A stretch of DNA of 52,255 nucleotides, taken from the NCBI GenBank assembly GCA_016178155.1, contig JACOTZ010000166.1:1-52255 (forward strand), read 5' to 3'. This DNA comes from Acidobacteriota bacterium. GTDB lineage: Bacteria > Acidobacteriota > Terriglobia > Bryobacterales > Bryobacteraceae. Positions within the stretch are counted from its first letter, which is position 1. Each line of letters begins with the position of its first letter. Below the pieces are notes generated by a model. It saw only the letters and a list, made by a program, of their open reading frames with translations. It did no database searches and was not told the DNA's origin. The position numbers were made by a program, and so were the translations under genes. Below are positions 1 to 52,255 of the stretch, piece by piece.

Positions 1-267
1 CGCGATCGGGAAAGCGCGCCGGCAGTGTGCGCATCTCGTCCTCGCTCGCCTCCAGTGCGCTCCAGCGAAGGCGCGATCCAGCCTGCAACACGGAGCCGTG
101 CCGCGGCGTCTCTCGGACCCTCTGCCGGCGTCACCCCCAGCGGTCACGTGCGGCTGAGCGATAGAGCTGCACCTGTCGCCGTCGCCGCTCCAGCCCGCGG
201 CACTTGTACCGCGCCCAGCGACGAGAGTGGCAAAATGCCGGGCATCGATGGCTGGTTCGTCCCGGGC

Positions 268-1368
268 TTACTGACGGCCTGTCGCTTGCCACCGCACTCC
301 GATCCCGAGCACTCTCCTCGCGTACTCGATGCCGCGCTCCAGGTCGCGGCGCTGTTGCTCGCGCAGTGCGGCGATGTACTCGGGTGGCGGCGTGCCCGCG
401 TCGGCAATGATCATCGTGCCCATAAACGGGCGGCCTCGCTTCGCCAGAGCGGCGAAGCGTGCGAGCTCCGACGCGGGCATCTTCGGCAGCGTCTGCCAGA
501 ATTCTGCCTCGAAATAGGGCATCACGTGCGGCGGGCGGCCGGTGATGTTCTCAAGCTGCATGGCCGCGTTCGGGCACAGCTCCCGGAAGCGCGCCGCGAA
601 CTTGCGCCAGTCAATGACACCATCACCCAAGGCCACCCACTGCCAGGCGAGGCCGCGCGGATGCTCGAACACCACCGAGTCGCGAATATGCGTTGTCACC
701 GTATACGGGCCGAGCACCTCGAGTGTGAGCAGTGGGTCCTCGAGCACCCACATCGGGTTGCCGGTGTCCAGGCAGGCGGCGACGTAATCCTTGCCCGCCC
801 CCTCGATCAGCAGCTTTAGCTCGCGGGCCTGCAGGTCGCCGCTGTGATTTTCAACCGCAATCCTCACGCCCGAGTCGAGCGCTTGCGAGCGCACGCGGCG
901 TAGTTCCCTCACCGTGTTCGCGATGTGGCGCTCGATGCCGCCGGGCGCGCGCCGGTCGGCGGACGCGCCCAGGAAGCAGCGCATCGAGCCGGCGCCGAGC
1001 GCTTTCGCGACGCGCAGCCCTTTCAGCAGATACTGCTCTGGAGTCCCATTCTCCGCGCGCCAGCTCCGCGAGCTCGAGCAGATGCACCCGATCCCGGCGT
1101 CAATCTGAATCCCGAACCGCGCTGCGTGGTCCTTCACACGCTCGAGGTGCACCGGATCGAGACTCTCGAATTCGCCGAGGCCCGAGATCTGGATCGCATC
1201 CAGCTTAAGGCCCGCCGCATAATTGAGAAGCTGAATGTCTTTCCACCGGAACGCACGCAGCGAGTATGTATCGAAGCCCAGCTTGATTCCGGGCGCCTGC
1301 GCGCGCCCCAACCCGCCGAGCGCTCCGGCGAGGCCCCCGAGAAAGGTCCGGCGTGACACCTTCGCCAT
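268..1368 (-). CDS. Tat-exported sugar phosphate isomerase/epimerase (xylose isomerase-like TIM barrel)
   Basis: ORF 268..1509 trimmed to the internal ATG at 1368. The N-terminus MAKVSRRTFLGGLAGALGGLGRAQA is a twin-arginine signal. RIAVENH and CLDTGN motifs are typical of this TIM-barrel family. Confidence 0.8.
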   Translation of the reverse strand: MAKVSRRTFLGGLAGALGGLGRAQAPGIKLGFDTYSLRAFRWKDIQLLNYAAGLKLDAIQISGLGEFESLDPVHLERVKDHAARFGIQIDAGIGCICSSSRSWRAENGTPEQYLLKGLRVAKALGAGSMRCFLGASADRRAPGGIERHIANTVRELRRVRSQALDSGVRIAVENHSGDLQARELKLLIEGAGKDYVAACLDTGNPMWVLEDPLLTLEVLGPYTVTTHIRDSVVFEHPRGLAWQWVALGDGVIDWRKFAARFRELCPNAAMQLENITGRPPHVMPYFEAEFWQTLPKMPASELARFAALAKRGRPFMGTMIIADAGTPPPEYIAALREQQRRDLERGIEYARRVLGIGVRWQATGRQ

Positions 1369-1410
1369 AGCAATAAGAACATTGAAGCATTCCCGGGGGA
1401 GCCTGGTGCG

Positions 1411-2367
1411 ATGACGCCGCCGGCGCGGCTGCTCGCCTCCATGATCGAGCGATCCGGCCCGATCCCATTCCGCCGCTTCATGGAGACGGCGCTCTATCAC
1501 CCCGAGCACGGCTACTACCGCCGCCCGCGTGACCCATTCGGCGCATCCGGGGACTTCTACACGGCCGAGCAGCTTGAGCCCGTGTTCGGCCGGCTCATCG
1601 CGGCGTGCTTCGAGCAGCTCGCACGCGACCTGCCCGGGGACCTCACCGTGCTCGAAATCGGCGCCGGCCGCGGCGAAATGGAGCCCGCCTTCACGGGGTT
1701 GCGGTATCGCGCGGCCGACCTGGGTGATCCGCTACCTCCGCCGTTCGCCGGCTTTGTCTTTGCGAACGAGTTCTTCGACGCGCTGCCGGTGGATGTAGTG
1801 GTCCGACGGGATGCCGTGCTGCGCGAGCGTCTTGTCGGCTGGGATGGCGCCGCCTTCCACTGGATCGACGGCGGCCCCGCGCGCCCCGAACTCGTCGAGT
1901 ACGTCGAACGCAACCTCGGCGGGCTCGCCGAGGGTTGCCTCGCGGAAGTGTGCCTCGATTCGCTTGCCTGGCTCGACCGCCTCGCGGGCATCCTCCGCCG
2001 CGGCTACATCCTGATCATCGATTACGGCTACACACGCGCCGAGCTCGGCCGTTTTCCCCAAGGCAGTCTCATGAGCTACCAGCGGCACGCCGCCTCCGAG
2101 CACGTGCTTTCAGATCCCGGCAACCGCGACATTACCGCGCACGTCAATTTCACCGCACTGGAGGAGCATGCAGGTTCGCTCGGGCTCGAGGTCGTTTCCT
2201 TCGAGCCGCTGGCGCGCCTGCTGCTGCGCGCGGGCGAGCCGGATCGCTTCGCCGGCGCGCTACGGGCCGAGACGTATGGGGAGGAACTGCGCCACCGCCT
2301 GCAGCTCAAGACGCTTCTCTTCTCGATGGGAGAAACTTTCCGTGCTCTGCTGCTTCGCAAGCCATGA
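1411..2367 (+). CDS. SAM-dependent methyltransferase, MidA/NDUFAF7 (DUF185) family
   Basis: Family motifs FMETALYHPEHGYY, GDFYTAEQL, VLEIGAGRG and FANEFFDALPV. GGGGGAG Shine-Dalgarno about 10 nt upstream of the ATG. Confidence 0.8.
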   Translation: MTPPARLLASMIERSGPIPFRRFMETALYHPEHGYYRRPRDPFGASGDFYTAEQLEPVFGRLIAACFEQLARDLPGDLTVLEIGAGRGEMEPAFTGLRYRAADLGDPLPPPFAGFVFANEFFDALPVDVVVRRDAVLRERLVGWDGAAFHWIDGGPARPELVEYVERNLGGLAEGCLAEVCLDSLAWLDRLAGILRRGYILIIDYGYTRAELGRFPQGSLMSYQRHAASEHVLSDPGNRDITAHVNFTALEEHAGSLGLEVVSFEPLARLLLRAGEPDRFAGALRAETYGEELRHRLQLKTLLFSMGETFRALLLRKP

Positions 2368-2403
2368 ATCCGGGGTTCGACTGCAACTGGAAAGCCGCGG
2401 GGG

Positions 2404-2435
2404 AAAAGAAAAACGGCTCCGATCTCTCGGAGCCG
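2404..2435 (-). terminator. Rho-independent terminator of the minus-strand small gene
   Basis: Perfect 8-bp stem CGGCTCCG/CGGAGCCG (2414-2421 and 2428-2435) with a 6-nt loop. On the minus strand it is followed by TTTTTCTTTT (2404-2413). There is no T-run on the plus side. Confidence 0.65.
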
Positions 2436-2479
2436 TGAGGGAACCTTGTCTGCTGCCGATCCCTAGCGGGATCCGGCGG

Positions 2480-2551
2480 TTACTTCTTCTTCTTCGCCGG
2501 GGCCTTTTTCTTCGCAGGCGCCTTGGCAGCTTTCTTGGTTGCGTTCTTCAT
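2480..2551 (-). CDS. 23-aa Lys/Ala-rich small protein (MKNATKKAAKAPAKKKAPAKKKK)
   Basis: Internal ATG of ORF 2480..2695, preceded by GGGAG about 9 nt upstream. It has its own promoter and terminator. The coding call is tentative; the unit could instead be an sRNA. Confidence 0.4.
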   Translation of the reverse strand: MKNATKKAAKAPAKKKAPAKKKK

Positions 2552-2611
2552 CGAGTGATTCTCCCTAACATCAAGATTTGCGACCTCCAGAGGAGATCGC
2601 AGTGTGATCCA

Positions 2612-2640
2612 TATATAAAGTTGTTTCGTCCGAATGTCAA
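2612..2640 (-). promoter_or_regulatory. sigma-70-type promoter for the small Lys-rich gene
   Basis: On the minus strand: TTGACA (2640-2635), 17-nt spacer, TATATA (2617-2612). A 9-bp hairpin (2580-2600) lies in the predicted 5' leader and includes one G-U pair only on the minus-strand RNA. Confidence 0.5.
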
Positions 2641-2725
2641 GAGAAAAGTGAAGACGGGTCTCTCCCCGCTGCGCTGGACGAAACGTTTCAGGCATAATTT
2701 GTTTTAGGGACTATCGTCCTCCGGA

Positions 2726-3430
2726 GTGTTCCTGATGTTTCGCGCCCACCTCGGCATGGTGTCAAAACGAAAGCGCGCGGCCCTTGCGTTCCTCGCCGCC
2801 GCCGTCGCGCTGCTCTCTTTCGGCTGCGGGCGGCCGAAGCGCGTCCGACTCCCCGCGCCGCCGCGCATCGGCGACACCGAGCACGGCGTCGCGAGTTGGT
2901 ACGGTCATCCCTATCACGGGCGCCGCGCCGCCAACGGCGAGATCTACGACATGGAGAAGTTCACGGCCGCGCACCGCACGCTTCCCTTCGATACCTGGGT
3001 GCGCGTGCGGAACCTCGCGAACGAGAGGACCGTCGACGTTCGCATCCAGGACCGCGGGCCTTTTGTCGACGGCCGCATCATCGACCTCTCTCACGCAGCC
3101 GCGCGAGAGATCGGGCTGATCGGGCCCGGCATTGCTCGAGTACGCCTCACCGTGATCGAGCCGCCGGAAGAAATCCGTTCCGCGGACCGCTTCGGTGTCC
3201 AAGTCGGTGCCTTTCAGGATCGCACTCGGGCCGACGGAGTGCGTGAGAATATGCGGCAGCGCTTCGGCAGCGCGCGCCTGGTGGAGCGACCCGGCTCGCC
3301 GCAGGTGTGGCGCGTGATCGTCGGCGATGAAGAAACCATCGCCGCCGCCGCGGCGCTCGCGGCCGGCATCCGCGAAGCCGGCGGCCCGGCATTCGTGGTT
3401 CGCCTCGACAATCCCGTGGCCAACCGCTGA
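2726..3430 (+). CDS. rlpA: Septal ring lytic transglycosylase RlpA family lipoprotein (DPBB domain plus C-terminal SPOR domain)
   Basis: Lipobox LLSFGC. The stretch GVASWYGHPYHGRRAANGEIYD...AAHRTLPFDTWVRVRNL...VDVRIQDRGPF is the RlpA double-psi beta-barrel. The C-terminal FGVQVGAFQDR...WRVIVG is SPOR-like. The start may be the ATG at 2756 rather than the GTG at 2726. Confidence 0.85.
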   Translation: MFLMFRAHLGMVSKRKRAALAFLAAAVALLSFGCGRPKRVRLPAPPRIGDTEHGVASWYGHPYHGRRAANGEIYDMEKFTAAHRTLPFDTWVRVRNLANERTVDVRIQDRGPFVDGRIIDLSHAAAREIGLIGPGIARVRLTVIEPPEEIRSADRFGVQVGAFQDRTRADGVRENMRQRFGSARLVERPGSPQVWRVIVGDEETIAAAAALAAGIREAGGPAFVVRLDNPVANR

Positions 3431-3503
3431 CCCTCGGCCGCGCCTGTACCCCGAACATAGTTGAGAATTTTCGGGCTGCATCCGCACTATCCCCAAGGAG
3501 CCC

Positions 3504-4514
3504 ATGCCAGCCGACCCCTGTGCACTGCCTCGCGCGATCATCGGCACCTCCCCGCGCATGCAGCAGATCCTGCGCCAGATCGGCCGCTTGCACAAAACCC
3601 GCTGGCCAGTGCTGATCCTGGGTGAGACCGGCACGGGCAAGGAACTGGTGGCTCGAGCCATCCACGTGAGCCGCCCGTCTCCATTCGTCATTGTTGACTG
3701 CTCCGCGCTCGTGGGCAACCTCATCGAAAGCGATCTCTTCGGATACGCGAAGGGCGCTTTCACGGGCGCCGCGACCAACAAGGCGGGCCTGCTCGATCTC
3801 GCCCACGGGGGTACGGCCTTCTTCGATGAAATCGGCGAGCTAGAGCCGGAGGTACAGGGAAAGCTGCTGCGGGTCCTGCAGGAAAAGGAATTCCGGCCGC
3901 TCGGATCTCTGGCGACGCACCGGTCTGATTTCCGACTCATCGCCGCCACCAATCGGGACCTCGAAGTTGCGGTCGCCAACGGCGCTTTCCGCCGCGATCT
4001 CTTTTATCGCCTCAACGTCGTGACGCTTCGGCTGCCGCCGCTCCGCGATCGCCGGGAAGACATCCCGGTGCTGGTGCGCCACTTCTTCGATCTGCACGGC
4101 CAGCAGTACTCCGTCACACAAGAAGTGCTTGATGCCTTCACCGGCTACGACTGGCCCGGCAACGTCCGCGAACTGGAAAATGTGGTGCAGCGCATGGTCG
4201 CGATGAACTCGGGGCCCCTGCTCCACATCGCTGATCTGCCCACACAACTCCAGAACCACATACGCCAGAAGCGTGCCGCCGAGATGACGCTGGCAGCCGG
4301 TGCGCGGCAGACCGGAGCACCCGCGACGGTGAAAGCGGCCGACGCTACAATCGTCTCGCTTATGGAGATCGAAAAGCGCGCCATCTCTGATGCGCTGCGT
4401 GCAACCAAGGGTGACCGCACCGCCGCGGCCGTTCTTCTGGGCATCGGGCGGACCACGCTTTATCGCAAGCTGAAGGAGTACGCAGTGGACGAGGACACCC
4501 TGACCTCCGCGTAA
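3504..4514 (+). CDS. Sigma-54-dependent transcriptional activator with AAA+ and Fis-type HTH domains only (no sensory domain)
   Basis: Walker A GETGTGKE, GAFTGA loop (AKGAFTGA), Walker B FFDEIGEL, FYRLNV motif, and C-terminal HTH AAAVLLGIGRTTLYRKLKEY. AAGGAG lies just upstream of the ATG. Confidence 0.85.
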   Translation: MPADPCALPRAIIGTSPRMQQILRQIGRLHKTRWPVLILGETGTGKELVARAIHVSRPSPFVIVDCSALVGNLIESDLFGYAKGAFTGAATNKAGLLDLAHGGTAFFDEIGELEPEVQGKLLRVLQEKEFRPLGSLATHRSDFRLIAATNRDLEVAVANGAFRRDLFYRLNVVTLRLPPLRDRREDIPVLVRHFFDLHGQQYSVTQEVLDAFTGYDWPGNVRELENVVQRMVAMNSGPLLHIADLPTQLQNHIRQKRAAEMTLAAGARQTGAPATVKAADATIVSLMEIEKRAISDALRATKGDRTAAAVLLGIGRTTLYRKLKEYAVDEDTLTSA

Positions 4515-4712
4515 TCCGCGGACGCTCGCGCCGAAGGCTGAATCACTCGATCATCGCGGGGGTCCCGGGCGTAGCCTTGTACTCGGCCGCACGCCGGACG
4601 CCTGGCAGTTTCTCATGGCACGGATTCGGTCCACGGCAGAGTTTGAAGATAAGGGGCAGGATTCCGCTTCCATGGCTTTCGCCTGTTCGGCATCGCGCTT
4701 AGATATTTTGAG

Positions 4713-4789
4713 AACCGCTCCCTCGCGGCCCCGGCTCAGAATGAACATTCTGCGCCGCGCACGTCGGCCAGCGGTATGCGGGACGGCAC
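4713..4789 (+). repeat. REP-like palindromic intergenic repeat, copy A
   Basis: The first 35 nt match copy B (36047-36120, reverse) at 32/35 positions. The last 17 nt (GGTATGCGGGACGGCAC) are identical to copy B. It folds as a long imperfect hairpin with a CAGAAT/ATTCTG tip. Confidence 0.65.
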
Positions 4790-4936
4790 ACTCGCTGCCG
4801 GTATCCGCCAATGTCGCCGTTGTGGAGCCCCGCCGCCGATACCACTGATCGGAACGAATGAAGCTGCGGCAGAGTACGGGTAAGACATGCAGGCAAATTC
4901 CAGCGCGGGTGTCGGGCTCCTGCCTTACAATCTAGG

Positions 4937-5971
4937 TTGCCCATCGCCCTCGACGCAACCTACAGCACCGGCCGGGAGCTCACCGGCATCGGCGTGTACT
5001 CGCGCGAGATTCTCTTCGGCCTTGCGGCGCTTCACCCCGAAGAGCAATTTGTGTTCTGCTATCGCCCGCATCGTTTCTTCCGCTCGCTGCGCGAACCGCT
5101 GCCACGGAATGCCGCGCGGCGTGTCCTGCACGATCGCTGGTTCCTCTCGCGAGCGCGTGTCTTTCACGGCCTCAACCAGCGGCTCCCCGGCCGCAAGCTC
5201 CGCTGCGCCGTCGCGACCTTTCACGACCTGTTCGTGCTGAACCGCGAGTACTCGGCTCCCGAGTTCCGCGAGCGCTTCGCGCGGCAGGCAAAGGAGACAG
5301 CGTCCCGCGCCGACCTGATCATTTGTGTCTCCGCGTTCACCGCGCGCCAGGTCGAGGAGCTGCTCGGCGTCGACCGCGCTCGCTTGCGGGTGATCCATCA
5401 CGGTGCCCGCCATCCCGTCGAGGCTGCCGACAGCAGCGCCCGCGAACGCATGTTCCTCCACGTAGGTGCTTTGCAAACGCGCAAGAATATCGGGCGGGTG
5501 GTAGCTGCATTCGAGCGGCTGCCGGAGGACTGCCGGCTGGTGCTTGCCGGCTCGGCCAGTGGTTATGGCGCGGAAGAAATCCTTGCCCGCATCGAGCAAA
5601 GCCCTCGCCGTGCAGCCATTGTGTTGGCGGGATACGTCGATGCTCCCACCCTCGATCGGCTCTACGCGCGCGCCACGGCGCTCGTGTTCCCCTCGCTCGA
5701 CGAAGGATTCGGCATGCCCGTGCTCGATGCCATGGCGCGCGGGCTTCCGGTGATTACGTCCAACCGCTCCGCGCTACCCGAGGTGGCGGGCGATGCGGCG
5801 CTCCTGGTCGATCCCTGCGACGTTAACGATCTCGCGGGAGCCATGCAATCGGTCCTGGAAAACGAAAACCTCGGCGCGGAACTGGCGCGCCGAGGCCGGA
5901 ACAGAGCAGCACAATTTTCGTGGGATAGGGCGGTGGAAAAAACCTGGGAAATTTACCAGGAACTGACCTAA
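4937..5971 (+). CDS. Glycosyltransferase family 4 (GT-B, RfaB-like)
   Basis: TTG start. The N-terminus IALDATY...GIGVYSREIL and the C-terminal FPSLDEGFGMPVLDAMARGLPVITS (E-x7-E region) are typical of GT4 enzymes. Confidence 0.85.
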   Translation: MPIALDATYSTGRELTGIGVYSREILFGLAALHPEEQFVFCYRPHRFFRSLREPLPRNAARRVLHDRWFLSRARVFHGLNQRLPGRKLRCAVATFHDLFVLNREYSAPEFRERFARQAKETASRADLIICVSAFTARQVEELLGVDRARLRVIHHGARHPVEAADSSARERMFLHVGALQTRKNIGRVVAAFERLPEDCRLVLAGSASGYGAEEILARIEQSPRRAAIVLAGYVDAPTLDRLYARATALVFPSLDEGFGMPVLDAMARGLPVITSNRSALPEVAGDAALLVDPCDVNDLAGAMQSVLENENLGAELARRGRNRAAQFSWDRAVEKTWEIYQELT

Positions 5972-6264
5972 CGGACCTCTTCGTCCACTGCGATCTTAAG
6001 CGCTTTCAGGAACTTCTGGTCCTGAGACGTCCACCGGATCTTTCCAGTGGAGGTGGTGCCTTGCGGAATCGCCTCGAGCTCGTCGCCGTCTTCCTCGGCA
6101 TCTTCGCGCTTGTTGAAACCGATGGTAGCTTCGAGCACCAGGAAGACATCATAGCCCGCGTGTTTGATCTCACCGATCGCAGCCGCGATGCGTTCCGAGT
6201 CGGACAAGGACTCGTTGATCGCGTTCCCGAGCTCCTGCATCAACTCTTTCAATCTGTCTTCCAC
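5968..6264 (-). CDS. Acidic 98-aa hypothetical protein
   Basis: GTG start preceded by AAAGGGG. High third-position GC. Its stop overlaps the GT4 stop by 4 nt (convergent genes). I could not recognise a family. Confidence 0.6.
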   Translation of the reverse strand: MEDRLKELMQELGNAINESLSDSERIAAAIGEIKHAGYDVFLVLEATIGFNKREDAEEDGDELEAIPQGTTSTGKIRWTSQDQKFLKALKIAVDEEVR

Positions 6265-6737
6265 GCTTTGCCCCTTTCTGGGCCACCTTTAGAATAGCAC
6301 CTACAATATGGATGTCCGACCGCCTTCAAGAGTTGCACTTGTGCGCACCAGACTGGCGCCAACTCCATGCCATCTATCGGCTGCAGCGCTCTTTCAGCCC
6401 AAGTTTCCCTGAACTTTTTTCCGATTCTGTGGCTGTTCTTACTCATCTCATCGGCACCGAAGCTCCCGCGCCACGGTATCCCAACATCCCTGATCTTTCT
6501 TATCAGCCACGGGTGGATCCCCGCATGCATCCTTTGCCGCCACAACACATAAACACCGCACACCGGGGGCCAGTTCCGCCGATGTCCCGGCACGGCCCGG
6601 TTGGATGTCTCAGAGCAGACGAGGAGCTTTCCGCTGCCCCAGGGCTGCCGGTACCGGTACTCACAACACTCCTCGACAAGATCTATGCCCAGCGGCAGCG
6701 GCTCAGGTTCGGCCGTTGAGGCAAACGCGGTCCGCAC
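6249..6737 (-). CDS. Possible basic, Trp/Cys-rich hypothetical protein (atypical composition)
   Basis: By-eye codon-position GC is ordered GC3 > GC1 > GC2, which is coding-like, but it is much lower than in neighbouring genes. GTG start without a Shine-Dalgarno sequence. Overlaps the next gene by 16 nt. It could be a pseudogene or non-coding. Confidence 0.3.
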   Translation of the reverse strand: MRTAFASTAEPEPLPLGIDLVEECCEYRYRQPWGSGKLLVCSETSNRAVPGHRRNWPPVCGVYVLWRQRMHAGIHPWLIRKIRDVGIPWRGSFGADEMSKNSHRIGKKFRETWAERALQPIDGMELAPVWCAQVQLLKAVGHPYCRCYSKGGPERGKAWKTD

Positions 6738-6854
6738 GCGTTAGCTAAGCTAGCTCGGAAACACGAGGGAAGCAAGCGGATCGACGCTCCCCCCAGGGGT
6801 GCGGAGGTGCGCGGTACGCGAAGCTCTGATCGCTACCTACTGGTTGGCGCAAAA

Positions 6855-6923
6855 TTCCGCTCCTTGACAGTCGCGGCTCGCTCCCGTGTTGGTTGTACTG
6901 AGCCGCGCGCGTTAGCAAGCGGT
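6855..6923 (+). repeat. REP-like palindromic intergenic repeat, copy C
   Basis: The arms CCGCTCCTTGACAGTCGCGGCTC and GAGCCGCGCGCGTTAGCAAGCGG pair as a hairpin. The 5' arm matches copy B at 19/23 positions and the 3' arm at 14/16. Confidence 0.6.
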
Positions 6924-7026
6924 CCATCTCGTCCGTTTCGAGCTTTTTGCGTCGGGAAGTAGCTCGGCAGTCCGAGCCACTATACTCGAGGCTGTGGCTG
7001 CTCTGTTAGCATATGGGTGAATCCTT

Positions 7027-7290
7027 GTGTTTTCAACAGGAAAAAAGTTCATCGCCCACATGATTCCGGGTGTGATACGGCCTATCCGGGTACTGTGGAA
7101 CGAAGTCATCGGGTTTGTCTTCCTCGTGCTTGCCTTCCTTGCGGCCCCCTCTGCCTACCGGCACGTCCGCGACTTCAATGGCGACGGAGAAAGCGTCTTC
7201 AAACTGCTGATGACTGGTCTGTTCATACTGGTTATGGCCTATTTCGGCATCAGCTCGTTTGTGCGTGCGCGTAAGATCTCCCGGTCATGA
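7027..7290 (+). CDS. Small two-TM membrane protein
   Basis: Two hydrophobic spans ([15 protein letters not shown] and [16 protein letters not shown]). Its stop overlaps the start of the mutase gene (ATGA). The start is either the GTG at 7027 or the ATG at 7060. Confidence 0.55.
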
Positions 7291-8816
7291 GCGACCATCC
7301 GCCGGCGGATTCCGCCGCGACAGACTCACTCCGCGACCCTGGTGAATTCCCCTATACCCGGGGCATCTATCCCGAGATGTACCGGGCGCGGCCTTGGACC
7401 ATGCGCCAGTACGCCGGTTTTGGCACCGCGGATCAGAGCAACGCGCGCTATCGGTATCTGCTCTCTCAGGGCATCACCGGCCTTTCGATCGCCTTCGATC
7501 TGCCAACCCAGATGGGGCTCGACTCCGACCATCCCCTCGCCGTGGGTGAAGTCGGTCGCGTTGGGGTCGCCATCTGCTCGCTGGCCGACATGCAGCGACT
7601 GCTGGATGGTATCGAACTCGAGCGCATCACCACCTCGATGACCATCAACTCCACGGCGGCCATCCTGCTCTCCTGTTATGTGCTGGTCGCACGCGCCCAG
7701 GGCGCCGACCTCCGCCGCTTGTCGGGCACGGTTCAAAACGACATCCTGAAGGAATACATTGCCCGGGGGACGTACATTTACCCGCCCCGGCCGGCGATGC
7801 GTCTGATCACGGACCTCTTCGACTGGGCGGGCCGCGAGCTGCCGCAGTGGAATACCATCTCGATCAGCGGCTACCATATCCGCGAGGCCGGTTCCACGGC
7901 CATCCAGGAAGTCGCCTTCACCCTGGCGAATGCTGTCGCCTACATCGAGGCCGCCATCGCCGCGGGGCTCGAGGTCGATTCCTTTGCGCCGCGCATTTCG
8001 TTCTTCTTTAACTCCCATAGCAACTTTCTCGAGGAGATCGCGAAGTTCCGCGCCGCCAGGCGTCTCTACGCGCGCTTGATGCGGGAGCGCTTCGGCGCGC
8101 GCGAGCCGCGCTCGGCAATGCTGCGCTGTCACGCCCAGACGGCCGGCTCCACTCTGACCGCGCAACAGCCCGACCTGAACATCGTGCGCGTCACGTTGCA
8201 GGCGCTCGCGGCTGTCCTCGGGGGGACACAGTCGCTGCACACGAATGCGCGGGACGAAGCGCTCGCGCTGCCGTCGGAGGAATCGGCCAAGCTCGCGCTG
8301 CGTACCCAACAGATCATCGCGCACGAGAGCCGCGTCAGCTCTACCGCCGATCCCGCCGGCGGCAGCTCCTGCATCGAGCAGCTCTCGGACCAGATCGAAC
8401 GCGGCGCCCGCGAGTACATCGAGCGCATTGATTCCATGGGCGGAATGCTCGCCGCCATCGAGAACGGTTACGTCCAGGCCGAAATCCACCGCGCCGCCTA
8501 CGAGTATCAGCGCAAGATCGACTCTGGTGAGATTGCCGTGGTGGGGGTGAATCGCTTTGTCAGCGAGGAGAAGGGAGACATCGGCATCTTTCGCCTTGAT
8601 CCCGAGCTCGAGCGCCGCCAGGTTGAACGGCTCCGCGAGTTGCGCGTCTCGCGCAGTGCAGCATCGCTCTGCTCCGCCCTGAGGCGCCTGGAGGCTGCCG
8701 CGCGCGGCTCGGATAACCTCATGCCCCACATGCTCGAGGCCGTAGCCGCCTACGCCACTGTGGGGGAGATCTCGGACACGCTCCGCCGCGTGTTCGGCGA
8801 ATACAGGGAAGCGTAA
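7287..8816 (+). CDS. Methylmalonyl-CoA mutase family, catalytic (N-terminal) subunit only
   Basis: [57 protein letters not shown] is the canonical acyl-CoA mutase core. The protein ends before any B12-binding domain. Confidence 0.9.
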
Positions 8817-8878
8817 GCACGCGTCTCGACGCCGCGGCTATCAGCCGCCGCCCCCCGCGCCCCCCCGCACACTCCGCG

Positions 8879-10096
8879 CTAGAGGGGGAGAATCTCCTCG
8901 CGATCCGGATCGAACTTGATCCGCCTCTTCTGCACGTACGCGATGTTGCCGAGATGTGACGCTTGCGCCGACCGGTGCCCGATCCAGACGTCCCCGTTCG
9001 GCAGTTTTCGCGTGCGCACACAATCGAGGAAATTTTCGACGTGATCGATCGTCTGGTCGTGCTCGGAGTTCACGACGATCGGCGCGGCCCCTTTCTCCTT
9101 CGAGTGGAACTCGTACTTCGCCCGCGTAATGTAGAGCCGCCCCTCGGTGCCGCAAAGCTCAACCGCCGCACCCGTGATCCCCGGCGCGAGAGTCGCCTCG
9201 AAGGTCGCCGTCCACTCGCCAGGATACTCCAACAGTACGTTAATCGTGTCCGGCGCCGTGCGGCCGTCTTTATAGTGGTACACGCCGCCCGCGGCAACCG
9301 CTGAAGTGGGATTGTCCTGATCCATGAACATGTGCACCACGTCGATCCAGTGCGTAAACAGGTCGGTCACCTGCCCGCCGCCGAAATCGAGGTACGCCCG
9401 GAAATTCCAATACTGCTGCGGATCCCACTCGCGCCACTTCACCGGCCCGAGAAAACGCGCCCAATCGAGATCGGAAGGCCGTGCCGCCAGCCGCGCCGGC
9501 GCCTTCTGCAAATGCGCGCCGTTACCGTGCCACCACGTCCGCGCCAGCGTCACCTTCCCCAGCTTGCCCGCCTTTACGATCTCTTCTTTCGCGCGCAGGT
9601 AGTGCTTGCCGGAGCGTTGCTGCATGCCGACCTGGCAGATCCGGTTGTTCACCCGCGCCGCCTTCACGATCTTTGGACCTTCCTCGATTTTTAAGGTCAG
9701 CGGCTTCTCGACGTACACGTCCTTTCCGGCATTCAGCGCGTCGATTGCGATCAGGGAATGCCAGTGGTCGGGCGTGGCCACCAGCACGGCGTCCAGGTTT
9801 GGCGACTCGAGCAGTTTGCGATGATCACTGAACGCTTTTGCGCTGATCGCGGTCTTGCGCGCCCGGTCTGTACGCTCGGGCCAGACGTCGCAGACCGCCG
9901 GCACCTCCACCCGATCCGTTTTGATGAAGGTGTTCATCACCCCCACACCACGGCCGCCGCAGCCGATCAGACCCAGACGGATGCGGTCGTTCGCGCCGCG
10001 AATCCTCGCGTAGGAGGCCGCGGTCGCGGCTGCGGCGGTCCGAATCGCCGTGCGTCTCGTGACGCCGATCTCCCGGACGAACTCAATGGTGGACAT
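8879..10096 (-). CDS. Tat-exported Gfo/Idh/MocA family oxidoreductase
   Basis: Twin-arginine N-terminus (VTRRTAIRTAAAATAASYA) followed by the Rossmann motif RLGLIGCGGRG. Confidence 0.9.
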   Translation of the reverse strand: MSTIEFVREIGVTRRTAIRTAAAATAASYARIRGANDRIRLGLIGCGGRGVGVMNTFIKTDRVEVPAVCDVWPERTDRARKTAISAKAFSDHRKLLESPNLDAVLVATPDHWHSLIAIDALNAGKDVYVEKPLTLKIEEGPKIVKAARVNNRICQVGMQQRSGKHYLRAKEEIVKAGKLGKVTLARTWWHGNGAHLQKAPARLAARPSDLDWARFLGPVKWREWDPQQYWNFRAYLDFGGGQVTDLFTHWIDVVHMFMDQDNPTSAVAAGGVYHYKDGRTAPDTINVLLEYPGEWTATFEATLAPGITGAAVELCGTEGRLYITRAKYEFHSKEKGAAPIVVNSEHDQTIDHVENFLDCVRTRKLPNGDVWIGHRSAQASHLGNIAYVQKRRIKFDPDREEILPL

Positions 10097-10187
10097 AAGA
10101 ACGAATTATACAAAGCTGCCGCACATGAAAGAACCGCGAATCGCCGCGCCGCCGGTAAGCGCACGTCCGGCCGGTACAATCGAGGGG

Positions 10188-11513
10188 ATGGTGCACGTGA
10201 TCGGTGCGGGTCTCGCCGGCTCTGAGGCCGCCTGGCAGCTTGCCGGCGCGGCGATCGACGTCACCCTGCACGAGATGCGCCCGCACCACCAGACACCGGC
10301 TCACAAGACCGCCCAATTCGCCGAGCTCGTCTGCAGCAATTCGCTCAAGAGCGAGACCGAATGCAGCGCTCCCTGGCTGCTCAAAAACGAGCTGCGCAAA
10401 CTTGGGTCGCTCGTGCTCCGCGCCGCCGATCGCGCCCGTGTCCCCGGGGGCCACGCGCTCACCGTCGACCGCGACCTGTTTTCTGAAGAAGTCACCCGCG
10501 CCATCGAGTCCCATCCCCGCATCCGCATCCGCCGCGGCGAGGTAACTGCGATAGCGGAGGGCGATGCGGTGATCATCGCCACCGGGCCGCTCACCAGCGA
10601 TGCGCTGGCGGCCGCGATCGTCCGCGTCACCGGCTCCGAGCGCCTCTTTTTCTACGACGCCATCAGCCCCATCGTCGACGCGGAGAGTGTTGACATGTCG
10701 ATCGCCTTCCGCGCTTCGCGGTACGGTAAATCGCTCGACGGCACCGACGATTACGTGAACTGCCCGCTCAGCAGGGAAGAATACGAGCGCTTCGTCGACG
10801 CCGTCCTCGCCGGCCAAACCTACGAATCCCACTTTGACGAAAAGATCCCCTTCTTTGAAGCCTGCCTGCCGCTCGAAGAACTCGCGCGCCGTGGCCGCGA
10901 GACGCTGCGCTTTGGCCCCATGAAACCGGTCGGCCTCATCGATCCGCGCACCGGCCGCCGTCCCTATGCCGTCGTCCAGCTACGCCAGGAGAATCTCCGG
11001 GCCGACAGTTACAACCTGGTCGGATTTCAGAACCATTTGAAATTCGGCGAGCAGGCGCGCATACTGCGGTTGATACCGGGACTTGAAAACGCCGTGTTCC
11101 TGCGTTACGGCCAGATCCACCGCAACACATACATCAACGCGCCTGCCCTGCTGGATGGAGCGCTGCGGCTTCGAGCGAAGCCGCGCATTCTCTTCGCCGG
11201 ACAGATCTCCGGTGTTGAGGGGTACATCGAGGCCATCGCGACGGGCCTCATGGCCGGCCGCCACGCGGCCGCGCTCGTCACGGGGCAGCCTCTCAGTCTC
11301 TTCCCGCGTGAGACTGCGCTCGGCTCGCTCGCTCACTACATCGCCCACGCGGATGCGAGCGATTACCAGCCCGCGAACATCACTTTCGACCTGCTGCCGA
11401 AGCTCGATGAGGAGACGCGCCAGCGTCTCCGACACGACAAGAAAGCACGCCAGGCGGAAGTGTGCCGCCGCGCGCTGCAAGCCATGGACGAATACCTGGG
11501 GGTGTATGTCTGA
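10188..11513 (+). CDS. trmFO: Methylenetetrahydrofolate--tRNA-(uracil-5-)-methyltransferase
   Basis: ORF 10050.. trimmed to the ATG at 10188, giving MVHVIGAGLAGSEAAWQLA, the usual TrmFO N-terminus. Length is 441 aa. TACAAT lies about 9 nt upstream of the ATG. Confidence 0.9.
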   Translation: MVHVIGAGLAGSEAAWQLAGAAIDVTLHEMRPHHQTPAHKTAQFAELVCSNSLKSETECSAPWLLKNELRKLGSLVLRAADRARVPGGHALTVDRDLFSEEVTRAIESHPRIRIRRGEVTAIAEGDAVIIATGPLTSDALAAAIVRVTGSERLFFYDAISPIVDAESVDMSIAFRASRYGKSLDGTDDYVNCPLSREEYERFVDAVLAGQTYESHFDEKIPFFEACLPLEELARRGRETLRFGPMKPVGLIDPRTGRRPYAVVQLRQENLRADSYNLVGFQNHLKFGEQARILRLIPGLENAVFLRYGQIHRNTYINAPALLDGALRLRAKPRILFAGQISGVEGYIEAIATGLMAGRHAAALVTGQPLSLFPRETALGSLAHYIAHADASDYQPANITFDLLPKLDEETRQRLRHDKKARQAEVCRRALQAMDEYLGVYV

Positions 11514-12408
11514 CCGATCCCTGGCCGCGCTCGTCACCGGCTTTCTCGAAGCTCTGCGCCGCGAGAACGCCTCCGGCCATACGCTGCGCAATTACGCTGC
11601 CGATCTGAACCAGCTCGTCGACTACTTCAGCCCGCCGGGCGCCGCCATGCCTGCGATTGATGCCCTCGATCCGCTGGCTCTGCGCGAATGGCTGGGAGAT
11701 CTCTATCGCCGGCGGCTGAGCGCGGTCACGTTGCGGCGTAAACTCGCCGCTGTACGCTCGTTTTACCGCCACCTGCAGCGCGAGGGAATTGTCTCCACCA
11801 ATGTCGCCCGTTTGCTGCGCACGCCGAAGACACCCAAGACCTTGCCCGCCGTCCTCACCCCCGAGCAGACCAATGCGTTGCTCGATGGCATTGCGGCCGG
11901 CAAGCACGAACGGGGCAGCGCCGCCCGCGACCTCGCCATTTTCGAGATGCTTTACGGATGCGGCCTGCGCGTCGGCGAGCTGGCCGCCCTGAACCTCGAC
12001 GATATGGATCTGTCCGAGCGCTGGCTTCGCGTCCGCGGGAAGGGACGAAAGGAGCGCGAGGTGCCGCTTGGATCCAAAGCCGCCGCAGCCGTCGAGCGCT
12101 ATCTCGCCGAACGTCACTCCAAGCCCGGTGAGCGCGCCGTGTTTGTCAACGCCCGCGGCGCACGCCTCACCGATCGCGGCATTCGCGGCATCGTCAAGCT
12201 GTACGCCACCCTCATCGCCGCCGACTCCTCCATCCACCCGCACAGCTTCCGGCATGCCTACGCCACCCACCTGCTCGCCGACGGTGCCGATCTCCGCTCC
12301 ATCCAGGAGCTCCTCGGCCACGCCCGCCTTACAACGACTCAGAAGTATACGCAGGTCGCCCTGGCCGACCTCATGGCCGTCTACGACCGTACCCATCCAA
12401 AGGCGTAA
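11506..12408 (+). CDS. xerC: Tyrosine recombinase XerC/XerD family
   Basis: ORF 11083.. trimmed to the ATG at 11506, an 8-nt overlap with trmFO. Catalytic motifs GLRVGEL, HPHSFRHAYATHLL and LGHARLTTTQKYT. The trmFO-xerC adjacency is a conserved pairing. Confidence 0.85.
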   Translation: MSDRSLAALVTGFLEALRRENASGHTLRNYAADLNQLVDYFSPPGAAMPAIDALDPLALREWLGDLYRRRLSAVTLRRKLAAVRSFYRHLQREGIVSTNVARLLRTPKTPKTLPAVLTPEQTNALLDGIAAGKHERGSAARDLAIFEMLYGCGLRVGELAALNLDDMDLSERWLRVRGKGRKEREVPLGSKAAAAVERYLAERHSKPGERAVFVNARGARLTDRGIRGIVKLYATLIAADSSIHPHSFRHAYATHLLADGADLRSIQELLGHARLTTTQKYTQVALADLMAVYDRTHPKA

Positions 12409-12559
12409 CGCGCACAGCGATGTCCGGCATCCCGCAACATGGCTGTTCCGATCTTCTCTGCTCCGCGGATCGGCCGGCCGAGTGGCGCATTACAGGATTC
12501 AGAGATTGCGGGGAGCTGCAATTGTTGCCGACGCCTCTCCCCACAACCGTCTTGATGGT

Positions 12560-15500
12560 TCAGAAATGCAGGCGCAGGTTGTATTGCAGCTCACGGCCCT
12601 GCGTACCGGCTGCCATTGCCGTCACCCGCCCAAACGCTGAACTCGTCACATTGAGAACCGGATCAGCGCCGGAGAAGGTGTTGGTGAGGTTGTAAGCCTC
12701 CATTTTGAACTCCAACTGGATACGCTCGCTGATCCGGAAGAACTTGGCTACGTTGAAATCGATATTCTTGTAGCCGGGCCCTTGAATGCCCGCATACGAT
12801 TTCGGATTGGTCCGCACCTCGAACGCCGCGTTCGAGTTAAACCGAAAGGCGTTCGGGTCGAACATCCGTCCCCACTTGTCGGGGCTGTCGATCCGCGGCT
12901 CCCCCACCACGTCCATCTGCCCGAACCGCAGGCGGTTGCCCGCGTAATACCAATAAATGCCGCTCATGGTCCACCCGCCGAGGATGGCGTCGGCGATCGG
13001 ATGTGACTGCGACAGGAATCTCCGGCCGCGGCCGAACGGAAACTCATAGGTGCTGGCCAGGGTCATCCGATGGCGTGGCCGCTGCCCGTCCTCCCACCGG
13101 AACTGGTCGAAGAATTGTTCTTCTTTGTTGAAGAACTCCTCCTGCGATTCCCGGTTGTAGTTGTAGGCGAGCAGAAAATTGAAGCCGTTCGCGAAAGGAC
13201 GCTGGACGCGGAGTTGCAACGAGTGGTACCGCTCGTCTATGCCGTCTGTGTTCAACTGCTGGACCCCCGTGTAATGCGGAAATGGGCGGAGCAGGTCCTG
13301 AAGCGCCACCGTCCGCTGGTTGCGCAGGGGACCTCGCATCTGGTTCTCCGGCAGCAACCGGTAAAAGGGATTGGGAACTGTCTGCCTGAGCGCGGTTCTC
13401 TCGGTGTTGATGATTTGAGGATTCACTTGGTTGAGATTGAGCGTGTAAGGACGGTCGCGGCCGAGGTTGAAAAAGTACGTCGCCTCCACCAGGAAGCGCG
13501 CGACCGTTTCCCGCTGGAACGTGAAGTTAAACCGGTCGTTGACCCCAGTGACCAGGTCCCGCTTGTCCCAGGTGGCGCTGGCGCCCATCTGGGTATAACG
13601 GCCGTCGCCTTTGCCCACCGGAGGAATCACGGGATTAACCCCCGGCGGGAACGGATCGCTCAGCCGTTGCTGCGGTCTGCCCTCGAGGTTCGGCGCCACT
13701 GGCGTATTGGCTCCGAAGCCGGGCACCGGCGTGCTGCCGAGCACGTCGCTGTTGCGCTGCAGCACCGAGGGAGTGTTGAAGCGCGCGTAGCCGACGCGCA
13801 GCGAAGTGCGGTCGCTCAACCGAACGGCGATGCCGGCGCGCGGCAGCAGAATCATTCCCCGCGGGTCCCACATACCGCGGGTCTCTTCCTCAGTGAACAG
13901 CCACGCGCCGTTCCACTGATATGGCCGGTCCATCAGGGCTAGCGCCTGCGCCGGAATTCCTGGTTGGCCCGCTCCCTGGAACTCCGGAATCGGACTGGAG
14001 ACGTCCAGACCGCGAGAATAGCGGTTCGGCTCGAACCGGGATTCCCGATAGGTGCCGCCGCGATCGAAAATAGCGCCTTCATATTCATAGCGCAGCCCGA
14101 GGTTCAGCGTGACATTGCGGTTCAACTTGAAATCGTCCTGGATGTAGGCGCCGTAGTAGTGGGAAGTGTCCTTCTTGAACGGCTCGTGCCGGCCCCAGGA
14201 ATCTCCCGGATTCATCGCACCCAGCAGGAAGCTCGCCCAGGCGTCTCCACTGAGCCGGGTGTTGGGGCTCACGAACGTGTTCGCCGTCTCGTCGTCCCGG
14301 AACGAAAACCGGAAGGTCTGCGGGCGGATGGCGTCCACACGCAGCGTCCGGAGCTCGAACCCCGCCTTCAGGAAATGACGCCCGGCCTGGCGCGAGACCT
14401 TGACCGCATCGTAAAAGGCCTGGGGGTGCTGGAACCACCAGTTCGGTTTCCCGTACCCGCCGCCAGGGCTGCCGCCACCAATGTTGATTCCCGGATAGTA
14501 GAAGGGCGCGCCGAAGTCCAGATACCGGGTGTAGAAGTCTGTTGCGTTCGGGAAGAATTCCTTGTACGTGGCGAGACTCGCGTACTGCTCCGGGGCGTCG
14601 TAGTCGTCCACGTTAGAGATGTAGTTGCCCCGAACGTTGAGCACTGTGCGCGGGTTGATGGTCCAGACCACATCTCCGGAAACGTTCAGAGCGTGCATCG
14701 CGCCGCCATTAGGATTGGAGAACAACCGCGATTTGTTCGGCGTGTAGTCCAGGTCCTCCAGCTTCGTCCGGAAGCGGCTGAAACGGAAGAATGACCGCAC
14801 GTTCTCGCTGAGGATGAAGTCCGTGCGATTGCTTATGTTGTGGTAGTAGAGATTGCGCGTATAGGAGGCGGCAAAATTATCCCGCCCTGTGATATCGCTG
14901 CCCGGACGGTTCGGGTCCCACATCTCGGCCAGCAGCTTGAGCGACGTCGGATCCATGCGCGATCGGGGAATGACATTGCCCGGAAATGGCTCGCGAGTAG
15001 CCTGGCTTCCCTCGAGCCTTGAGGTCCAGGGATCGTAGATCGTGCGCAGGCCGCCATTGATGTTGAGCGACTGCGAAAAGTCGCCCTGTCTCTCGATCGC
15101 CGTCATCATGCGCCGCTGATCAAACTGCGGGTCCCTTTGCCGCCACTGCTCATAGGCGAAGAAGTTGAAAATCCGGTTCTTCTTTATGGGCTGGCCGATC
15201 GTGCCGCCCCAGATGTGATTCCGGACCAGGTTCGGAGCCCGACTGAGCGGGTTTGACACGGCGTTCAATGAGGGATTGCGGCCGAAATAGTAGGCAGTGC
15301 CGTGGACTTCGTTCGTTCCCGACTTCATTGAAACGTTCAGGACCCCACCCGAGCTGTGCCCGTATTCAGCATCGACGCTATTCTGCTGGACGGTAACCTC
15401 GGTTGTGTTGTCCATCGTGGGTGCATACGAGCTCTTGGGCCCGAGCATCACCGGCATGCCGTCCACCAGAACGTCGCTGGTCCGGCTCTGTGCTCCACCG

Positions 15501-16051
15501 ACTTCCACGGTGCTCGCCGCCCACATGAAGAAAGGATTCTTCTGAGCCGTGTACCGGCTGACCACAGCCGGATTCAGAAGCGCGAGCGTGAACGGGTTTC
15601 TCGCCACGATGGGCAGGCTATTGACCATCGTGTTATCGACCGTCAGTTCCATCGTGGTGGTGTTGAACTTGACCGCGACGGGCGACGCCGTGACCGTCAC
15701 CGTCTCCGCCACGCCGCCGACAACCAGCTTCGCGTTGACCGTCACGTCCGCGCGGTTCTCCACGAGCACGTTCTCCTGAAGGAACCGGTTAAACCCCTGC
15801 AGTTCGATGTTCACGGTATAGCTGCCCGGCTCCACGAGGTCGAACAGGTAATGACCCGTTGCATCGGTCAACCGGACCGCGGAAAAGCCTGTGTTGTTGT
15901 TTCTCAAAGTGACCGTCGCGCCCACGACGAGCGCGTTCGAGGAATCGCTGACCGTACCCTGAATCCTTCCCCGGTACTCCTGAGCCAATGCCAAACCGGC
16001 GCTGATCATCGACAGCGCAGGCAGGAGAACGTTGACTGTTAGGAATTTCAC
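12560..16051 (-). CDS. TonB-dependent outer-membrane receptor with N-terminal carboxypeptidase-regulatory-like domain (paralog 1)
   Basis: Signal peptide, then the GRIQGTVSD...GATVTL beta-sandwich, a plug region and a C-terminal barrel ending in LRLHF. GTG start with GGGGGGTGAG upstream. Confidence 0.9.
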   Translation of the reverse strand: MKFLTVNVLLPALSMISAGLALAQEYRGRIQGTVSDSSNALVVGATVTLRNNNTGFSAVRLTDATGHYLFDLVEPGSYTVNIELQGFNRFLQENVLVENRADVTVNAKLVVGGVAETVTVTASPVAVKFNTTTMELTVDNTMVNSLPIVARNPFTLALLNPAVVSRYTAQKNPFFMWAASTVEVGGAQSRTSDVLVDGMPVMLGPKSSYAPTMDNTTEVTVQQNSVDAEYGHSSGGVLNVSMKSGTNEVHGTAYYFGRNPSLNAVSNPLSRAPNLVRNHIWGGTIGQPIKKNRIFNFFAYEQWRQRDPQFDQRRMMTAIERQGDFSQSLNINGGLRTIYDPWTSRLEGSQATREPFPGNVIPRSRMDPTSLKLLAEMWDPNRPGSDITGRDNFAASYTRNLYYHNISNRTDFILSENVRSFFRFSRFRTKLEDLDYTPNKSRLFSNPNGGAMHALNVSGDVVWTINPRTVLNVRGNYISNVDDYDAPEQYASLATYKEFFPNATDFYTRYLDFGAPFYYPGINIGGGSPGGGYGKPNWWFQHPQAFYDAVKVSRQAGRHFLKAGFELRTLRVDAIRPQTFRFSFRDDETANTFVSPNTRLSGDAWASFLLGAMNPGDSWGRHEPFKKDTSHYYGAYIQDDFKLNRNVTLNLGLRYEYEGAIFDRGGTYRESRFEPNRYSRGLDVSSPIPEFQGAGQPGIPAQALALMDRPYQWNGAWLFTEEETRGMWDPRGMILLPRAGIAVRLSDRTSLRVGYARFNTPSVLQRNSDVLGSTPVPGFGANTPVAPNLEGRPQQRLSDPFPPGVNPVIPPVGKGDGRYTQMGASATWDKRDLVTGVNDRFNFTFQRETVARFLVEATYFFNLGRDRPYTLNLNQVNPQIINTERTALRQTVPNPFYRLLPENQMRGPLRNQRTVALQDLLRPFPHYTGVQQLNTDGIDERYHSLQLRVQRPFANGFNFLLAYNYNRESQEEFFNKEEQFFDQFRWEDGQRPRHRMTLASTYEFPFGRGRRFLSQSHPIADAILGGWTMSGIYWYYAGNRLRFGQMDVVGEPRIDSPDKWGRMFDPNAFRFNSNAAFEVRTNPKSYAGIQGPGYKNIDFNVAKFFRISERIQLEFKMEAYNLTNTFSGADPVLNVTSSAFGRVTAMAAGTQGRELQYNLRLHF

Positions 16052-16334
16052 GACTCACCCCCCCTAGTTCGCTACAACCGCACACTCGCAACCCCAGAGA
16101 GCACGCTGCATCCGCTGAGAGATTACTCTAAGGCTCCTCTGCGGTGGTGTCAACCCCCGGGATGCCCTGCGGAACTTGGGCCTTCAGAAGTGCGGTGAAG
16201 CGGTGGCCGGGGAGCTCTTGAAATAATCGCCGGAGGTCAGGACACCGCGCACGACCTCAACGCAGATCAAGATCGCGACCGCAGATCCGGTTTGGCCGCG
16301 GCCTGTGGACCAGAACGGCGATTCGCGGTGGAGG

Positions 16335-17135
16335 CTATCTTCCGCCCGGCTTCACACGTCGGGCAACGGGGCCGAAACCGTTTTTGGCGAGAATGCCCTG
16401 GCCCTCAGCTCCCATTAGAAATTGCAGAAACCGCCTCGATGCGGGCTTTTCGTTGCCCTGCCGCGTGAGTCCTGCCGACTGCTCGATAGGCGCGTGTAAA
16501 TGCTGGTCGACCAGCACCCCGTGGTTATTAAAGATGAGCCCCCAGGCCGTGACCGCCACCTCCGCGTTGCCGCTTTCGGCGAACTGGAGCGCTTGCCGCA
16601 CGTTTTCGCCGTAGACCACTTTCCCCTCGATCTTGGCCCAGAGCCCGGCTCGTTGCAGCGCCTGTCGTGCTGCCATCCCATAGGGCGCGTGGGCCGGGTT
16701 CGCCATCGCAATCCGCCGGACCCTCTCTCCAGTTAACTCCGCCCACGCGATTCTCGTCTTTGACCAGAGCCCCAGACGGCCGTACGCGTATGTGGCAACC
16801 GAATCCGGCACCAGCCACTCGGCTCCTGCAAGCTGGCTTACATATTGGGAATCGGCGGATAGAAACACATCATATGGAGCACCATGCCGGATCTGTTGCG
16901 CCAACATTCCCGAGGACCCCAGCACGAATTTAGCCCGGCATCCCGTGAGCTGCTGAAACCGCTCGGTTAGCTGCTCCCGGACAACCGCCAGATCGGCAGC
17001 GGCGCCGACCAGAACCTCGCATGAGCCAAGCCGCACTTCCTGCGCATACAATACTTGACAACACAACACTAAGATTTGATAATAAAGAAGGGCTGATAGT
17101 ACAGGAAGCGCGGCGAAGACAACTCTTCTCTTCAC
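16335..17135 (-). CDS. ModA-like periplasmic oxyanion-binding protein (orphan, no modBC nearby)
   Basis: Aligns by eye along the full length of E. coli ModA ([22 protein letters not shown]; [21 protein letters not shown]). Sec signal peptide present. Confidence 0.75.
17056..17084 (+). promoter_or_regulatory. sigma-70-type promoter of the dnaK operon
   Basis: TTGACA (17056-17061), 17-nt spacer, GATAAT (17079-17084), in an AT-rich patch. GGGAGG Shine-Dalgarno 8 nt before the dnaK ATG. Confidence 0.55.
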
Positions 17136-17162
17136 CAGATTCCCTTTCGGGAGGTTTTATAC

Positions 17163-19063
<1,901 letters not shown>

Positions 19064-19064
<1 letters not shown>

Positions 19065-19085
19065 GACAGGCCTCCGGGCCTGTCC
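19064..19085 (+). other. Intercistronic stem-loop between dnaK and dnaJ
   Basis: Perfect 9-bp stem GGACAGGCC/GGCCTGTCC with a TCCG loop, starting at the last base of the dnaK stop codon. No T-run follows, so it is more likely an attenuator or mRNA stabiliser than a full terminator. Confidence 0.5.
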
Positions 19086-19109
19086 TGCTGCTCGGTTCCG
19101 GTTCCGCTT

Positions 19110-20264
19110 ATGGCGACGAAGCAGCAGGATTATTACGAAGTGCTGGGTGTCCCCCGCACCGCTGGCGACCAGGAGATCCGCAAAGCTTACCGGCGGCTTG
19201 CGCGCAAGTACCACCCCGACCTCAACCCCGGCGACCAGGCGGCCGAGGAGCGCTTCAAGAGCGTTCAGCACGCCTACGACGTCCTGAGCGAACCGAAGAA
19301 GCGCCAGATGTATGACCAGTTAGGCTTCTATTCCGAGACGGGTATGCCCGGCGCCGGTCCGGGCGCCGGTACCGGCCAGGGCCCGCACATGGACTTCGGC
19401 GGCTTCGACTTCTCCGATTTCGCGGGCGGCGCCGGCGCCGAAGGCTTCCGCGGCGGCGGGTTCCGTGACATCTTCAGCCAGTTTTTCGGCGGCCGCGCCG
19501 CTCCCGGTCAGGCCCAGCCGCAGCGCGGAGCCGATCTCGAATACTCGCTCTCGATCGGCTTCTGGGAAGCCATCCGGGGCACCCAGGTCAAGCTCAATAT
19601 CACGCGCCAGGACGTCTGCCCTCCCTGCAAGGGCGCCGGGTACACGGGCGAGGGCAGCCCGGTGTGCCCGCAATGCAACGGCAGCGGAACCGTCACTCAG
19701 ATGGCGGGAGCCATGCGGTTCAACCTCACCTGTCCGCGATGCGGCGGCCAGGGCCGCTTGAGGAATGCCTGCCCGACCTGCCATGGCGATGGCCGCGTCG
19801 GCCGCTCCGAGATCGTCGAGGTGCGCATTCCGCCGGGCGCACAGACAGGCTCGAGGCTGCGCGTCGCGGGCAAAGGCAATGCCGGCACCATGGGCGCTCC
19901 GGCCGGCGACCTCTACATCACCGTTCGGGTCGAGCAGCACCCGCTGTTTCGCCGCGAGGGGGATGACATTCATATCCAGTTGCCCGTCAGCATCGTCGAA
20001 GCCGGGCTCGGCGCCAAAATCGAGGTGCCCACCATCGACGGGCGCGCGCTGCTCAAGATTCCTCAGGGCACGCAAAACGGTCAGAAGTTCCGGCTGCGCG
20101 AGAAAGGCGTCTTCAATCCGCGCAAGAACCGCCGCGGCGACCAGATCGTCGACGTTGTCCTGCAGGCGCCCAGGGTCCGGGACGAAAAGACCAGGGAGCT
20201 GCTGCGCGAATTCGCCAAACTGCAAACCGAAGATCCCAGAGCCGAAGTCTGGAGCAAAATCTGA
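19110..20264 (+). CDS. dnaJ: Co-chaperone DnaJ (Hsp40)
   Basis: J-domain with the HPD motif (KYHPDLNP), a G/F-rich linker, and four CxxCxGxG zinc motifs. Confidence 0.97.
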
Positions 20265-20265
20265 T

Positions 20266-20670
20266 ATGGCGAAGTCGAAATCGAGAGCCGGCTACATGAT
20301 TTCCGCGGTCGCCGAGCAGTACCAGATTCACCCGCAGACGCTGCGGCTGTACGAGCGCGAAGGACTACTGATGCCGTCGCGCACCGAAGGCAACACCCGC
20401 ATGTATACGGATGAAGACATCGAGCGGCTGGAAGTGATTCTCAAACTCACCCGCGATCTGGGCGTCAATCTCGCCGGCGTTGAGGTCATTCTCAATATGC
20501 GCGAGAAGATGTCGGCCATGCAGAAGCAGATCGAGGAATTCGTAGCCACCCTCAATACCGAGCTCGCCCGCAATCTCACGCCTCCCGAGCCGCCCGCTAG
20601 ACACTCCCTCATCCCTGTGGCCCACGCCGCGCCGAACAACACCGAATCCGGGGGCCGCCGCAAGCGTTAG
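20266..20670 (+). CDS. hspR: MerR-family heat-shock repressor HspR
   Basis: ORF 19765.. trimmed to the ATG at 20266, 1 nt after the dnaJ stop. The sequence YMISAVAEQYQIHPQTLRLYEREGLLMPSRTEGNTRMY is the HspR/MerR HTH. Confidence 0.85.
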   Translation: MAKSKSRAGYMISAVAEQYQIHPQTLRLYEREGLLMPSRTEGNTRMYTDEDIERLEVILKLTRDLGVNLAGVEVILNMREKMSAMQKQIEEFVATLNTELARNLTPPEPPARHSLIPVAHAAPNNTESGGRRKR

Positions 20671-20698
20671 GGCGGTGACCCCAATCCGTGCGGGACGC

Positions 20699-21319
20699 CT
20701 ACCGCATCGTCTCCAGGTAGTCGCCCGTGCTGGCGTTCACATAGACCGAGTAATTGCTGGTGCTGATTGACTCTCCCCAGATCACCCGCCAGGTCAGGTA
20801 CGGATGGCGGCTGGTCTGTTCGAGCAGGAACATCACCGGCTTGTCCGGGTTCTTCTTCACGTACGCGGCGCTCTTCTTGAGAGCAGTTTCGTAAGCGGCG
20901 TTGGAGTCGATCTTGAATGCGGCTACCGTCCACGGCTGCGCGTTCGGTCGCGACCCACCCCAGTTTTCGGGGACATTGCCGAAGACGCCTGTATGGAGGT
21001 TGCCGGCGGCCTCCACGATCGAGTACGTGTAAGTCCTCATCTTCTGCTGGCTGGGCGACACGAACGTGCATTCCCATGCGCCGGCCTTTCCCGGCTCGGC
21101 TGCTTTGACTTCCGCCAGAGGCACGTTCCGGCAGCGCAAGCCCTGGGCGTCCGGCGCCCAACCACGTGCGGTAATGTACATCTGCTGAAAAGCGCGGCGG
21201 GCGGTGATCGGCTCGGCGGCCTTCTCCGGTTCTTTGCGCGCCTCCGCCGGCTTGGGCGATTCACTGCAGGCCGGGAGCATAAGTGTAGCGCAGAGCACTG
21301 CCAGAGATCGGATGTTCAT
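20699..21319 (-). CDS. Lipoprotein, possibly with PepSY-like repeats
   Basis: ORF trimmed to MNIRSLAVLCATLMLPAC (lipobox LPAC). The C-terminal YVNASTGDYLE resembles the end of a PepSY domain. Confidence 0.6.
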   Translation of the reverse strand: MNIRSLAVLCATLMLPACSESPKPAEARKEPEKAAEPITARRAFQQMYITARGWAPDAQGLRCRNVPLAEVKAAEPGKAGAWECTFVSPSQQKMRTYTYSIVEAAGNLHTGVFGNVPENWGGSRPNAQPWTVAAFKIDSNAAYETALKKSAAYVKKNPDKPVMFLLEQTSRHPYLTWRVIWGESISTSNYSVYVNASTGDYLETMR

Positions 21320-21453
21320 GACAACCCATCGTAACCCCGCCTGGCTGCCATGGTGTCGACTCGCCCTCCCCCCAGTGCCCCAGATCGGCCCGGCGTTTTG
21401 CTCAGGTTGTGGGCCGTGTGCCATAATTCAAGCAAGTCCTGGAGGTACCCCCA

Positions 21454-22758
21454 ATGAAAACCGGTCCTGCTTTTCGCCATTTCGTTTCCGTGGCGCTGGC
21501 GCTGCTCGTGTGCGCTTCCATGCTTGCGGCACAGGAGGCTGGCGCGCAGGCGCCACCCGCGTCCCCGCCCGGTGGTGGGGGCACGGGAGGACAGCAGCCT
21601 GGTGCACCGGGCGGTGCTCCCGGCGTTCCCGGCACGCCCGGCCGCGACCCCGGAATGGGAAGGCAGCCGCAGCAGCAGCCCTTCCCTGAGCCCCGCCAGC
21701 AGATGCCCGAGATGCAGCGCATGATCTTTCTGTCCGGCAAGGTCGTCATGGACGACGGCACGCCCCCGCCTGAGCAGGTGGTGATCGAGCGCGTCTGCAA
21801 TGGCATGCCGCGCCCGGAGGGCTACACCGATTCAAAGGGCCGTTTCAGTATTCAGCTCGGCGGCAATAACGCGGCCGTCATGATGGACGCCAGTGTCAGC
21901 TCGGCAGAAATGGACCCGAGCGCCATGGGCAGCCGCTCGGGTGCTTCGCGCTCGCCTTTCGGGCAGCGCGGGATCTCCGAGCGCGATCTGATGGGCTGCG
22001 ATCTGCGCGCCTCGCTCGCAGGTTTTCGCTCGGACGTCGTCAACCTCTCCGGCCGCCGCGCCATGGATAATCCGGACATCGGCACCATCGTGCTGCACCG
22101 GCTTGCGAAGGTGGAGGGCTTCACCTTCAGCGCCACCACAGCGTTCGCGCCGAAAGACGCCCGCAAGGCGTTCGAGAAAGGCCGGCAGGAAACAAAAAAG
22201 AAGAAGTTTGCCAACGCCGAGAAGGAGTTGAAGAAGGCGGTCGGGCTGTACCCGAAGTTCGCGGTCGCCTGGTATGAGCTGGGGACGGTGTACCAGCAGC
22301 AGAACAAGCTCGACGACGCCCGCAACGCCTACCAGGAATCGCTCAAGGCGGACCCCAAGCTGGTCACGCCGTACGCGCAGCTCGCGCGCCTGGCGGCGAC
22401 CGACCAGAAATGGCGCGAGGTGGCCGATTACACCTCCACGCTGCTGCGGCTCAACCCGTTCTTTTCCCCGGATCCCTACTTTTACAGTGCTGTAGCGAAC
22501 TACAACCTGCAGAAGTTCGATGTGTCGGAGGAGCACGTCCGCGAGGCGCTGAAGATGGATCCGCAGCGCTTCCCGCAGGCGCACCACCTGTTGGCCGCGC
22601 TGCTCGCCAACAAGCACGACTACAAAGGCGCGGCCGATGCTATGCGCACTTATATCAAGCTCGCGCCGAATGCCGCCAACTCTGCCCAGGCGCGGCAACA
22701 GCTCGCTGAAATCGAGCGGTTAAGCGGCGCCCCGCCGGCCAAACCCGAGGCGCAGTAA
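21454..22758 (+). CDS. Secreted protein with a G/P/Q-rich linker, a carboxypeptidase-regulatory-like domain and C-terminal TPR repeats
   Basis: Signal peptide ending MLAAQEA. Low-complexity PGGGGTGGQQPGAPGGAPGVPGTPG linker. IFLSGKVVMDDGTP...GYTDSKGRFSI is the regulatory-like domain. The TPR-like part includes AWYELGTVYQQQNKLDDARNAYQESLKADP. Confidence 0.75.
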   Translation: MKTGPAFRHFVSVALALLVCASMLAAQEAGAQAPPASPPGGGGTGGQQPGAPGGAPGVPGTPGRDPGMGRQPQQQPFPEPRQQMPEMQRMIFLSGKVVMDDGTPPPEQVVIERVCNGMPRPEGYTDSKGRFSIQLGGNNAAVMMDASVSSAEMDPSAMGSRSGASRSPFGQRGISERDLMGCDLRASLAGFRSDVVNLSGRRAMDNPDIGTIVLHRLAKVEGFTFSATTAFAPKDARKAFEKGRQETKKKKFANAEKELKKAVGLYPKFAVAWYELGTVYQQQNKLDDARNAYQESLKADPKLVTPYAQLARLAATDQKWREVADYTSTLLRLNPFFSPDPYFYSAVANYNLQKFDVSEEHVREALKMDPQRFPQAHHLLAALLANKHDYKGAADAMRTYIKLAPNAANSAQARQQLAEIERLSGAPPAKPEAQ

Positions 22759-22789
22759 GGGGCGGCCCCGTTACACTGGTACAGGCAGC

Positions 22790-22866
22790 GGGCGGTTAGC
22801 TCAGCCGGTTAGAGCGCCTGCCTTACAAGCAGGAGGTCCGCAGTTCGAGTCTGCGACCGCCCACCA
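22790..22866 (+). tRNA. tRNA-Val (anticodon TAC), CCA encoded
   Basis: Acceptor stem GGGCGGT/ACCGCCC, anticodon arm CCTGC-CTTACAA-GCAGG, T-arm CGCAG-TTCGAGT-CTGCG, and a terminal ACCA. Confidence 0.95.
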
Positions 22867-22947
22867 CAGCCGGCATCGTGGCCCAGCCCGCAATGCACGC
22901 CGCCGTCCGCCAGACGCCCCGCCACGAACCCGTCAGCCAACCACCGT

Positions 22948-25900
22948 TCAAAACATCAGCTTGAGCGCCAGTTGGCCAACGCGCGGCTGGCCGGTGGTCG
23001 AATTGACCTGGCCGAACTGTCCGCTGCCCATGCCGACTACCGGCAGCCAGAAGTTCGGGCGGTTGAAAGTATTAAAGGCCTCCGCACGAAACTGGAGCGT
23101 GGCTCTTTCCCATAGCGTCGTGTTCTTGATCAGCGAAAAATCAACGTTGATCAGGTTGGGGCCGCGCACGTCCGGCAGCGTGCGGCCCACGTTGCCCAGG
23201 GTGAAGGAAGCCGGCATGACGAATTGCGCGGTGTCGAACCATTTCTCGATCGCCTCGCCGCGCGGGCGGTCCTCGCTGATCCTGGCGCTCCGCCCGGTGC
23301 TGTTAGGACGGTTGCCGCCGTTGGGAATGGGCGCGGTGATCATCAAGGGAACTCCAGAGCGGTAACTGGTAACCCCATTCACCTGCCAGCCTTCCGCCAG
23401 ACGCCGCGCCAATCCTTTTGTATTGGCGAACAGCGCTTTGCCCGGACCGAACGGCAATCCTACAACGTAGCTCACGGTCAGGTTGCGGGCGACATCCGAC
23501 TCCGAAAGACCTTTCTCCGACCGCAGGTCATACCAGTTCTGGACCGAGGCGGAACCCCCCGGGCCGATGGGGGCCACCTGCGAGTTGGCGTCGGTCAGCA
23601 GCTTCGCGCCTGTAAACGCCACCAGAAAGCTGATGTCGGCGGAAAAACGCTTCTCCAGCTTCAGTTGTAGGGAGTGATAGTTGGAGTTCGCCGACGTGGA
23701 ATTGATGACCTGAATGGAGGTGTACTGCGGGTAGGGCAGCAGCAGCGAGCGCTGCACCACTCGGGGCTGCGCCAGTTGACCAGTGGTGATCGTTCCGTAG
23801 AACGGGTTGGTTACTTGCGCCAGCAGCGCGGTGCCCTCCGAGAGGTACTTGGGATCCAGCGCATTGATTTCACGGTTGCGGTAGGCGAGATGCGTGCCCT
23901 TGCTGCCGGCGTACGCAATGTCGAAAACCAGGTCGCGAGCGATCTGCTGCTGCACATCGAAGTTCCATTGCCACACCGTCGGTGTGATGGGCGTCTGGTC
24001 CCATACGGTCAGGCCCTGACCGAGATATGTGCTCGCCCCGAGGCTGTTCCGAGTGGGCTGGTTCAGCCCCTCGGGGAAGGGGTTCGCGAGCGTGCGAAAC
24101 GGTGTGAGACCGCCGTCCACCGACGCTACCAACGGCGTTGAGGAACTGTAGCCCGGGTTGGGAATGAAGCCCACGGCGTTGTTGCTGATTTCGAGCGGCG
24201 AGTAAAACAACCCGGCTCCCGCGCGGATCACCGTTCGCGGGAACAGCGTGTAGGCTATGCCCGCGCGCGGAGCGAAGTTGTTGCGGTCCCAGTCGAAAAT
24301 GTGGCGTGAGTCGTCATCGGCGAAGTGCAACGCGCCGGTCAGATTCGGAAATTGCGTGTTGCGCGCGGGGGATGGCGCCGCGGAATCGAACCACGCGAGT
24401 GAGTTGCGGCGCTCCGTGTAAGGGGATTCGGTCTCATAGCGCAACCCAAAATTGACCGTGAGCCTCGAGGTCAGCCGGAGATCGTCCTGCACGTAACCTG
24501 CCCAATACCAGTTCTGCAGCGACGCGCCGGACTCGAGGGGGGCCCTGCCGCTGGCCGGCATTCCAAGCAGCAGGCTGGCCATTCCGTTGCCGGCATCATT
24601 GTAGAACCGGTTCGGGTCGGGCCCGCGGGTGTAGATGCGGTTGAAGGTATAGCTTCCACCCGCGCCATTGTTGTTGAAGTAGTTGATGCGGCGCAGCCGC
24701 ATGTCGCCGCCAAACTTCAACGTGTGTTTCCCGGCGATCCAGGTCAACGACGGGAGAATGCTGTGCGTGTCGTTCCCGTTGTCGAGATAACTTTGACCGC
24801 CAAGCCCCGAATACTGGTCGATCGTAATGGCGGGAAACACGGGTATTTGAAACTGGCTCACGAGGCTGGCCGGAAAGCCCAACTGGCGCTGGTCGAACCC
24901 GTAGCTGCGAGTCGTCCGCAGTTGATACCAGCGTGCAAAACCGTAGCGGATATCCAGAATGGCCGTGGCACTCAGGGTCAGGGTGTCGTCGAAGGCGAAG
25001 GTGTGCTGGCGAAAGGGCGTGGTCCCGACGGAACCGGCGCCCGGCGTGGCTACGTTCGCGAACACGTCAGGCTGAGTCAACACCGTCACCATCCGGGCGA
25101 AGCGGCCATAGATGCGGTGACGTTCGGAAAAGTTGTGGTCCATGCGGCCGCTGAACTGATTCTGGTCGACGATGCGGCTCGCGTTGCTTACGAAATTGTT
25201 GAAGCCCGTGTAGCGGTCGCCCGCGGTGTTGGGCTGCGGAAAGTACTCGATGAGCTTGCGGGCGATGGGATCAATCCGGCTCGCGGGAATTGCGTTCGCC
25301 GCGAACGGCGAGCGTATGTACTGCCCGGCGCGAGCGGGGTCTCGTATTGTGGTCAGTGGATCGTAAATCACGACCGTCTCGCCGCGGTTGTTCAGGGTGC
25401 GGCCGAAGTCGCCCGTGCGCTCGAGCGCGGTCGGCACCGTGGTAAAGAAAACACTGCCGCGGCGCCAGCGGCTGCCCTGATAATCCGCGAAGAAGAACGT
25501 CTTGCTGCGGCCGTTGTACAGCTTGCCGAGCACCAGGGGACCGCCCGCCGAGCCTCCGAACTGGTTCATCCGGAAGGGAGGAATAGACCGGCCCGCACGG
25601 TTGTTGAAGAATTCGTTGGCATCGAATGCGCTGTTCCGCAGGAACTCATAAAGCGTGCCGTGGAGTTCGTTGGTGCCGGACTTAGTGGAGACATTCAGAA
25701 CACCGCCGCCGCTCCGGCCCCACTCCGCGGAAAGATTGTTGGACTGTACCTTGAACTCCTGGGTGGCCTCCACCGAGGGGATGGTCGTGATCTGGTTGAA
25801 GAAACCAGCGGTGCTGGGGACGCCGTCAATCTGCACTTCGTTCGATTGAAAGCGGCCGCCGTTAATCGAGAAATTGGAGTCCCAGGTAGTGTTCACCGCC

Positions 25901-26400
25901 AAATCGCCGAACTGGCCATTGGCCGAGGGCGCACTCAGAATGCCCGGTGTCAATTGCACCAGGCGGAAAGGGCTCCGGCCGTTCAGCGGTAGATTGGCAA
26001 TCTTCGAGCTGTCCACCACCTGTCCAAGCGCCGAGCTGTCGGTTTGCAGAATTGGAGCCACGGCACTGACTTCCACAGCCTGGGTGATCTGACCGACCTG
26101 GAGGACGATGTCCAGGCGCGCAACCTGGTCCACCGCCAGCGTAATGCGCTCGTGAGTGACGGGGCGGAAACCAGCCTTCTGAGCCTCCACTCTGTACGAG
26201 CCAACCGGCAGCAGGGGGACGGTAAAGATGCCGCTGGCATTGGTGGAGGTTTTCATGACGACCGAGGTGGCCGTATTTGTGACTGTGATCTCCACGCCGG
26301 GCACGACAGCATCGGTTGGATCGGTCACTCGACCGGTAATCTGGGCCGTTTGGCCGAACGCCGTCAAAGCCAGAAGGGATAAGCAAAGAAGCCGCATCAT
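22948..26400 (-). CDS. TonB-dependent outer-membrane receptor with carboxypeptidase-regulatory-like domain (paralog 2)
   Basis: ORF trimmed to MMRLLCLSLLALTAFGQTAQITGRVTD. The C-terminus ends LALKLMF. Confidence 0.9.
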   Translation of the reverse strand: MMRLLCLSLLALTAFGQTAQITGRVTDPTDAVVPGVEITVTNTATSVVMKTSTNASGIFTVPLLPVGSYRVEAQKAGFRPVTHERITLAVDQVARLDIVLQVGQITQAVEVSAVAPILQTDSSALGQVVDSSKIANLPLNGRSPFRLVQLTPGILSAPSANGQFGDLAVNTTWDSNFSINGGRFQSNEVQIDGVPSTAGFFNQITTIPSVEATQEFKVQSNNLSAEWGRSGGGVLNVSTKSGTNELHGTLYEFLRNSAFDANEFFNNRAGRSIPPFRMNQFGGSAGGPLVLGKLYNGRSKTFFFADYQGSRWRRGSVFFTTVPTALERTGDFGRTLNNRGETVVIYDPLTTIRDPARAGQYIRSPFAANAIPASRIDPIARKLIEYFPQPNTAGDRYTGFNNFVSNASRIVDQNQFSGRMDHNFSERHRIYGRFARMVTVLTQPDVFANVATPGAGSVGTTPFRQHTFAFDDTLTLSATAILDIRYGFARWYQLRTTRSYGFDQRQLGFPASLVSQFQIPVFPAITIDQYSGLGGQSYLDNGNDTHSILPSLTWIAGKHTLKFGGDMRLRRINYFNNNGAGGSYTFNRIYTRGPDPNRFYNDAGNGMASLLLGMPASGRAPLESGASLQNWYWAGYVQDDLRLTSRLTVNFGLRYETESPYTERRNSLAWFDSAAPSPARNTQFPNLTGALHFADDDSRHIFDWDRNNFAPRAGIAYTLFPRTVIRAGAGLFYSPLEISNNAVGFIPNPGYSSSTPLVASVDGGLTPFRTLANPFPEGLNQPTRNSLGASTYLGQGLTVWDQTPITPTVWQWNFDVQQQIARDLVFDIAYAGSKGTHLAYRNREINALDPKYLSEGTALLAQVTNPFYGTITTGQLAQPRVVQRSLLLPYPQYTSIQVINSTSANSNYHSLQLKLEKRFSADISFLVAFTGAKLLTDANSQVAPIGPGGSASVQNWYDLRSEKGLSESDVARNLTVSYVVGLPFGPGKALFANTKGLARRLAEGWQVNGVTSYRSGVPLMITAPIPNGGNRPNSTGRSARISEDRPRGEAIEKWFDTAQFVMPASFTLGNVGRTLPDVRGPNLINVDFSLIKNTTLWERATLQFRAEAFNTFNRPNFWLPVVGMGSGQFGQVNSTTGQPRVGQLALKLMF

Positions 26401-26430
26401 GTTCGCTTGCAGGTTAAGGTCTGTGTAGGC

Positions 26431-26460
26431 GTTATAACCTTGCCGGCAAACGGAAGTCAA
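26431..26460 (-). promoter_or_regulatory. sigma-70-type promoter for TonB receptor paralog 2
   Basis: On the minus strand: TTGACT (26460-26455), 18-nt spacer, TATAAC (26436-26431). The spacer contains the 10-bp palindrome TTGCCGGCAA (26440-26449). Confidence 0.45.
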
Positions 26461-26468
26461 GCCGAGGT

Positions 26469-26486
26469 CACAATTTGCACAATTTG
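26469..26486. repeat. Tandem 9-mer CACAATTTG x2 just upstream of the -35 element
   Basis: Exact direct repeat read from the sequence. Possible activator or repressor site. Confidence 0.5.
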
Positions 26487-26656
26487 ACGAACCGGACCGG
26501 GCTCCCGCGAATGCACATAAGCGCGTTGTACGGGCGCGTGCTCATGCTCCCCGGATCCGTGACTGCAGCGGAAGGTGGTCCGCGCCGCGGAGAGCGAAAA
26601 GGCGGGCTTTGAGCAACTCGAGCCGTCGTGGACTCGCCGGCACGGGCCTGCCGTGA

Positions 26657-27562
26657 TTACTCGACCGGCGCGCCGGCGCGGCGACCGTGAGTAGCTGCGG
26701 TCCCGAGTACGATCGGCGCTCCTGCATTCACCATCGCTCCTATCGTAGGTCCCTGAAAGAACGTGAATCCAGGACGGTCCTTCCAGTTAAGCGGCCCCCC
26801 TAGGTACTTCTTCGCACTCAGAACAGAGTCGTGGATCCGGGTAACCAGCGCCTCGTACTGCGGGTTGCCTTTCCGGTCCGGCCCCGTGGGCGGAAATCCC
26901 GAGAAGCTCCCCAAATCCGTACTGGCGGCGAAAACCACATCGACCCCCGGGACTGCGGCGATCCGATCGGCAATGTCCACGCCCGCCGGGTTCTCGATCA
27001 TGGCCACCACCATGATGTTGTCGTTGGCCGTCCGGCGGTAGTCGCTTCCCCAGATCCGGCTGTGCTGGCCGCCGCCCTGGCTGCGCCGCCCGATCGGCGG
27101 GTATTTCGCATACTTGACCGCCGCCTGCGCCTTCTCGACGGTATCGACCATGGGCACGATGATTCCCAGCGCCCCAAGGTCCGTCGCCTTCTGGATATCG
27201 CCGTCGGTCGCATCCGGCACTCGAACCATCGGAATGGCCTTCGCGCCCTTGCAGCTCGAAATCAGGTGGGCCGTCTGATCATACGTGAGCGTGCTATGCT
27301 GCATCTCGATCCAGGTGCAGTCGAACCCGGAATTGGCAATGGCGCAGTAGGCTTCCGGCTCCGCCGCGGACACGGTAGCACAGACCACCTGCTTACCTTC
27401 CGCCAGCTTCTGCTTGACCGTGTTGTAGATCCGGGGCTCCGCTGTCCGCTCTCTTTGCGCGGGCGCTGCAACCTGGCCCTGTTGTGTTCGGGCCACCTGC
27501 GCAATGGTCACTCCCAGAATCCCGCAAAGCAGGATCGGGAAAACGAGGCGCTTCAATGTCAT
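26657..27562 (-). CDS. HpcH/HpaI-family class II (pyruvate-forming) aldolase with Sec signal peptide
   Basis: ORF trimmed to MTLKRLVFPILLCGILGVTIAQ, with GGAGG upstream. Aligns by eye with E. coli HpaI, including MVRV (Arg), VPMVD..AVKYAKYPPIGRR, MIEN (Glu) and ASTDL (Asp). Confidence 0.85.
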   Translation of the reverse strand: MTLKRLVFPILLCGILGVTIAQVARTQQGQVAAPAQRERTAEPRIYNTVKQKLAEGKQVVCATVSAAEPEAYCAIANSGFDCTWIEMQHSTLTYDQTAHLISSCKGAKAIPMVRVPDATDGDIQKATDLGALGIIVPMVDTVEKAQAAVKYAKYPPIGRRSQGGGQHSRIWGSDYRRTANDNIMVVAMIENPAGVDIADRIAAVPGVDVVFAASTDLGSFSGFPPTGPDRKGNPQYEALVTRIHDSVLSAKKYLGGPLNWKDRPGFTFFQGPTIGAMVNAGAPIVLGTAATHGRRAGAPVE

Positions 27563-27580
27563 AATCCCTCCGCGCGACGT

Positions 27581-27609
27581 ATTGTAACAGCGTTGCATCG
27601 TATTGTCGC
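27581..27609 (-). promoter_or_regulatory. Possible internal promoter ahead of the aldolase gene
   Basis: On the minus strand: GCGACA (27609-27604), 17-nt spacer, TACAAT (27586-27581). Confidence 0.35.
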
Positions 27610-27614
27610 GGCAT

Positions 27615-27637
27615 CCGCTGATTCCGCTGATTCCGCC
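27615..27637. repeat. Tandem 9-mer CCGCTGATT x2 plus a partial third copy
   Basis: Exact direct repeat in the 144-nt gap between the RidA fusion and the aldolase gene. CGTATTGT also occurs twice nearby (27578-27585 and 27599-27606). Confidence 0.45.
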
Positions 27638-27706
27638 GGGCTGGCCGGAAACAACCCGGGGCCGCTGCAAATGCCGCACCCCGCCGCTCACACGTCCGTC
27701 CGCCCG

Positions 27707-28912
27707 CTACTTCACCGCAATCAGCGAGATCTCTTCGAGCCTCGGAGAGCGCCCTCGCTCGTCGGGCTTCCGCTCCACCGGCGCCAGAGGCTGCACCGTG
27801 GTGCGCGTCGGCTTCATCGCGGTGAAGTACTGGCCATACGTGCTGTTCATCTTTACGAATTCCTCGAGGTTGTCGAGGTATACGTTCGTCGCAACCACAT
27901 TCTGCAACCCCAGACCGGCCTCTTCCAGACCGTCGAGCAGGTTGCGCATGGTCTGCCGCACCTGGTGTTCCACGGTGGCGGCGTAAATCCCGCCGTTGGG
28001 GCCCGGGATGAACCCTGCCTTGGCGGAGCAGTAGAGCGTGTCGTCCGCCCACACGCAGGGGCTCGCGGTGGCGCTTGACGCCATGTTCTTCGGCCGCACG
28101 GCGCGCCGCTTCGCCGGATCGCGAATCGCAACGCCCGTAAACTCGATGTTCGTCCCGTGAGGAAGGCCGTGTACGCGGATGGTGGCGCGCGCGGGCGTGT
28201 TGCCGAACTCGAAATGCTTCGCGTAGATGCGATTCATCACGTCCATCGGCACCTTGTCGGTGAGGTACGGATTGACGAACACGAGATTGCGGAAATCCAT
28301 CCCGGCAGCGGTCAGCACCGATCGGATGCGGTCCAGCGCGAGCTGCACCTGCGCGGCGGGTTCGCTGGGAATCGCGCGGGTCTGCGGATCCCAACCCACC
28401 AGGCCGCTCAGGTACAGCCGGTCGCCGGCAAGCACACCCGCGGGAATGCCCGCCGTCCACCCGGGCGGGTTTACCGCACGCTTGCGGCTGAGGTCGCGAA
28501 TCGCCACGACCGTGATCTCCACCGGCGTGTCGGTGGGCATCTTGTATACCCCGAGCGTCGCCCGCGCCGGCCCGTTCCTGGGGAAGTACTTTCGCCAGGC
28601 CACGCCGATGCGCTCGTACTGCGAGACGTCGGCCATGTAAACCTGCGTATAGACGACGTGCTCCATCGTGAGGCCGGCGGTCTCAAGGATCGTCTGAATG
28701 TTCGAGAGCGTGTCGGCGACCTGCTCCTCGACGCTCGCCGCGAACTTACCTTCCTTGTTGCGCGCGCCCTGGCCGGATACGTAGAGAAATTCGCCGGCCC
28801 AGATGCCGGGGCTGTACGGGCCCACCGTCGTCGCCCCCGGCGGCGAGACCACTTTGAGCTCTGCCGCAAACAGCGCGGCAGCAAAAACCGCGATCAGAAA
28901 TGTCAGCTTCAT
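27707..28912 (-). CDS. Secreted protein made of three tandem RidA/YjgF/UK114 domains
   Basis: Sec signal MKLTFLIAVFAAALFAAE. Three units of about 128 aa follow, each with the family hallmark (GPYSPG..YVSGQ; P-A/T-R-A/T-T: PARATLGV, PARATIRV, PTRTTVQ). GAGGGAG Shine-Dalgarno upstream. Confidence 0.85.
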   Translation of the reverse strand: MKLTFLIAVFAAALFAAELKVVSPPGATTVGPYSPGIWAGEFLYVSGQGARNKEGKFAASVEEQVADTLSNIQTILETAGLTMEHVVYTQVYMADVSQYERIGVAWRKYFPRNGPARATLGVYKMPTDTPVEITVVAIRDLSRKRAVNPPGWTAGIPAGVLAGDRLYLSGLVGWDPQTRAIPSEPAAQVQLALDRIRSVLTAAGMDFRNLVFVNPYLTDKVPMDVMNRIYAKHFEFGNTPARATIRVHGLPHGTNIEFTGVAIRDPAKRRAVRPKNMASSATASPCVWADDTLYCSAKAGFIPGPNGGIYAATVEHQVRQTMRNLLDGLEEAGLGLQNVVATNVYLDNLEEFVKMNSTYGQYFTAMKPTRTTVQPLAPVERKPDERGRSPRLEEISLIAVK

Positions 28913-28921
28913 GCGTCTCCC

Positions 28922-30109
28922 TCACATCGGCGCGACCAGCCGCTTGCCGCGGCAGATCGTTAAACGGCTCACGATCCGCTTTTCGGTCTTCAGCAGGTTT
29001 TTCTGCGAATCGATGAGCTGGAAGCTCCCGCTCTCGATGGCAAGCAGTGCGAGGTCGGCGGGCCCGCCGGCGGTGATCGAGCCCATGCCGGGCAGCCGGT
29101 CCACCACGCGCGCGGGAGCGGCGGTACACTTCTCCACCACGTCGTCGAAACTCATGCCCAGCGCGAGCAGCTTGCTCATGGTGGTCGGCAGGTCGTACAC
29201 CGGGCCGTTGATGTTGCTGGAGTAGACGTCCGTGGAAATGGAATCGGGCGGAAAACCCTGCTCGAGCGCCTGGCGCGCGATCGCGAAGTTGAAGCTGCCC
29301 GACCCGTGGCCCACGTCGAAATGGACGCCGCGGCTGCGGGCCTCGCGCACACTCGCCCGCACCTTTTTGTTTGCGTCCAGGATGCCGATCGTATGCGTGT
29401 TGTAGCAGTGCGTGACCACGTCCCCAGGACGCATCTGCGGCATCACCTCGTCGGTTTCGGGCGGCGCGAAGCTGATGTGCGCCATCATCTTCAGCTTGTA
29501 TTTGTCGCACAGCTCGCGTGCGATCCGGAAGATCTCGGGCGAGTAGCGGCCGCTCATGTTCGAGCCGACCTGCACCTTGACCCCGAGAATGATGTCGCGG
29601 TTGCGCGTGGCAGTCTCGCCCGTGGCGCGCATCTGCGAGCGAATGTAGCGAATCGCGTCATCGTCCGGATTGCGGTCGTTCATGTACAGGTAGACAAAAC
29701 CGTATATCCGGACCTGCGCGGGATTCACGATAAAGCGGCGGAAGCCCGGCATTTGGGAGTAGCCGAACGTACCGGCGTCGACCCAGGTGGTGACGCCCGA
29801 GCGCGCCGCCACCGGGTCGGCTTCGATTCCCGTCGCTGTGGCGCTGTGATAGCAGTGCGTGTGCAAGTCGACCAGCCCCGGCACAACGTACAGGCCGGAC
29901 GCATCGATCACATCGAGAGCCCGTTCAGGCGCGATCCTGTCTTCGACGGCGGCGATGCGGCCGTTGCGGATCGCGACGTCGGCCCTGCGGCGCAGCTTCT
30001 GCCCGGGATCCCGCACCTCGCCGTTGCGGATGAGAATGTCATACGGGCGCTGCTGGGCGAGAGCGGCGGTGGCCCCGCCCAGCATGCTGACGAACGCGCG
30101 GCGGTTCAT
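28922..30109 (-). CDS. Tat-exported metal-dependent amidohydrolase (aminoacylase/dihydroorotase-like, EF_0837-type)
   Basis: ORF trimmed to MNRRAFVSMLGGATAALAQQ (twin-arginine signal). GLVDLHTHCY metal motif. The start overlaps the upstream stop (ATGA). Confidence 0.85.
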   Translation of the reverse strand: MNRRAFVSMLGGATAALAQQRPYDILIRNGEVRDPGQKLRRRADVAIRNGRIAAVEDRIAPERALDVIDASGLYVVPGLVDLHTHCYHSATATGIEADPVAARSGVTTWVDAGTFGYSQMPGFRRFIVNPAQVRIYGFVYLYMNDRNPDDDAIRYIRSQMRATGETATRNRDIILGVKVQVGSNMSGRYSPEIFRIARELCDKYKLKMMAHISFAPPETDEVMPQMRPGDVVTHCYNTHTIGILDANKKVRASVREARSRGVHFDVGHGSGSFNFAIARQALEQGFPPDSISTDVYSSNINGPVYDLPTTMSKLLALGMSFDDVVEKCTAAPARVVDRLPGMGSITAGGPADLALLAIESGSFQLIDSQKNLLKTEKRIVSRLTICRGKRLVAPM

Positions 30110-31692
30110 CAGGCCCGATACTTCCTGCGGTCGGCAGTCCATTCGCCGACCCCGTACTCGCCCAGCATGACCTGGCCGCTCATGGTCTCGCCCGAGACTT
30201 GACCGGCGAACTCATACGGCAGCGCGGTGCCCTCGTACGGATGGCGGCTGGAGAACCGGATTTCGGAGCCTTCGACCCAACCGTGCAGGTCGCCGCTCGT
30301 GACGTCGCCGCGGTGAGTGCCGGTCAGCTCGGCGTCCTTCTGCTCGAAAACCAGGTTGTGCTCGGCGGTTCCCACGAAGTACTTGAGATGGAGGTTCCAC
30401 TGGCCGGCGACGTTCGCGGCCGAACCCCCGGGTTTGGCCTGGCGCGCGGCGGCCGGCGGTTTCGCCAGTACCGCCTGGATGCGCTCGGCGACAACCTTGT
30501 GATCGCCGGGCTGCATCATGTAGGGCATGATCGTGATCGAGCTGGGCCGCGTGTTGGGCCTCGAAGCTCCGCCCAGGACGATGCGCGGATCGGACTCATA
30601 CAGATACTTCTCGACTTCGTGGCCGGCGATGCCGATCTTTTCGGCATCCCAGGTAATATCGAGCAGCGGCGCGCGGTTGGAGAGACCGCGTGGCGGGCGC
30701 ACTCGCGTGGTGACGCCGGGAACCTGGCTCGCGCGCTCGGCGATGTGGCCGATCCAGGACTCCCACGCTCGGTACTCGGCATCGTGGTCGCGCTTCACCC
30801 AGGTTTCCACCGCCGCCAGCATGCCCATGATTTCCTCTTTACCGACTTTGAGCGAGCGGCCGAAGGCGTGATGTGGCGCGCTGTTTAGCCAGGCGGCGCG
30901 CACCAGGTCCTTCTGGCCGAGCAGGAGGCCCGCCGATTGCGGCCCGCGGATGCACTTGCCTCCGCTGTAGCAGACCATGTGGGCGCCGGCCTGCAGATGC
31001 TTGTTCGGGATGGTCAGATGTTCGGCCGCCGCGTCCACCACTACCGGCACTCCCTTCTCGCGGGCGAGGCGTGAAATGGTCTGCGTCGACATCGGCTCAG
31101 CATCGGACGATGGTCCGGCCAAAACCATGACCATGGCGGTGCGCTCGCTAAACGCACGCTGCAGTTGGTCCGCTGTCGAGACCGTGATCATTTTGACCCC
31201 GAGCATGCGGATCGCGTGATCGTAAACGTTGCGCGAGTGGCGCGGCGCGATGACCTCGTTCTTGAGGCCAACAAGGTGGGGAAGCCGCTGCATCTTCTCC
31301 GGGTCGGCGCCGGCGATGCAGGCCGAGGTGGCGTGGGTCAGCGCGGCCGCGCAGCCGTTGGTCACAATGCCCCACTCGGCGCCCGTGAGTGCCGCCAGGC
31401 GCCGGCCGACTCCGTCCATCAGCTCGTCTAAATGTACGTAATGTTTGCTCGCTTCCATCATGGCCTGCCTGACTTCGGGCAGAAGAAGCGAGCCGCTCAC
31501 GATCGTGAATGTCCCCTTGCAGTTGATGAGCGGGCGAACTCCAATGGATTGATAGAGATTGGGGCCGATCTGGAGCGCCCCGCCTTCGACCGGCGCAGCC
31601 GCCGCGACGCCGGGCACGTAACGAAGCCCGGCGGCGAAACCCGTGTATTCGAACAGGCGGCGGCGGGTTAGATTCCTAAAACGTGCAAGCAT
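30109..31692 (-). CDS. SelA-related PLP-dependent enzyme (DgaE-like ammonia-lyase family) with Tat-like signal and an extra C-terminal beta-rich domain
   Basis: ORF trimmed to MLARFRNLTRRRLFEYTGFAAGL. The core PLINCKGTFTIVSGS...VCYSGGKCIRGPQSAGLLLG contains the PLP-lysine motif of the SelA-like family. About 110 extra C-terminal residues are present. Confidence 0.8.
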   Translation of the reverse strand: MLARFRNLTRRRLFEYTGFAAGLRYVPGVAAAAPVEGGALQIGPNLYQSIGVRPLINCKGTFTIVSGSLLLPEVRQAMMEASKHYVHLDELMDGVGRRLAALTGAEWGIVTNGCAAALTHATSACIAGADPEKMQRLPHLVGLKNEVIAPRHSRNVYDHAIRMLGVKMITVSTADQLQRAFSERTAMVMVLAGPSSDAEPMSTQTISRLAREKGVPVVVDAAAEHLTIPNKHLQAGAHMVCYSGGKCIRGPQSAGLLLGQKDLVRAAWLNSAPHHAFGRSLKVGKEEIMGMLAAVETWVKRDHDAEYRAWESWIGHIAERASQVPGVTTRVRPPRGLSNRAPLLDITWDAEKIGIAGHEVEKYLYESDPRIVLGGASRPNTRPSSITIMPYMMQPGDHKVVAERIQAVLAKPPAAARQAKPGGSAANVAGQWNLHLKYFVGTAEHNLVFEQKDAELTGTHRGDVTSGDLHGWVEGSEIRFSSRHPYEGTALPYEFAGQVSGETMSGQVMLGEYGVGEWTADRRKYRA

Positions 31693-31903
31693 GATGTACC
31701 TCTGTTTTCGTGGGTGAAAACTGCAAGTGTACCGCGATTTGCGCCGAAGTGGCGCCCTTCGATCGGGCCCGCCGCGTCTTCCGGGACCCAGTGGAGGCGG
31801 AGCCTTTTCATCCGTCGCTGTCCGCCGCAGGCGAATGAGCAACCGTCTTCTCGCCTTCTGAATTCGCTCTTCCTCCCCCACGCGGTAAACTGACAAGGAA
31901 CTC

Positions 31904-32950
31904 ATGAAAAAGGCCCTGATCACGGGGATCACCGGCCAGGATGGTTCTTTCCTCGCGGAGTTCCTCCTGGCCAAAGACTACGAGGTGCACGGCCTCATCC
32001 GCCGCGCCTCCACCTTCAACACCGATCGGCTCGACTCCATCTACATCGACCCCCACGAGCGCGGATCGTCCCTGCACCTCCACTATGGCGACCTGACCGA
32101 CGGCACGGGCACGCGGCGCGTCATCGAGAAGGTTCAGCCGGATGAGATCTATAACCTGGCCGCGCAGTCGCACGTGCGGGTGAGCTTCGATCAGGCCGAG
32201 TACACCGCGGACGTAGTCGCCACGGGCACGCTCCGGCTGCTCGAAGCCGTCCGCGATTACGTCTGGAACACCGGGCGGGAGGTCAGGTTCTATCAGGCGG
32301 GATCCTCGGAGATGTTCGGCGCGGCCACGCCGCCGCAAAATGAGACCACGCCGTTCTATCCCCGCAGTCCCTACGCGGTGAGCAAGGTCGCGGCGCATTG
32401 GTACGCGGTAAATTACCGCGAGGCCTACGGATTGTTCATCTGCAATGGCATCCTCTTCAATCACGAGTCCCCGCGCCGGGGCGAGACCTTCGTCACGCGC
32501 AAGATCACGCGGGCGCTGGCGCGCATCAAGTGCGGGAGGCAGGAGAAGCTTTACCTCGGCAATCTCGAGGCGCGGCGCGACTGGGGCTACGCTGGCGACT
32601 TCATCGAGGCGATGTGGCTGATGCTGCAGCATGGCGAGGCCGGCGATTACGTGGTGGCGACCGGCGAATCGCATTCCGTCCGCGAGTTCCTGGACGTGGC
32701 CGGCGACTGCTGCGGTGTTGCTTGGAACAAGCATGTCGAGATCGACTCCCGCTACTTCCGGCCGACCGAGGTCGATTTCCTGCTCGGCGATGCCTCGAAA
32801 GCGCGCCGGCAGCTCGGCTGGCGCCCGCGCATGAGCTTCCCTGAACTGGTGCGCATGATGATGGAGCATGACCTCGAGCTGGCTCGGCAGGAGCAGACGC
32901 TCGCCGCTGCCGGTCACCGGGTGATCACGCGCGGGGCCTCGCATGCATAA
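31904..32950 (+). CDS. gmd: GDP-mannose 4,6-dehydratase
   Basis: [40 protein letters not shown] and the full-length pattern. Confidence 0.95.
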
Positions 32951-33893
32951 GTCGTCCCGCGTTTTCGTCGCCGGGCACCGCGGATTGGTCGGCTCTGCCA
33001 TCTGCCGGCGCCTCCAGCAGCAAGACTACGCGAATCTCATCGTTCGCACGCGGCAGGAACTGGACCTGACCGACGCCGCCGCCGTCGAGCGATTCTTTAC
33101 CGGCGCCAAACCGGAGTATGTGTTCATGGCGGCGGCCAAAGTCGGCGGCATTCTGGCCAACGACACCTATCCCGCCGACTTCATCCGCGAGAATCTGGCG
33201 GTCCAGATCAACGTCATCGACGCCGCCCGCCGGCACGCCGTGGAAAAGCTCGCATTTCTCGGCTCGTCCTGCATTTACCCCAAGCACGCGCCGCAGCCGA
33301 TGAAAGAGGAGTACCTGCTCACCGGCCCTCTCGAGCCCACCAACGAGGCCTATGCCGTTGCGAAGATCGCCGGTATCAAGATGGTCCAGGCCTATTACAG
33401 ACAGTACGGGTTCTGCGGCATCAGCCTGATGCCGACGAACCTCTACGGACCCGGTGACAATTTCCATCCCCAGAACTCCCATGTACTCCCCGCGCTGCTG
33501 CGGAAATTTCACGAGGCGAAGCTCGCCGGCGCGCCCGAGGTGCTGGTTTGGGGCTCCGGAAACGCGCGCCGCGAATTTCTGCACGTCGACGACCTCGCGG
33601 ACGCGGCGCTCTTCCTGATGCTCCACTATGATTCGCCCGAGATCATCAACGTCGGCGCCGGCCAGGACCTGACGATTCGCGAGCTGGCGGAATTGGTCCG
33701 GCGCGTCACCGGCTATGGCGGCCGCATTGTCTTCGATACGTCGAAACCCGACGGCACGCCGCGCAAGCTGCTCGACATCTCGCGCATCCGGGCGCTCGGG
33801 TGGCAGCCGCGTATTCCGCTGGAAGAGGGCATCCGCAGCGCCTACGAGTGGTACGTCGGCACTGCCGCGCCGGCGCTCGTCAGCAGCCGTTAA
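32943..33893 (+). CDS. fcl: GDP-L-fucose synthase
   Basis: [31 protein letters not shown]. Overlaps gmd by 8 nt. Confidence 0.93.
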
Positions 33894-34230
33894 TTAAGCC
33901 CGCAAACTGATGGCTCGATCCTTGTTCTCCAGTCTGCTCTTGCGGCTGATTGCCGGCCGCCGTTCCGGCTGCGCGACACAGGCCAAAGGAAAACCCGCCT
34001 GCGCGGCTCGGCGAAGTGCAAGGCGCGACACGGGGCCTGACCCGGGCGCGTGAGCCGGACAGGAGCCGTCCCTGCGTGCCGATGAGCTGCTCGCATCGTC
34101 CCGAATCGCACTGGCCTCGAGAACGCGGACCGCTCGTGCCGGTCCCTTCGAGAGGCATCGTCGAAGTGCGCCCCGATGGTTGTTTCCCGCTCTCCTCGCC
34201 TGCCGCGCTTGCCGCGCTGTCCGGTCCGCC

Positions 34231-35607
34231 TCAACCGGGGTCCGCGATCAGAAAGCGCCGGGGCGTTCTCGCAAGTTCCGCCGCCGCCTCCGCCGCGAGA
34301 TAGCCGCTGCGCACCGCGCCCTCCATCGTCGCCGGCCAGCCGGTGCGCGTCCAGTCGCCCGCGAGGAAGACGCCGGGCAGATGCGTCTTCGCTGCCGGGC
34401 GCTCCCGTTCCAATCCAGTCCGTGCGGAAAAGGTCGCACGTACTTCCTTGACTACGTGCGCCTTGAGGAGCCGCGCGCTCCGCGCCGCCGGAAAGAATTC
34501 GCCCAGTTCCGCGGCCGCCAGCGCGATAATCTCGTTCCGTGGCATCGGCGCCAATGCTCGCGAGGCGCTCACGACAAGCTGGATGTAGCGGCCCTCGCCC
34601 TTGTTGAAGGCCCACTGCATCGTGCGGTCCAGCAGCGTCGCGTGCGGCAGCTCCATCACGGGACGATCGAACCAGAGATGCACTCCGGTGATCGGAGCAT
34701 GCTCCATTTCGGGAACCTCGAGGTCCGCCAGCGCCCGCACCCGCTCGAACGGGACAGCAAGGATGACCGCGCCGGCGCGTGCTACCGTCCTTCCCGCGTG
34801 CGCGCATCCAGGCTCCACGCGCTCAACGGTTGTGCGCGGGTGCAGCCGCACGTTCGGCCACCGCGCCCACGCGGCCGTTCCATACAGGTCGCCGAGATGT
34901 ACCGCGGGGACGCCCATCTCGTAGGCATCGCCGCCCGCCAGGAAACCGAGGGCGAACACCTGAAATCCGTGGACCGCGGCCATGCGGTTGAGGTCTTCGT
35001 TGATTGCACTCACCAGCACCTGCCGCCAGAAACGCTCGATAGCGCCGGGCGTCTGGCGCTTTTCCTGCAACCATTCGAGCATCGTGATGCGGTCAAGGTC
35101 GCTCCGGCGATGGCGCTCGCGCGCGAGCGCCGCCATCGCGCGGGCAACGGCTATCTTGTCGGACACGGAGAGAAATCGCAGTCGGGCAAACGATCCCGCG
35201 AGGTGCAGCGGCGCTGGCAAGCGCCCTCCGCGCAGCGCCGAGATGCGTCCGCCGGGCTCGACGAAGTAATACTCGCGGTGGAAGCGGATGCGTTGCGAGA
35301 CCCCTAGCCGCTGGTAGAAATCGAGGAGGTTGCGGCAGCAGCGCAACAGGACGTGCTGGCAGTTGTCGATCGGTCCTTCACCGCCAGGCAGCTCGTAGGA
35401 AGCAGCCCGGCCACCCAGGAACGGCCGGGCTTCAAAGAGGTCCACCTCCCAGCCGCTCCCGCCGAGCGCCGCCGCGGCCGCCATTCCGGCCAGCCCGCCG
35501 CCCACGACGATTGCGGAGGGCACGGCAGTCTTAAGGCAGAGGGAACACGCGCGCGGGGTGGCCGCCTCCGCCGCCTCCGGAGATCTCGATGGCGAGCCAG
35601 AGGACAA
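34231..35607 (-). CDS. FAD-dependent desaturase/amine-oxidase family, HpnE-like
   Basis: IVVGGGLAGMAAA Rossmann motif, FEARPFLGGRA, and DNCQHVLLRCCRNLLDFYQRLG, which resembles hydroxysqualene dehydroxylase. The TTG start at 35607 is uncertain; the GTG at 35520 is equally plausible. Confidence 0.6.
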   Translation of the reverse strand: MSSGSPSRSPEAAEAATPRACSLCLKTAVPSAIVVGGGLAGMAAAAALGGSGWEVDLFEARPFLGGRAASYELPGGEGPIDNCQHVLLRCCRNLLDFYQRLGVSQRIRFHREYYFVEPGGRISALRGGRLPAPLHLAGSFARLRFLSVSDKIAVARAMAALARERHRRSDLDRITMLEWLQEKRQTPGAIERFWRQVLVSAINEDLNRMAAVHGFQVFALGFLAGGDAYEMGVPAVHLGDLYGTAAWARWPNVRLHPRTTVERVEPGCAHAGRTVARAGAVILAVPFERVRALADLEVPEMEHAPITGVHLWFDRPVMELPHATLLDRTMQWAFNKGEGRYIQLVVSASRALAPMPRNEIIALAAAELGEFFPAARSARLLKAHVVKEVRATFSARTGLERERPAAKTHLPGVFLAGDWTRTGWPATMEGAVRSGYLAAEAAAELARTPRRFLIADPG

Positions 35608-35677
35608 CTAAGGCAAACAGAATCAGAACTAGGTCAGAAGGCATGAGAATCTTTCCATTATCAACGCACGCCTGCCG

Positions 35678-36043
35678 CTACCTCCAATATCCCCGCCAAA
35701 GGCCGATCGCCGTCCCTATGAGCAGCCCCGTCGCCGGGAACGCCAGGATGGCCAGCGCCAGCCGCGGCAGGAAGGGCCATCCGGCGCTGGCCAGCACGAC
35801 GCCCGCTTGTGCCGCCAGAATCGGCGCGGCCACGAAAACCAGCGATCCCGCGACGCCGATCGCGCACCACGGGCAGTCGGGCGGGCCGGGCTGATGGATA
35901 TTGCAGTGCGCGTCAGCGCCCGCCCAGAGCGAGTGGCAGCCGCAACCGTACAACCAGCCGCAAAAATCGATCAGGAACACCAGCGAGACCGCCGCCGCCA
36001 CAAGGAAGAGAAGCGCCGATCGCATGACACGCCAGTGTCGCAT
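35678..36043 (-). CDS. Cys/His-rich three-TM membrane protein
   Basis: ORF 35678..36091 shortened, because the first ATG lies inside REP copy B. The loop CGWLYGCGCHSLWAGADAHCNIHQPGPPDCPWC sits between TM1 and TM2. Confidence 0.55.
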   Translation of the reverse strand: MRHWRVMRSALLFLVAAAVSLVFLIDFCGWLYGCGCHSLWAGADAHCNIHQPGPPDCPWCAIGVAGSLVFVAAPILAAQAGVVLASAGWPFLPRLALAILAFPATGLLIGTAIGLWRGYWR

Positions 36044-36046
36044 AAC

Positions 36047-36120
36047 GTGCCGTCCCGCATACCCCTTGCTAACGAGCGTGGAAGTGTTCATTCTGAGCCG
36101 GCGACCGTGAGGGAGCGGTT
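36047..36120 (-). repeat. REP-like palindromic intergenic repeat, copy B
   Basis: Its reverse complement reads AACCGCTCCCTCACGGTCGCCGGCTCAGAATGAACA...GGTATGCGGGACGGCAC. See copy A. Confidence 0.65.
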
Positions 36121-36178
36121 CCGGCTTGCTTCCACCGCCAGCCTATAAGCCGATCAGCCACGCTCGCGCTCATCGCCG

Positions 36179-37372
36179 TCACTCGCTGCCGGGGCGGATT
36201 CGCGCGAGCATTCCAGCCGAAACCAGCAGCAGAATAGCAGCCGTCTCGAAAGCCGCGCCCAGGCCGACCGCGGCCTTCAGATAACCCGCGAGTGCCGCGG
36301 CGACGCCTCCGGCGAGGCAGGCGGCGAAATTGAAGATGCCGTAGCCGGTGGATCGCAGGTCCGGCTGCGCGATCTGGCAGAGGGTGGGCATGGTGTTGCA
36401 GTCGTAGAGGCCGCGACCGAGGCCAAACACGATCAGGGCCGTGATCAGCAAAGCCTGCGATCCGGTCACGCCGATCACAAAGAGGAACGGCGCCGCGGCC
36501 GCAAGTCCCAGCGCCTGCGTCATCAGCCGGCCGCGCGTCGTCCTGCGGCTCCACGAATCGGCCAGCCACCCGCCCGCCAGGATTCCCGCGAAGCTCGCCG
36601 CCTGGATATAAAACGTGGCGGAAAAGCCGGCCAGCGCCAGGCTCATCCCGAACCGTTCATACAAGTACAGGGGCAGCCATGTATACACGATCCAGTTCGC
36701 GATCGATACCGCGCTGAAGACTGCGGTCATGGCCAGGAATCCGGGCAGGGAAGCGAGCTTCCGAAACGACAGCAGCAGGGGCGGTGGCGCCGTCTCGCCT
36801 TCCTGGCGCGGTGGAGCTTTCAGCAGCCGGCGAAGAACCAGGAAGTACAGTATTCCAGCGACGCCGAGAATGGTGAACGCCAGACGCCACCCGTAGCGCT
36901 CCCCCATCCACCCTCCGCCGGCGCCGCCCAGGATGATGCCGGCGTACAAACCGCTCTGATGAAGCCCGGTGGCCAGCGACCGGGAGCGCGGTCCGTGATA
37001 GTCCGCAATCAGACCGAGTGCCGCCGGCAGGTAGCAAGCCTCGCTGATACCCATCAATGCGCGTGCCATGATCAGCTCGGCGAAATTTCGGGCGTGGCCG
37101 GTCGCCCACGTGACCAGGCTCCACACCAGCAGGCTGACCAGGATCATCCTGGCGCGTCCGAGACGATCGGCAAGATACCCGGCGAACGGGCTCAGGATTC
37201 CGTAGACCCAAAGAAAGACCGTGCTCAGCAGCCCCAGTTCGCCTGCCGTGAGTTTCAGGTCCGCCTCGAGTAGCGGAAAGACGGAGAAGATCACCTGCCG
37301 GTCCAGGTAGTTGAGCAGCGCGACCACCCACAACAGCCCCACCAGCAGCCATGCGTAATGTCGCGCGTTCAC
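36179..37372 (-). CDS. MFS transporter, anion:cation symporter (ACS) type; candidate sialate or acid-sugar transporter
   Basis: ORF trimmed to the GTG at 37372, which overlaps the upstream stop (GTGA). LNYLDRQV motif and 12-TM pattern. Confidence 0.8.
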   Translation of the reverse strand: MNARHYAWLLVGLLWVVALLNYLDRQVIFSVFPLLEADLKLTAGELGLLSTVFLWVYGILSPFAGYLADRLGRARMILVSLLVWSLVTWATGHARNFAELIMARALMGISEACYLPAALGLIADYHGPRSRSLATGLHQSGLYAGIILGGAGGGWMGERYGWRLAFTILGVAGILYFLVLRRLLKAPPRQEGETAPPPLLLSFRKLASLPGFLAMTAVFSAVSIANWIVYTWLPLYLYERFGMSLALAGFSATFYIQAASFAGILAGGWLADSWSRRTTRGRLMTQALGLAAAAPFLFVIGVTGSQALLITALIVFGLGRGLYDCNTMPTLCQIAQPDLRSTGYGIFNFAACLAGGVAAALAGYLKAAVGLGAAFETAAILLLVSAGMLARIRPGSE

Positions 37373-38268
37373 CGCACTGCCAGGCCGGGGAACCCGCTTT
37401 CCGCGAAGCTGGAGACCGCCAGCGCCTCTCGGAGCCGCTCTTCCTCTCCCGCCGAAAGCCGGCGGCGCGGCGCGAGGCAAGCGCCGCAATCGATCCCGGA
37501 CCAGCCGAGCATCCGCTTCACCGCGGGAAAAAGAGGGAAACGTAGCGTCAGCCGAATCAGCTCATTGATCCGCGCCTGTACGGCACGCGCGCGCCGCCAC
37601 TCGTTTGCGCCCGCCAGCCGATAGACTTCCACGAACAGTTCCGGAACGAGATTGTAGAAAGTGCCGATGCCCCCGTCGGCGCCCATCAATAGCCCGGCCA
37701 CGAGGACTTCATCCCGGCCATTGAAGAGAACGGCGCCGCTGTTTTTGATGCTTTCGAGCCGGTAGAGATCGAAATCGGTAAACTTCAGGCCCACGATGTT
37801 CGGGATCGACGTCAGCTCGAGGATCTGCTCCGCGCTGGCGATGCCGGGACACACTTCCGGGAAATAGTAGATCAGAAGCGGCACCTCGGCGGCGGCGGCG
37901 AGAGCTTCATAATATGCGCGAATCTCAGCGAACGAGTAGGCGCCCAGCGGGGGTAGGCTGCTGACCGCGGTGGCGCCGATTCGCGAAGCATGACGGGTCA
38001 GTTCGACGGCGTCGGCGGTCCGGTAAGCGCCCGTGTGAATGATGATCTGCCGGCCGGCCGGCGAATTGCTCACCGCCGCTTCGGCGACGCGCTTGCGCTG
38101 CTCCACCGGTTGCAGCAGTCCTTCGCCGGTTTGGCCGCAAACATAGACGCCATGCGCGCCGGCGCTATACACGCGCTCCAGAAGTGTCTCAAACACTTGC
38201 GGCTTGAATTGTTCTTCGGCATCGAACGGCGTGACCACGGCGGGAATGATTCCGTGTAAGTCTCTCAT
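37369..38268 (-). CDS. nanA: DHDPS/NanA-family lyase, probable N-acetylneuraminate lyase
   Basis: GIIPAVVTPF, GQTGEG, IYYFPE and the Schiff-base Lys in IVGLKFTD. Lies directly downstream of a sialidase gene. Start taken at the ATG at 38268. Confidence 0.75.
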   Translation of the reverse strand: MRDLHGIIPAVVTPFDAEEQFKPQVFETLLERVYSAGAHGVYVCGQTGEGLLQPVEQRKRVAEAAVSNSPAGRQIIIHTGAYRTADAVELTRHASRIGATAVSSLPPLGAYSFAEIRAYYEALAAAAEVPLLIYYFPEVCPGIASAEQILELTSIPNIVGLKFTDFDLYRLESIKNSGAVLFNGRDEVLVAGLLMGADGGIGTFYNLVPELFVEVYRLAGANEWRRARAVQARINELIRLTLRFPLFPAVKRMLGWSGIDCGACLAPRRRLSAGEEERLREALAVSSFAESGFPGLAVR

Positions 38269-38276
38269 CGCTCTCT

Positions 38277-39389
38277 TCACCTTTGCGCCAGCCATTGCAA
38301 GGAAAAACGCGCGAACGTGATCCGTTCGTAAGCGCTCGCCTCCCCGCGCTCATACAGGAGTCCGATGGTGCGATCGCGCAAAACCGCCAGCGAGGAATAA
38401 GCGGACGGGCCTTCATGCACCACTTTGGCGACGGGCCAGGATTTCCCGTCATCATAGCTGAGCCGCACGGTCATTCGTACGCGCCTGACGCCGGCCGGGT
38501 TTGAGAACAGCAGCCGGCCGTCGCTCCTCTTTCCCGGCGGAACCGCCGTGATCAGGCTGGCCTGGCAGACTGGCTCGATCAGCGCCTGGTCAAGTTGTAC
38601 GGATGACCAGGTGAGTCCGCCGTCCCGGCTGTGCGCGATCGCGCGCCTGTTCTGCCCGTGGTAGCTCCGCATGTTCAGTAGCAGCGAGCCGTCCCGCAGC
38701 TCGACGACGGCGGATTCATTCGTCTTCTCTTCCGCGCTCCCGCCGATTTTCCAGCTTCTCCCGCCGTCCTCACTGTAGATCACATGGGAGTGCCTCGCGC
38801 GCGTCCCCTGGCGATTGTGGTCGCAGGGAATCACCAGCCGTCCGCTCCGGAGTTGGATGCCGTTGCCCGGACCTGTCGCATACCACGTCCAGTCCGGCCG
38901 CTTCACCGAGGATGTGATTTCCTCGGCCGGACTCCAGCTCGCGCCGTCGTCCGTGCTGCGGCTGATCCACACCGTGCGGGTGCTTTCATCGGCGGAATCC
39001 ACGATCTGATGCTCCTTCATCTCGCCCGGATTGCGCGTCAGCAGAAGCACGATCGTTCCCGTCTTCCGTTCCACCACCGGAGCCGGGTTGCCGATCGTGT
39101 CCCCGCCAAAATCGGCGATGACCTGCGCCTCCGTCCAGCTTTGCCCGTTATCGAAGCTGCGTTTCAGCAGCAGGTCGATATCTCCCGTGTCGCTGCTTGA
39201 ATTCCGCCTGCCCTCGCAAAACGCCAGTAGAGTCCCTTTCTTCGTGGTGATCAGTGCGGGGATTCGGTACGTGTGATACCCGTTCTCGCCGGAGCGGAAG
39301 ACCTCGATCTGACTGAGACGAGGCTCCGCCCCCTGCACACTCGTGAACGTCAGAAGTGATAAGAGAATGCCCAGAAGCTTCAAACGCAT
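38277..39389 (-). CDS. Exo-alpha-sialidase (GH33, BNR/Asp-box repeats), secreted
   Basis: Signal peptide, YRIPAL (RIP motif), and repeated SxDxGxxW Asp-boxes (SFDNGQSW, STDDGASW, SEDGGRSW, SRDGGLTW, SYDDGKSW). Confidence 0.93.
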   Translation of the reverse strand: MRLKLLGILLSLLTFTSVQGAEPRLSQIEVFRSGENGYHTYRIPALITTKKGTLLAFCEGRRNSSSDTGDIDLLLKRSFDNGQSWTEAQVIADFGGDTIGNPAPVVERKTGTIVLLLTRNPGEMKEHQIVDSADESTRTVWISRSTDDGASWSPAEEITSSVKRPDWTWYATGPGNGIQLRSGRLVIPCDHNRQGTRARHSHVIYSEDGGRSWKIGGSAEEKTNESAVVELRDGSLLLNMRSYHGQNRRAIAHSRDGGLTWSSVQLDQALIEPVCQASLITAVPPGKRSDGRLLFSNPAGVRRVRMTVRLSYDDGKSWPVAKVVHEGPSAYSSLAVLRDRTIGLLYERGEASAYERITFARFSLQWLAQR

Positions 39390-39542
39390 ACCTCCTCAGC
39401 CCGGACAGCCCGCTTCCGCCGGTCGCGCCCCTGTTTATCACCCGCAGCTTCCCATACTCACCTTCGCGCCGGTGGACCCATTCTCTGCTCGCCGGGAGAA
39501 TCTTCAGCATCCGTACGGTGCTTAGGCGGCCGAGCTTTGTCC

Positions 39543-39652
39543 CCGCCTCCCTGACTGGTTCGCCCGGTCAGGGAACAATCTTCAAACCTTCCGCTCGCGA
39601 ACTCCGGCTACGCATTCCTCAGCCCGGGATCGCGAGCGCGGGACGGAGGCGG
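39543..39652. repeat. Nested inverted repeats (about 110 nt) between the TonB receptor and sialidase genes
   Basis: The outer pair is CCGCCTCC (39543-50) with GGAGGCGG (39645-52). One inner hairpin is CCCTGACTGG/CCGGTCAGGG (39549-73). A second is CCGCTCGCGA/TCGCGAGCGCGG (39591-39642). It shares CCGCTC, CCGGCT and GCGGGACGG with the REP family. Confidence 0.5.
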
Positions 39653-39702
39653 CAGCACGCCGAAAACACCCCGGGATTCCCGTCTTTGATGCCGCATGGT
39701 CC

Positions 39703-42700
39703 TCAGAACATGTATTTCAAGGCGAACTGGATATTCCGCCCTCCGCTCGCTCCCAGGATCTGCCCGAAATTCGGATTCGTGACGGTCGCGTTCGGTGAAG
39801 ACAGTACTTTGTGGTTGAGAACGTTGAATGCCTCAAAGCGGAACGTCACGCGGTGGCTCTCCCGAATCGCGAACTGCTTATGCAGCGCGAAGTCGTAGGT
39901 GAAGCCGGACGGGCCGCGGAGCGCATTAAATCCCAGGTTGCCGAACCGCCGCTCGCGCTGCGGCGTCGTCACATCGAATGCGGCCGGATTTAGCCAGCGC
40001 AACGCGTCCGTGTCCCGAACGTACGGCTCGACACCGCCAACCAGATCGGGACGCTGCCCCGAGCTGCGTCCGTTGCCGGCCAGATCCCGGCCGGCAGTCA
40101 CATTGAATGGCAAACCGGAGCGCAGCGTGATGATCCCCTGCACTGTCCAGCCGCCCAGGACCGCTTTGCCAAACCCCGACCGCGCGAACGGCGCGTCCGG
40201 CAGGGCATAGGAATGCAGGCTGACGAAGCGGTGGCGAATGTCGCTGTCGCGCGGACCATAGGTATCGCGGAGATTTTCCGGATTCTGAATCGCGCCATCA
40301 ATCGTCAGTGTGCCGTCCGGATGGTAGTAGCCGAGGTTCTTGCCATACGTGTAGTACGTGTCAAAGGTCAGGCCGCGCCACAGGCGCTGATTCGCGGAAA
40401 GCTGGAGCGCGTGGTAGGAGGCGTTCGCGGCGTTCTCCGCGAAAATGACGTCGCCGAACTCTGGATGCGGCCGCCGCCCGAGCGATGGATCCACCAGGTT
40501 CAGGACCCGCGCATTGTACAGCTTGAGGCTGCGGCTCCCCACGTAGGAGGCCTGCAGGGCGAGCGCCGGCGTGGCTTCGTATTGCACGCTCAGGTTCCAT
40601 TGCCCGGAGTACTCGTCGCGACGGTTGTAGTCGGCGCCGCGCCGCGCAATCACCAGGCTCGCAGGCAGCAGGCCGGGGTTCGCGGCAATCTGCTGCACGA
40701 ATTCATTCGAAAACGGATACGAAACCGGAAAAGGAAGGTCCGCGGGAGCCACGTTTGCCACAAACGGCAGCCGCGGATCAATGAATGCCATGTCGTAGTA
40801 ATAGAAGGGCTGCGGAGGTCCATACGCAATCCCGCCGCCCGCGCGCACTACCAGCTTCTGATTGCCGGTCGGATCGAACACCAGGCCCACGCGCGGCGCA
40901 AAGTTGTTCCGATCCGGCGCGAACATGGGTTCGCCCGGCCGGTTGAACGGCGCGTATGGATCCGAGCCGGTTACGTTGAAGCCGCCTTTCAGAGGAGGTG
41001 AGTATTCGTACCTCAGCCCCGCGTTGAGCTGCATCCGCGCGGAGACCCGCCAGTCATCCTGAATATAAAAGCCGTAATTGCGGGTCCGGAGCCCTTTGCC
41101 CCCGCCGAACAGCAACCCCACGCGGTTGGGACGATCGGCGATCAGGTCCTGCGCGCTGTTGTAGGAATGGCTCGGCTGCCCGCCTTGGTCGCGCGCGCTG
41201 CGCACCTCGCGGATCTCGAATCCCGCCTTCATCGTGTGCCGCCCCCGCACCAGGCTGAAGTTGTCCGCCAGCGTGTACGTCGTCGTGATGAAGTGGATGA
41301 AGCTGATCAGGCTGACATTCGTCGAGATGCCTGCCACCGTGATCCAGGCGGGGACCCGTTCCCGCCCGGGCTCGTTACGAAACAGGTCGTTGCGGTTCAT
41401 CCCCAGGCGCAGCTCGTTAAAGGCGCTGGGGCTGACCGTGAAACTGTCCTGCACGACGGCGTTGTGAAAGCGCGTCGGAAACAACCGCGGCAGCGTAGGG
41501 ATGAACTGTGGGATCGTGACGTCCTGATGGTTGTAGCTGTACCGTGTCGCGAGGCGGTGTTTGGAAAAATGGGCATCCACCCGCCCCAGATACGTATTCT
41601 CGTCGTTCTTGCGACGGTCGTTGCGGCGGTGGAAGCCGACCAGCGGGTTCGACGTGGGTGTGTAATCCCCGACCGGCGCCAGTTCCATGACGCGTCGGAT
41701 CTCCGGCTTGAGCTGGTTGAGCAGCAGCGGCGTGGCTACGTTGCCGCTGATCTGCTGGTTTCTTCGCACCGTGGCGCCCTCGTAGTTGAAAAAGAAGAAC
41801 ACACGGTCCTTGCGGATCGGCCCGCCCAGGTTGCCGCCGTACTGGTTCCAGCGCAGCGGCGGTTTCGGCAAGTTCGATCGATTTGAGAAGAAAGAATTCG
41901 CGTCCAGCTTGTCATTCCGGAAGAACTCGAACAGTGCTCCATGAAACCGGTTCGTGCCGCTCTTGGTCGTGATGTTCAGCACGCCTCCGCTCGCTCTCCC
42001 GTATTCGGCCGAGAAGGCGCTGCCGGTCGCCTTGAACTCGGCGATCGCCTCCACGCTGACTGTATGGATCAGCGAGCCTGTGCCGCCGGCACCCGCCGAA
42101 CGGTCACTGGCGCTGCCGTTCACTTCGCCGAACGTCATATCGTTGCCATCGAGAAGAAGATTGTTGCTGAGCGCCGACGAACCGTGAAACTCGATGCCGC
42201 CGCGTCCGCCGGCCGCGCCTGGCGGCGCTACTAGCACGCCCGCCTGCAACCCCACTAGCTGCTCGAAATTCCGCCCGTTCAGAGGGAGCGATTCGACCTT
42301 GCTCTGTTCCATGACCACTCCCAGATCTGTCGTGCTGGCGTTGACCAAAGGGGCCGCCGCGACCACCTCCACCGATTCTGTAATCTGGCCGATCGCAAGC
42401 TTCAGGTCGATCCGCGGCCGGGTGCCCGCATTCAGCGTGAAGTCTGCGCTTGTGGCCTTTTGAAAGCCCTGCGCTTCCGCCTCCAATCGGTACCGCCCAG
42501 CCGGCAGCAGCGGGAATTCGTAGTAGCCGCGTTCATTGCTCACCGTCTCCTGGACCACATTCCGGTCGACGTTGGCTGCCCTGATCGTCACCGCCGCCAC
42601 CGCAGCCCCGCTCGGGTCCGTGATGTATCCGATGATCGATCCGCCGCCGATTTGCGCTGCCAGCGGAACGCAGGCAGCCGGAAGGCATCCGGCGATCAGG

Positions 42701-42726
42701 AGAATTCGAAACAGGCCATTCGACAT
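39703..42726 (-). CDS. TonB-dependent outer-membrane receptor with carboxypeptidase-regulatory-like domain (paralog 3)
   Basis: ORF trimmed to MSNGLFRILLIAGCLPAACVPLAAQ, with GGGAAGGA upstream. The C-terminus ends FALKYMF. Confidence 0.9.
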   Translation of the reverse strand: MSNGLFRILLIAGCLPAACVPLAAQIGGGSIIGYITDPSGAAVAAVTIRAANVDRNVVQETVSNERGYYEFPLLPAGRYRLEAEAQGFQKATSADFTLNAGTRPRIDLKLAIGQITESVEVVAAAPLVNASTTDLGVVMEQSKVESLPLNGRNFEQLVGLQAGVLVAPPGAAGGRGGIEFHGSSALSNNLLLDGNDMTFGEVNGSASDRSAGAGGTGSLIHTVSVEAIAEFKATGSAFSAEYGRASGGVLNITTKSGTNRFHGALFEFFRNDKLDANSFFSNRSNLPKPPLRWNQYGGNLGGPIRKDRVFFFFNYEGATVRRNQQISGNVATPLLLNQLKPEIRRVMELAPVGDYTPTSNPLVGFHRRNDRRKNDENTYLGRVDAHFSKHRLATRYSYNHQDVTIPQFIPTLPRLFPTRFHNAVVQDSFTVSPSAFNELRLGMNRNDLFRNEPGRERVPAWITVAGISTNVSLISFIHFITTTYTLADNFSLVRGRHTMKAGFEIREVRSARDQGGQPSHSYNSAQDLIADRPNRVGLLFGGGKGLRTRNYGFYIQDDWRVSARMQLNAGLRYEYSPPLKGGFNVTGSDPYAPFNRPGEPMFAPDRNNFAPRVGLVFDPTGNQKLVVRAGGGIAYGPPQPFYYYDMAFIDPRLPFVANVAPADLPFPVSYPFSNEFVQQIAANPGLLPASLVIARRGADYNRRDEYSGQWNLSVQYEATPALALQASYVGSRSLKLYNARVLNLVDPSLGRRPHPEFGDVIFAENAANASYHALQLSANQRLWRGLTFDTYYTYGKNLGYYHPDGTLTIDGAIQNPENLRDTYGPRDSDIRHRFVSLHSYALPDAPFARSGFGKAVLGGWTVQGIITLRSGLPFNVTAGRDLAGNGRSSGQRPDLVGGVEPYVRDTDALRWLNPAAFDVTTPQRERRFGNLGFNALRGPSGFTYDFALHKQFAIRESHRVTFRFEAFNVLNHKVLSSPNATVTNPNFGQILGASGGRNIQFALKYMF

Positions 42727-42995
42727 CGTTGTTATCCTTCCCTCGGGAACAGCCGCGCCCGTCCCCGGGCGCGACATGCTCGATCGTATTTCTCAACGCG
42801 CCGGCGCGAGACGCAGAGCCGGCGGTCACAGACAAACGCGCGTCAAGGCCGCTGCCCGGAGTCACGCTCGAGCGGTATGTCGCGGCTGGCCGCCGGCTGT
42901 AGCGCCATAGGTGCGGCTCTTCCACAACCAGCGCTTGCGCTGCCAAACGGGGGCTAGTGTGCTGTCCCGCCTGGCGCTTACACAACACTTCCGGG

Positions 42996-43015
42996 CCGCT
43001 TGCGTTGGCAAGCGG
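42996..43015 (-). terminator. Stem-loop after the GntR gene
   Basis: Perfect 8-bp stem CCGCTTGC/GCAAGCGG with a 4-nt loop, 17 nt past the stop codon. There is no U-run, so terminator function is uncertain. Confidence 0.35.
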
Positions 43016-43031
43016 CATGGGGGATGGCACG

Positions 43032-43763
43032 TTAGGTCGCGGATGGATCAGCAAGTTGTCCTCGAAACTGCAGCCTCCGCTCTGCGTATGTGCGACAATC
43101 TTCAGCTCCAGAGCTGAGGAACGGCTCGTAAGAGTTGCCGATGTGCTTCCGAACCGCTTCACTGAGCGCCGCCGGGTTACCCGCTTGCAGGGCCTCGACA
43201 ATGGGAGCGTGCGAATTCACCACCTCGCTTAGGTCCTCTAAGCCGGCACTGCGCAGGACGCTGATGAAGGCAAACAAGGGGGCAGTGATCTGGTCGAGCG
43301 TGCGGGCCAAGAGCTTGTTGCCTGAGCATTGCCACAGGTACCGGTGGAACTCCAGGTCGGCATGCGCCGATTCGTAATATGCATTCTCCGCGATGGTGTT
43401 CGAAAGAACATCCAAGCGGCGGTTCAACTCGCGAAAGTCATGTTCCGTCATTCGTTGCGCAGCCTTGGCCGCCGCCAGTCCTTCCAGTTGCAGCCGGACC
43501 TCGAGCCGGTCGCGAACCTCGGTGCTGCTCAGATTTGTTACGGCGGTTCCGACGTTGCGAGTCCGGACGACTAAGCCTTCTTTCTCCAGCTCGAGAAGCG
43601 CCTCGCGGATCGTGGGCTGGCTGACCCCGAGTTCGCGGGCCAGATGGAGTTCCCTGAGCGCCTCACCTAACTGGAGCTTTCCCGAGAAGATCGCCCCGCG
43701 CAGCGCCGTAAACACTTGGTCTTTGAGTGTAGTGTTGCGCACAGGATGGAAACGGGCAGACAT
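43032..43763 (-). CDS. GntR-family transcriptional regulator (FadR/FCD subfamily)
   Basis: N-terminal winged HTH LHLARELGVSQPTIREALLELEKEGLV, followed by a helical FCD-like C-terminal domain. Confidence 0.88.
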   Translation of the reverse strand: MSARFHPVRNTTLKDQVFTALRGAIFSGKLQLGEALRELHLARELGVSQPTIREALLELEKEGLVVRTRNVGTAVTNLSSTEVRDRLEVRLQLEGLAAAKAAQRMTEHDFRELNRRLDVLSNTIAENAYYESAHADLEFHRYLWQCSGNKLLARTLDQITAPLFAFISVLRSAGLEDLSEVVNSHAPIVEALQAGNPAALSEAVRKHIGNSYEPFLSSGAEDCRTYAERRLQFRGQLADPSAT

Positions 43764-43778
43764 TAACGTTAACGTTAA
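43763..43778. promoter_or_regulatory. Perfect 16-bp palindrome TTAACGTTAACGTTAA (operator candidate)
   Basis: Self-complementary as read from the sequence. It abuts and overlaps the GntR start codon. It contains GT-N-AC cores of the kind GntR regulators bind. Confidence 0.5.
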
Positions 43779-43892
43779 ACGCTAATGTACGCCGGGAATC
43801 GCTCCAGTGTCAAGTCTGTTCATGCCCCAAATCAGCGGGCCCGGGCTTACACAAACGGGTCACGGCTTTCCGTCCTTCCGTCCTGGCCCGTG

Positions 43893-43921
43893 TTGACATG
43901 CAACCTAGCCTCTGCTAACCT
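43893..43921 (+). promoter_or_regulatory. Possible promoter of the tetR-RND operon
   Basis: TTGACA (43893-98), 17-nt spacer, TAACCT (43916-21). The -10 element is weak. Confidence 0.35.
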
Positions 43922-43949
43922 AGCGTTTGCTACACTAGCAACTACTAGC
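43905..43949. promoter_or_regulatory. Array of TAGC-N4-GCTA palindromes with 15-bp periodicity (TetR operator candidate)
   Basis: The array reads CTAGCctctGCTAacCTAGCgtttGCTAcaCTAGCaactaCTAGC. It ends 2 nt before the tetR ATG. Confidence 0.45.
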
Positions 43950-43951
43950 TT

Positions 43952-44599
43952 ATGGCCGATCCGATACCCGTCAGGACCAGGCTCTCTTCCCCGGAGCGCA
44001 GAGCCGCCATCGTGGAGGCTGCGCTCCGTCTTTTCGCCGAAAAGGGCTTCCGTGGCACCACCACGCGCGAGTTGGCGGCCGCAGTCGGGGTCACCGAACC
44101 GATTCTCTACGAGCACTTCAAAACCAAGCGCGATCTCTATAGCGCAATCATCGAGACCAAAGCCTGCCGCGGCGCCGAAGAGGCCGGCCGGCTGCTCGAT
44201 CAGCACCAAACCAGCGACGACGTCGCATTCTTCACCACCCTCGGCGACACCATTGCCGGCTGGTACCTGAACGATCCCGCGTTCGTCCGGCTACTCCTTT
44301 TCAGTGGCCTTGAGGGCCATGAGCTGAAAGAGATGTTCTATGAGCGCCAGGTCTCGCAGTTCTTCCAGTTCGTCAGCAGCTATATCGAGCGACGCATCCG
44401 GGAAGGCGGGATGCGCCGGACCGATCCCATGGTGGCGGCGCGGGCGTTCTTCGGCATGATCGCCCACTATTGCCTGAGCACTATTGTCTTCAACTGCCCG
44501 ATCGTGCAGGCGCCCAAAGAGGAAGTCATTCGCGGCATGGTCGACATTTTTCTCAGCGGCGTATGCAGGGGCGATGCCCCTGGCCGCGCGGCTCCATAG
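43952..44599 (+). CDS. TetR/AcrR-family transcriptional regulator
   Basis: N-terminal HTH IVEAALRLFAEKGFRGTTTRELAAAVGVTEPILYEHF. Confidence 0.9.
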   Translation: MADPIPVRTRLSSPERRAAIVEAALRLFAEKGFRGTTTRELAAAVGVTEPILYEHFKTKRDLYSAIIETKACRGAEEAGRLLDQHQTSDDVAFFTTLGDTIAGWYLNDPAFVRLLLFSGLEGHELKEMFYERQVSQFFQFVSSYIERRIREGGMRRTDPMVAARAFFGMIAHYCLSTIVFNCPIVQAPKEEVIRGMVDIFLSGVCRGDAPGRAAP

Positions 44600-44612
44600 G
44601 CAGCGTAAGAAA

Positions 44613-45818
44613 ATGACACGAACAATCGGCAGCATTGCATTCATCCTCGCTCTGCTCAGCGGCTGCTCGAGAGAGCGGACGCAACCGGCCGTTCAAGCCT
44701 CCACGAAATCGCCCGAACCGCTCGCGGTGCGGGTCGCGACCGCCGAGTCGCGCCGCGTCGACCGCATCATCGCGTTGACGGGAAGCCTGCATCCGGATGA
44801 GACCGTCAATCTGAGCGCCGAAGTTCCGGGACGGATTGCCGCCATTCATGCCGATTTCGGCCAGCCCGTGCGGCGGGGACAGGTACTGGTTGAGCTCGAT
44901 CGGCGGGAGTTGGCACTACAGGTCGAGCGCAGTCGCGCTTCGCTGTCGCAGGCGTTGGCCCGCATCGGCCTCGACGCGGGACAGGAAAACGCCAAGCCCG
45001 AGTCGACGCCGGCCATCCGGCAGGCGCTCGCGCAAATGGAGGACGCCCGCTCCAAGTTCGAGAACGCACAGCGGCTGATCCGGACCGGGGACATCTCGCA
45101 GGAGAGGTTCAGCGAGCTTGATAAGACCTACCGCGCCCGCCAGGCCGCCCTTGAAGCCGCGCGCGACGAGATGCGCACCCAGCTCGCGGCCATCCAGGCA
45201 ATGGGTGCGGAGCTGAAGCTGGCCGAGAAGCGGCTGGGCGATACCACGGTGCGTGCGCCGTTCGACGGCGCCGTATCGCAGAAGCTGGTTTCGCCCGGGC
45301 AGTACCTCAAAGAGAACACGCCGATTCTGACGCTGGTGAAGACCTATCCGATGCGGCTGCGCGTCGACATGCCGGAAAGCGCAGCCGGCCTCGTGCGGGT
45401 CGGCAGCTCGCTCACCTTCACTACGGATGCCGCCCCGGAGGCCCGCTTCCGCGCCGTCGTCCGTGAGCTGAATCCTTCGCTCGATGCGAGATCGCGCTCG
45501 CTCTCCGCGGAAGCGCGCCTGGTCTCGGGCGATCCGCGGCTGCGTCCCGGCATGTTCGTGCAGGTCGAGCTCGTGACCGCCCGGCAGGACCAGGTGGTTG
45601 TGGTGCCGCGGCAGGCTCTCTACCAGGTCGCCGGGCTGACCAAGCTGTTCGTGATTCGCGGCGGCCGTGCCGTGGAGCGCAAGATCCCACCCGGACAGCA
45701 ACTGGGCGACTGGACCGAAGTCCCCCGAGCCGTGCTCTCCCCCGGCGAGCAGGTCGCCGTCAGCAACCTGGCGCAACTCACCCATGGGGCGGCGGTCCGC
45801 ACCCAGCCGCAGAGTTGA
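44613..45818 (+). CDS. RND efflux periplasmic adaptor (membrane fusion protein), lipoprotein
   Basis: ORF trimmed to MTRTIGSIAFILALLSGC (lipobox), followed by HlyD-like coiled-coil and beta-barrel regions. Confidence 0.88.
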   Translation: MTRTIGSIAFILALLSGCSRERTQPAVQASTKSPEPLAVRVATAESRRVDRIIALTGSLHPDETVNLSAEVPGRIAAIHADFGQPVRRGQVLVELDRRELALQVERSRASLSQALARIGLDAGQENAKPESTPAIRQALAQMEDARSKFENAQRLIRTGDISQERFSELDKTYRARQAALEAARDEMRTQLAAIQAMGAELKLAEKRLGDTTVRAPFDGAVSQKLVSPGQYLKENTPILTLVKTYPMRLRVDMPESAAGLVRVGSSLTFTTDAAPEARFRAVVRELNPSLDARSRSLSAEARLVSGDPRLRPGMFVQVELVTARQDQVVVVPRQALYQVAGLTKLFVIRGGRAVERKIPPGQQLGDWTEVPRAVLSPGEQVAVSNLAQLTHGAAVRTQPQS

Positions 45819-45821
45819 ACC

Positions 45822-48800
45822 ATGCAGAAACTCGCGGAAATATGCGTCCGCCGGCCGGTCTTCGCGACCATGCTCATCCTCGCGCTCACCGTGCTTGGCC
45901 TCGATGCCTACCGCAAACTCGGCGTCGACTTCTTTCCCACCATCGACTTTCCCTTCGTAACCGTGACCACCACCCTACGCGGCGCCTCTCCCGAGGAGGT
46001 GGAAACGCAGGTCAGTAAGCGCATCGAGGAAGCGGTCAACACCATCGAAGGCATCGACGAGCTGCGCTCCATCTCGGCCGAGGGCGTATCGCAGGTCATC
46101 GTCCAGTTCCTGCTCGAGAAGGACCCGGACATCGCGGCCCAGGAGGTGCGGGACAAGATCTCGCGTGTGCTCTCCGAGCTGCCCGAGGATGCCGACCCTC
46201 CCCTCATCGAGAAAGTCGCGACCGACGCCTCGCCCATTGTCAATGTCGTCATTTCCTCGGGTCGCGAACTGCGCGAGACCACCAAACTCGTCGACGACGT
46301 CATCAAGAAAAATATCGAGTCGCTCGGCGGCGTCGGACAGGTGCGGTTCGTAGGCGATCGCACCCGCCAGATCCAGGTGCAGCTTGACGGGGACAAGCTG
46401 CACGCCTACAACCTGAATATCGAGCAGGTCCGGACCGCGCTCGCGCAGCAGAACGTCGAAATCCCGGGCGGCCGCGTGGATCAGGGTGCCCGCGAGCTTT
46501 CCGTTCGCACCATGGGTCGCGTGGAACGTCCCGGTGATTTCCAGCGCATCACCGTCGCTACCGTGGGCGGGGCGCCCGTGCGGTTGGGCGACATTTCCAC
46601 CGTCCTGGATGGATTCGAGGAGCCGCGCTCGCTTGCGCTGCTCGACGGCGTTCCCGCGGTCGTGCTCGAAGTGCGCAAACAGGCGGGCGCCAACACGCTC
46701 GCCGTGATCCAGCGCCTCAAGGCCCGCATCGGGGAGCTGCAGAAAACCCTCCCCGGCGACTTCCGGGTCTCCTACGCGAGGGACCAATCCACGTTCATCG
46801 AGGGCTCGTTCGAGGCGGTGCGCAGCCATCTGTTGCTGGGCGGCGTCTTTGCCGGCCTGGTGGTCTTCCTGTTCATCCGTAACTGGCGCGCTACCCTGAT
46901 CGCCGCCATCGCCATCCCGGCGTCCATCATCTCCACCTACACCCTCATGAATGCCATGGGCTTTACCCTGAACCAGCTCACCATGCTGGCGCTCGTGCTC
47001 ATGGTGGGCATCGTCATCGATGATGCCATCGTCGTCCTCGAAAATATCTTTCGCTTCATGGAGGAGAAGGCGCTTCCACCCATGCAGGCGGCGATCCAGG
47101 GTACGCGGGATATCGGGCTGGCGGTGCTGGCGACCACGCTCAGCCTTGTTGTGATCTTTCTGCCCATCGCGGTCATGGGCGGCCTGGTCGGACGCTTTAT
47201 GTCGAGCTTCGGCTACACCGCTGCCTTCGCCATAATGGTGTCGCTGCTGGTGAGCTTCACCCTGACGCCGATGCTCTGCTCCCGTTTTCTCCGTCCCGGC
47301 TCGGCGAACCTCAACCACGGCACGAAAGAGCGCGGCTTCTTTCGCAAGACGCTGGACGGCTACACCCGCCTGCTCGAGTGGTCGATGCGCCATCGCTGGG
47401 CCGTCGTGGCCCTGGCGACCATCGTCGCGCTCTCCAGCGCTCCGCTGTTCCTGATGATTGGTAAGGACTTCCTGCCCACCGACGACCAGGCTGAGTTTGA
47501 GGTCACTGTGCGCATGCCGCCCGGGTCGTCGCTGCAGGGTTCCGAGAGCGCGATGCGGCAGCTCGAGGCCGAGCTCCGCAAGCTGCCCGGCGTGCGTAAT
47601 CTTTTGATCCTGCTCGGCGCCGACTCCCGCCGGCTGGTGGATCGCGGTTCCATTCTCGTCGAGCTGCTGCCGGAGCAGCAACGCGACTACAGCCAGCGTC
47701 AACTGATGGGCATGGCGCGCGAGCGGCTCTCCCGCCTCAGGGATGTGATCATCGGCGTGCAGCCCCCGGCCATGATCCAGGGCGCGGGCTCCAACGCCGA
47801 GCTGCAGTTCTTCATCCAGGGACCCGACCTTCAGCAGCTCGACGCCTACGCTGCCCGCATCAAACAGAAGCTCGCCGAGGTGCCCGGCATCACCGACCTC
47901 GACAGCTCTTACGAAGCGGGCAAGCCGGAGCTGCGCGTGCATATCAACCGCGATAAAGCCGCGGATCTCAATGTGAGCGTTGCGTCCGTCGCAAACGCCC
48001 TGCGCGTGCTCGTGGGAGGCGACGACCAGGTCACCACCTACCGCGAAGGCGACGACCGCTACAACGTGCAGTTGCGCGTCGATCCCCAGTTGCGCGCCTC
48101 GCCCCAGGCGCTGTCGCAGCTCTTCGTGCCTTCGGCAACCCTGGGCAACGTTCCGGTCGCGAACGTCGCCACCCTCGAGGAGGCGGCCGGTCCCACTCAG
48201 ATCGAGCGCTTCAATCGGCAGCGCCAGATTTTCGTCACCGCAAACTTCGCGCAGGGGCAGTCGTTGAGCAACGTGCTCGAGGTCCTCAACCGCACCATCG
48301 ATGACCTCAAGCTGCCGCCCCAGTACGCGACCGGCCTGCTCGGGCGTAGCAAGGAGTTCGGGCGCACGTCCACTAATTTCGTAATCGCTTTCCTGCTCTC
48401 CTTCGCCTTCATGTACATGATTCTCGCGGCGCAGTTTGAGAGCTTCATCGACCCGGTGACCATTCTGCTCAGCCTGCCGCTCTCCGTGCCGTTTGCGCTG
48501 CTGTCGCTGATGCTCGCGCGCGAGAATTTTTCCGTCATCTATTCCTCGGTCGGCATCCTGGTGCTGTTCGGGATCGTGAAGAAGAACTCGATTCTCCAGA
48601 TCGACCACATCAAGGCTCTCCGCCGCGACGGCCTGATGCGGGCGCAGGCGATCGTCCACGGCTGTCAGGACCGGCTGCGGCCCATCCTCATGACCACGGC
48701 CGCCCTGGTCGCCGGCATGATCCCCCTCGCCGTCGGCGGCGGGCCGGGCTCGGGATCCAGGCGGACGGTCGCCATCGTTGTCATCGGCGGCCAGACGCTT

Positions 48801-48947
48801 TGCCTGCTCCTCACCCTCCTGGTGACGCCGGTCGCCTACTCGCTGTTCGATGACGTCGCCCAGGCACGCGTCTGGACGAGACTGAGCGAATTTCTGGCCC
48901 GCGGCCGCCGGCGCGCGCTGGCCGGTATCACCGGTTTATACCGCTGA
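45822..48947 (+). CDS. RND efflux transporter permease (AcrB/HAE1-like)
   Basis: 1041 aa. The N-terminus RRPVFATMLILALTVLGLDAYRKLGVDFFP and a 12-TM, two-large-loop architecture. Confidence 0.95.
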   Translation: MQKLAEICVRRPVFATMLILALTVLGLDAYRKLGVDFFPTIDFPFVTVTTTLRGASPEEVETQVSKRIEEAVNTIEGIDELRSISAEGVSQVIVQFLLEKDPDIAAQEVRDKISRVLSELPEDADPPLIEKVATDASPIVNVVISSGRELRETTKLVDDVIKKNIESLGGVGQVRFVGDRTRQIQVQLDGDKLHAYNLNIEQVRTALAQQNVEIPGGRVDQGARELSVRTMGRVERPGDFQRITVATVGGAPVRLGDISTVLDGFEEPRSLALLDGVPAVVLEVRKQAGANTLAVIQRLKARIGELQKTLPGDFRVSYARDQSTFIEGSFEAVRSHLLLGGVFAGLVVFLFIRNWRATLIAAIAIPASIISTYTLMNAMGFTLNQLTMLALVLMVGIVIDDAIVVLENIFRFMEEKALPPMQAAIQGTRDIGLAVLATTLSLVVIFLPIAVMGGLVGRFMSSFGYTAAFAIMVSLLVSFTLTPMLCSRFLRPGSANLNHGTKERGFFRKTLDGYTRLLEWSMRHRWAVVALATIVALSSAPLFLMIGKDFLPTDDQAEFEVTVRMPPGSSLQGSESAMRQLEAELRKLPGVRNLLILLGADSRRLVDRGSILVELLPEQQRDYSQRQLMGMARERLSRLRDVIIGVQPPAMIQGAGSNAELQFFIQGPDLQQLDAYAARIKQKLAEVPGITDLDSSYEAGKPELRVHINRDKAADLNVSVASVANALRVLVGGDDQVTTYREGDDRYNVQLRVDPQLRASPQALSQLFVPSATLGNVPVANVATLEEAAGPTQIERFNRQRQIFVTANFAQGQSLSNVLEVLNRTIDDLKLPPQYATGLLGRSKEFGRTSTNFVIAFLLSFAFMYMILAAQFESFIDPVTILLSLPLSVPFALLSLMLARENFSVIYSSVGILVLFGIVKKNSILQIDHIKALRRDGLMRAQAIVHGCQDRLRPILMTTAALVAGMIPLAVGGGPGSGSRRTVAIVVIGGQTLCLLLTLLVTPVAYSLFDDVAQARVWTRLSEFLARGRRRALAGITGLYR

Positions 48948-48974
48948 CTCGGGCATCAGTGTACAAGTAAGAAT

Positions 48975-50627
48975 ATGTTCCGCGCGTTGTTTCTCTTCCT
49001 ATCTCTCGCGGCTGCGGCGGCGGCACAGCCGCGCACGGAGACGCCTCCGCCCCGCGTCGGGGTCACCATCACGCAACGCCATCTCAGCCTTCAGGAGGCG
49101 ATCGAGATGGCTCTCAAGTCCAATCTCGAGATCGAGATCGAAAAGACGAACCGCGATACCGCCGAGGAGGCCGTCCAGGCCGCCCGCGGCTTCTTCGATC
49201 CCACCTTCCGCTGGGTGCCGCTGCTCGAGACCCGCAACACACCCACCGGTTCCGTGCTGCAGAGCGCGACCGGCAAGCTCACCGACCGCTTTCTGGCGCA
49301 GAATTTTTATCTGCGCCACCGTCTGCGCGGCGGCGGCACGCAACTGAGCCTCGATTTCGAGAACATGCGCCAGGCGACCAATAACCCGTTCACCTCGTTC
49401 ACGCCGTTCCTCACCTCGCGGCTCGCGGTCGGCTTCACCCAGCCTCTGGCGCGCGGCCGCTCCAACGATCGCGAGCGCGCCGAGTTCCGGATCCGCCGCA
49501 CGCACGTGGACAGCTCGCGCGTGGATTACGAGCTCCGCGTCATCGACGTGGTCACGCGGGTGCAACAGGCCTACTGGGACGTCGTGGCCGCGCGCCAGGA
49601 CGTCATCGTCAAAGCCGACGGGGTCGGATGGGCGCGCGAGCAGCTTGCGCTCAATCAGCGCATGGTGAACGCCGGGACGCTTGCGCCGGTCGAGCTGGCC
49701 GCGGCCGAAGCGGAGCTGCAGCGCCGTCTCGATAACTGGTATGCCAGCGTGGGCGTTGTCACGGAGACCGAAAACGCGCTGAAGACATTGCTCGTGGCCG
49801 ATCGTTCCGATTCGTTGTGGCAGGACGAGATCGTCCCGAGCGATGAGCAGATGCTCGAATCCGCGCCCGAGAATGAGTACCAGCCCGCGGTTTCGCAGGC
49901 CTTGCGGAAACGGCCCGAGCTGCGCTCGGTCGACCTTCGCCGCCAGACTAACGACGTCGAGAAAGCGCTCGCGGCCGACCTGCGCAAGCCCCAGTTCAAT
50001 TTGATCGGCCAGTATTCGTTGAACGGCCTGGCGGGCACGCTGCGTCCGGGAAGCAACCCGTTCAGTGAATCCAACGCCGCTCTGGTCCAGCGAGTCAATG
50101 ACCTGTCCGTTCTTTACGGCCTGCAGCCGCTCACGCCCATATCCTTCGGAGCGGCGCCCGGCTTTCTCGTGGGCAATTACGGCACGGCGATCGAGAACCT
50201 GTTCGGCGGCCGCTATCAGTCCTTCCAGGTAGGGCTCGCGCTCGACCTCACCTTGCGCAATCGCACGGCCGAGGCCAACTACGCGCAAAGCGTCATCGCC
50301 GAGAAGCGCCTCAAGCTCGAGCGCGCGCGCCTCGAACAGTTGATCGAAGCCCAGGTGCGGAACGCCTTACAGGCGATCGAGACCGCCCGCCAGCGCATCC
50401 TCGCGGCCGAAGCCGGCGCCCGCGCCGCCAGCGAGAAGCTCGAGAGCGAGACCCGCCTCTACCAGAACGGCGAATCCACCAACTTCCTGGTGCTCACCCG
50501 CCAGAACGAGTACACCGATTCGCGCCGCCGCGTCCTGGTGGCCCGGCTTGATTTCAACAAGAGTGTCGCCCGCCTCGAGCAGGCCCTCGGGTCCACGCTC
50601 GAGCAACACAAGATCGTGCTGAAATAA
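48975..50627 (+). CDS. TolC-family outer-membrane efflux protein
   Basis: Signal peptide, LSLQEAIEMALKSNLEIE, and the duplicated OEP repeat pattern. Confidence 0.88.
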   Translation: MFRALFLFLSLAAAAAAQPRTETPPPRVGVTITQRHLSLQEAIEMALKSNLEIEIEKTNRDTAEEAVQAARGFFDPTFRWVPLLETRNTPTGSVLQSATGKLTDRFLAQNFYLRHRLRGGGTQLSLDFENMRQATNNPFTSFTPFLTSRLAVGFTQPLARGRSNDRERAEFRIRRTHVDSSRVDYELRVIDVVTRVQQAYWDVVAARQDVIVKADGVGWAREQLALNQRMVNAGTLAPVELAAAEAELQRRLDNWYASVGVVTETENALKTLLVADRSDSLWQDEIVPSDEQMLESAPENEYQPAVSQALRKRPELRSVDLRRQTNDVEKALAADLRKPQFNLIGQYSLNGLAGTLRPGSNPFSESNAALVQRVNDLSVLYGLQPLTPISFGAAPGFLVGNYGTAIENLFGGRYQSFQVGLALDLTLRNRTAEANYAQSVIAEKRLKLERARLEQLIEAQVRNALQAIETARQRILAAEAGARAASEKLESETRLYQNGESTNFLVLTRQNEYTDSRRRVLVARLDFNKSVARLEQALGSTLEQHKIVLK

Positions 50628-50700
50628 AGCGCGAACCAAAACTAACCCTGGCGTGATAGCTCGAGGTGGCACGGATCCAGTGCGCACGTATTATGTGTGA

Positions 50701-50928
50701 GTGAACATTACCCTCTCTGTGGACGAGGAGGTCCTCCGGCTCGCCCGGGGGCGGGCGGAGGCTCTCGGAACCAGCGTGAATCAGCTCATCCGTGAATACC
50801 AGGAGCAACTGGCGGGAAAAACCGATCCTGGCGCCGAAGCCGAGGAGTTCGAACGGCTCTCGCGGCGGGCCCAGGGCAGCTCCCGAGGCTGGAAGTTCGA
50901 CCGCGAGGAGATCCACAGACGGCGATGA
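50701..50928 (+). CDS. vapB: VapB-type antitoxin
   Basis: 75 aa. GTG start 7 nt after TATTAT, so the mRNA may be leaderless. A 4-nt ATGA overlap joins it to the PIN gene. Confidence 0.6.
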   Translation: MNITLSVDEEVLRLARGRAEALGTSVNQLIREYQEQLAGKTDPGAEAEEFERLSRRAQGSSRGWKFDREEIHRRR

Positions 50929-51344
50929 ACGGATTGGCGTTTTTTGACACCAACATCCTGATACACGCTGACGATCGTTCAGATCCCAAGAAACGAGCAC
51001 GGGCGATCGCACTGATCGCCGAACACCATCGCCGGCGGTCGTCCGTCCTCTCCCTGCAAGTGATGCAGGAGTACTATGCTGCGGTCACCAGGAAACTCGG
51101 CGTGGATCCGGTGATTGCCCAACGTAAAGTCGAGATCCTCGCCCGCGGCAAGGTCGTCCGCTTTAGTGAACGGGACGTGATCGCCGCCATCCAACTGCAC
51201 CGTCTGACCCGGATTTCATTCTGGGACGCCATGATCGTCCATGCGGCCCGCGCCGCGGGCGCGGCAGTTCTTTACAGTGAGGATCTCCAACATGGCTCCG
51301 TGATAGCCGAAGTCCCGGTGGTTAACCCCTTCCTGGATACCTGA
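50925..51344 (+). CDS. vapC: PIN-domain ribonuclease toxin VapC
   Basis: FFDTNILIHADD (first acidic residue), then SFWDAMIV and YSEDL acidic motifs of PIN domains. Confidence 0.85.
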   Translation: MNGLAFFDTNILIHADDRSDPKKRARAIALIAEHHRRRSSVLSLQVMQEYYAAVTRKLGVDPVIAQRKVEILARGKVVRFSERDVIAAIQLHRLTRISFWDAMIVHAARAAGAAVLYSEDLQHGSVIAEVPVVNPFLDT

Positions 51345-51566
51345 TCGGTGATTCCCCGGGCTTTGTCCCGAGAAAGTCTTCCTGTGTTCACCCACGAAAA
51401 CGAGTACACCGGCTCGCATCTGGCGCCGCGCAAGGGCCGCAGATACAAGGCGCGCAAAGGCTGGCCCCGGAGCGTACTGGACAGTACGTCGAGGACACCG
51501 GCCGAGCGCAACGCAGTAGGTGCAGCCCTTCCGCAAGCCGCAGCAGAGTGCGGATGAGAAATGCGG

Positions 51567-52255
51567 CTAACGCCCCGCCATCGGCAGTCCCGCCGCCGCG
51601 TGGCCTTCTTCGATAAAGATGAGACCGTCGTACCCCTTCGCCATCGCCTCCAGCGAGAAGTTGGCCTCGGGATCCCCGATCATCCAGATCGCGCCGAGCG
51701 AGCGGAACCGGTGCGGCTGCAGGAGCCAGCGGGCAAGCCCGCTTTCGGCCGGCAGCGATTTCATGTCGAGGAAGAAGATCGGCATCCCGGCAGCGCTGAA
51801 CACGGCATCCCCTGTTCCCTCGGGCGACGGCGGCACGACATGATTGCGCAAACCGGCCCCCCTGCCCTTTTCCATCCCGACGGCGCGCACTTCGCCGCGG
51901 CGGAACGCAAATCCGAGGACATACATCTGCTTGCCATAACGCTCGGCCAGCCAGTTCCCCATCCATTTCACGCCGTACTCTTCTGCCCTGCGCACGTGTC
52001 CGTTGTGGGCCCACAGCACGATCTTCTCTTTCGGGTGCACTTCGCCCGCGAGCCACTGGACATTGCGTGCCATCATCTCGTCGCGATACCCAGATCCAGA
52101 TCCTCCCCCGGGGATTCGCATCGCCGCTGCCTGGCGCACGATCTCGGCGGCCTGCCGTGCATTGCGCCAGGCCTCGGGCGACGACGCCTTGACCAGCGCC
52201 TCGCGCCGTGCGTCGAACAGCGCGACCACCTTCTCCGCCTGCTCCGCCGCCGCGG
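51567..52255 (-). CDS. Erythromycin esterase (Ere/ChaN-like) family protein, C-terminal part; gene runs off the window
   Basis: YRDEMMARNVQWL and IVLWAHNGHV motifs. The reading frame stays open upstream of the listed GTG through to position 52255. Confidence 0.75.
   Translation of the reverse strand, partial: AAAEQAEKVVALFDARREALVKASSPEAWRNARQAAEIVRQAAAMRIPGGGSGSGYRDEMMARNVQWLAGEVHPKEKIVLWAHNGHVRRAEEYGVKWMGNWLAERYGKQMYVLGFAFRRGEVRAVGMEKGRGAGLRNHVVPPSPEGTGDAVFSAAGMPIFFLDMKSLPAESGLARWLLQPHRFRSLGAIWMIGDPEANFSLEAMAKGYDGLIFIEEGHAAAGLPMAGR

What the first reader, a model, noticed from the sequence alone, without database searches (positions are those of the whole stretch)
22948..31692. Fully exported deacylase, PLP-lyase, RidA and aldolase operon beside a TonB receptor: candidate periplasmic amino-(sugar)-acid catabolic pathway
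Seen in sequence:
- Four co-directional genes are tightly packed: an ATGA overlap at 30107-30111, a 9-nt gap at 28913-28921, then a 144-nt gap. A giant TonB-dependent receptor with its own promoter follows.
- Each enzyme carries an N-terminal extension ahead of its conserved core.
- The metallo-amidohydrolase (NRRAFVSMLGGATAALAQQ) and the PLP enzyme (TRRRLFEYTGFAAGL...AAAAP) have twin-arginine-type extensions.
- The triple-RidA protein and the HpcH aldolase have Sec-type extensions.

Established knowledge:
- A SelA-related PLP enzyme, an EF_0837-type amidohydrolase and an aldolase form a conserved neighbourhood.
- In Salmonella, DgaE and DgaF (D-glucosaminate-6-P ammonia-lyase and KDPG aldolase) are the characterised cytoplasmic, PTS-linked example.
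- RidA quenches the enamine/imine products of PLP eliminations.

Inference:
- None of the four reactions needs ATP or NAD(P).
- The two enzymes with tightly bound cofactors use Tat, and the two without use Sec.
- No kinase, inner-membrane transporter or regulator sits in the cluster.
- The pathway could therefore run in the periplasm on a substrate imported by the adjacent receptor. The proposed order is N-acyl amino acid deacylation, then alpha,beta-elimination, then imine hydrolysis, then aldol cleavage to pyruvate plus an aldehyde. As far as I know this has not been described.
Basis: partly seen in the sequence, partly recalled or inferred. Interest (0 to 1): 0.8.

Follow-up and report, generated by a model that had tools for sequence, protein, structure and literature searches.

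The report
Exported PLP lyase, deacylase, RidA operon
A soil acidobacterium carries a tight three-gene operon for enzymes that normally work inside the cell, all with conserved export signals, which suggests that part of amino-acid or amino-sugar-acid breakdown happens in the periplasm; the neighbouring aldolase and outer-membrane receptor are only loosely tied to it.

Summary
On the minus strand lie five genes:
- a DgaE/SelA-like PLP enzyme (31692-30109)
- a cog3964 metallo-amidohydrolase (30109-28922)
- a triple RidA (28912-27707)
- an HpcH aldolase (27562-26657)
- a TonB-dependent receptor (26400-22948)

The export signals are real. About 110 of the 120 best PLP homologues keep an [ST]RRxLF Tat motif. 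Amidohydrolase partners nearly all carry signals. Triple RidAs are Sec-type, whereas single-domain RidA partners are Tat-type. At least 109 of 120 aldolase homologues carry Sec signals.

Context in 80 acidobacterial loci supports only a core of PLP enzyme, amidohydrolase and RidA (odds ratios 7-8 for immediate adjacency). No PfkB kinase motif turned up. Inner-membrane transporters are rare.

The aldolase is not co-conserved: 0 of 29 aldolase-centred loci hold the PLP gene. It also has its own promoter-like site. Receptor linkage is weak (odds ratio 2.1, p = 0.03).

The closest working analogue is the cytoplasmic Ong pathway for oxidised chitin (deacetylase, PLP deaminase, RidA). The substrate is unknown. 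I found no published description. I file it as a new variant of a known kind, interest about 0.6.

The parts
30109..31692 (-). DgaE/SelA-like fold-type I PLP enzyme, 527 aa. It has a Tat signal, a catalytic core with Lys246, and a C-terminal beta-barrel.
   Evidence: TIGR01437 E = 2.8e-45, but 154.8 bits against a cut-off of 385. Closest solved structures are DgaE (7lc0) and Cap15 (8t7j), with the catalytic Lys aligned. More than 6500 homologues were found.
31591..31692 (-). Twin-arginine signal of the PLP enzyme (residues 1 to about 34, LTRRRLFEYTGFAAGLRYVPGVAAAAP).
   Evidence: The [ST]RRxLF motif is kept in about 110 of the 120 best homologues and in 67-69 of 69 classifiable paralogues in related loci. 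The region is disordered in the model. Hydrophobicity is low.
30127..30405 (-). C-terminal eight-stranded up-and-down beta-barrel domain of the PLP enzyme (residues about 430-522). No family is assigned.
   Evidence: pLDDT 91. No Pfam match. No PDB match with E <= 0.001; the best are calycin- or avidin-like barrels. A profile search finds 2948 representatives: stand-alone, tandem, and fused to an exported RraA-like aldolase.
28922..30109 (-). cog3964 / PRK09237-type binuclear metallo-amidohydrolase, 395 aa, with an RR-type signal (MNRRAFVSMLGGATAALAQQ).
   Evidence: NF006689 scores 397.9 bits against a cut-off of 371. Closest structures are 2ogj, 8je0, 2ics and 8wzy. The HxH, Lys, His, His and Asp ligands are conserved. 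Orthologues carry signals. The 1-nt TGATG overlap with the PLP gene is read from the sequence.
27707..28912 (-). Triple-domain RidA (three PF01042 units in one chain), 401 aa, with a Sec-type signal (MKLTFLIAVFAAALFA).
   Evidence: PF01042 is found three times, TIGR00004 scores 218.7 bits. The Arg105 equivalent is conserved in all three domains. 116 of the 120 listed homologues have a hydrophobic N-terminal signal, and on reading all but three are Sec-type. The gap to the amidohydrolase gene is 9 nt.
26657..27562 (-). HpcH/HpaI class II pyruvate aldolase, 301 aa, with a Sec-type signal. Its link to the operon is uncertain.
   Evidence: PF03328 scores 72.6 bits. The catalytic His, Arg, Glu and Asp align with 4tv5 and YfaU. 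At least 109 of 120 homologues carry Sec signals. Its closest homologues and 29 aldolase-centred loci lack PLP neighbours.
27581..27609 (-). Promoter-like site (GCGACA, 17 nt, TG-TACAAT) in the 144-nt gap upstream of the aldolase gene.
   Evidence: It is the only sigma-70-like match in 22700-32000. The count is not above the shuffle expectation, so it is suggestive by position only.
22948..26400 (-). TonB-dependent-receptor-like outer-membrane protein: Sec signal, CarboxypepD_reg domain, weak plug, 838-position barrel. It is probably a separate transcription unit.
   Evidence: PF25183 scores 767.8 bits and PF13620 79.3 bits. The Plug domain scores only 17.4 bits, below the cut-off of 23.9. The upstream gap is 256 nt.
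26431..26460 (-). TTGACT, 17-18 nt, TATAAC promoter-like sequence upstream of the receptor gene.
   Evidence: Read directly from the sequence. The scan tool does not report it because the last base of the -10 hexamer is C.

Best explanation
The functional unit is a translationally coupled three-gene operon, 31692-27707 on the minus strand. It encodes an exported set of enzymes for deacylation and deamination.

1. The PLP enzyme binds its cofactor in the cytoplasm and is exported folded through Tat.
2. The amidohydrolase is exported through an RR-type signal in this genome. Most relatives use Sec-like signals.
3. The triple RidA is threaded through Sec. It then folds into a single-chain copy of the usual RidA trimer.

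Outside the cytoplasm, most likely in the periplasm, I propose three steps:
- The binuclear-metal amidohydrolase removes an N-acyl group from a D-configured or beta-hydroxy alpha-amino acid. One candidate is a 2-acylamino-2-deoxy-aldonate.
- The DgaE-like PLP enzyme carries out an alpha,beta-elimination and releases an enamine/imine.
- RidA hydrolyses that intermediate to a 2-keto acid plus ammonium.

General transporters would then take up the small common products, which would explain why no dedicated inner-membrane transporter or kinase is encoded.

The adjacent exported HpcH aldolase may cleave a 4-hydroxy-2-keto or 2-keto-3-deoxy product to pyruvate plus an aldehyde. The adjacent TonB-type receptor may import the precursor. 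Both links are specific to this genome and remain unproven.

Shown here: gene structure, family membership, intact catalytic residues, conserved export signals, and the recurrent neighbourhood of PLP enzyme, amidohydrolase and RidA.

Inferred: actual localisation, reaction order, substrate class, and any role of the aldolase and the receptor.
For: - Families and intact active sites.
- Tat motif conserved in about 110 of the 120 best PLP homologues and in 67-69 of 69 classifiable paralogues.
- Amidohydrolase partners: 18 Sec-like and 3 RR-type of 21.
- Single-domain RidA partners have SNRRxFL Tat motifs. Triple RidAs have Sec signals. Export route therefore varies with oligomeric state, which is hard to explain unless export is real.
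- Immediate-neighbour enrichment around the PLP gene in 80 loci: amidohydrolase odds ratio 7.3, p = 3e-6; RidA odds ratio 7.8, p = 8e-7.
- The closest orthologues again pair with a triple RidA, an amidohydrolase or both.
- Predicted operon mates show no PfkB motif. Only one locus holds ABC permeases.
- Related loci add periplasmic PQQ quinohemoprotein dehydrogenases, a signal-bearing gluconolactonase, and signal-bearing RraA-like aldolases. This fits aldonic-acid-type substrates.
- The Ong pathway shows that a deacetylase, a PLP deaminase and an essential RidA convert N-acetyl-glucosaminate to 2-keto-3-deoxygluconate (PMC9537276).
- DgaE acts on a D-amino-acid-like beta-hydroxy substrate (PMC9529869).
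Against: - No localisation or enzyme data exist for any member.
- No trained signal-peptide predictor was available.
- The h-region of this particular PLP signal is short and interrupted by Glu15 and Arg24.
- The PLP enzyme scores far below the DgaE cut-offs. It is equally close to Cap15, an O2-dependent PLP enzyme with different chemistry.
- The only activity known to me for cog3964 enzymes is on O-acetyl esters of alpha-hydroxy acids (from memory, Ornelas et al. 2013; not verified here).
- About half of the 80 PLP loci show none of the partners.
- Export by Tat or Sec does not distinguish periplasmic from surface or secreted location.
Confidence: 0.5

Rival explanations
1. All five genes form one periplasmic pathway: receptor import, then deacylation, elimination, imine hydrolysis and aldol cleavage to pyruvate plus an aldehyde. 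The substrate would be an N-acyl amino-sugar acid such as N-acetyl-D-glucosaminate.
For: - All five genes are co-directional and adjacent, and all products carry signals.
- The aldolase has intact catalytic residues and is closest to 2-keto-3-deoxy sugar-acid aldolases.
- In L106 an exported aldolase of this family sits next to a Tat-signal enolase-superfamily dehydratase, so periplasmic 2-keto-3-deoxy-acid cleavage is plausible.
- Signal-bearing RraA-like aldolases, a different class II aldolase family, are operon mates of PLP genes in 4-5 loci.
- The same beta-barrel domain is fused to an RraA-like aldolase.
- Receptor adjacency is mildly enriched.
Against: - The HpcH aldolase lies near the PLP gene in only 2 of 80 loci.
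- No PLP gene occurs in 29 aldolase-centred loci, nor next to the 70-87% identical aldolases.
- The 144-nt gap holds a promoter-like site.
- Receptors of this type are very frequent here, three per 52 kb.
- The Arg226 and Arg301 positions that bind the substrate in DgaE are not conserved, and the substrate is unknown.
Confidence: 0.22
2. The exported module exists but uses different chemistry or a different substrate class. One option is N-acyl-D-serine or D-threonine (or a C-S or C-Cl beta-substituted amino acid), which would go directly to pyruvate or 2-ketobutyrate with RidA quenching 2-aminoacrylate. Another is a Cap15-like oxidative PLP reaction. The role could be nitrogen scavenging or detoxification rather than sugar-acid catabolism.
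For: - The PLP enzyme is as close to Cap15 (O2- and PLP-dependent) as to DgaE.
- It fails the DgaE equivalog cut-off.
- The classical substrate of RidA is 2-aminoacrylate, from established knowledge of the Rid family.
- The family is hugely expanded, with several paralogues per locus and five in L079. This implies many specificities.
- No aldolase is needed in most loci.
Against: - Tight coupling to RidA argues against a Cap15-type decarboxylating oxygenase, which releases no enamine.
- PQQ dehydrogenases and a lactonase in related loci point to aldonic acids.
- Small amino acids would not obviously need a TonB-type receptor.
Confidence: 0.2
3. The N-terminal extensions are not functional export signals, or the true starts lie downstream. 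On this view the enzymes act in the cytoplasm as in Salmonella Dga or Pseudoalteromonas Ong.
For: - No experimental data exist.
- The h-region of this PLP signal is weak.
- NCBI and Logan gene calls differ slightly for the aldolase and the receptor.
Against: - No in-frame Met lies between the signal and the conserved core of the PLP enzyme.
- The signals are conserved across hundreds of homologues in five protein families.
- No transporter or kinase is present.
- A cytoplasmic-type lyase in the same window lacks any signal.
Confidence: 0.05

Closest known systems
Ong cluster for oxidised chitin (GlcNAc1A) in Pseudoalteromonas prydzensis ACAM 620 (PMC9537276)
   Same: The logic and order are the same. 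TonB-dependent receptors import the precursor. An amidohydrolase-superfamily deacetylase (OngB) acts first, then a PLP-dependent deaminase (OngC). A RidA protein (OngD) is essential. The product is a 2-keto-3-deoxy acid, which ends in aldol cleavage.
   Different: OngB, OngC and OngD are cytoplasmic, and the cluster holds an inner-membrane SSS transporter, a kinase (KdgK) and a repressor. OngB is a D-aminoacylase type, not cog3964. [quoted passage not shown] Here all enzymes carry export signals, no ATP-dependent step is encoded, and the aldolase is class II and non-phosphorylative.
Salmonella D-glucosaminate pathway DgaE/DgaF (structure 7lc0; PMC9529869)
   Same: The PLP enzyme shares the DgaE/SelA-like fold and the catalytic lysine. 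Both families would carry out alpha,beta-elimination on a D-amino-acid-like beta-hydroxy substrate, followed by an aldolase.
   Different: DgaE is cytoplasmic, PTS-linked and acts on the 6-phosphate. The window protein scores 152.6 bits against the DgaE equivalog cut-off of 600. It lacks the Arg226 and Arg301 equivalents, and it adds a Tat signal and a C-terminal beta-barrel. From my own knowledge, not tested here, DgaF is a class I KDPG aldolase rather than an HpcH type.
EF_0837-type amidohydrolase / SelA-related PLP enzyme neighbourhood (TIGR03583 / TIGR01437) and cog3964 enzymes such as Atu3266 (2ogj)
   Same: The same two protein families are paired, and the amidohydrolase has the same binuclear metal site.
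   Different: Those systems are cytoplasmic. The window amidohydrolase meets PRK09237 (NF006689) but not the TIGR03583 cut-off. The physiological substrate of cog3964 is unknown.
[quoted passage not shown]
   Same: It is a PLP-dependent enzyme that works in the periplasm and feeds amino-acid catabolism.
   Different: It is a racemase of another PLP fold type, it is a single enzyme rather than a multi-step module, and it has no RidA partner. I did not look up how it is exported.
Cap15, the O2- and PLP-dependent enzyme of capuramycin biosynthesis (8t7j)
   Same: It is the closest structural match, together with DgaE (TM-score 0.83 on the target).
   Different: It is a cytoplasmic biosynthetic enzyme with oxidative chemistry and has no RidA, amidohydrolase or export signal. 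Apart from the PDB title, these details are from my own knowledge, not tested here.

Membership tests
DgaE family PLP ammonia-lyase (TIGR01437 / NF047797) | Score at or above the curated HMM cut-off | tested here: not met
   TIGR01437 scores 154.8 bits against 385.3. NF047797 scores 152.6 bits against 600.
DgaE family PLP ammonia-lyase (TIGR01437 / NF047797) | Fold-type I SelA-like core with the Schiff-base lysine (Lys213 in DgaE) | tested here: met
   YSGGK246 aligns with YSGAK213. Foldseek gives TM-score 0.82 on 7lc0. Lys246 is invariant in 27 homologues.
DgaE family PLP ammonia-lyase (TIGR01437 / NF047797) | Arg226 (carboxylate) and the Arg301/332/346 cluster (6-phosphate) of DgaE | tested here: inconclusive
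   Arg226 aligns to Gln260 and Arg301 to Leu343 (read against PMC9529869). Arg332 and Arg346 lie outside the alignment.
DgaE family PLP ammonia-lyase (TIGR01437 / NF047797) | Ammonia-lyase activity on D-glucosaminate-6-phosphate | not testable with these tools
   This needs an enzyme assay.
cog3964 / PRK09237 amidohydrolase-deacetylase metallohydrolase | Curated HMM cut-off and the binuclear metal ligands (HxH, carboxylated Lys, His, His, Asp) | tested here: met
   NF006689 scores 397.9 bits against 371. All ligands align with 2ogj.
EF_0837 subfamily (TIGR03583) | Curated HMM cut-off | tested here: not met
   277.1 bits against 432.15.
RidA / Rid family imine deaminase (TIGR00004, PF01042) | HMM cut-off and the catalytic Arg105 equivalent | tested here: met
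   218.7 bits against 106.25 over three domains. The Arg is present in all three domains (PARAT, PARAT, PTRTT).
RidA / Rid family imine deaminase (TIGR00004, PF01042) | Trimeric assembly, here proposed as a single-chain pseudo-trimer | not tested
The idea is inferred from three tandem domains.
HpcH/HpaI class II aldolase (PF03328) | Pfam cut-off and the catalytic His, Arg, and metal-binding Glu and Asp | tested here: met
   72.6 bits against 25. The residues align with 4tv5; 4tv6 is its Glu-to-Gln variant at the aligned metal ligand.
Specific aldolase equivalogs GarL, HpaI, RhmA | Curated equivalog cut-offs | tested here: not met
   Scores of 93.9, 90.0 and 75.8 bits against cut-offs of 369-441.
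TonB-dependent receptor | Outer-membrane barrel plus N-terminal plug domain | tested here: inconclusive
   The barrel model PF25183 scores 767.8 bits. The Plug domain scores 17.4 bits against 23.9 but covers positions 11-106 of 107. No TonB box was searched for.
Tat (twin-arginine) substrates | An S/T-R-R-x-F-L-type motif before a moderately hydrophobic h-region, conserved in orthologues | tested here: met
   The PLP enzyme has TRRRLF and the amidohydrolase NRRAFV. Conservation is shown, and hydrophobicity. No trained predictor or experiment was available.
Ong (GlcNAc1A) pathway | Orthology to OngB (D-aminoacylase type), OngC, the OngIT transporter and KdgK | tested here: not met
   The amidohydrolase matches D-aminoacylases only over its first ~100 residues, with E about 1e-6. 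No transporter or kinase lies in the cluster. The likeness is functional, not membership.

The most novel reading that the evidence does not exclude
Soil Acidobacteriota may run a large, so far undescribed periplasmic network for mineralising nitrogen-containing organic acids.

Its core would be thousands of Tat-exported DgaE-like PLP lyases, several paralogues per genome, each teamed with exported RidA and deacylases. In many loci PQQ dehydrogenases, lactonases and class II aldolases are added.

The network would convert imported N-acyl amino or amino-sugar acids to ammonium, acetate, pyruvate and aldehydes without ATP, kinases or dedicated inner-membrane transporters.

This would also be the first RidA function outside the cytoplasm and, as far as I know, the first natural Tat-exported PLP enzyme family.
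Probability: 0.3. Interest if true: 0.8.

Novelty: new variant of a known kind. Interest (0 to 1): 0.6.

Why it matters
Acidobacteriota are among the most abundant soil bacteria, and much of their physiology is unknown.

If deacylation, PLP-dependent deamination and imine hydrolysis really occur in the periplasm, three things follow:
- PLP and RidA chemistry would extend outside the cytoplasm.
- There would be a transporter-sparing strategy, in which many substrates are reduced to a few small products before uptake. This is relevant to soil nitrogen and amino-sugar turnover.
- Several very large protein families now carry generic or wrong labels, such as 'L-seryl-tRNA selenium transferase' or 'aminotransferase class V-fold'. 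They would gain a testable role.

The switch between Tat (single-domain RidA) and Sec (triple-domain RidA) is a neat natural experiment on how oligomeric state dictates export route.

Tried and rejected
1. Literature searches found no prior description. I searched for DgaE/glucosaminate, cog3964/EF_0837/TIGR IDs, exported RidA, Tat plus PLP lyases, PDB codes, and Acidobacteria plus these families. Only the Ong papers and the P. putida racemase paper were useful.

2. I tested the aldolase as a conserved pathway member and rejected it on comparative grounds.

3. I tested the receptor as a dedicated partner. The enrichment is weak.

4. I tried to identify the C-terminal domain. It has no Pfam match at E <= 10 and no PDB fold match with E <= 0.001.

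5. I considered that RR motifs in triple RidAs meant Tat export. I rejected this because the 'ERRVVFP' motif follows the hydrophobic region and the cleavage site.

6. I considered upstream alternative starts: TTG 31974, ATG 30142 and GTG 27691. I rejected these because of overlap with the divergent gmd gene, the ribosome-binding sites, the independent gene calls and the homologue N-termini. None of them would remove a signal.

7. I looked for PfkB kinase motifs and multi-pass membrane proteins among operon mates. There were essentially none.

8. The terminator scan gave nothing above the shuffle expectation.

Full report
**What is there**

The window is part of contig JACPWK010000230.1 of assembly GCA_016197095.1. 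Its relatives are Bryobacteraceae and other Acidobacteriota.

Five co-directional genes lie on the minus strand:

| Gene | Coordinates | Length |
|---|---|---|
| PLP enzyme | 31692-30109 | 527 aa |
| Metallo-amidohydrolase | 30109-28922 | 395 aa |
| Triple RidA | 28912-27707 | 401 aa |
| HpcH aldolase | 27562-26657 | 301 aa |
| TonB-type receptor | 26400-22948 | 1150 aa |

The spacing is a 1-nt TGATG overlap, then gaps of 9, 144 and 256 nt. It is TGATG at the same coordinates.

All starts have GGAGG-like ribosome-binding sites. Independent gene calls on the public contig agree with these starts.

**Families and active sites**

- **PLP enzyme.** It belongs to the DgaE/SelA-like group (TIGR01437 E = 2.8e-45) but scores far below the curated cut-offs (154.8 against 385 bits; DgaE equivalog 152.6 against 600). 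Its closest solved relatives are DgaE (7lc0) and Cap15 (8t7j), by sequence and by fold, and the Schiff-base lysine aligns. DgaE Arg226 and Arg301 were placed at the substrate carboxylate and 6-phosphate by docking (PMC9529869). They correspond to Gln260 and Leu343 here. The enzyme is therefore a relative of DgaE, not an orthologue.
- **Amidohydrolase.** It meets the PRK09237 model (397.9 against 371 bits) but not EF_0837. It keeps every ligand of the binuclear metal centre of cog3964 structures.
- **RidA.** The protein holds three RidA domains, each with the catalytic arginine.
- **Aldolase.** It keeps the His, Arg, Glu and Asp of class II pyruvate aldolases and is nearest to 2-keto-3-deoxy sugar-acid aldolases.
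- **Receptor.** It has a CarboxypepD_reg domain, a weak plug and a very strong barrel match.

**Are the export signals real?**

No trained predictor was available, so I used conservation.

- Compared with solved cytoplasmic relatives, each enzyme carries 20-45 extra N-terminal residues.
- Among the 120 best PLP homologues (59-72% identity), about 110 keep an [ST]RRxLF motif followed by a Gly/Ala-rich h-region, while the flanking residues vary freely. The rest look like truncated gene calls.
- In 80 genome loci, 67 of 69 classifiable PLP paralogues score as Tat, and the other two also show SRR on inspection. This set includes 35-40% identical paralogues that lack the C-terminal domain.
- Amidohydrolase partners carry signals in nearly every case: 18 Sec-like and 3 RR-type of 21. 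The window's own subfamily is RR-type, as in L004.
- At least 109 of 120 aldolase homologues have Sec signals ahead of the conserved RIYNTVKQKL start.
- 116 of the 120 listed triple RidAs have a strongly hydrophobic N-terminal signal, and on reading all but three are Sec-type. An apparent RR motif (ERRVVFP) lies after the cleavage site.
- The single-domain RidA proteins next to PLP genes have textbook Tat motifs (SNRRxFL).

The last two points matter most. A protein that must assemble as a trimer uses Tat, whereas the fused three-domain version uses Sec. That pattern is hard to explain unless the proteins really are exported.

The two RR signals in the window also have the lower h-region hydrophobicity typical of Tat (1.6-1.7 against 2.8-3.0).

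The same window offers an internal contrast: a TonB-type receptor, a signal-bearing sialidase, an MFS transporter and a NanA-like lyase without any signal.

One caveat is that the h-region of this particular PLP signal is short and interrupted by Glu15 and Arg24. Its closest homologue shares that feature.

**Which genes belong together?**

I analysed the 80 loci centred on PLP homologues.

| Neighbour type | Share of immediate neighbours | At four or more genes away | Odds ratio | p |
|---|---|---|---|---|
| Amidohydrolase | 10% | 0% | 7.3 | 3e-6 |
| RidA | 11% | 0-2% | 7.8 | 8e-7 |
| TonB-type receptor | 9% | about 4.5% at distances of 2-7 genes | 2.1 | 0.03 |

- All three orders of the triad occur, for example PLP-AMH-RidA in L051, L056, L057, L060 and L070.
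- The closest orthologues pair with a triple RidA (L001, L002, L012, L077), with the 68% identical amidohydrolase (L004), or with both plus a receptor.
- The window itself holds three such receptors in 52 kb.
- The HpcH aldolase lies within 10 kb of the PLP gene in only 2 of 80 loci.
- Three look-ups of 70-87% identical aldolases and 29 aldolase-centred metagenome loci of at least 6 kb contain no PLP gene. The aldolase has no conserved partner.
- The only sigma-70-like match in the region lies in the 144-nt gap directly upstream of the aldolase gene. A TTGACT...TATAAC sequence precedes the receptor gene.

So the conserved functional unit is the PLP enzyme, the amidohydrolase and RidA. The aldolase and the receptor are neighbours that may or may not take part.

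**Further context**

Recurrent extra neighbours of PLP genes:

| Neighbour | Loci of 80 |
|---|---|
| PQQ quinohemoprotein dehydrogenase, mostly adjacent and co-directional | 8 |
| Tat-signal DUF362 protein | 6 |
| Signal-bearing RraA-like aldolase | 5 |
| Cytochrome c | 5 |
| Signal-bearing SMP-30 / gluconolactonase | 4 |

A periplasmic dehydrogenase plus a lactonase would make aldonic acids. This favours 2-amino-2-deoxy-aldonates as one substrate class, but the numbers are small.

Predicted operon mates show no PfkB kinase motif. Multi-pass membrane proteins are rare, and ABC permeases occur only in L039.

**The C-terminal domain**

Residues about 430-522 of the PLP enzyme form a confident eight-stranded up-and-down beta-barrel (pLDDT 91).

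- It has no Pfam match and no PDB match with E <= 0.001.
- A profile search finds 2948 representatives. The listed hits include stand-alone proteins, proteins with up to eight matched copies, and a fusion to a signal-bearing RraA-like aldolase. Of the ten sequences I read, the five-copy protein P0362 and the aldolase fusion P0466 begin with signal peptides, and several of the short single-copy hits are fragments of PLP enzymes.
- Its function is unknown. Sharing between the lyase and an aldolase hints at a common ligand or partner.

**How it most likely works**

The PLP enzyme binds its cofactor in the cytoplasm and leaves through Tat. The amidohydrolase and the triple RidA follow by their own routes. 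Outside the cytoplasm the amidohydrolase removes an N-acyl group, the PLP enzyme eliminates the beta-substituent, and RidA hydrolyses the enamine/imine to a 2-keto acid and ammonium.

None of these steps needs ATP or NAD(P), from established knowledge of the families.

This order mirrors the Ong pathway. There OngB, OngC and the essential RidA OngD convert N-acetyl-glucosaminate to 2-keto-3-deoxygluconate, but in the cytoplasm, and with a dedicated transporter, kinase and repressor (PMC9537276).

The aldolase could finish the job by a non-phosphorylative cleavage. L106 pairs an exported aldolase of this family with a Tat-signal enolase-superfamily dehydratase, which shows that such a periplasmic role is plausible. 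Here the idea rests on adjacency alone.

**Alternatives I cannot exclude**
- Substrates such as N-acyl-D-serine or N-acyl-D-threonine, which would yield pyruvate or 2-ketobutyrate directly.
- Cap15-like oxidative chemistry.
- Secretion beyond the periplasm.

**Novelty and verdict**

Databases label these proteins generically, and I found no paper describing exported DgaE-like enzymes or exported RidA. A periplasmic PLP racemase is known in Pseudomonas putida (PMC6034422).

I file the finding as a new variant of a known kind: a deacylase, PLP-deaminase and RidA module moved outside the cytoplasm and built from different families.

Export and the three-enzyme core are well supported by comparison. 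The five-gene pathway and the sugar-acid substrate are not. Interest is about 0.6.

Noticed in passing
window 36179-42777 (-): A classical sialic-acid-type locus: a TonB-type receptor (39703-42777), a BNR sialidase with a Sec signal (38277-39389), a DHDPS/NanA-like lyase without a signal (37369-38295) and an MFS transporter (36179-37489). It is built with periplasmic hydrolysis, import and then cytoplasmic lysis, unlike the all-exported cluster.
   Followed up: partly
window 8879-10096 (-) and 268-1509 (-): Two more 'cytoplasmic-type' enzymes carry twin-arginine signals: a Gfo/Idh/MocA oxidoreductase (GVTRRTAIRTAAAATAA) and a xylose-isomerase-like TIM-barrel protein (KVSRRTFLGGL). Export of metabolic enzymes seems to be a general habit of this genome.
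   Followed up: partly
window 30127-30405 (-); P0361-P0509: The C-terminal beta-barrel of the PLP enzyme is an unnamed mobile domain with 2948 representative proteins. It occurs alone, in arrays of up to eight copies, and fused to a signal-bearing RraA-like aldolase (P0466).
   Followed up: partly
L016-L079 (single-domain RidA genes beside PLP genes); P0241-P0360: Export route tracks domain architecture. Single-domain RidA proteins beside PLP genes carry Tat motifs (SNRRxFL). Triple-domain RidA proteins carry strongly hydrophobic Sec signals.
   Followed up: yes
L005, L022, L024, L037, L052, L058, L061, L070: PQQ quinohemoprotein dehydrogenases, often with a cytochrome c or a signal-bearing gluconolactonase nearby, sit beside Tat-PLP genes. 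This suggests periplasmic oxidation of (amino) sugars to aldonic acids upstream of the lyase.
   Followed up: partly
L106 8001-10200: An exported HpcH aldolase is followed directly by a Tat-signal enolase-superfamily (MR/MLE) protein. This is a possible periplasmic pair of sugar-acid dehydratase and aldolase.
   Followed up: no
L079 600-15315: About six PLP-paralogue matches, plus single- and triple-domain RidA genes, lie within 15 kb of one acidobacterial contig. This shows strong local expansion of the family.
   Followed up: no
L015, L029, L044, L050 (cluster c5); L013, L037, L044, L045, L055, L058 (DUF362): Two further Tat-signal proteins recur beside PLP genes: a 411-aa protein with no Pfam match and a DUF362 protein. 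Their roles are unknown.
   Followed up: no
window 43032-50627: GntR-like and TetR-like regulator genes (assigned only from their N-terminal sequences, no family search) are followed by an RND efflux operon (HlyD-type adaptor, AcrB-type pump, outer-membrane factor). A dnaK-dnaJ-MerR/HspR-like heat-shock locus lies at 17163-20670.
   Followed up: no
L086 4334-6763; L088 2511-11389: The closest aldolase homologues sit near an amine-oxidase gene or near GDP-mannose dehydratase/epimerase genes. The same genes flank the cluster in the window (31904-35607). The PLP-amidohydrolase-RidA operon may therefore have been inserted beside a pre-existing aldolase gene.
   Followed up: partly
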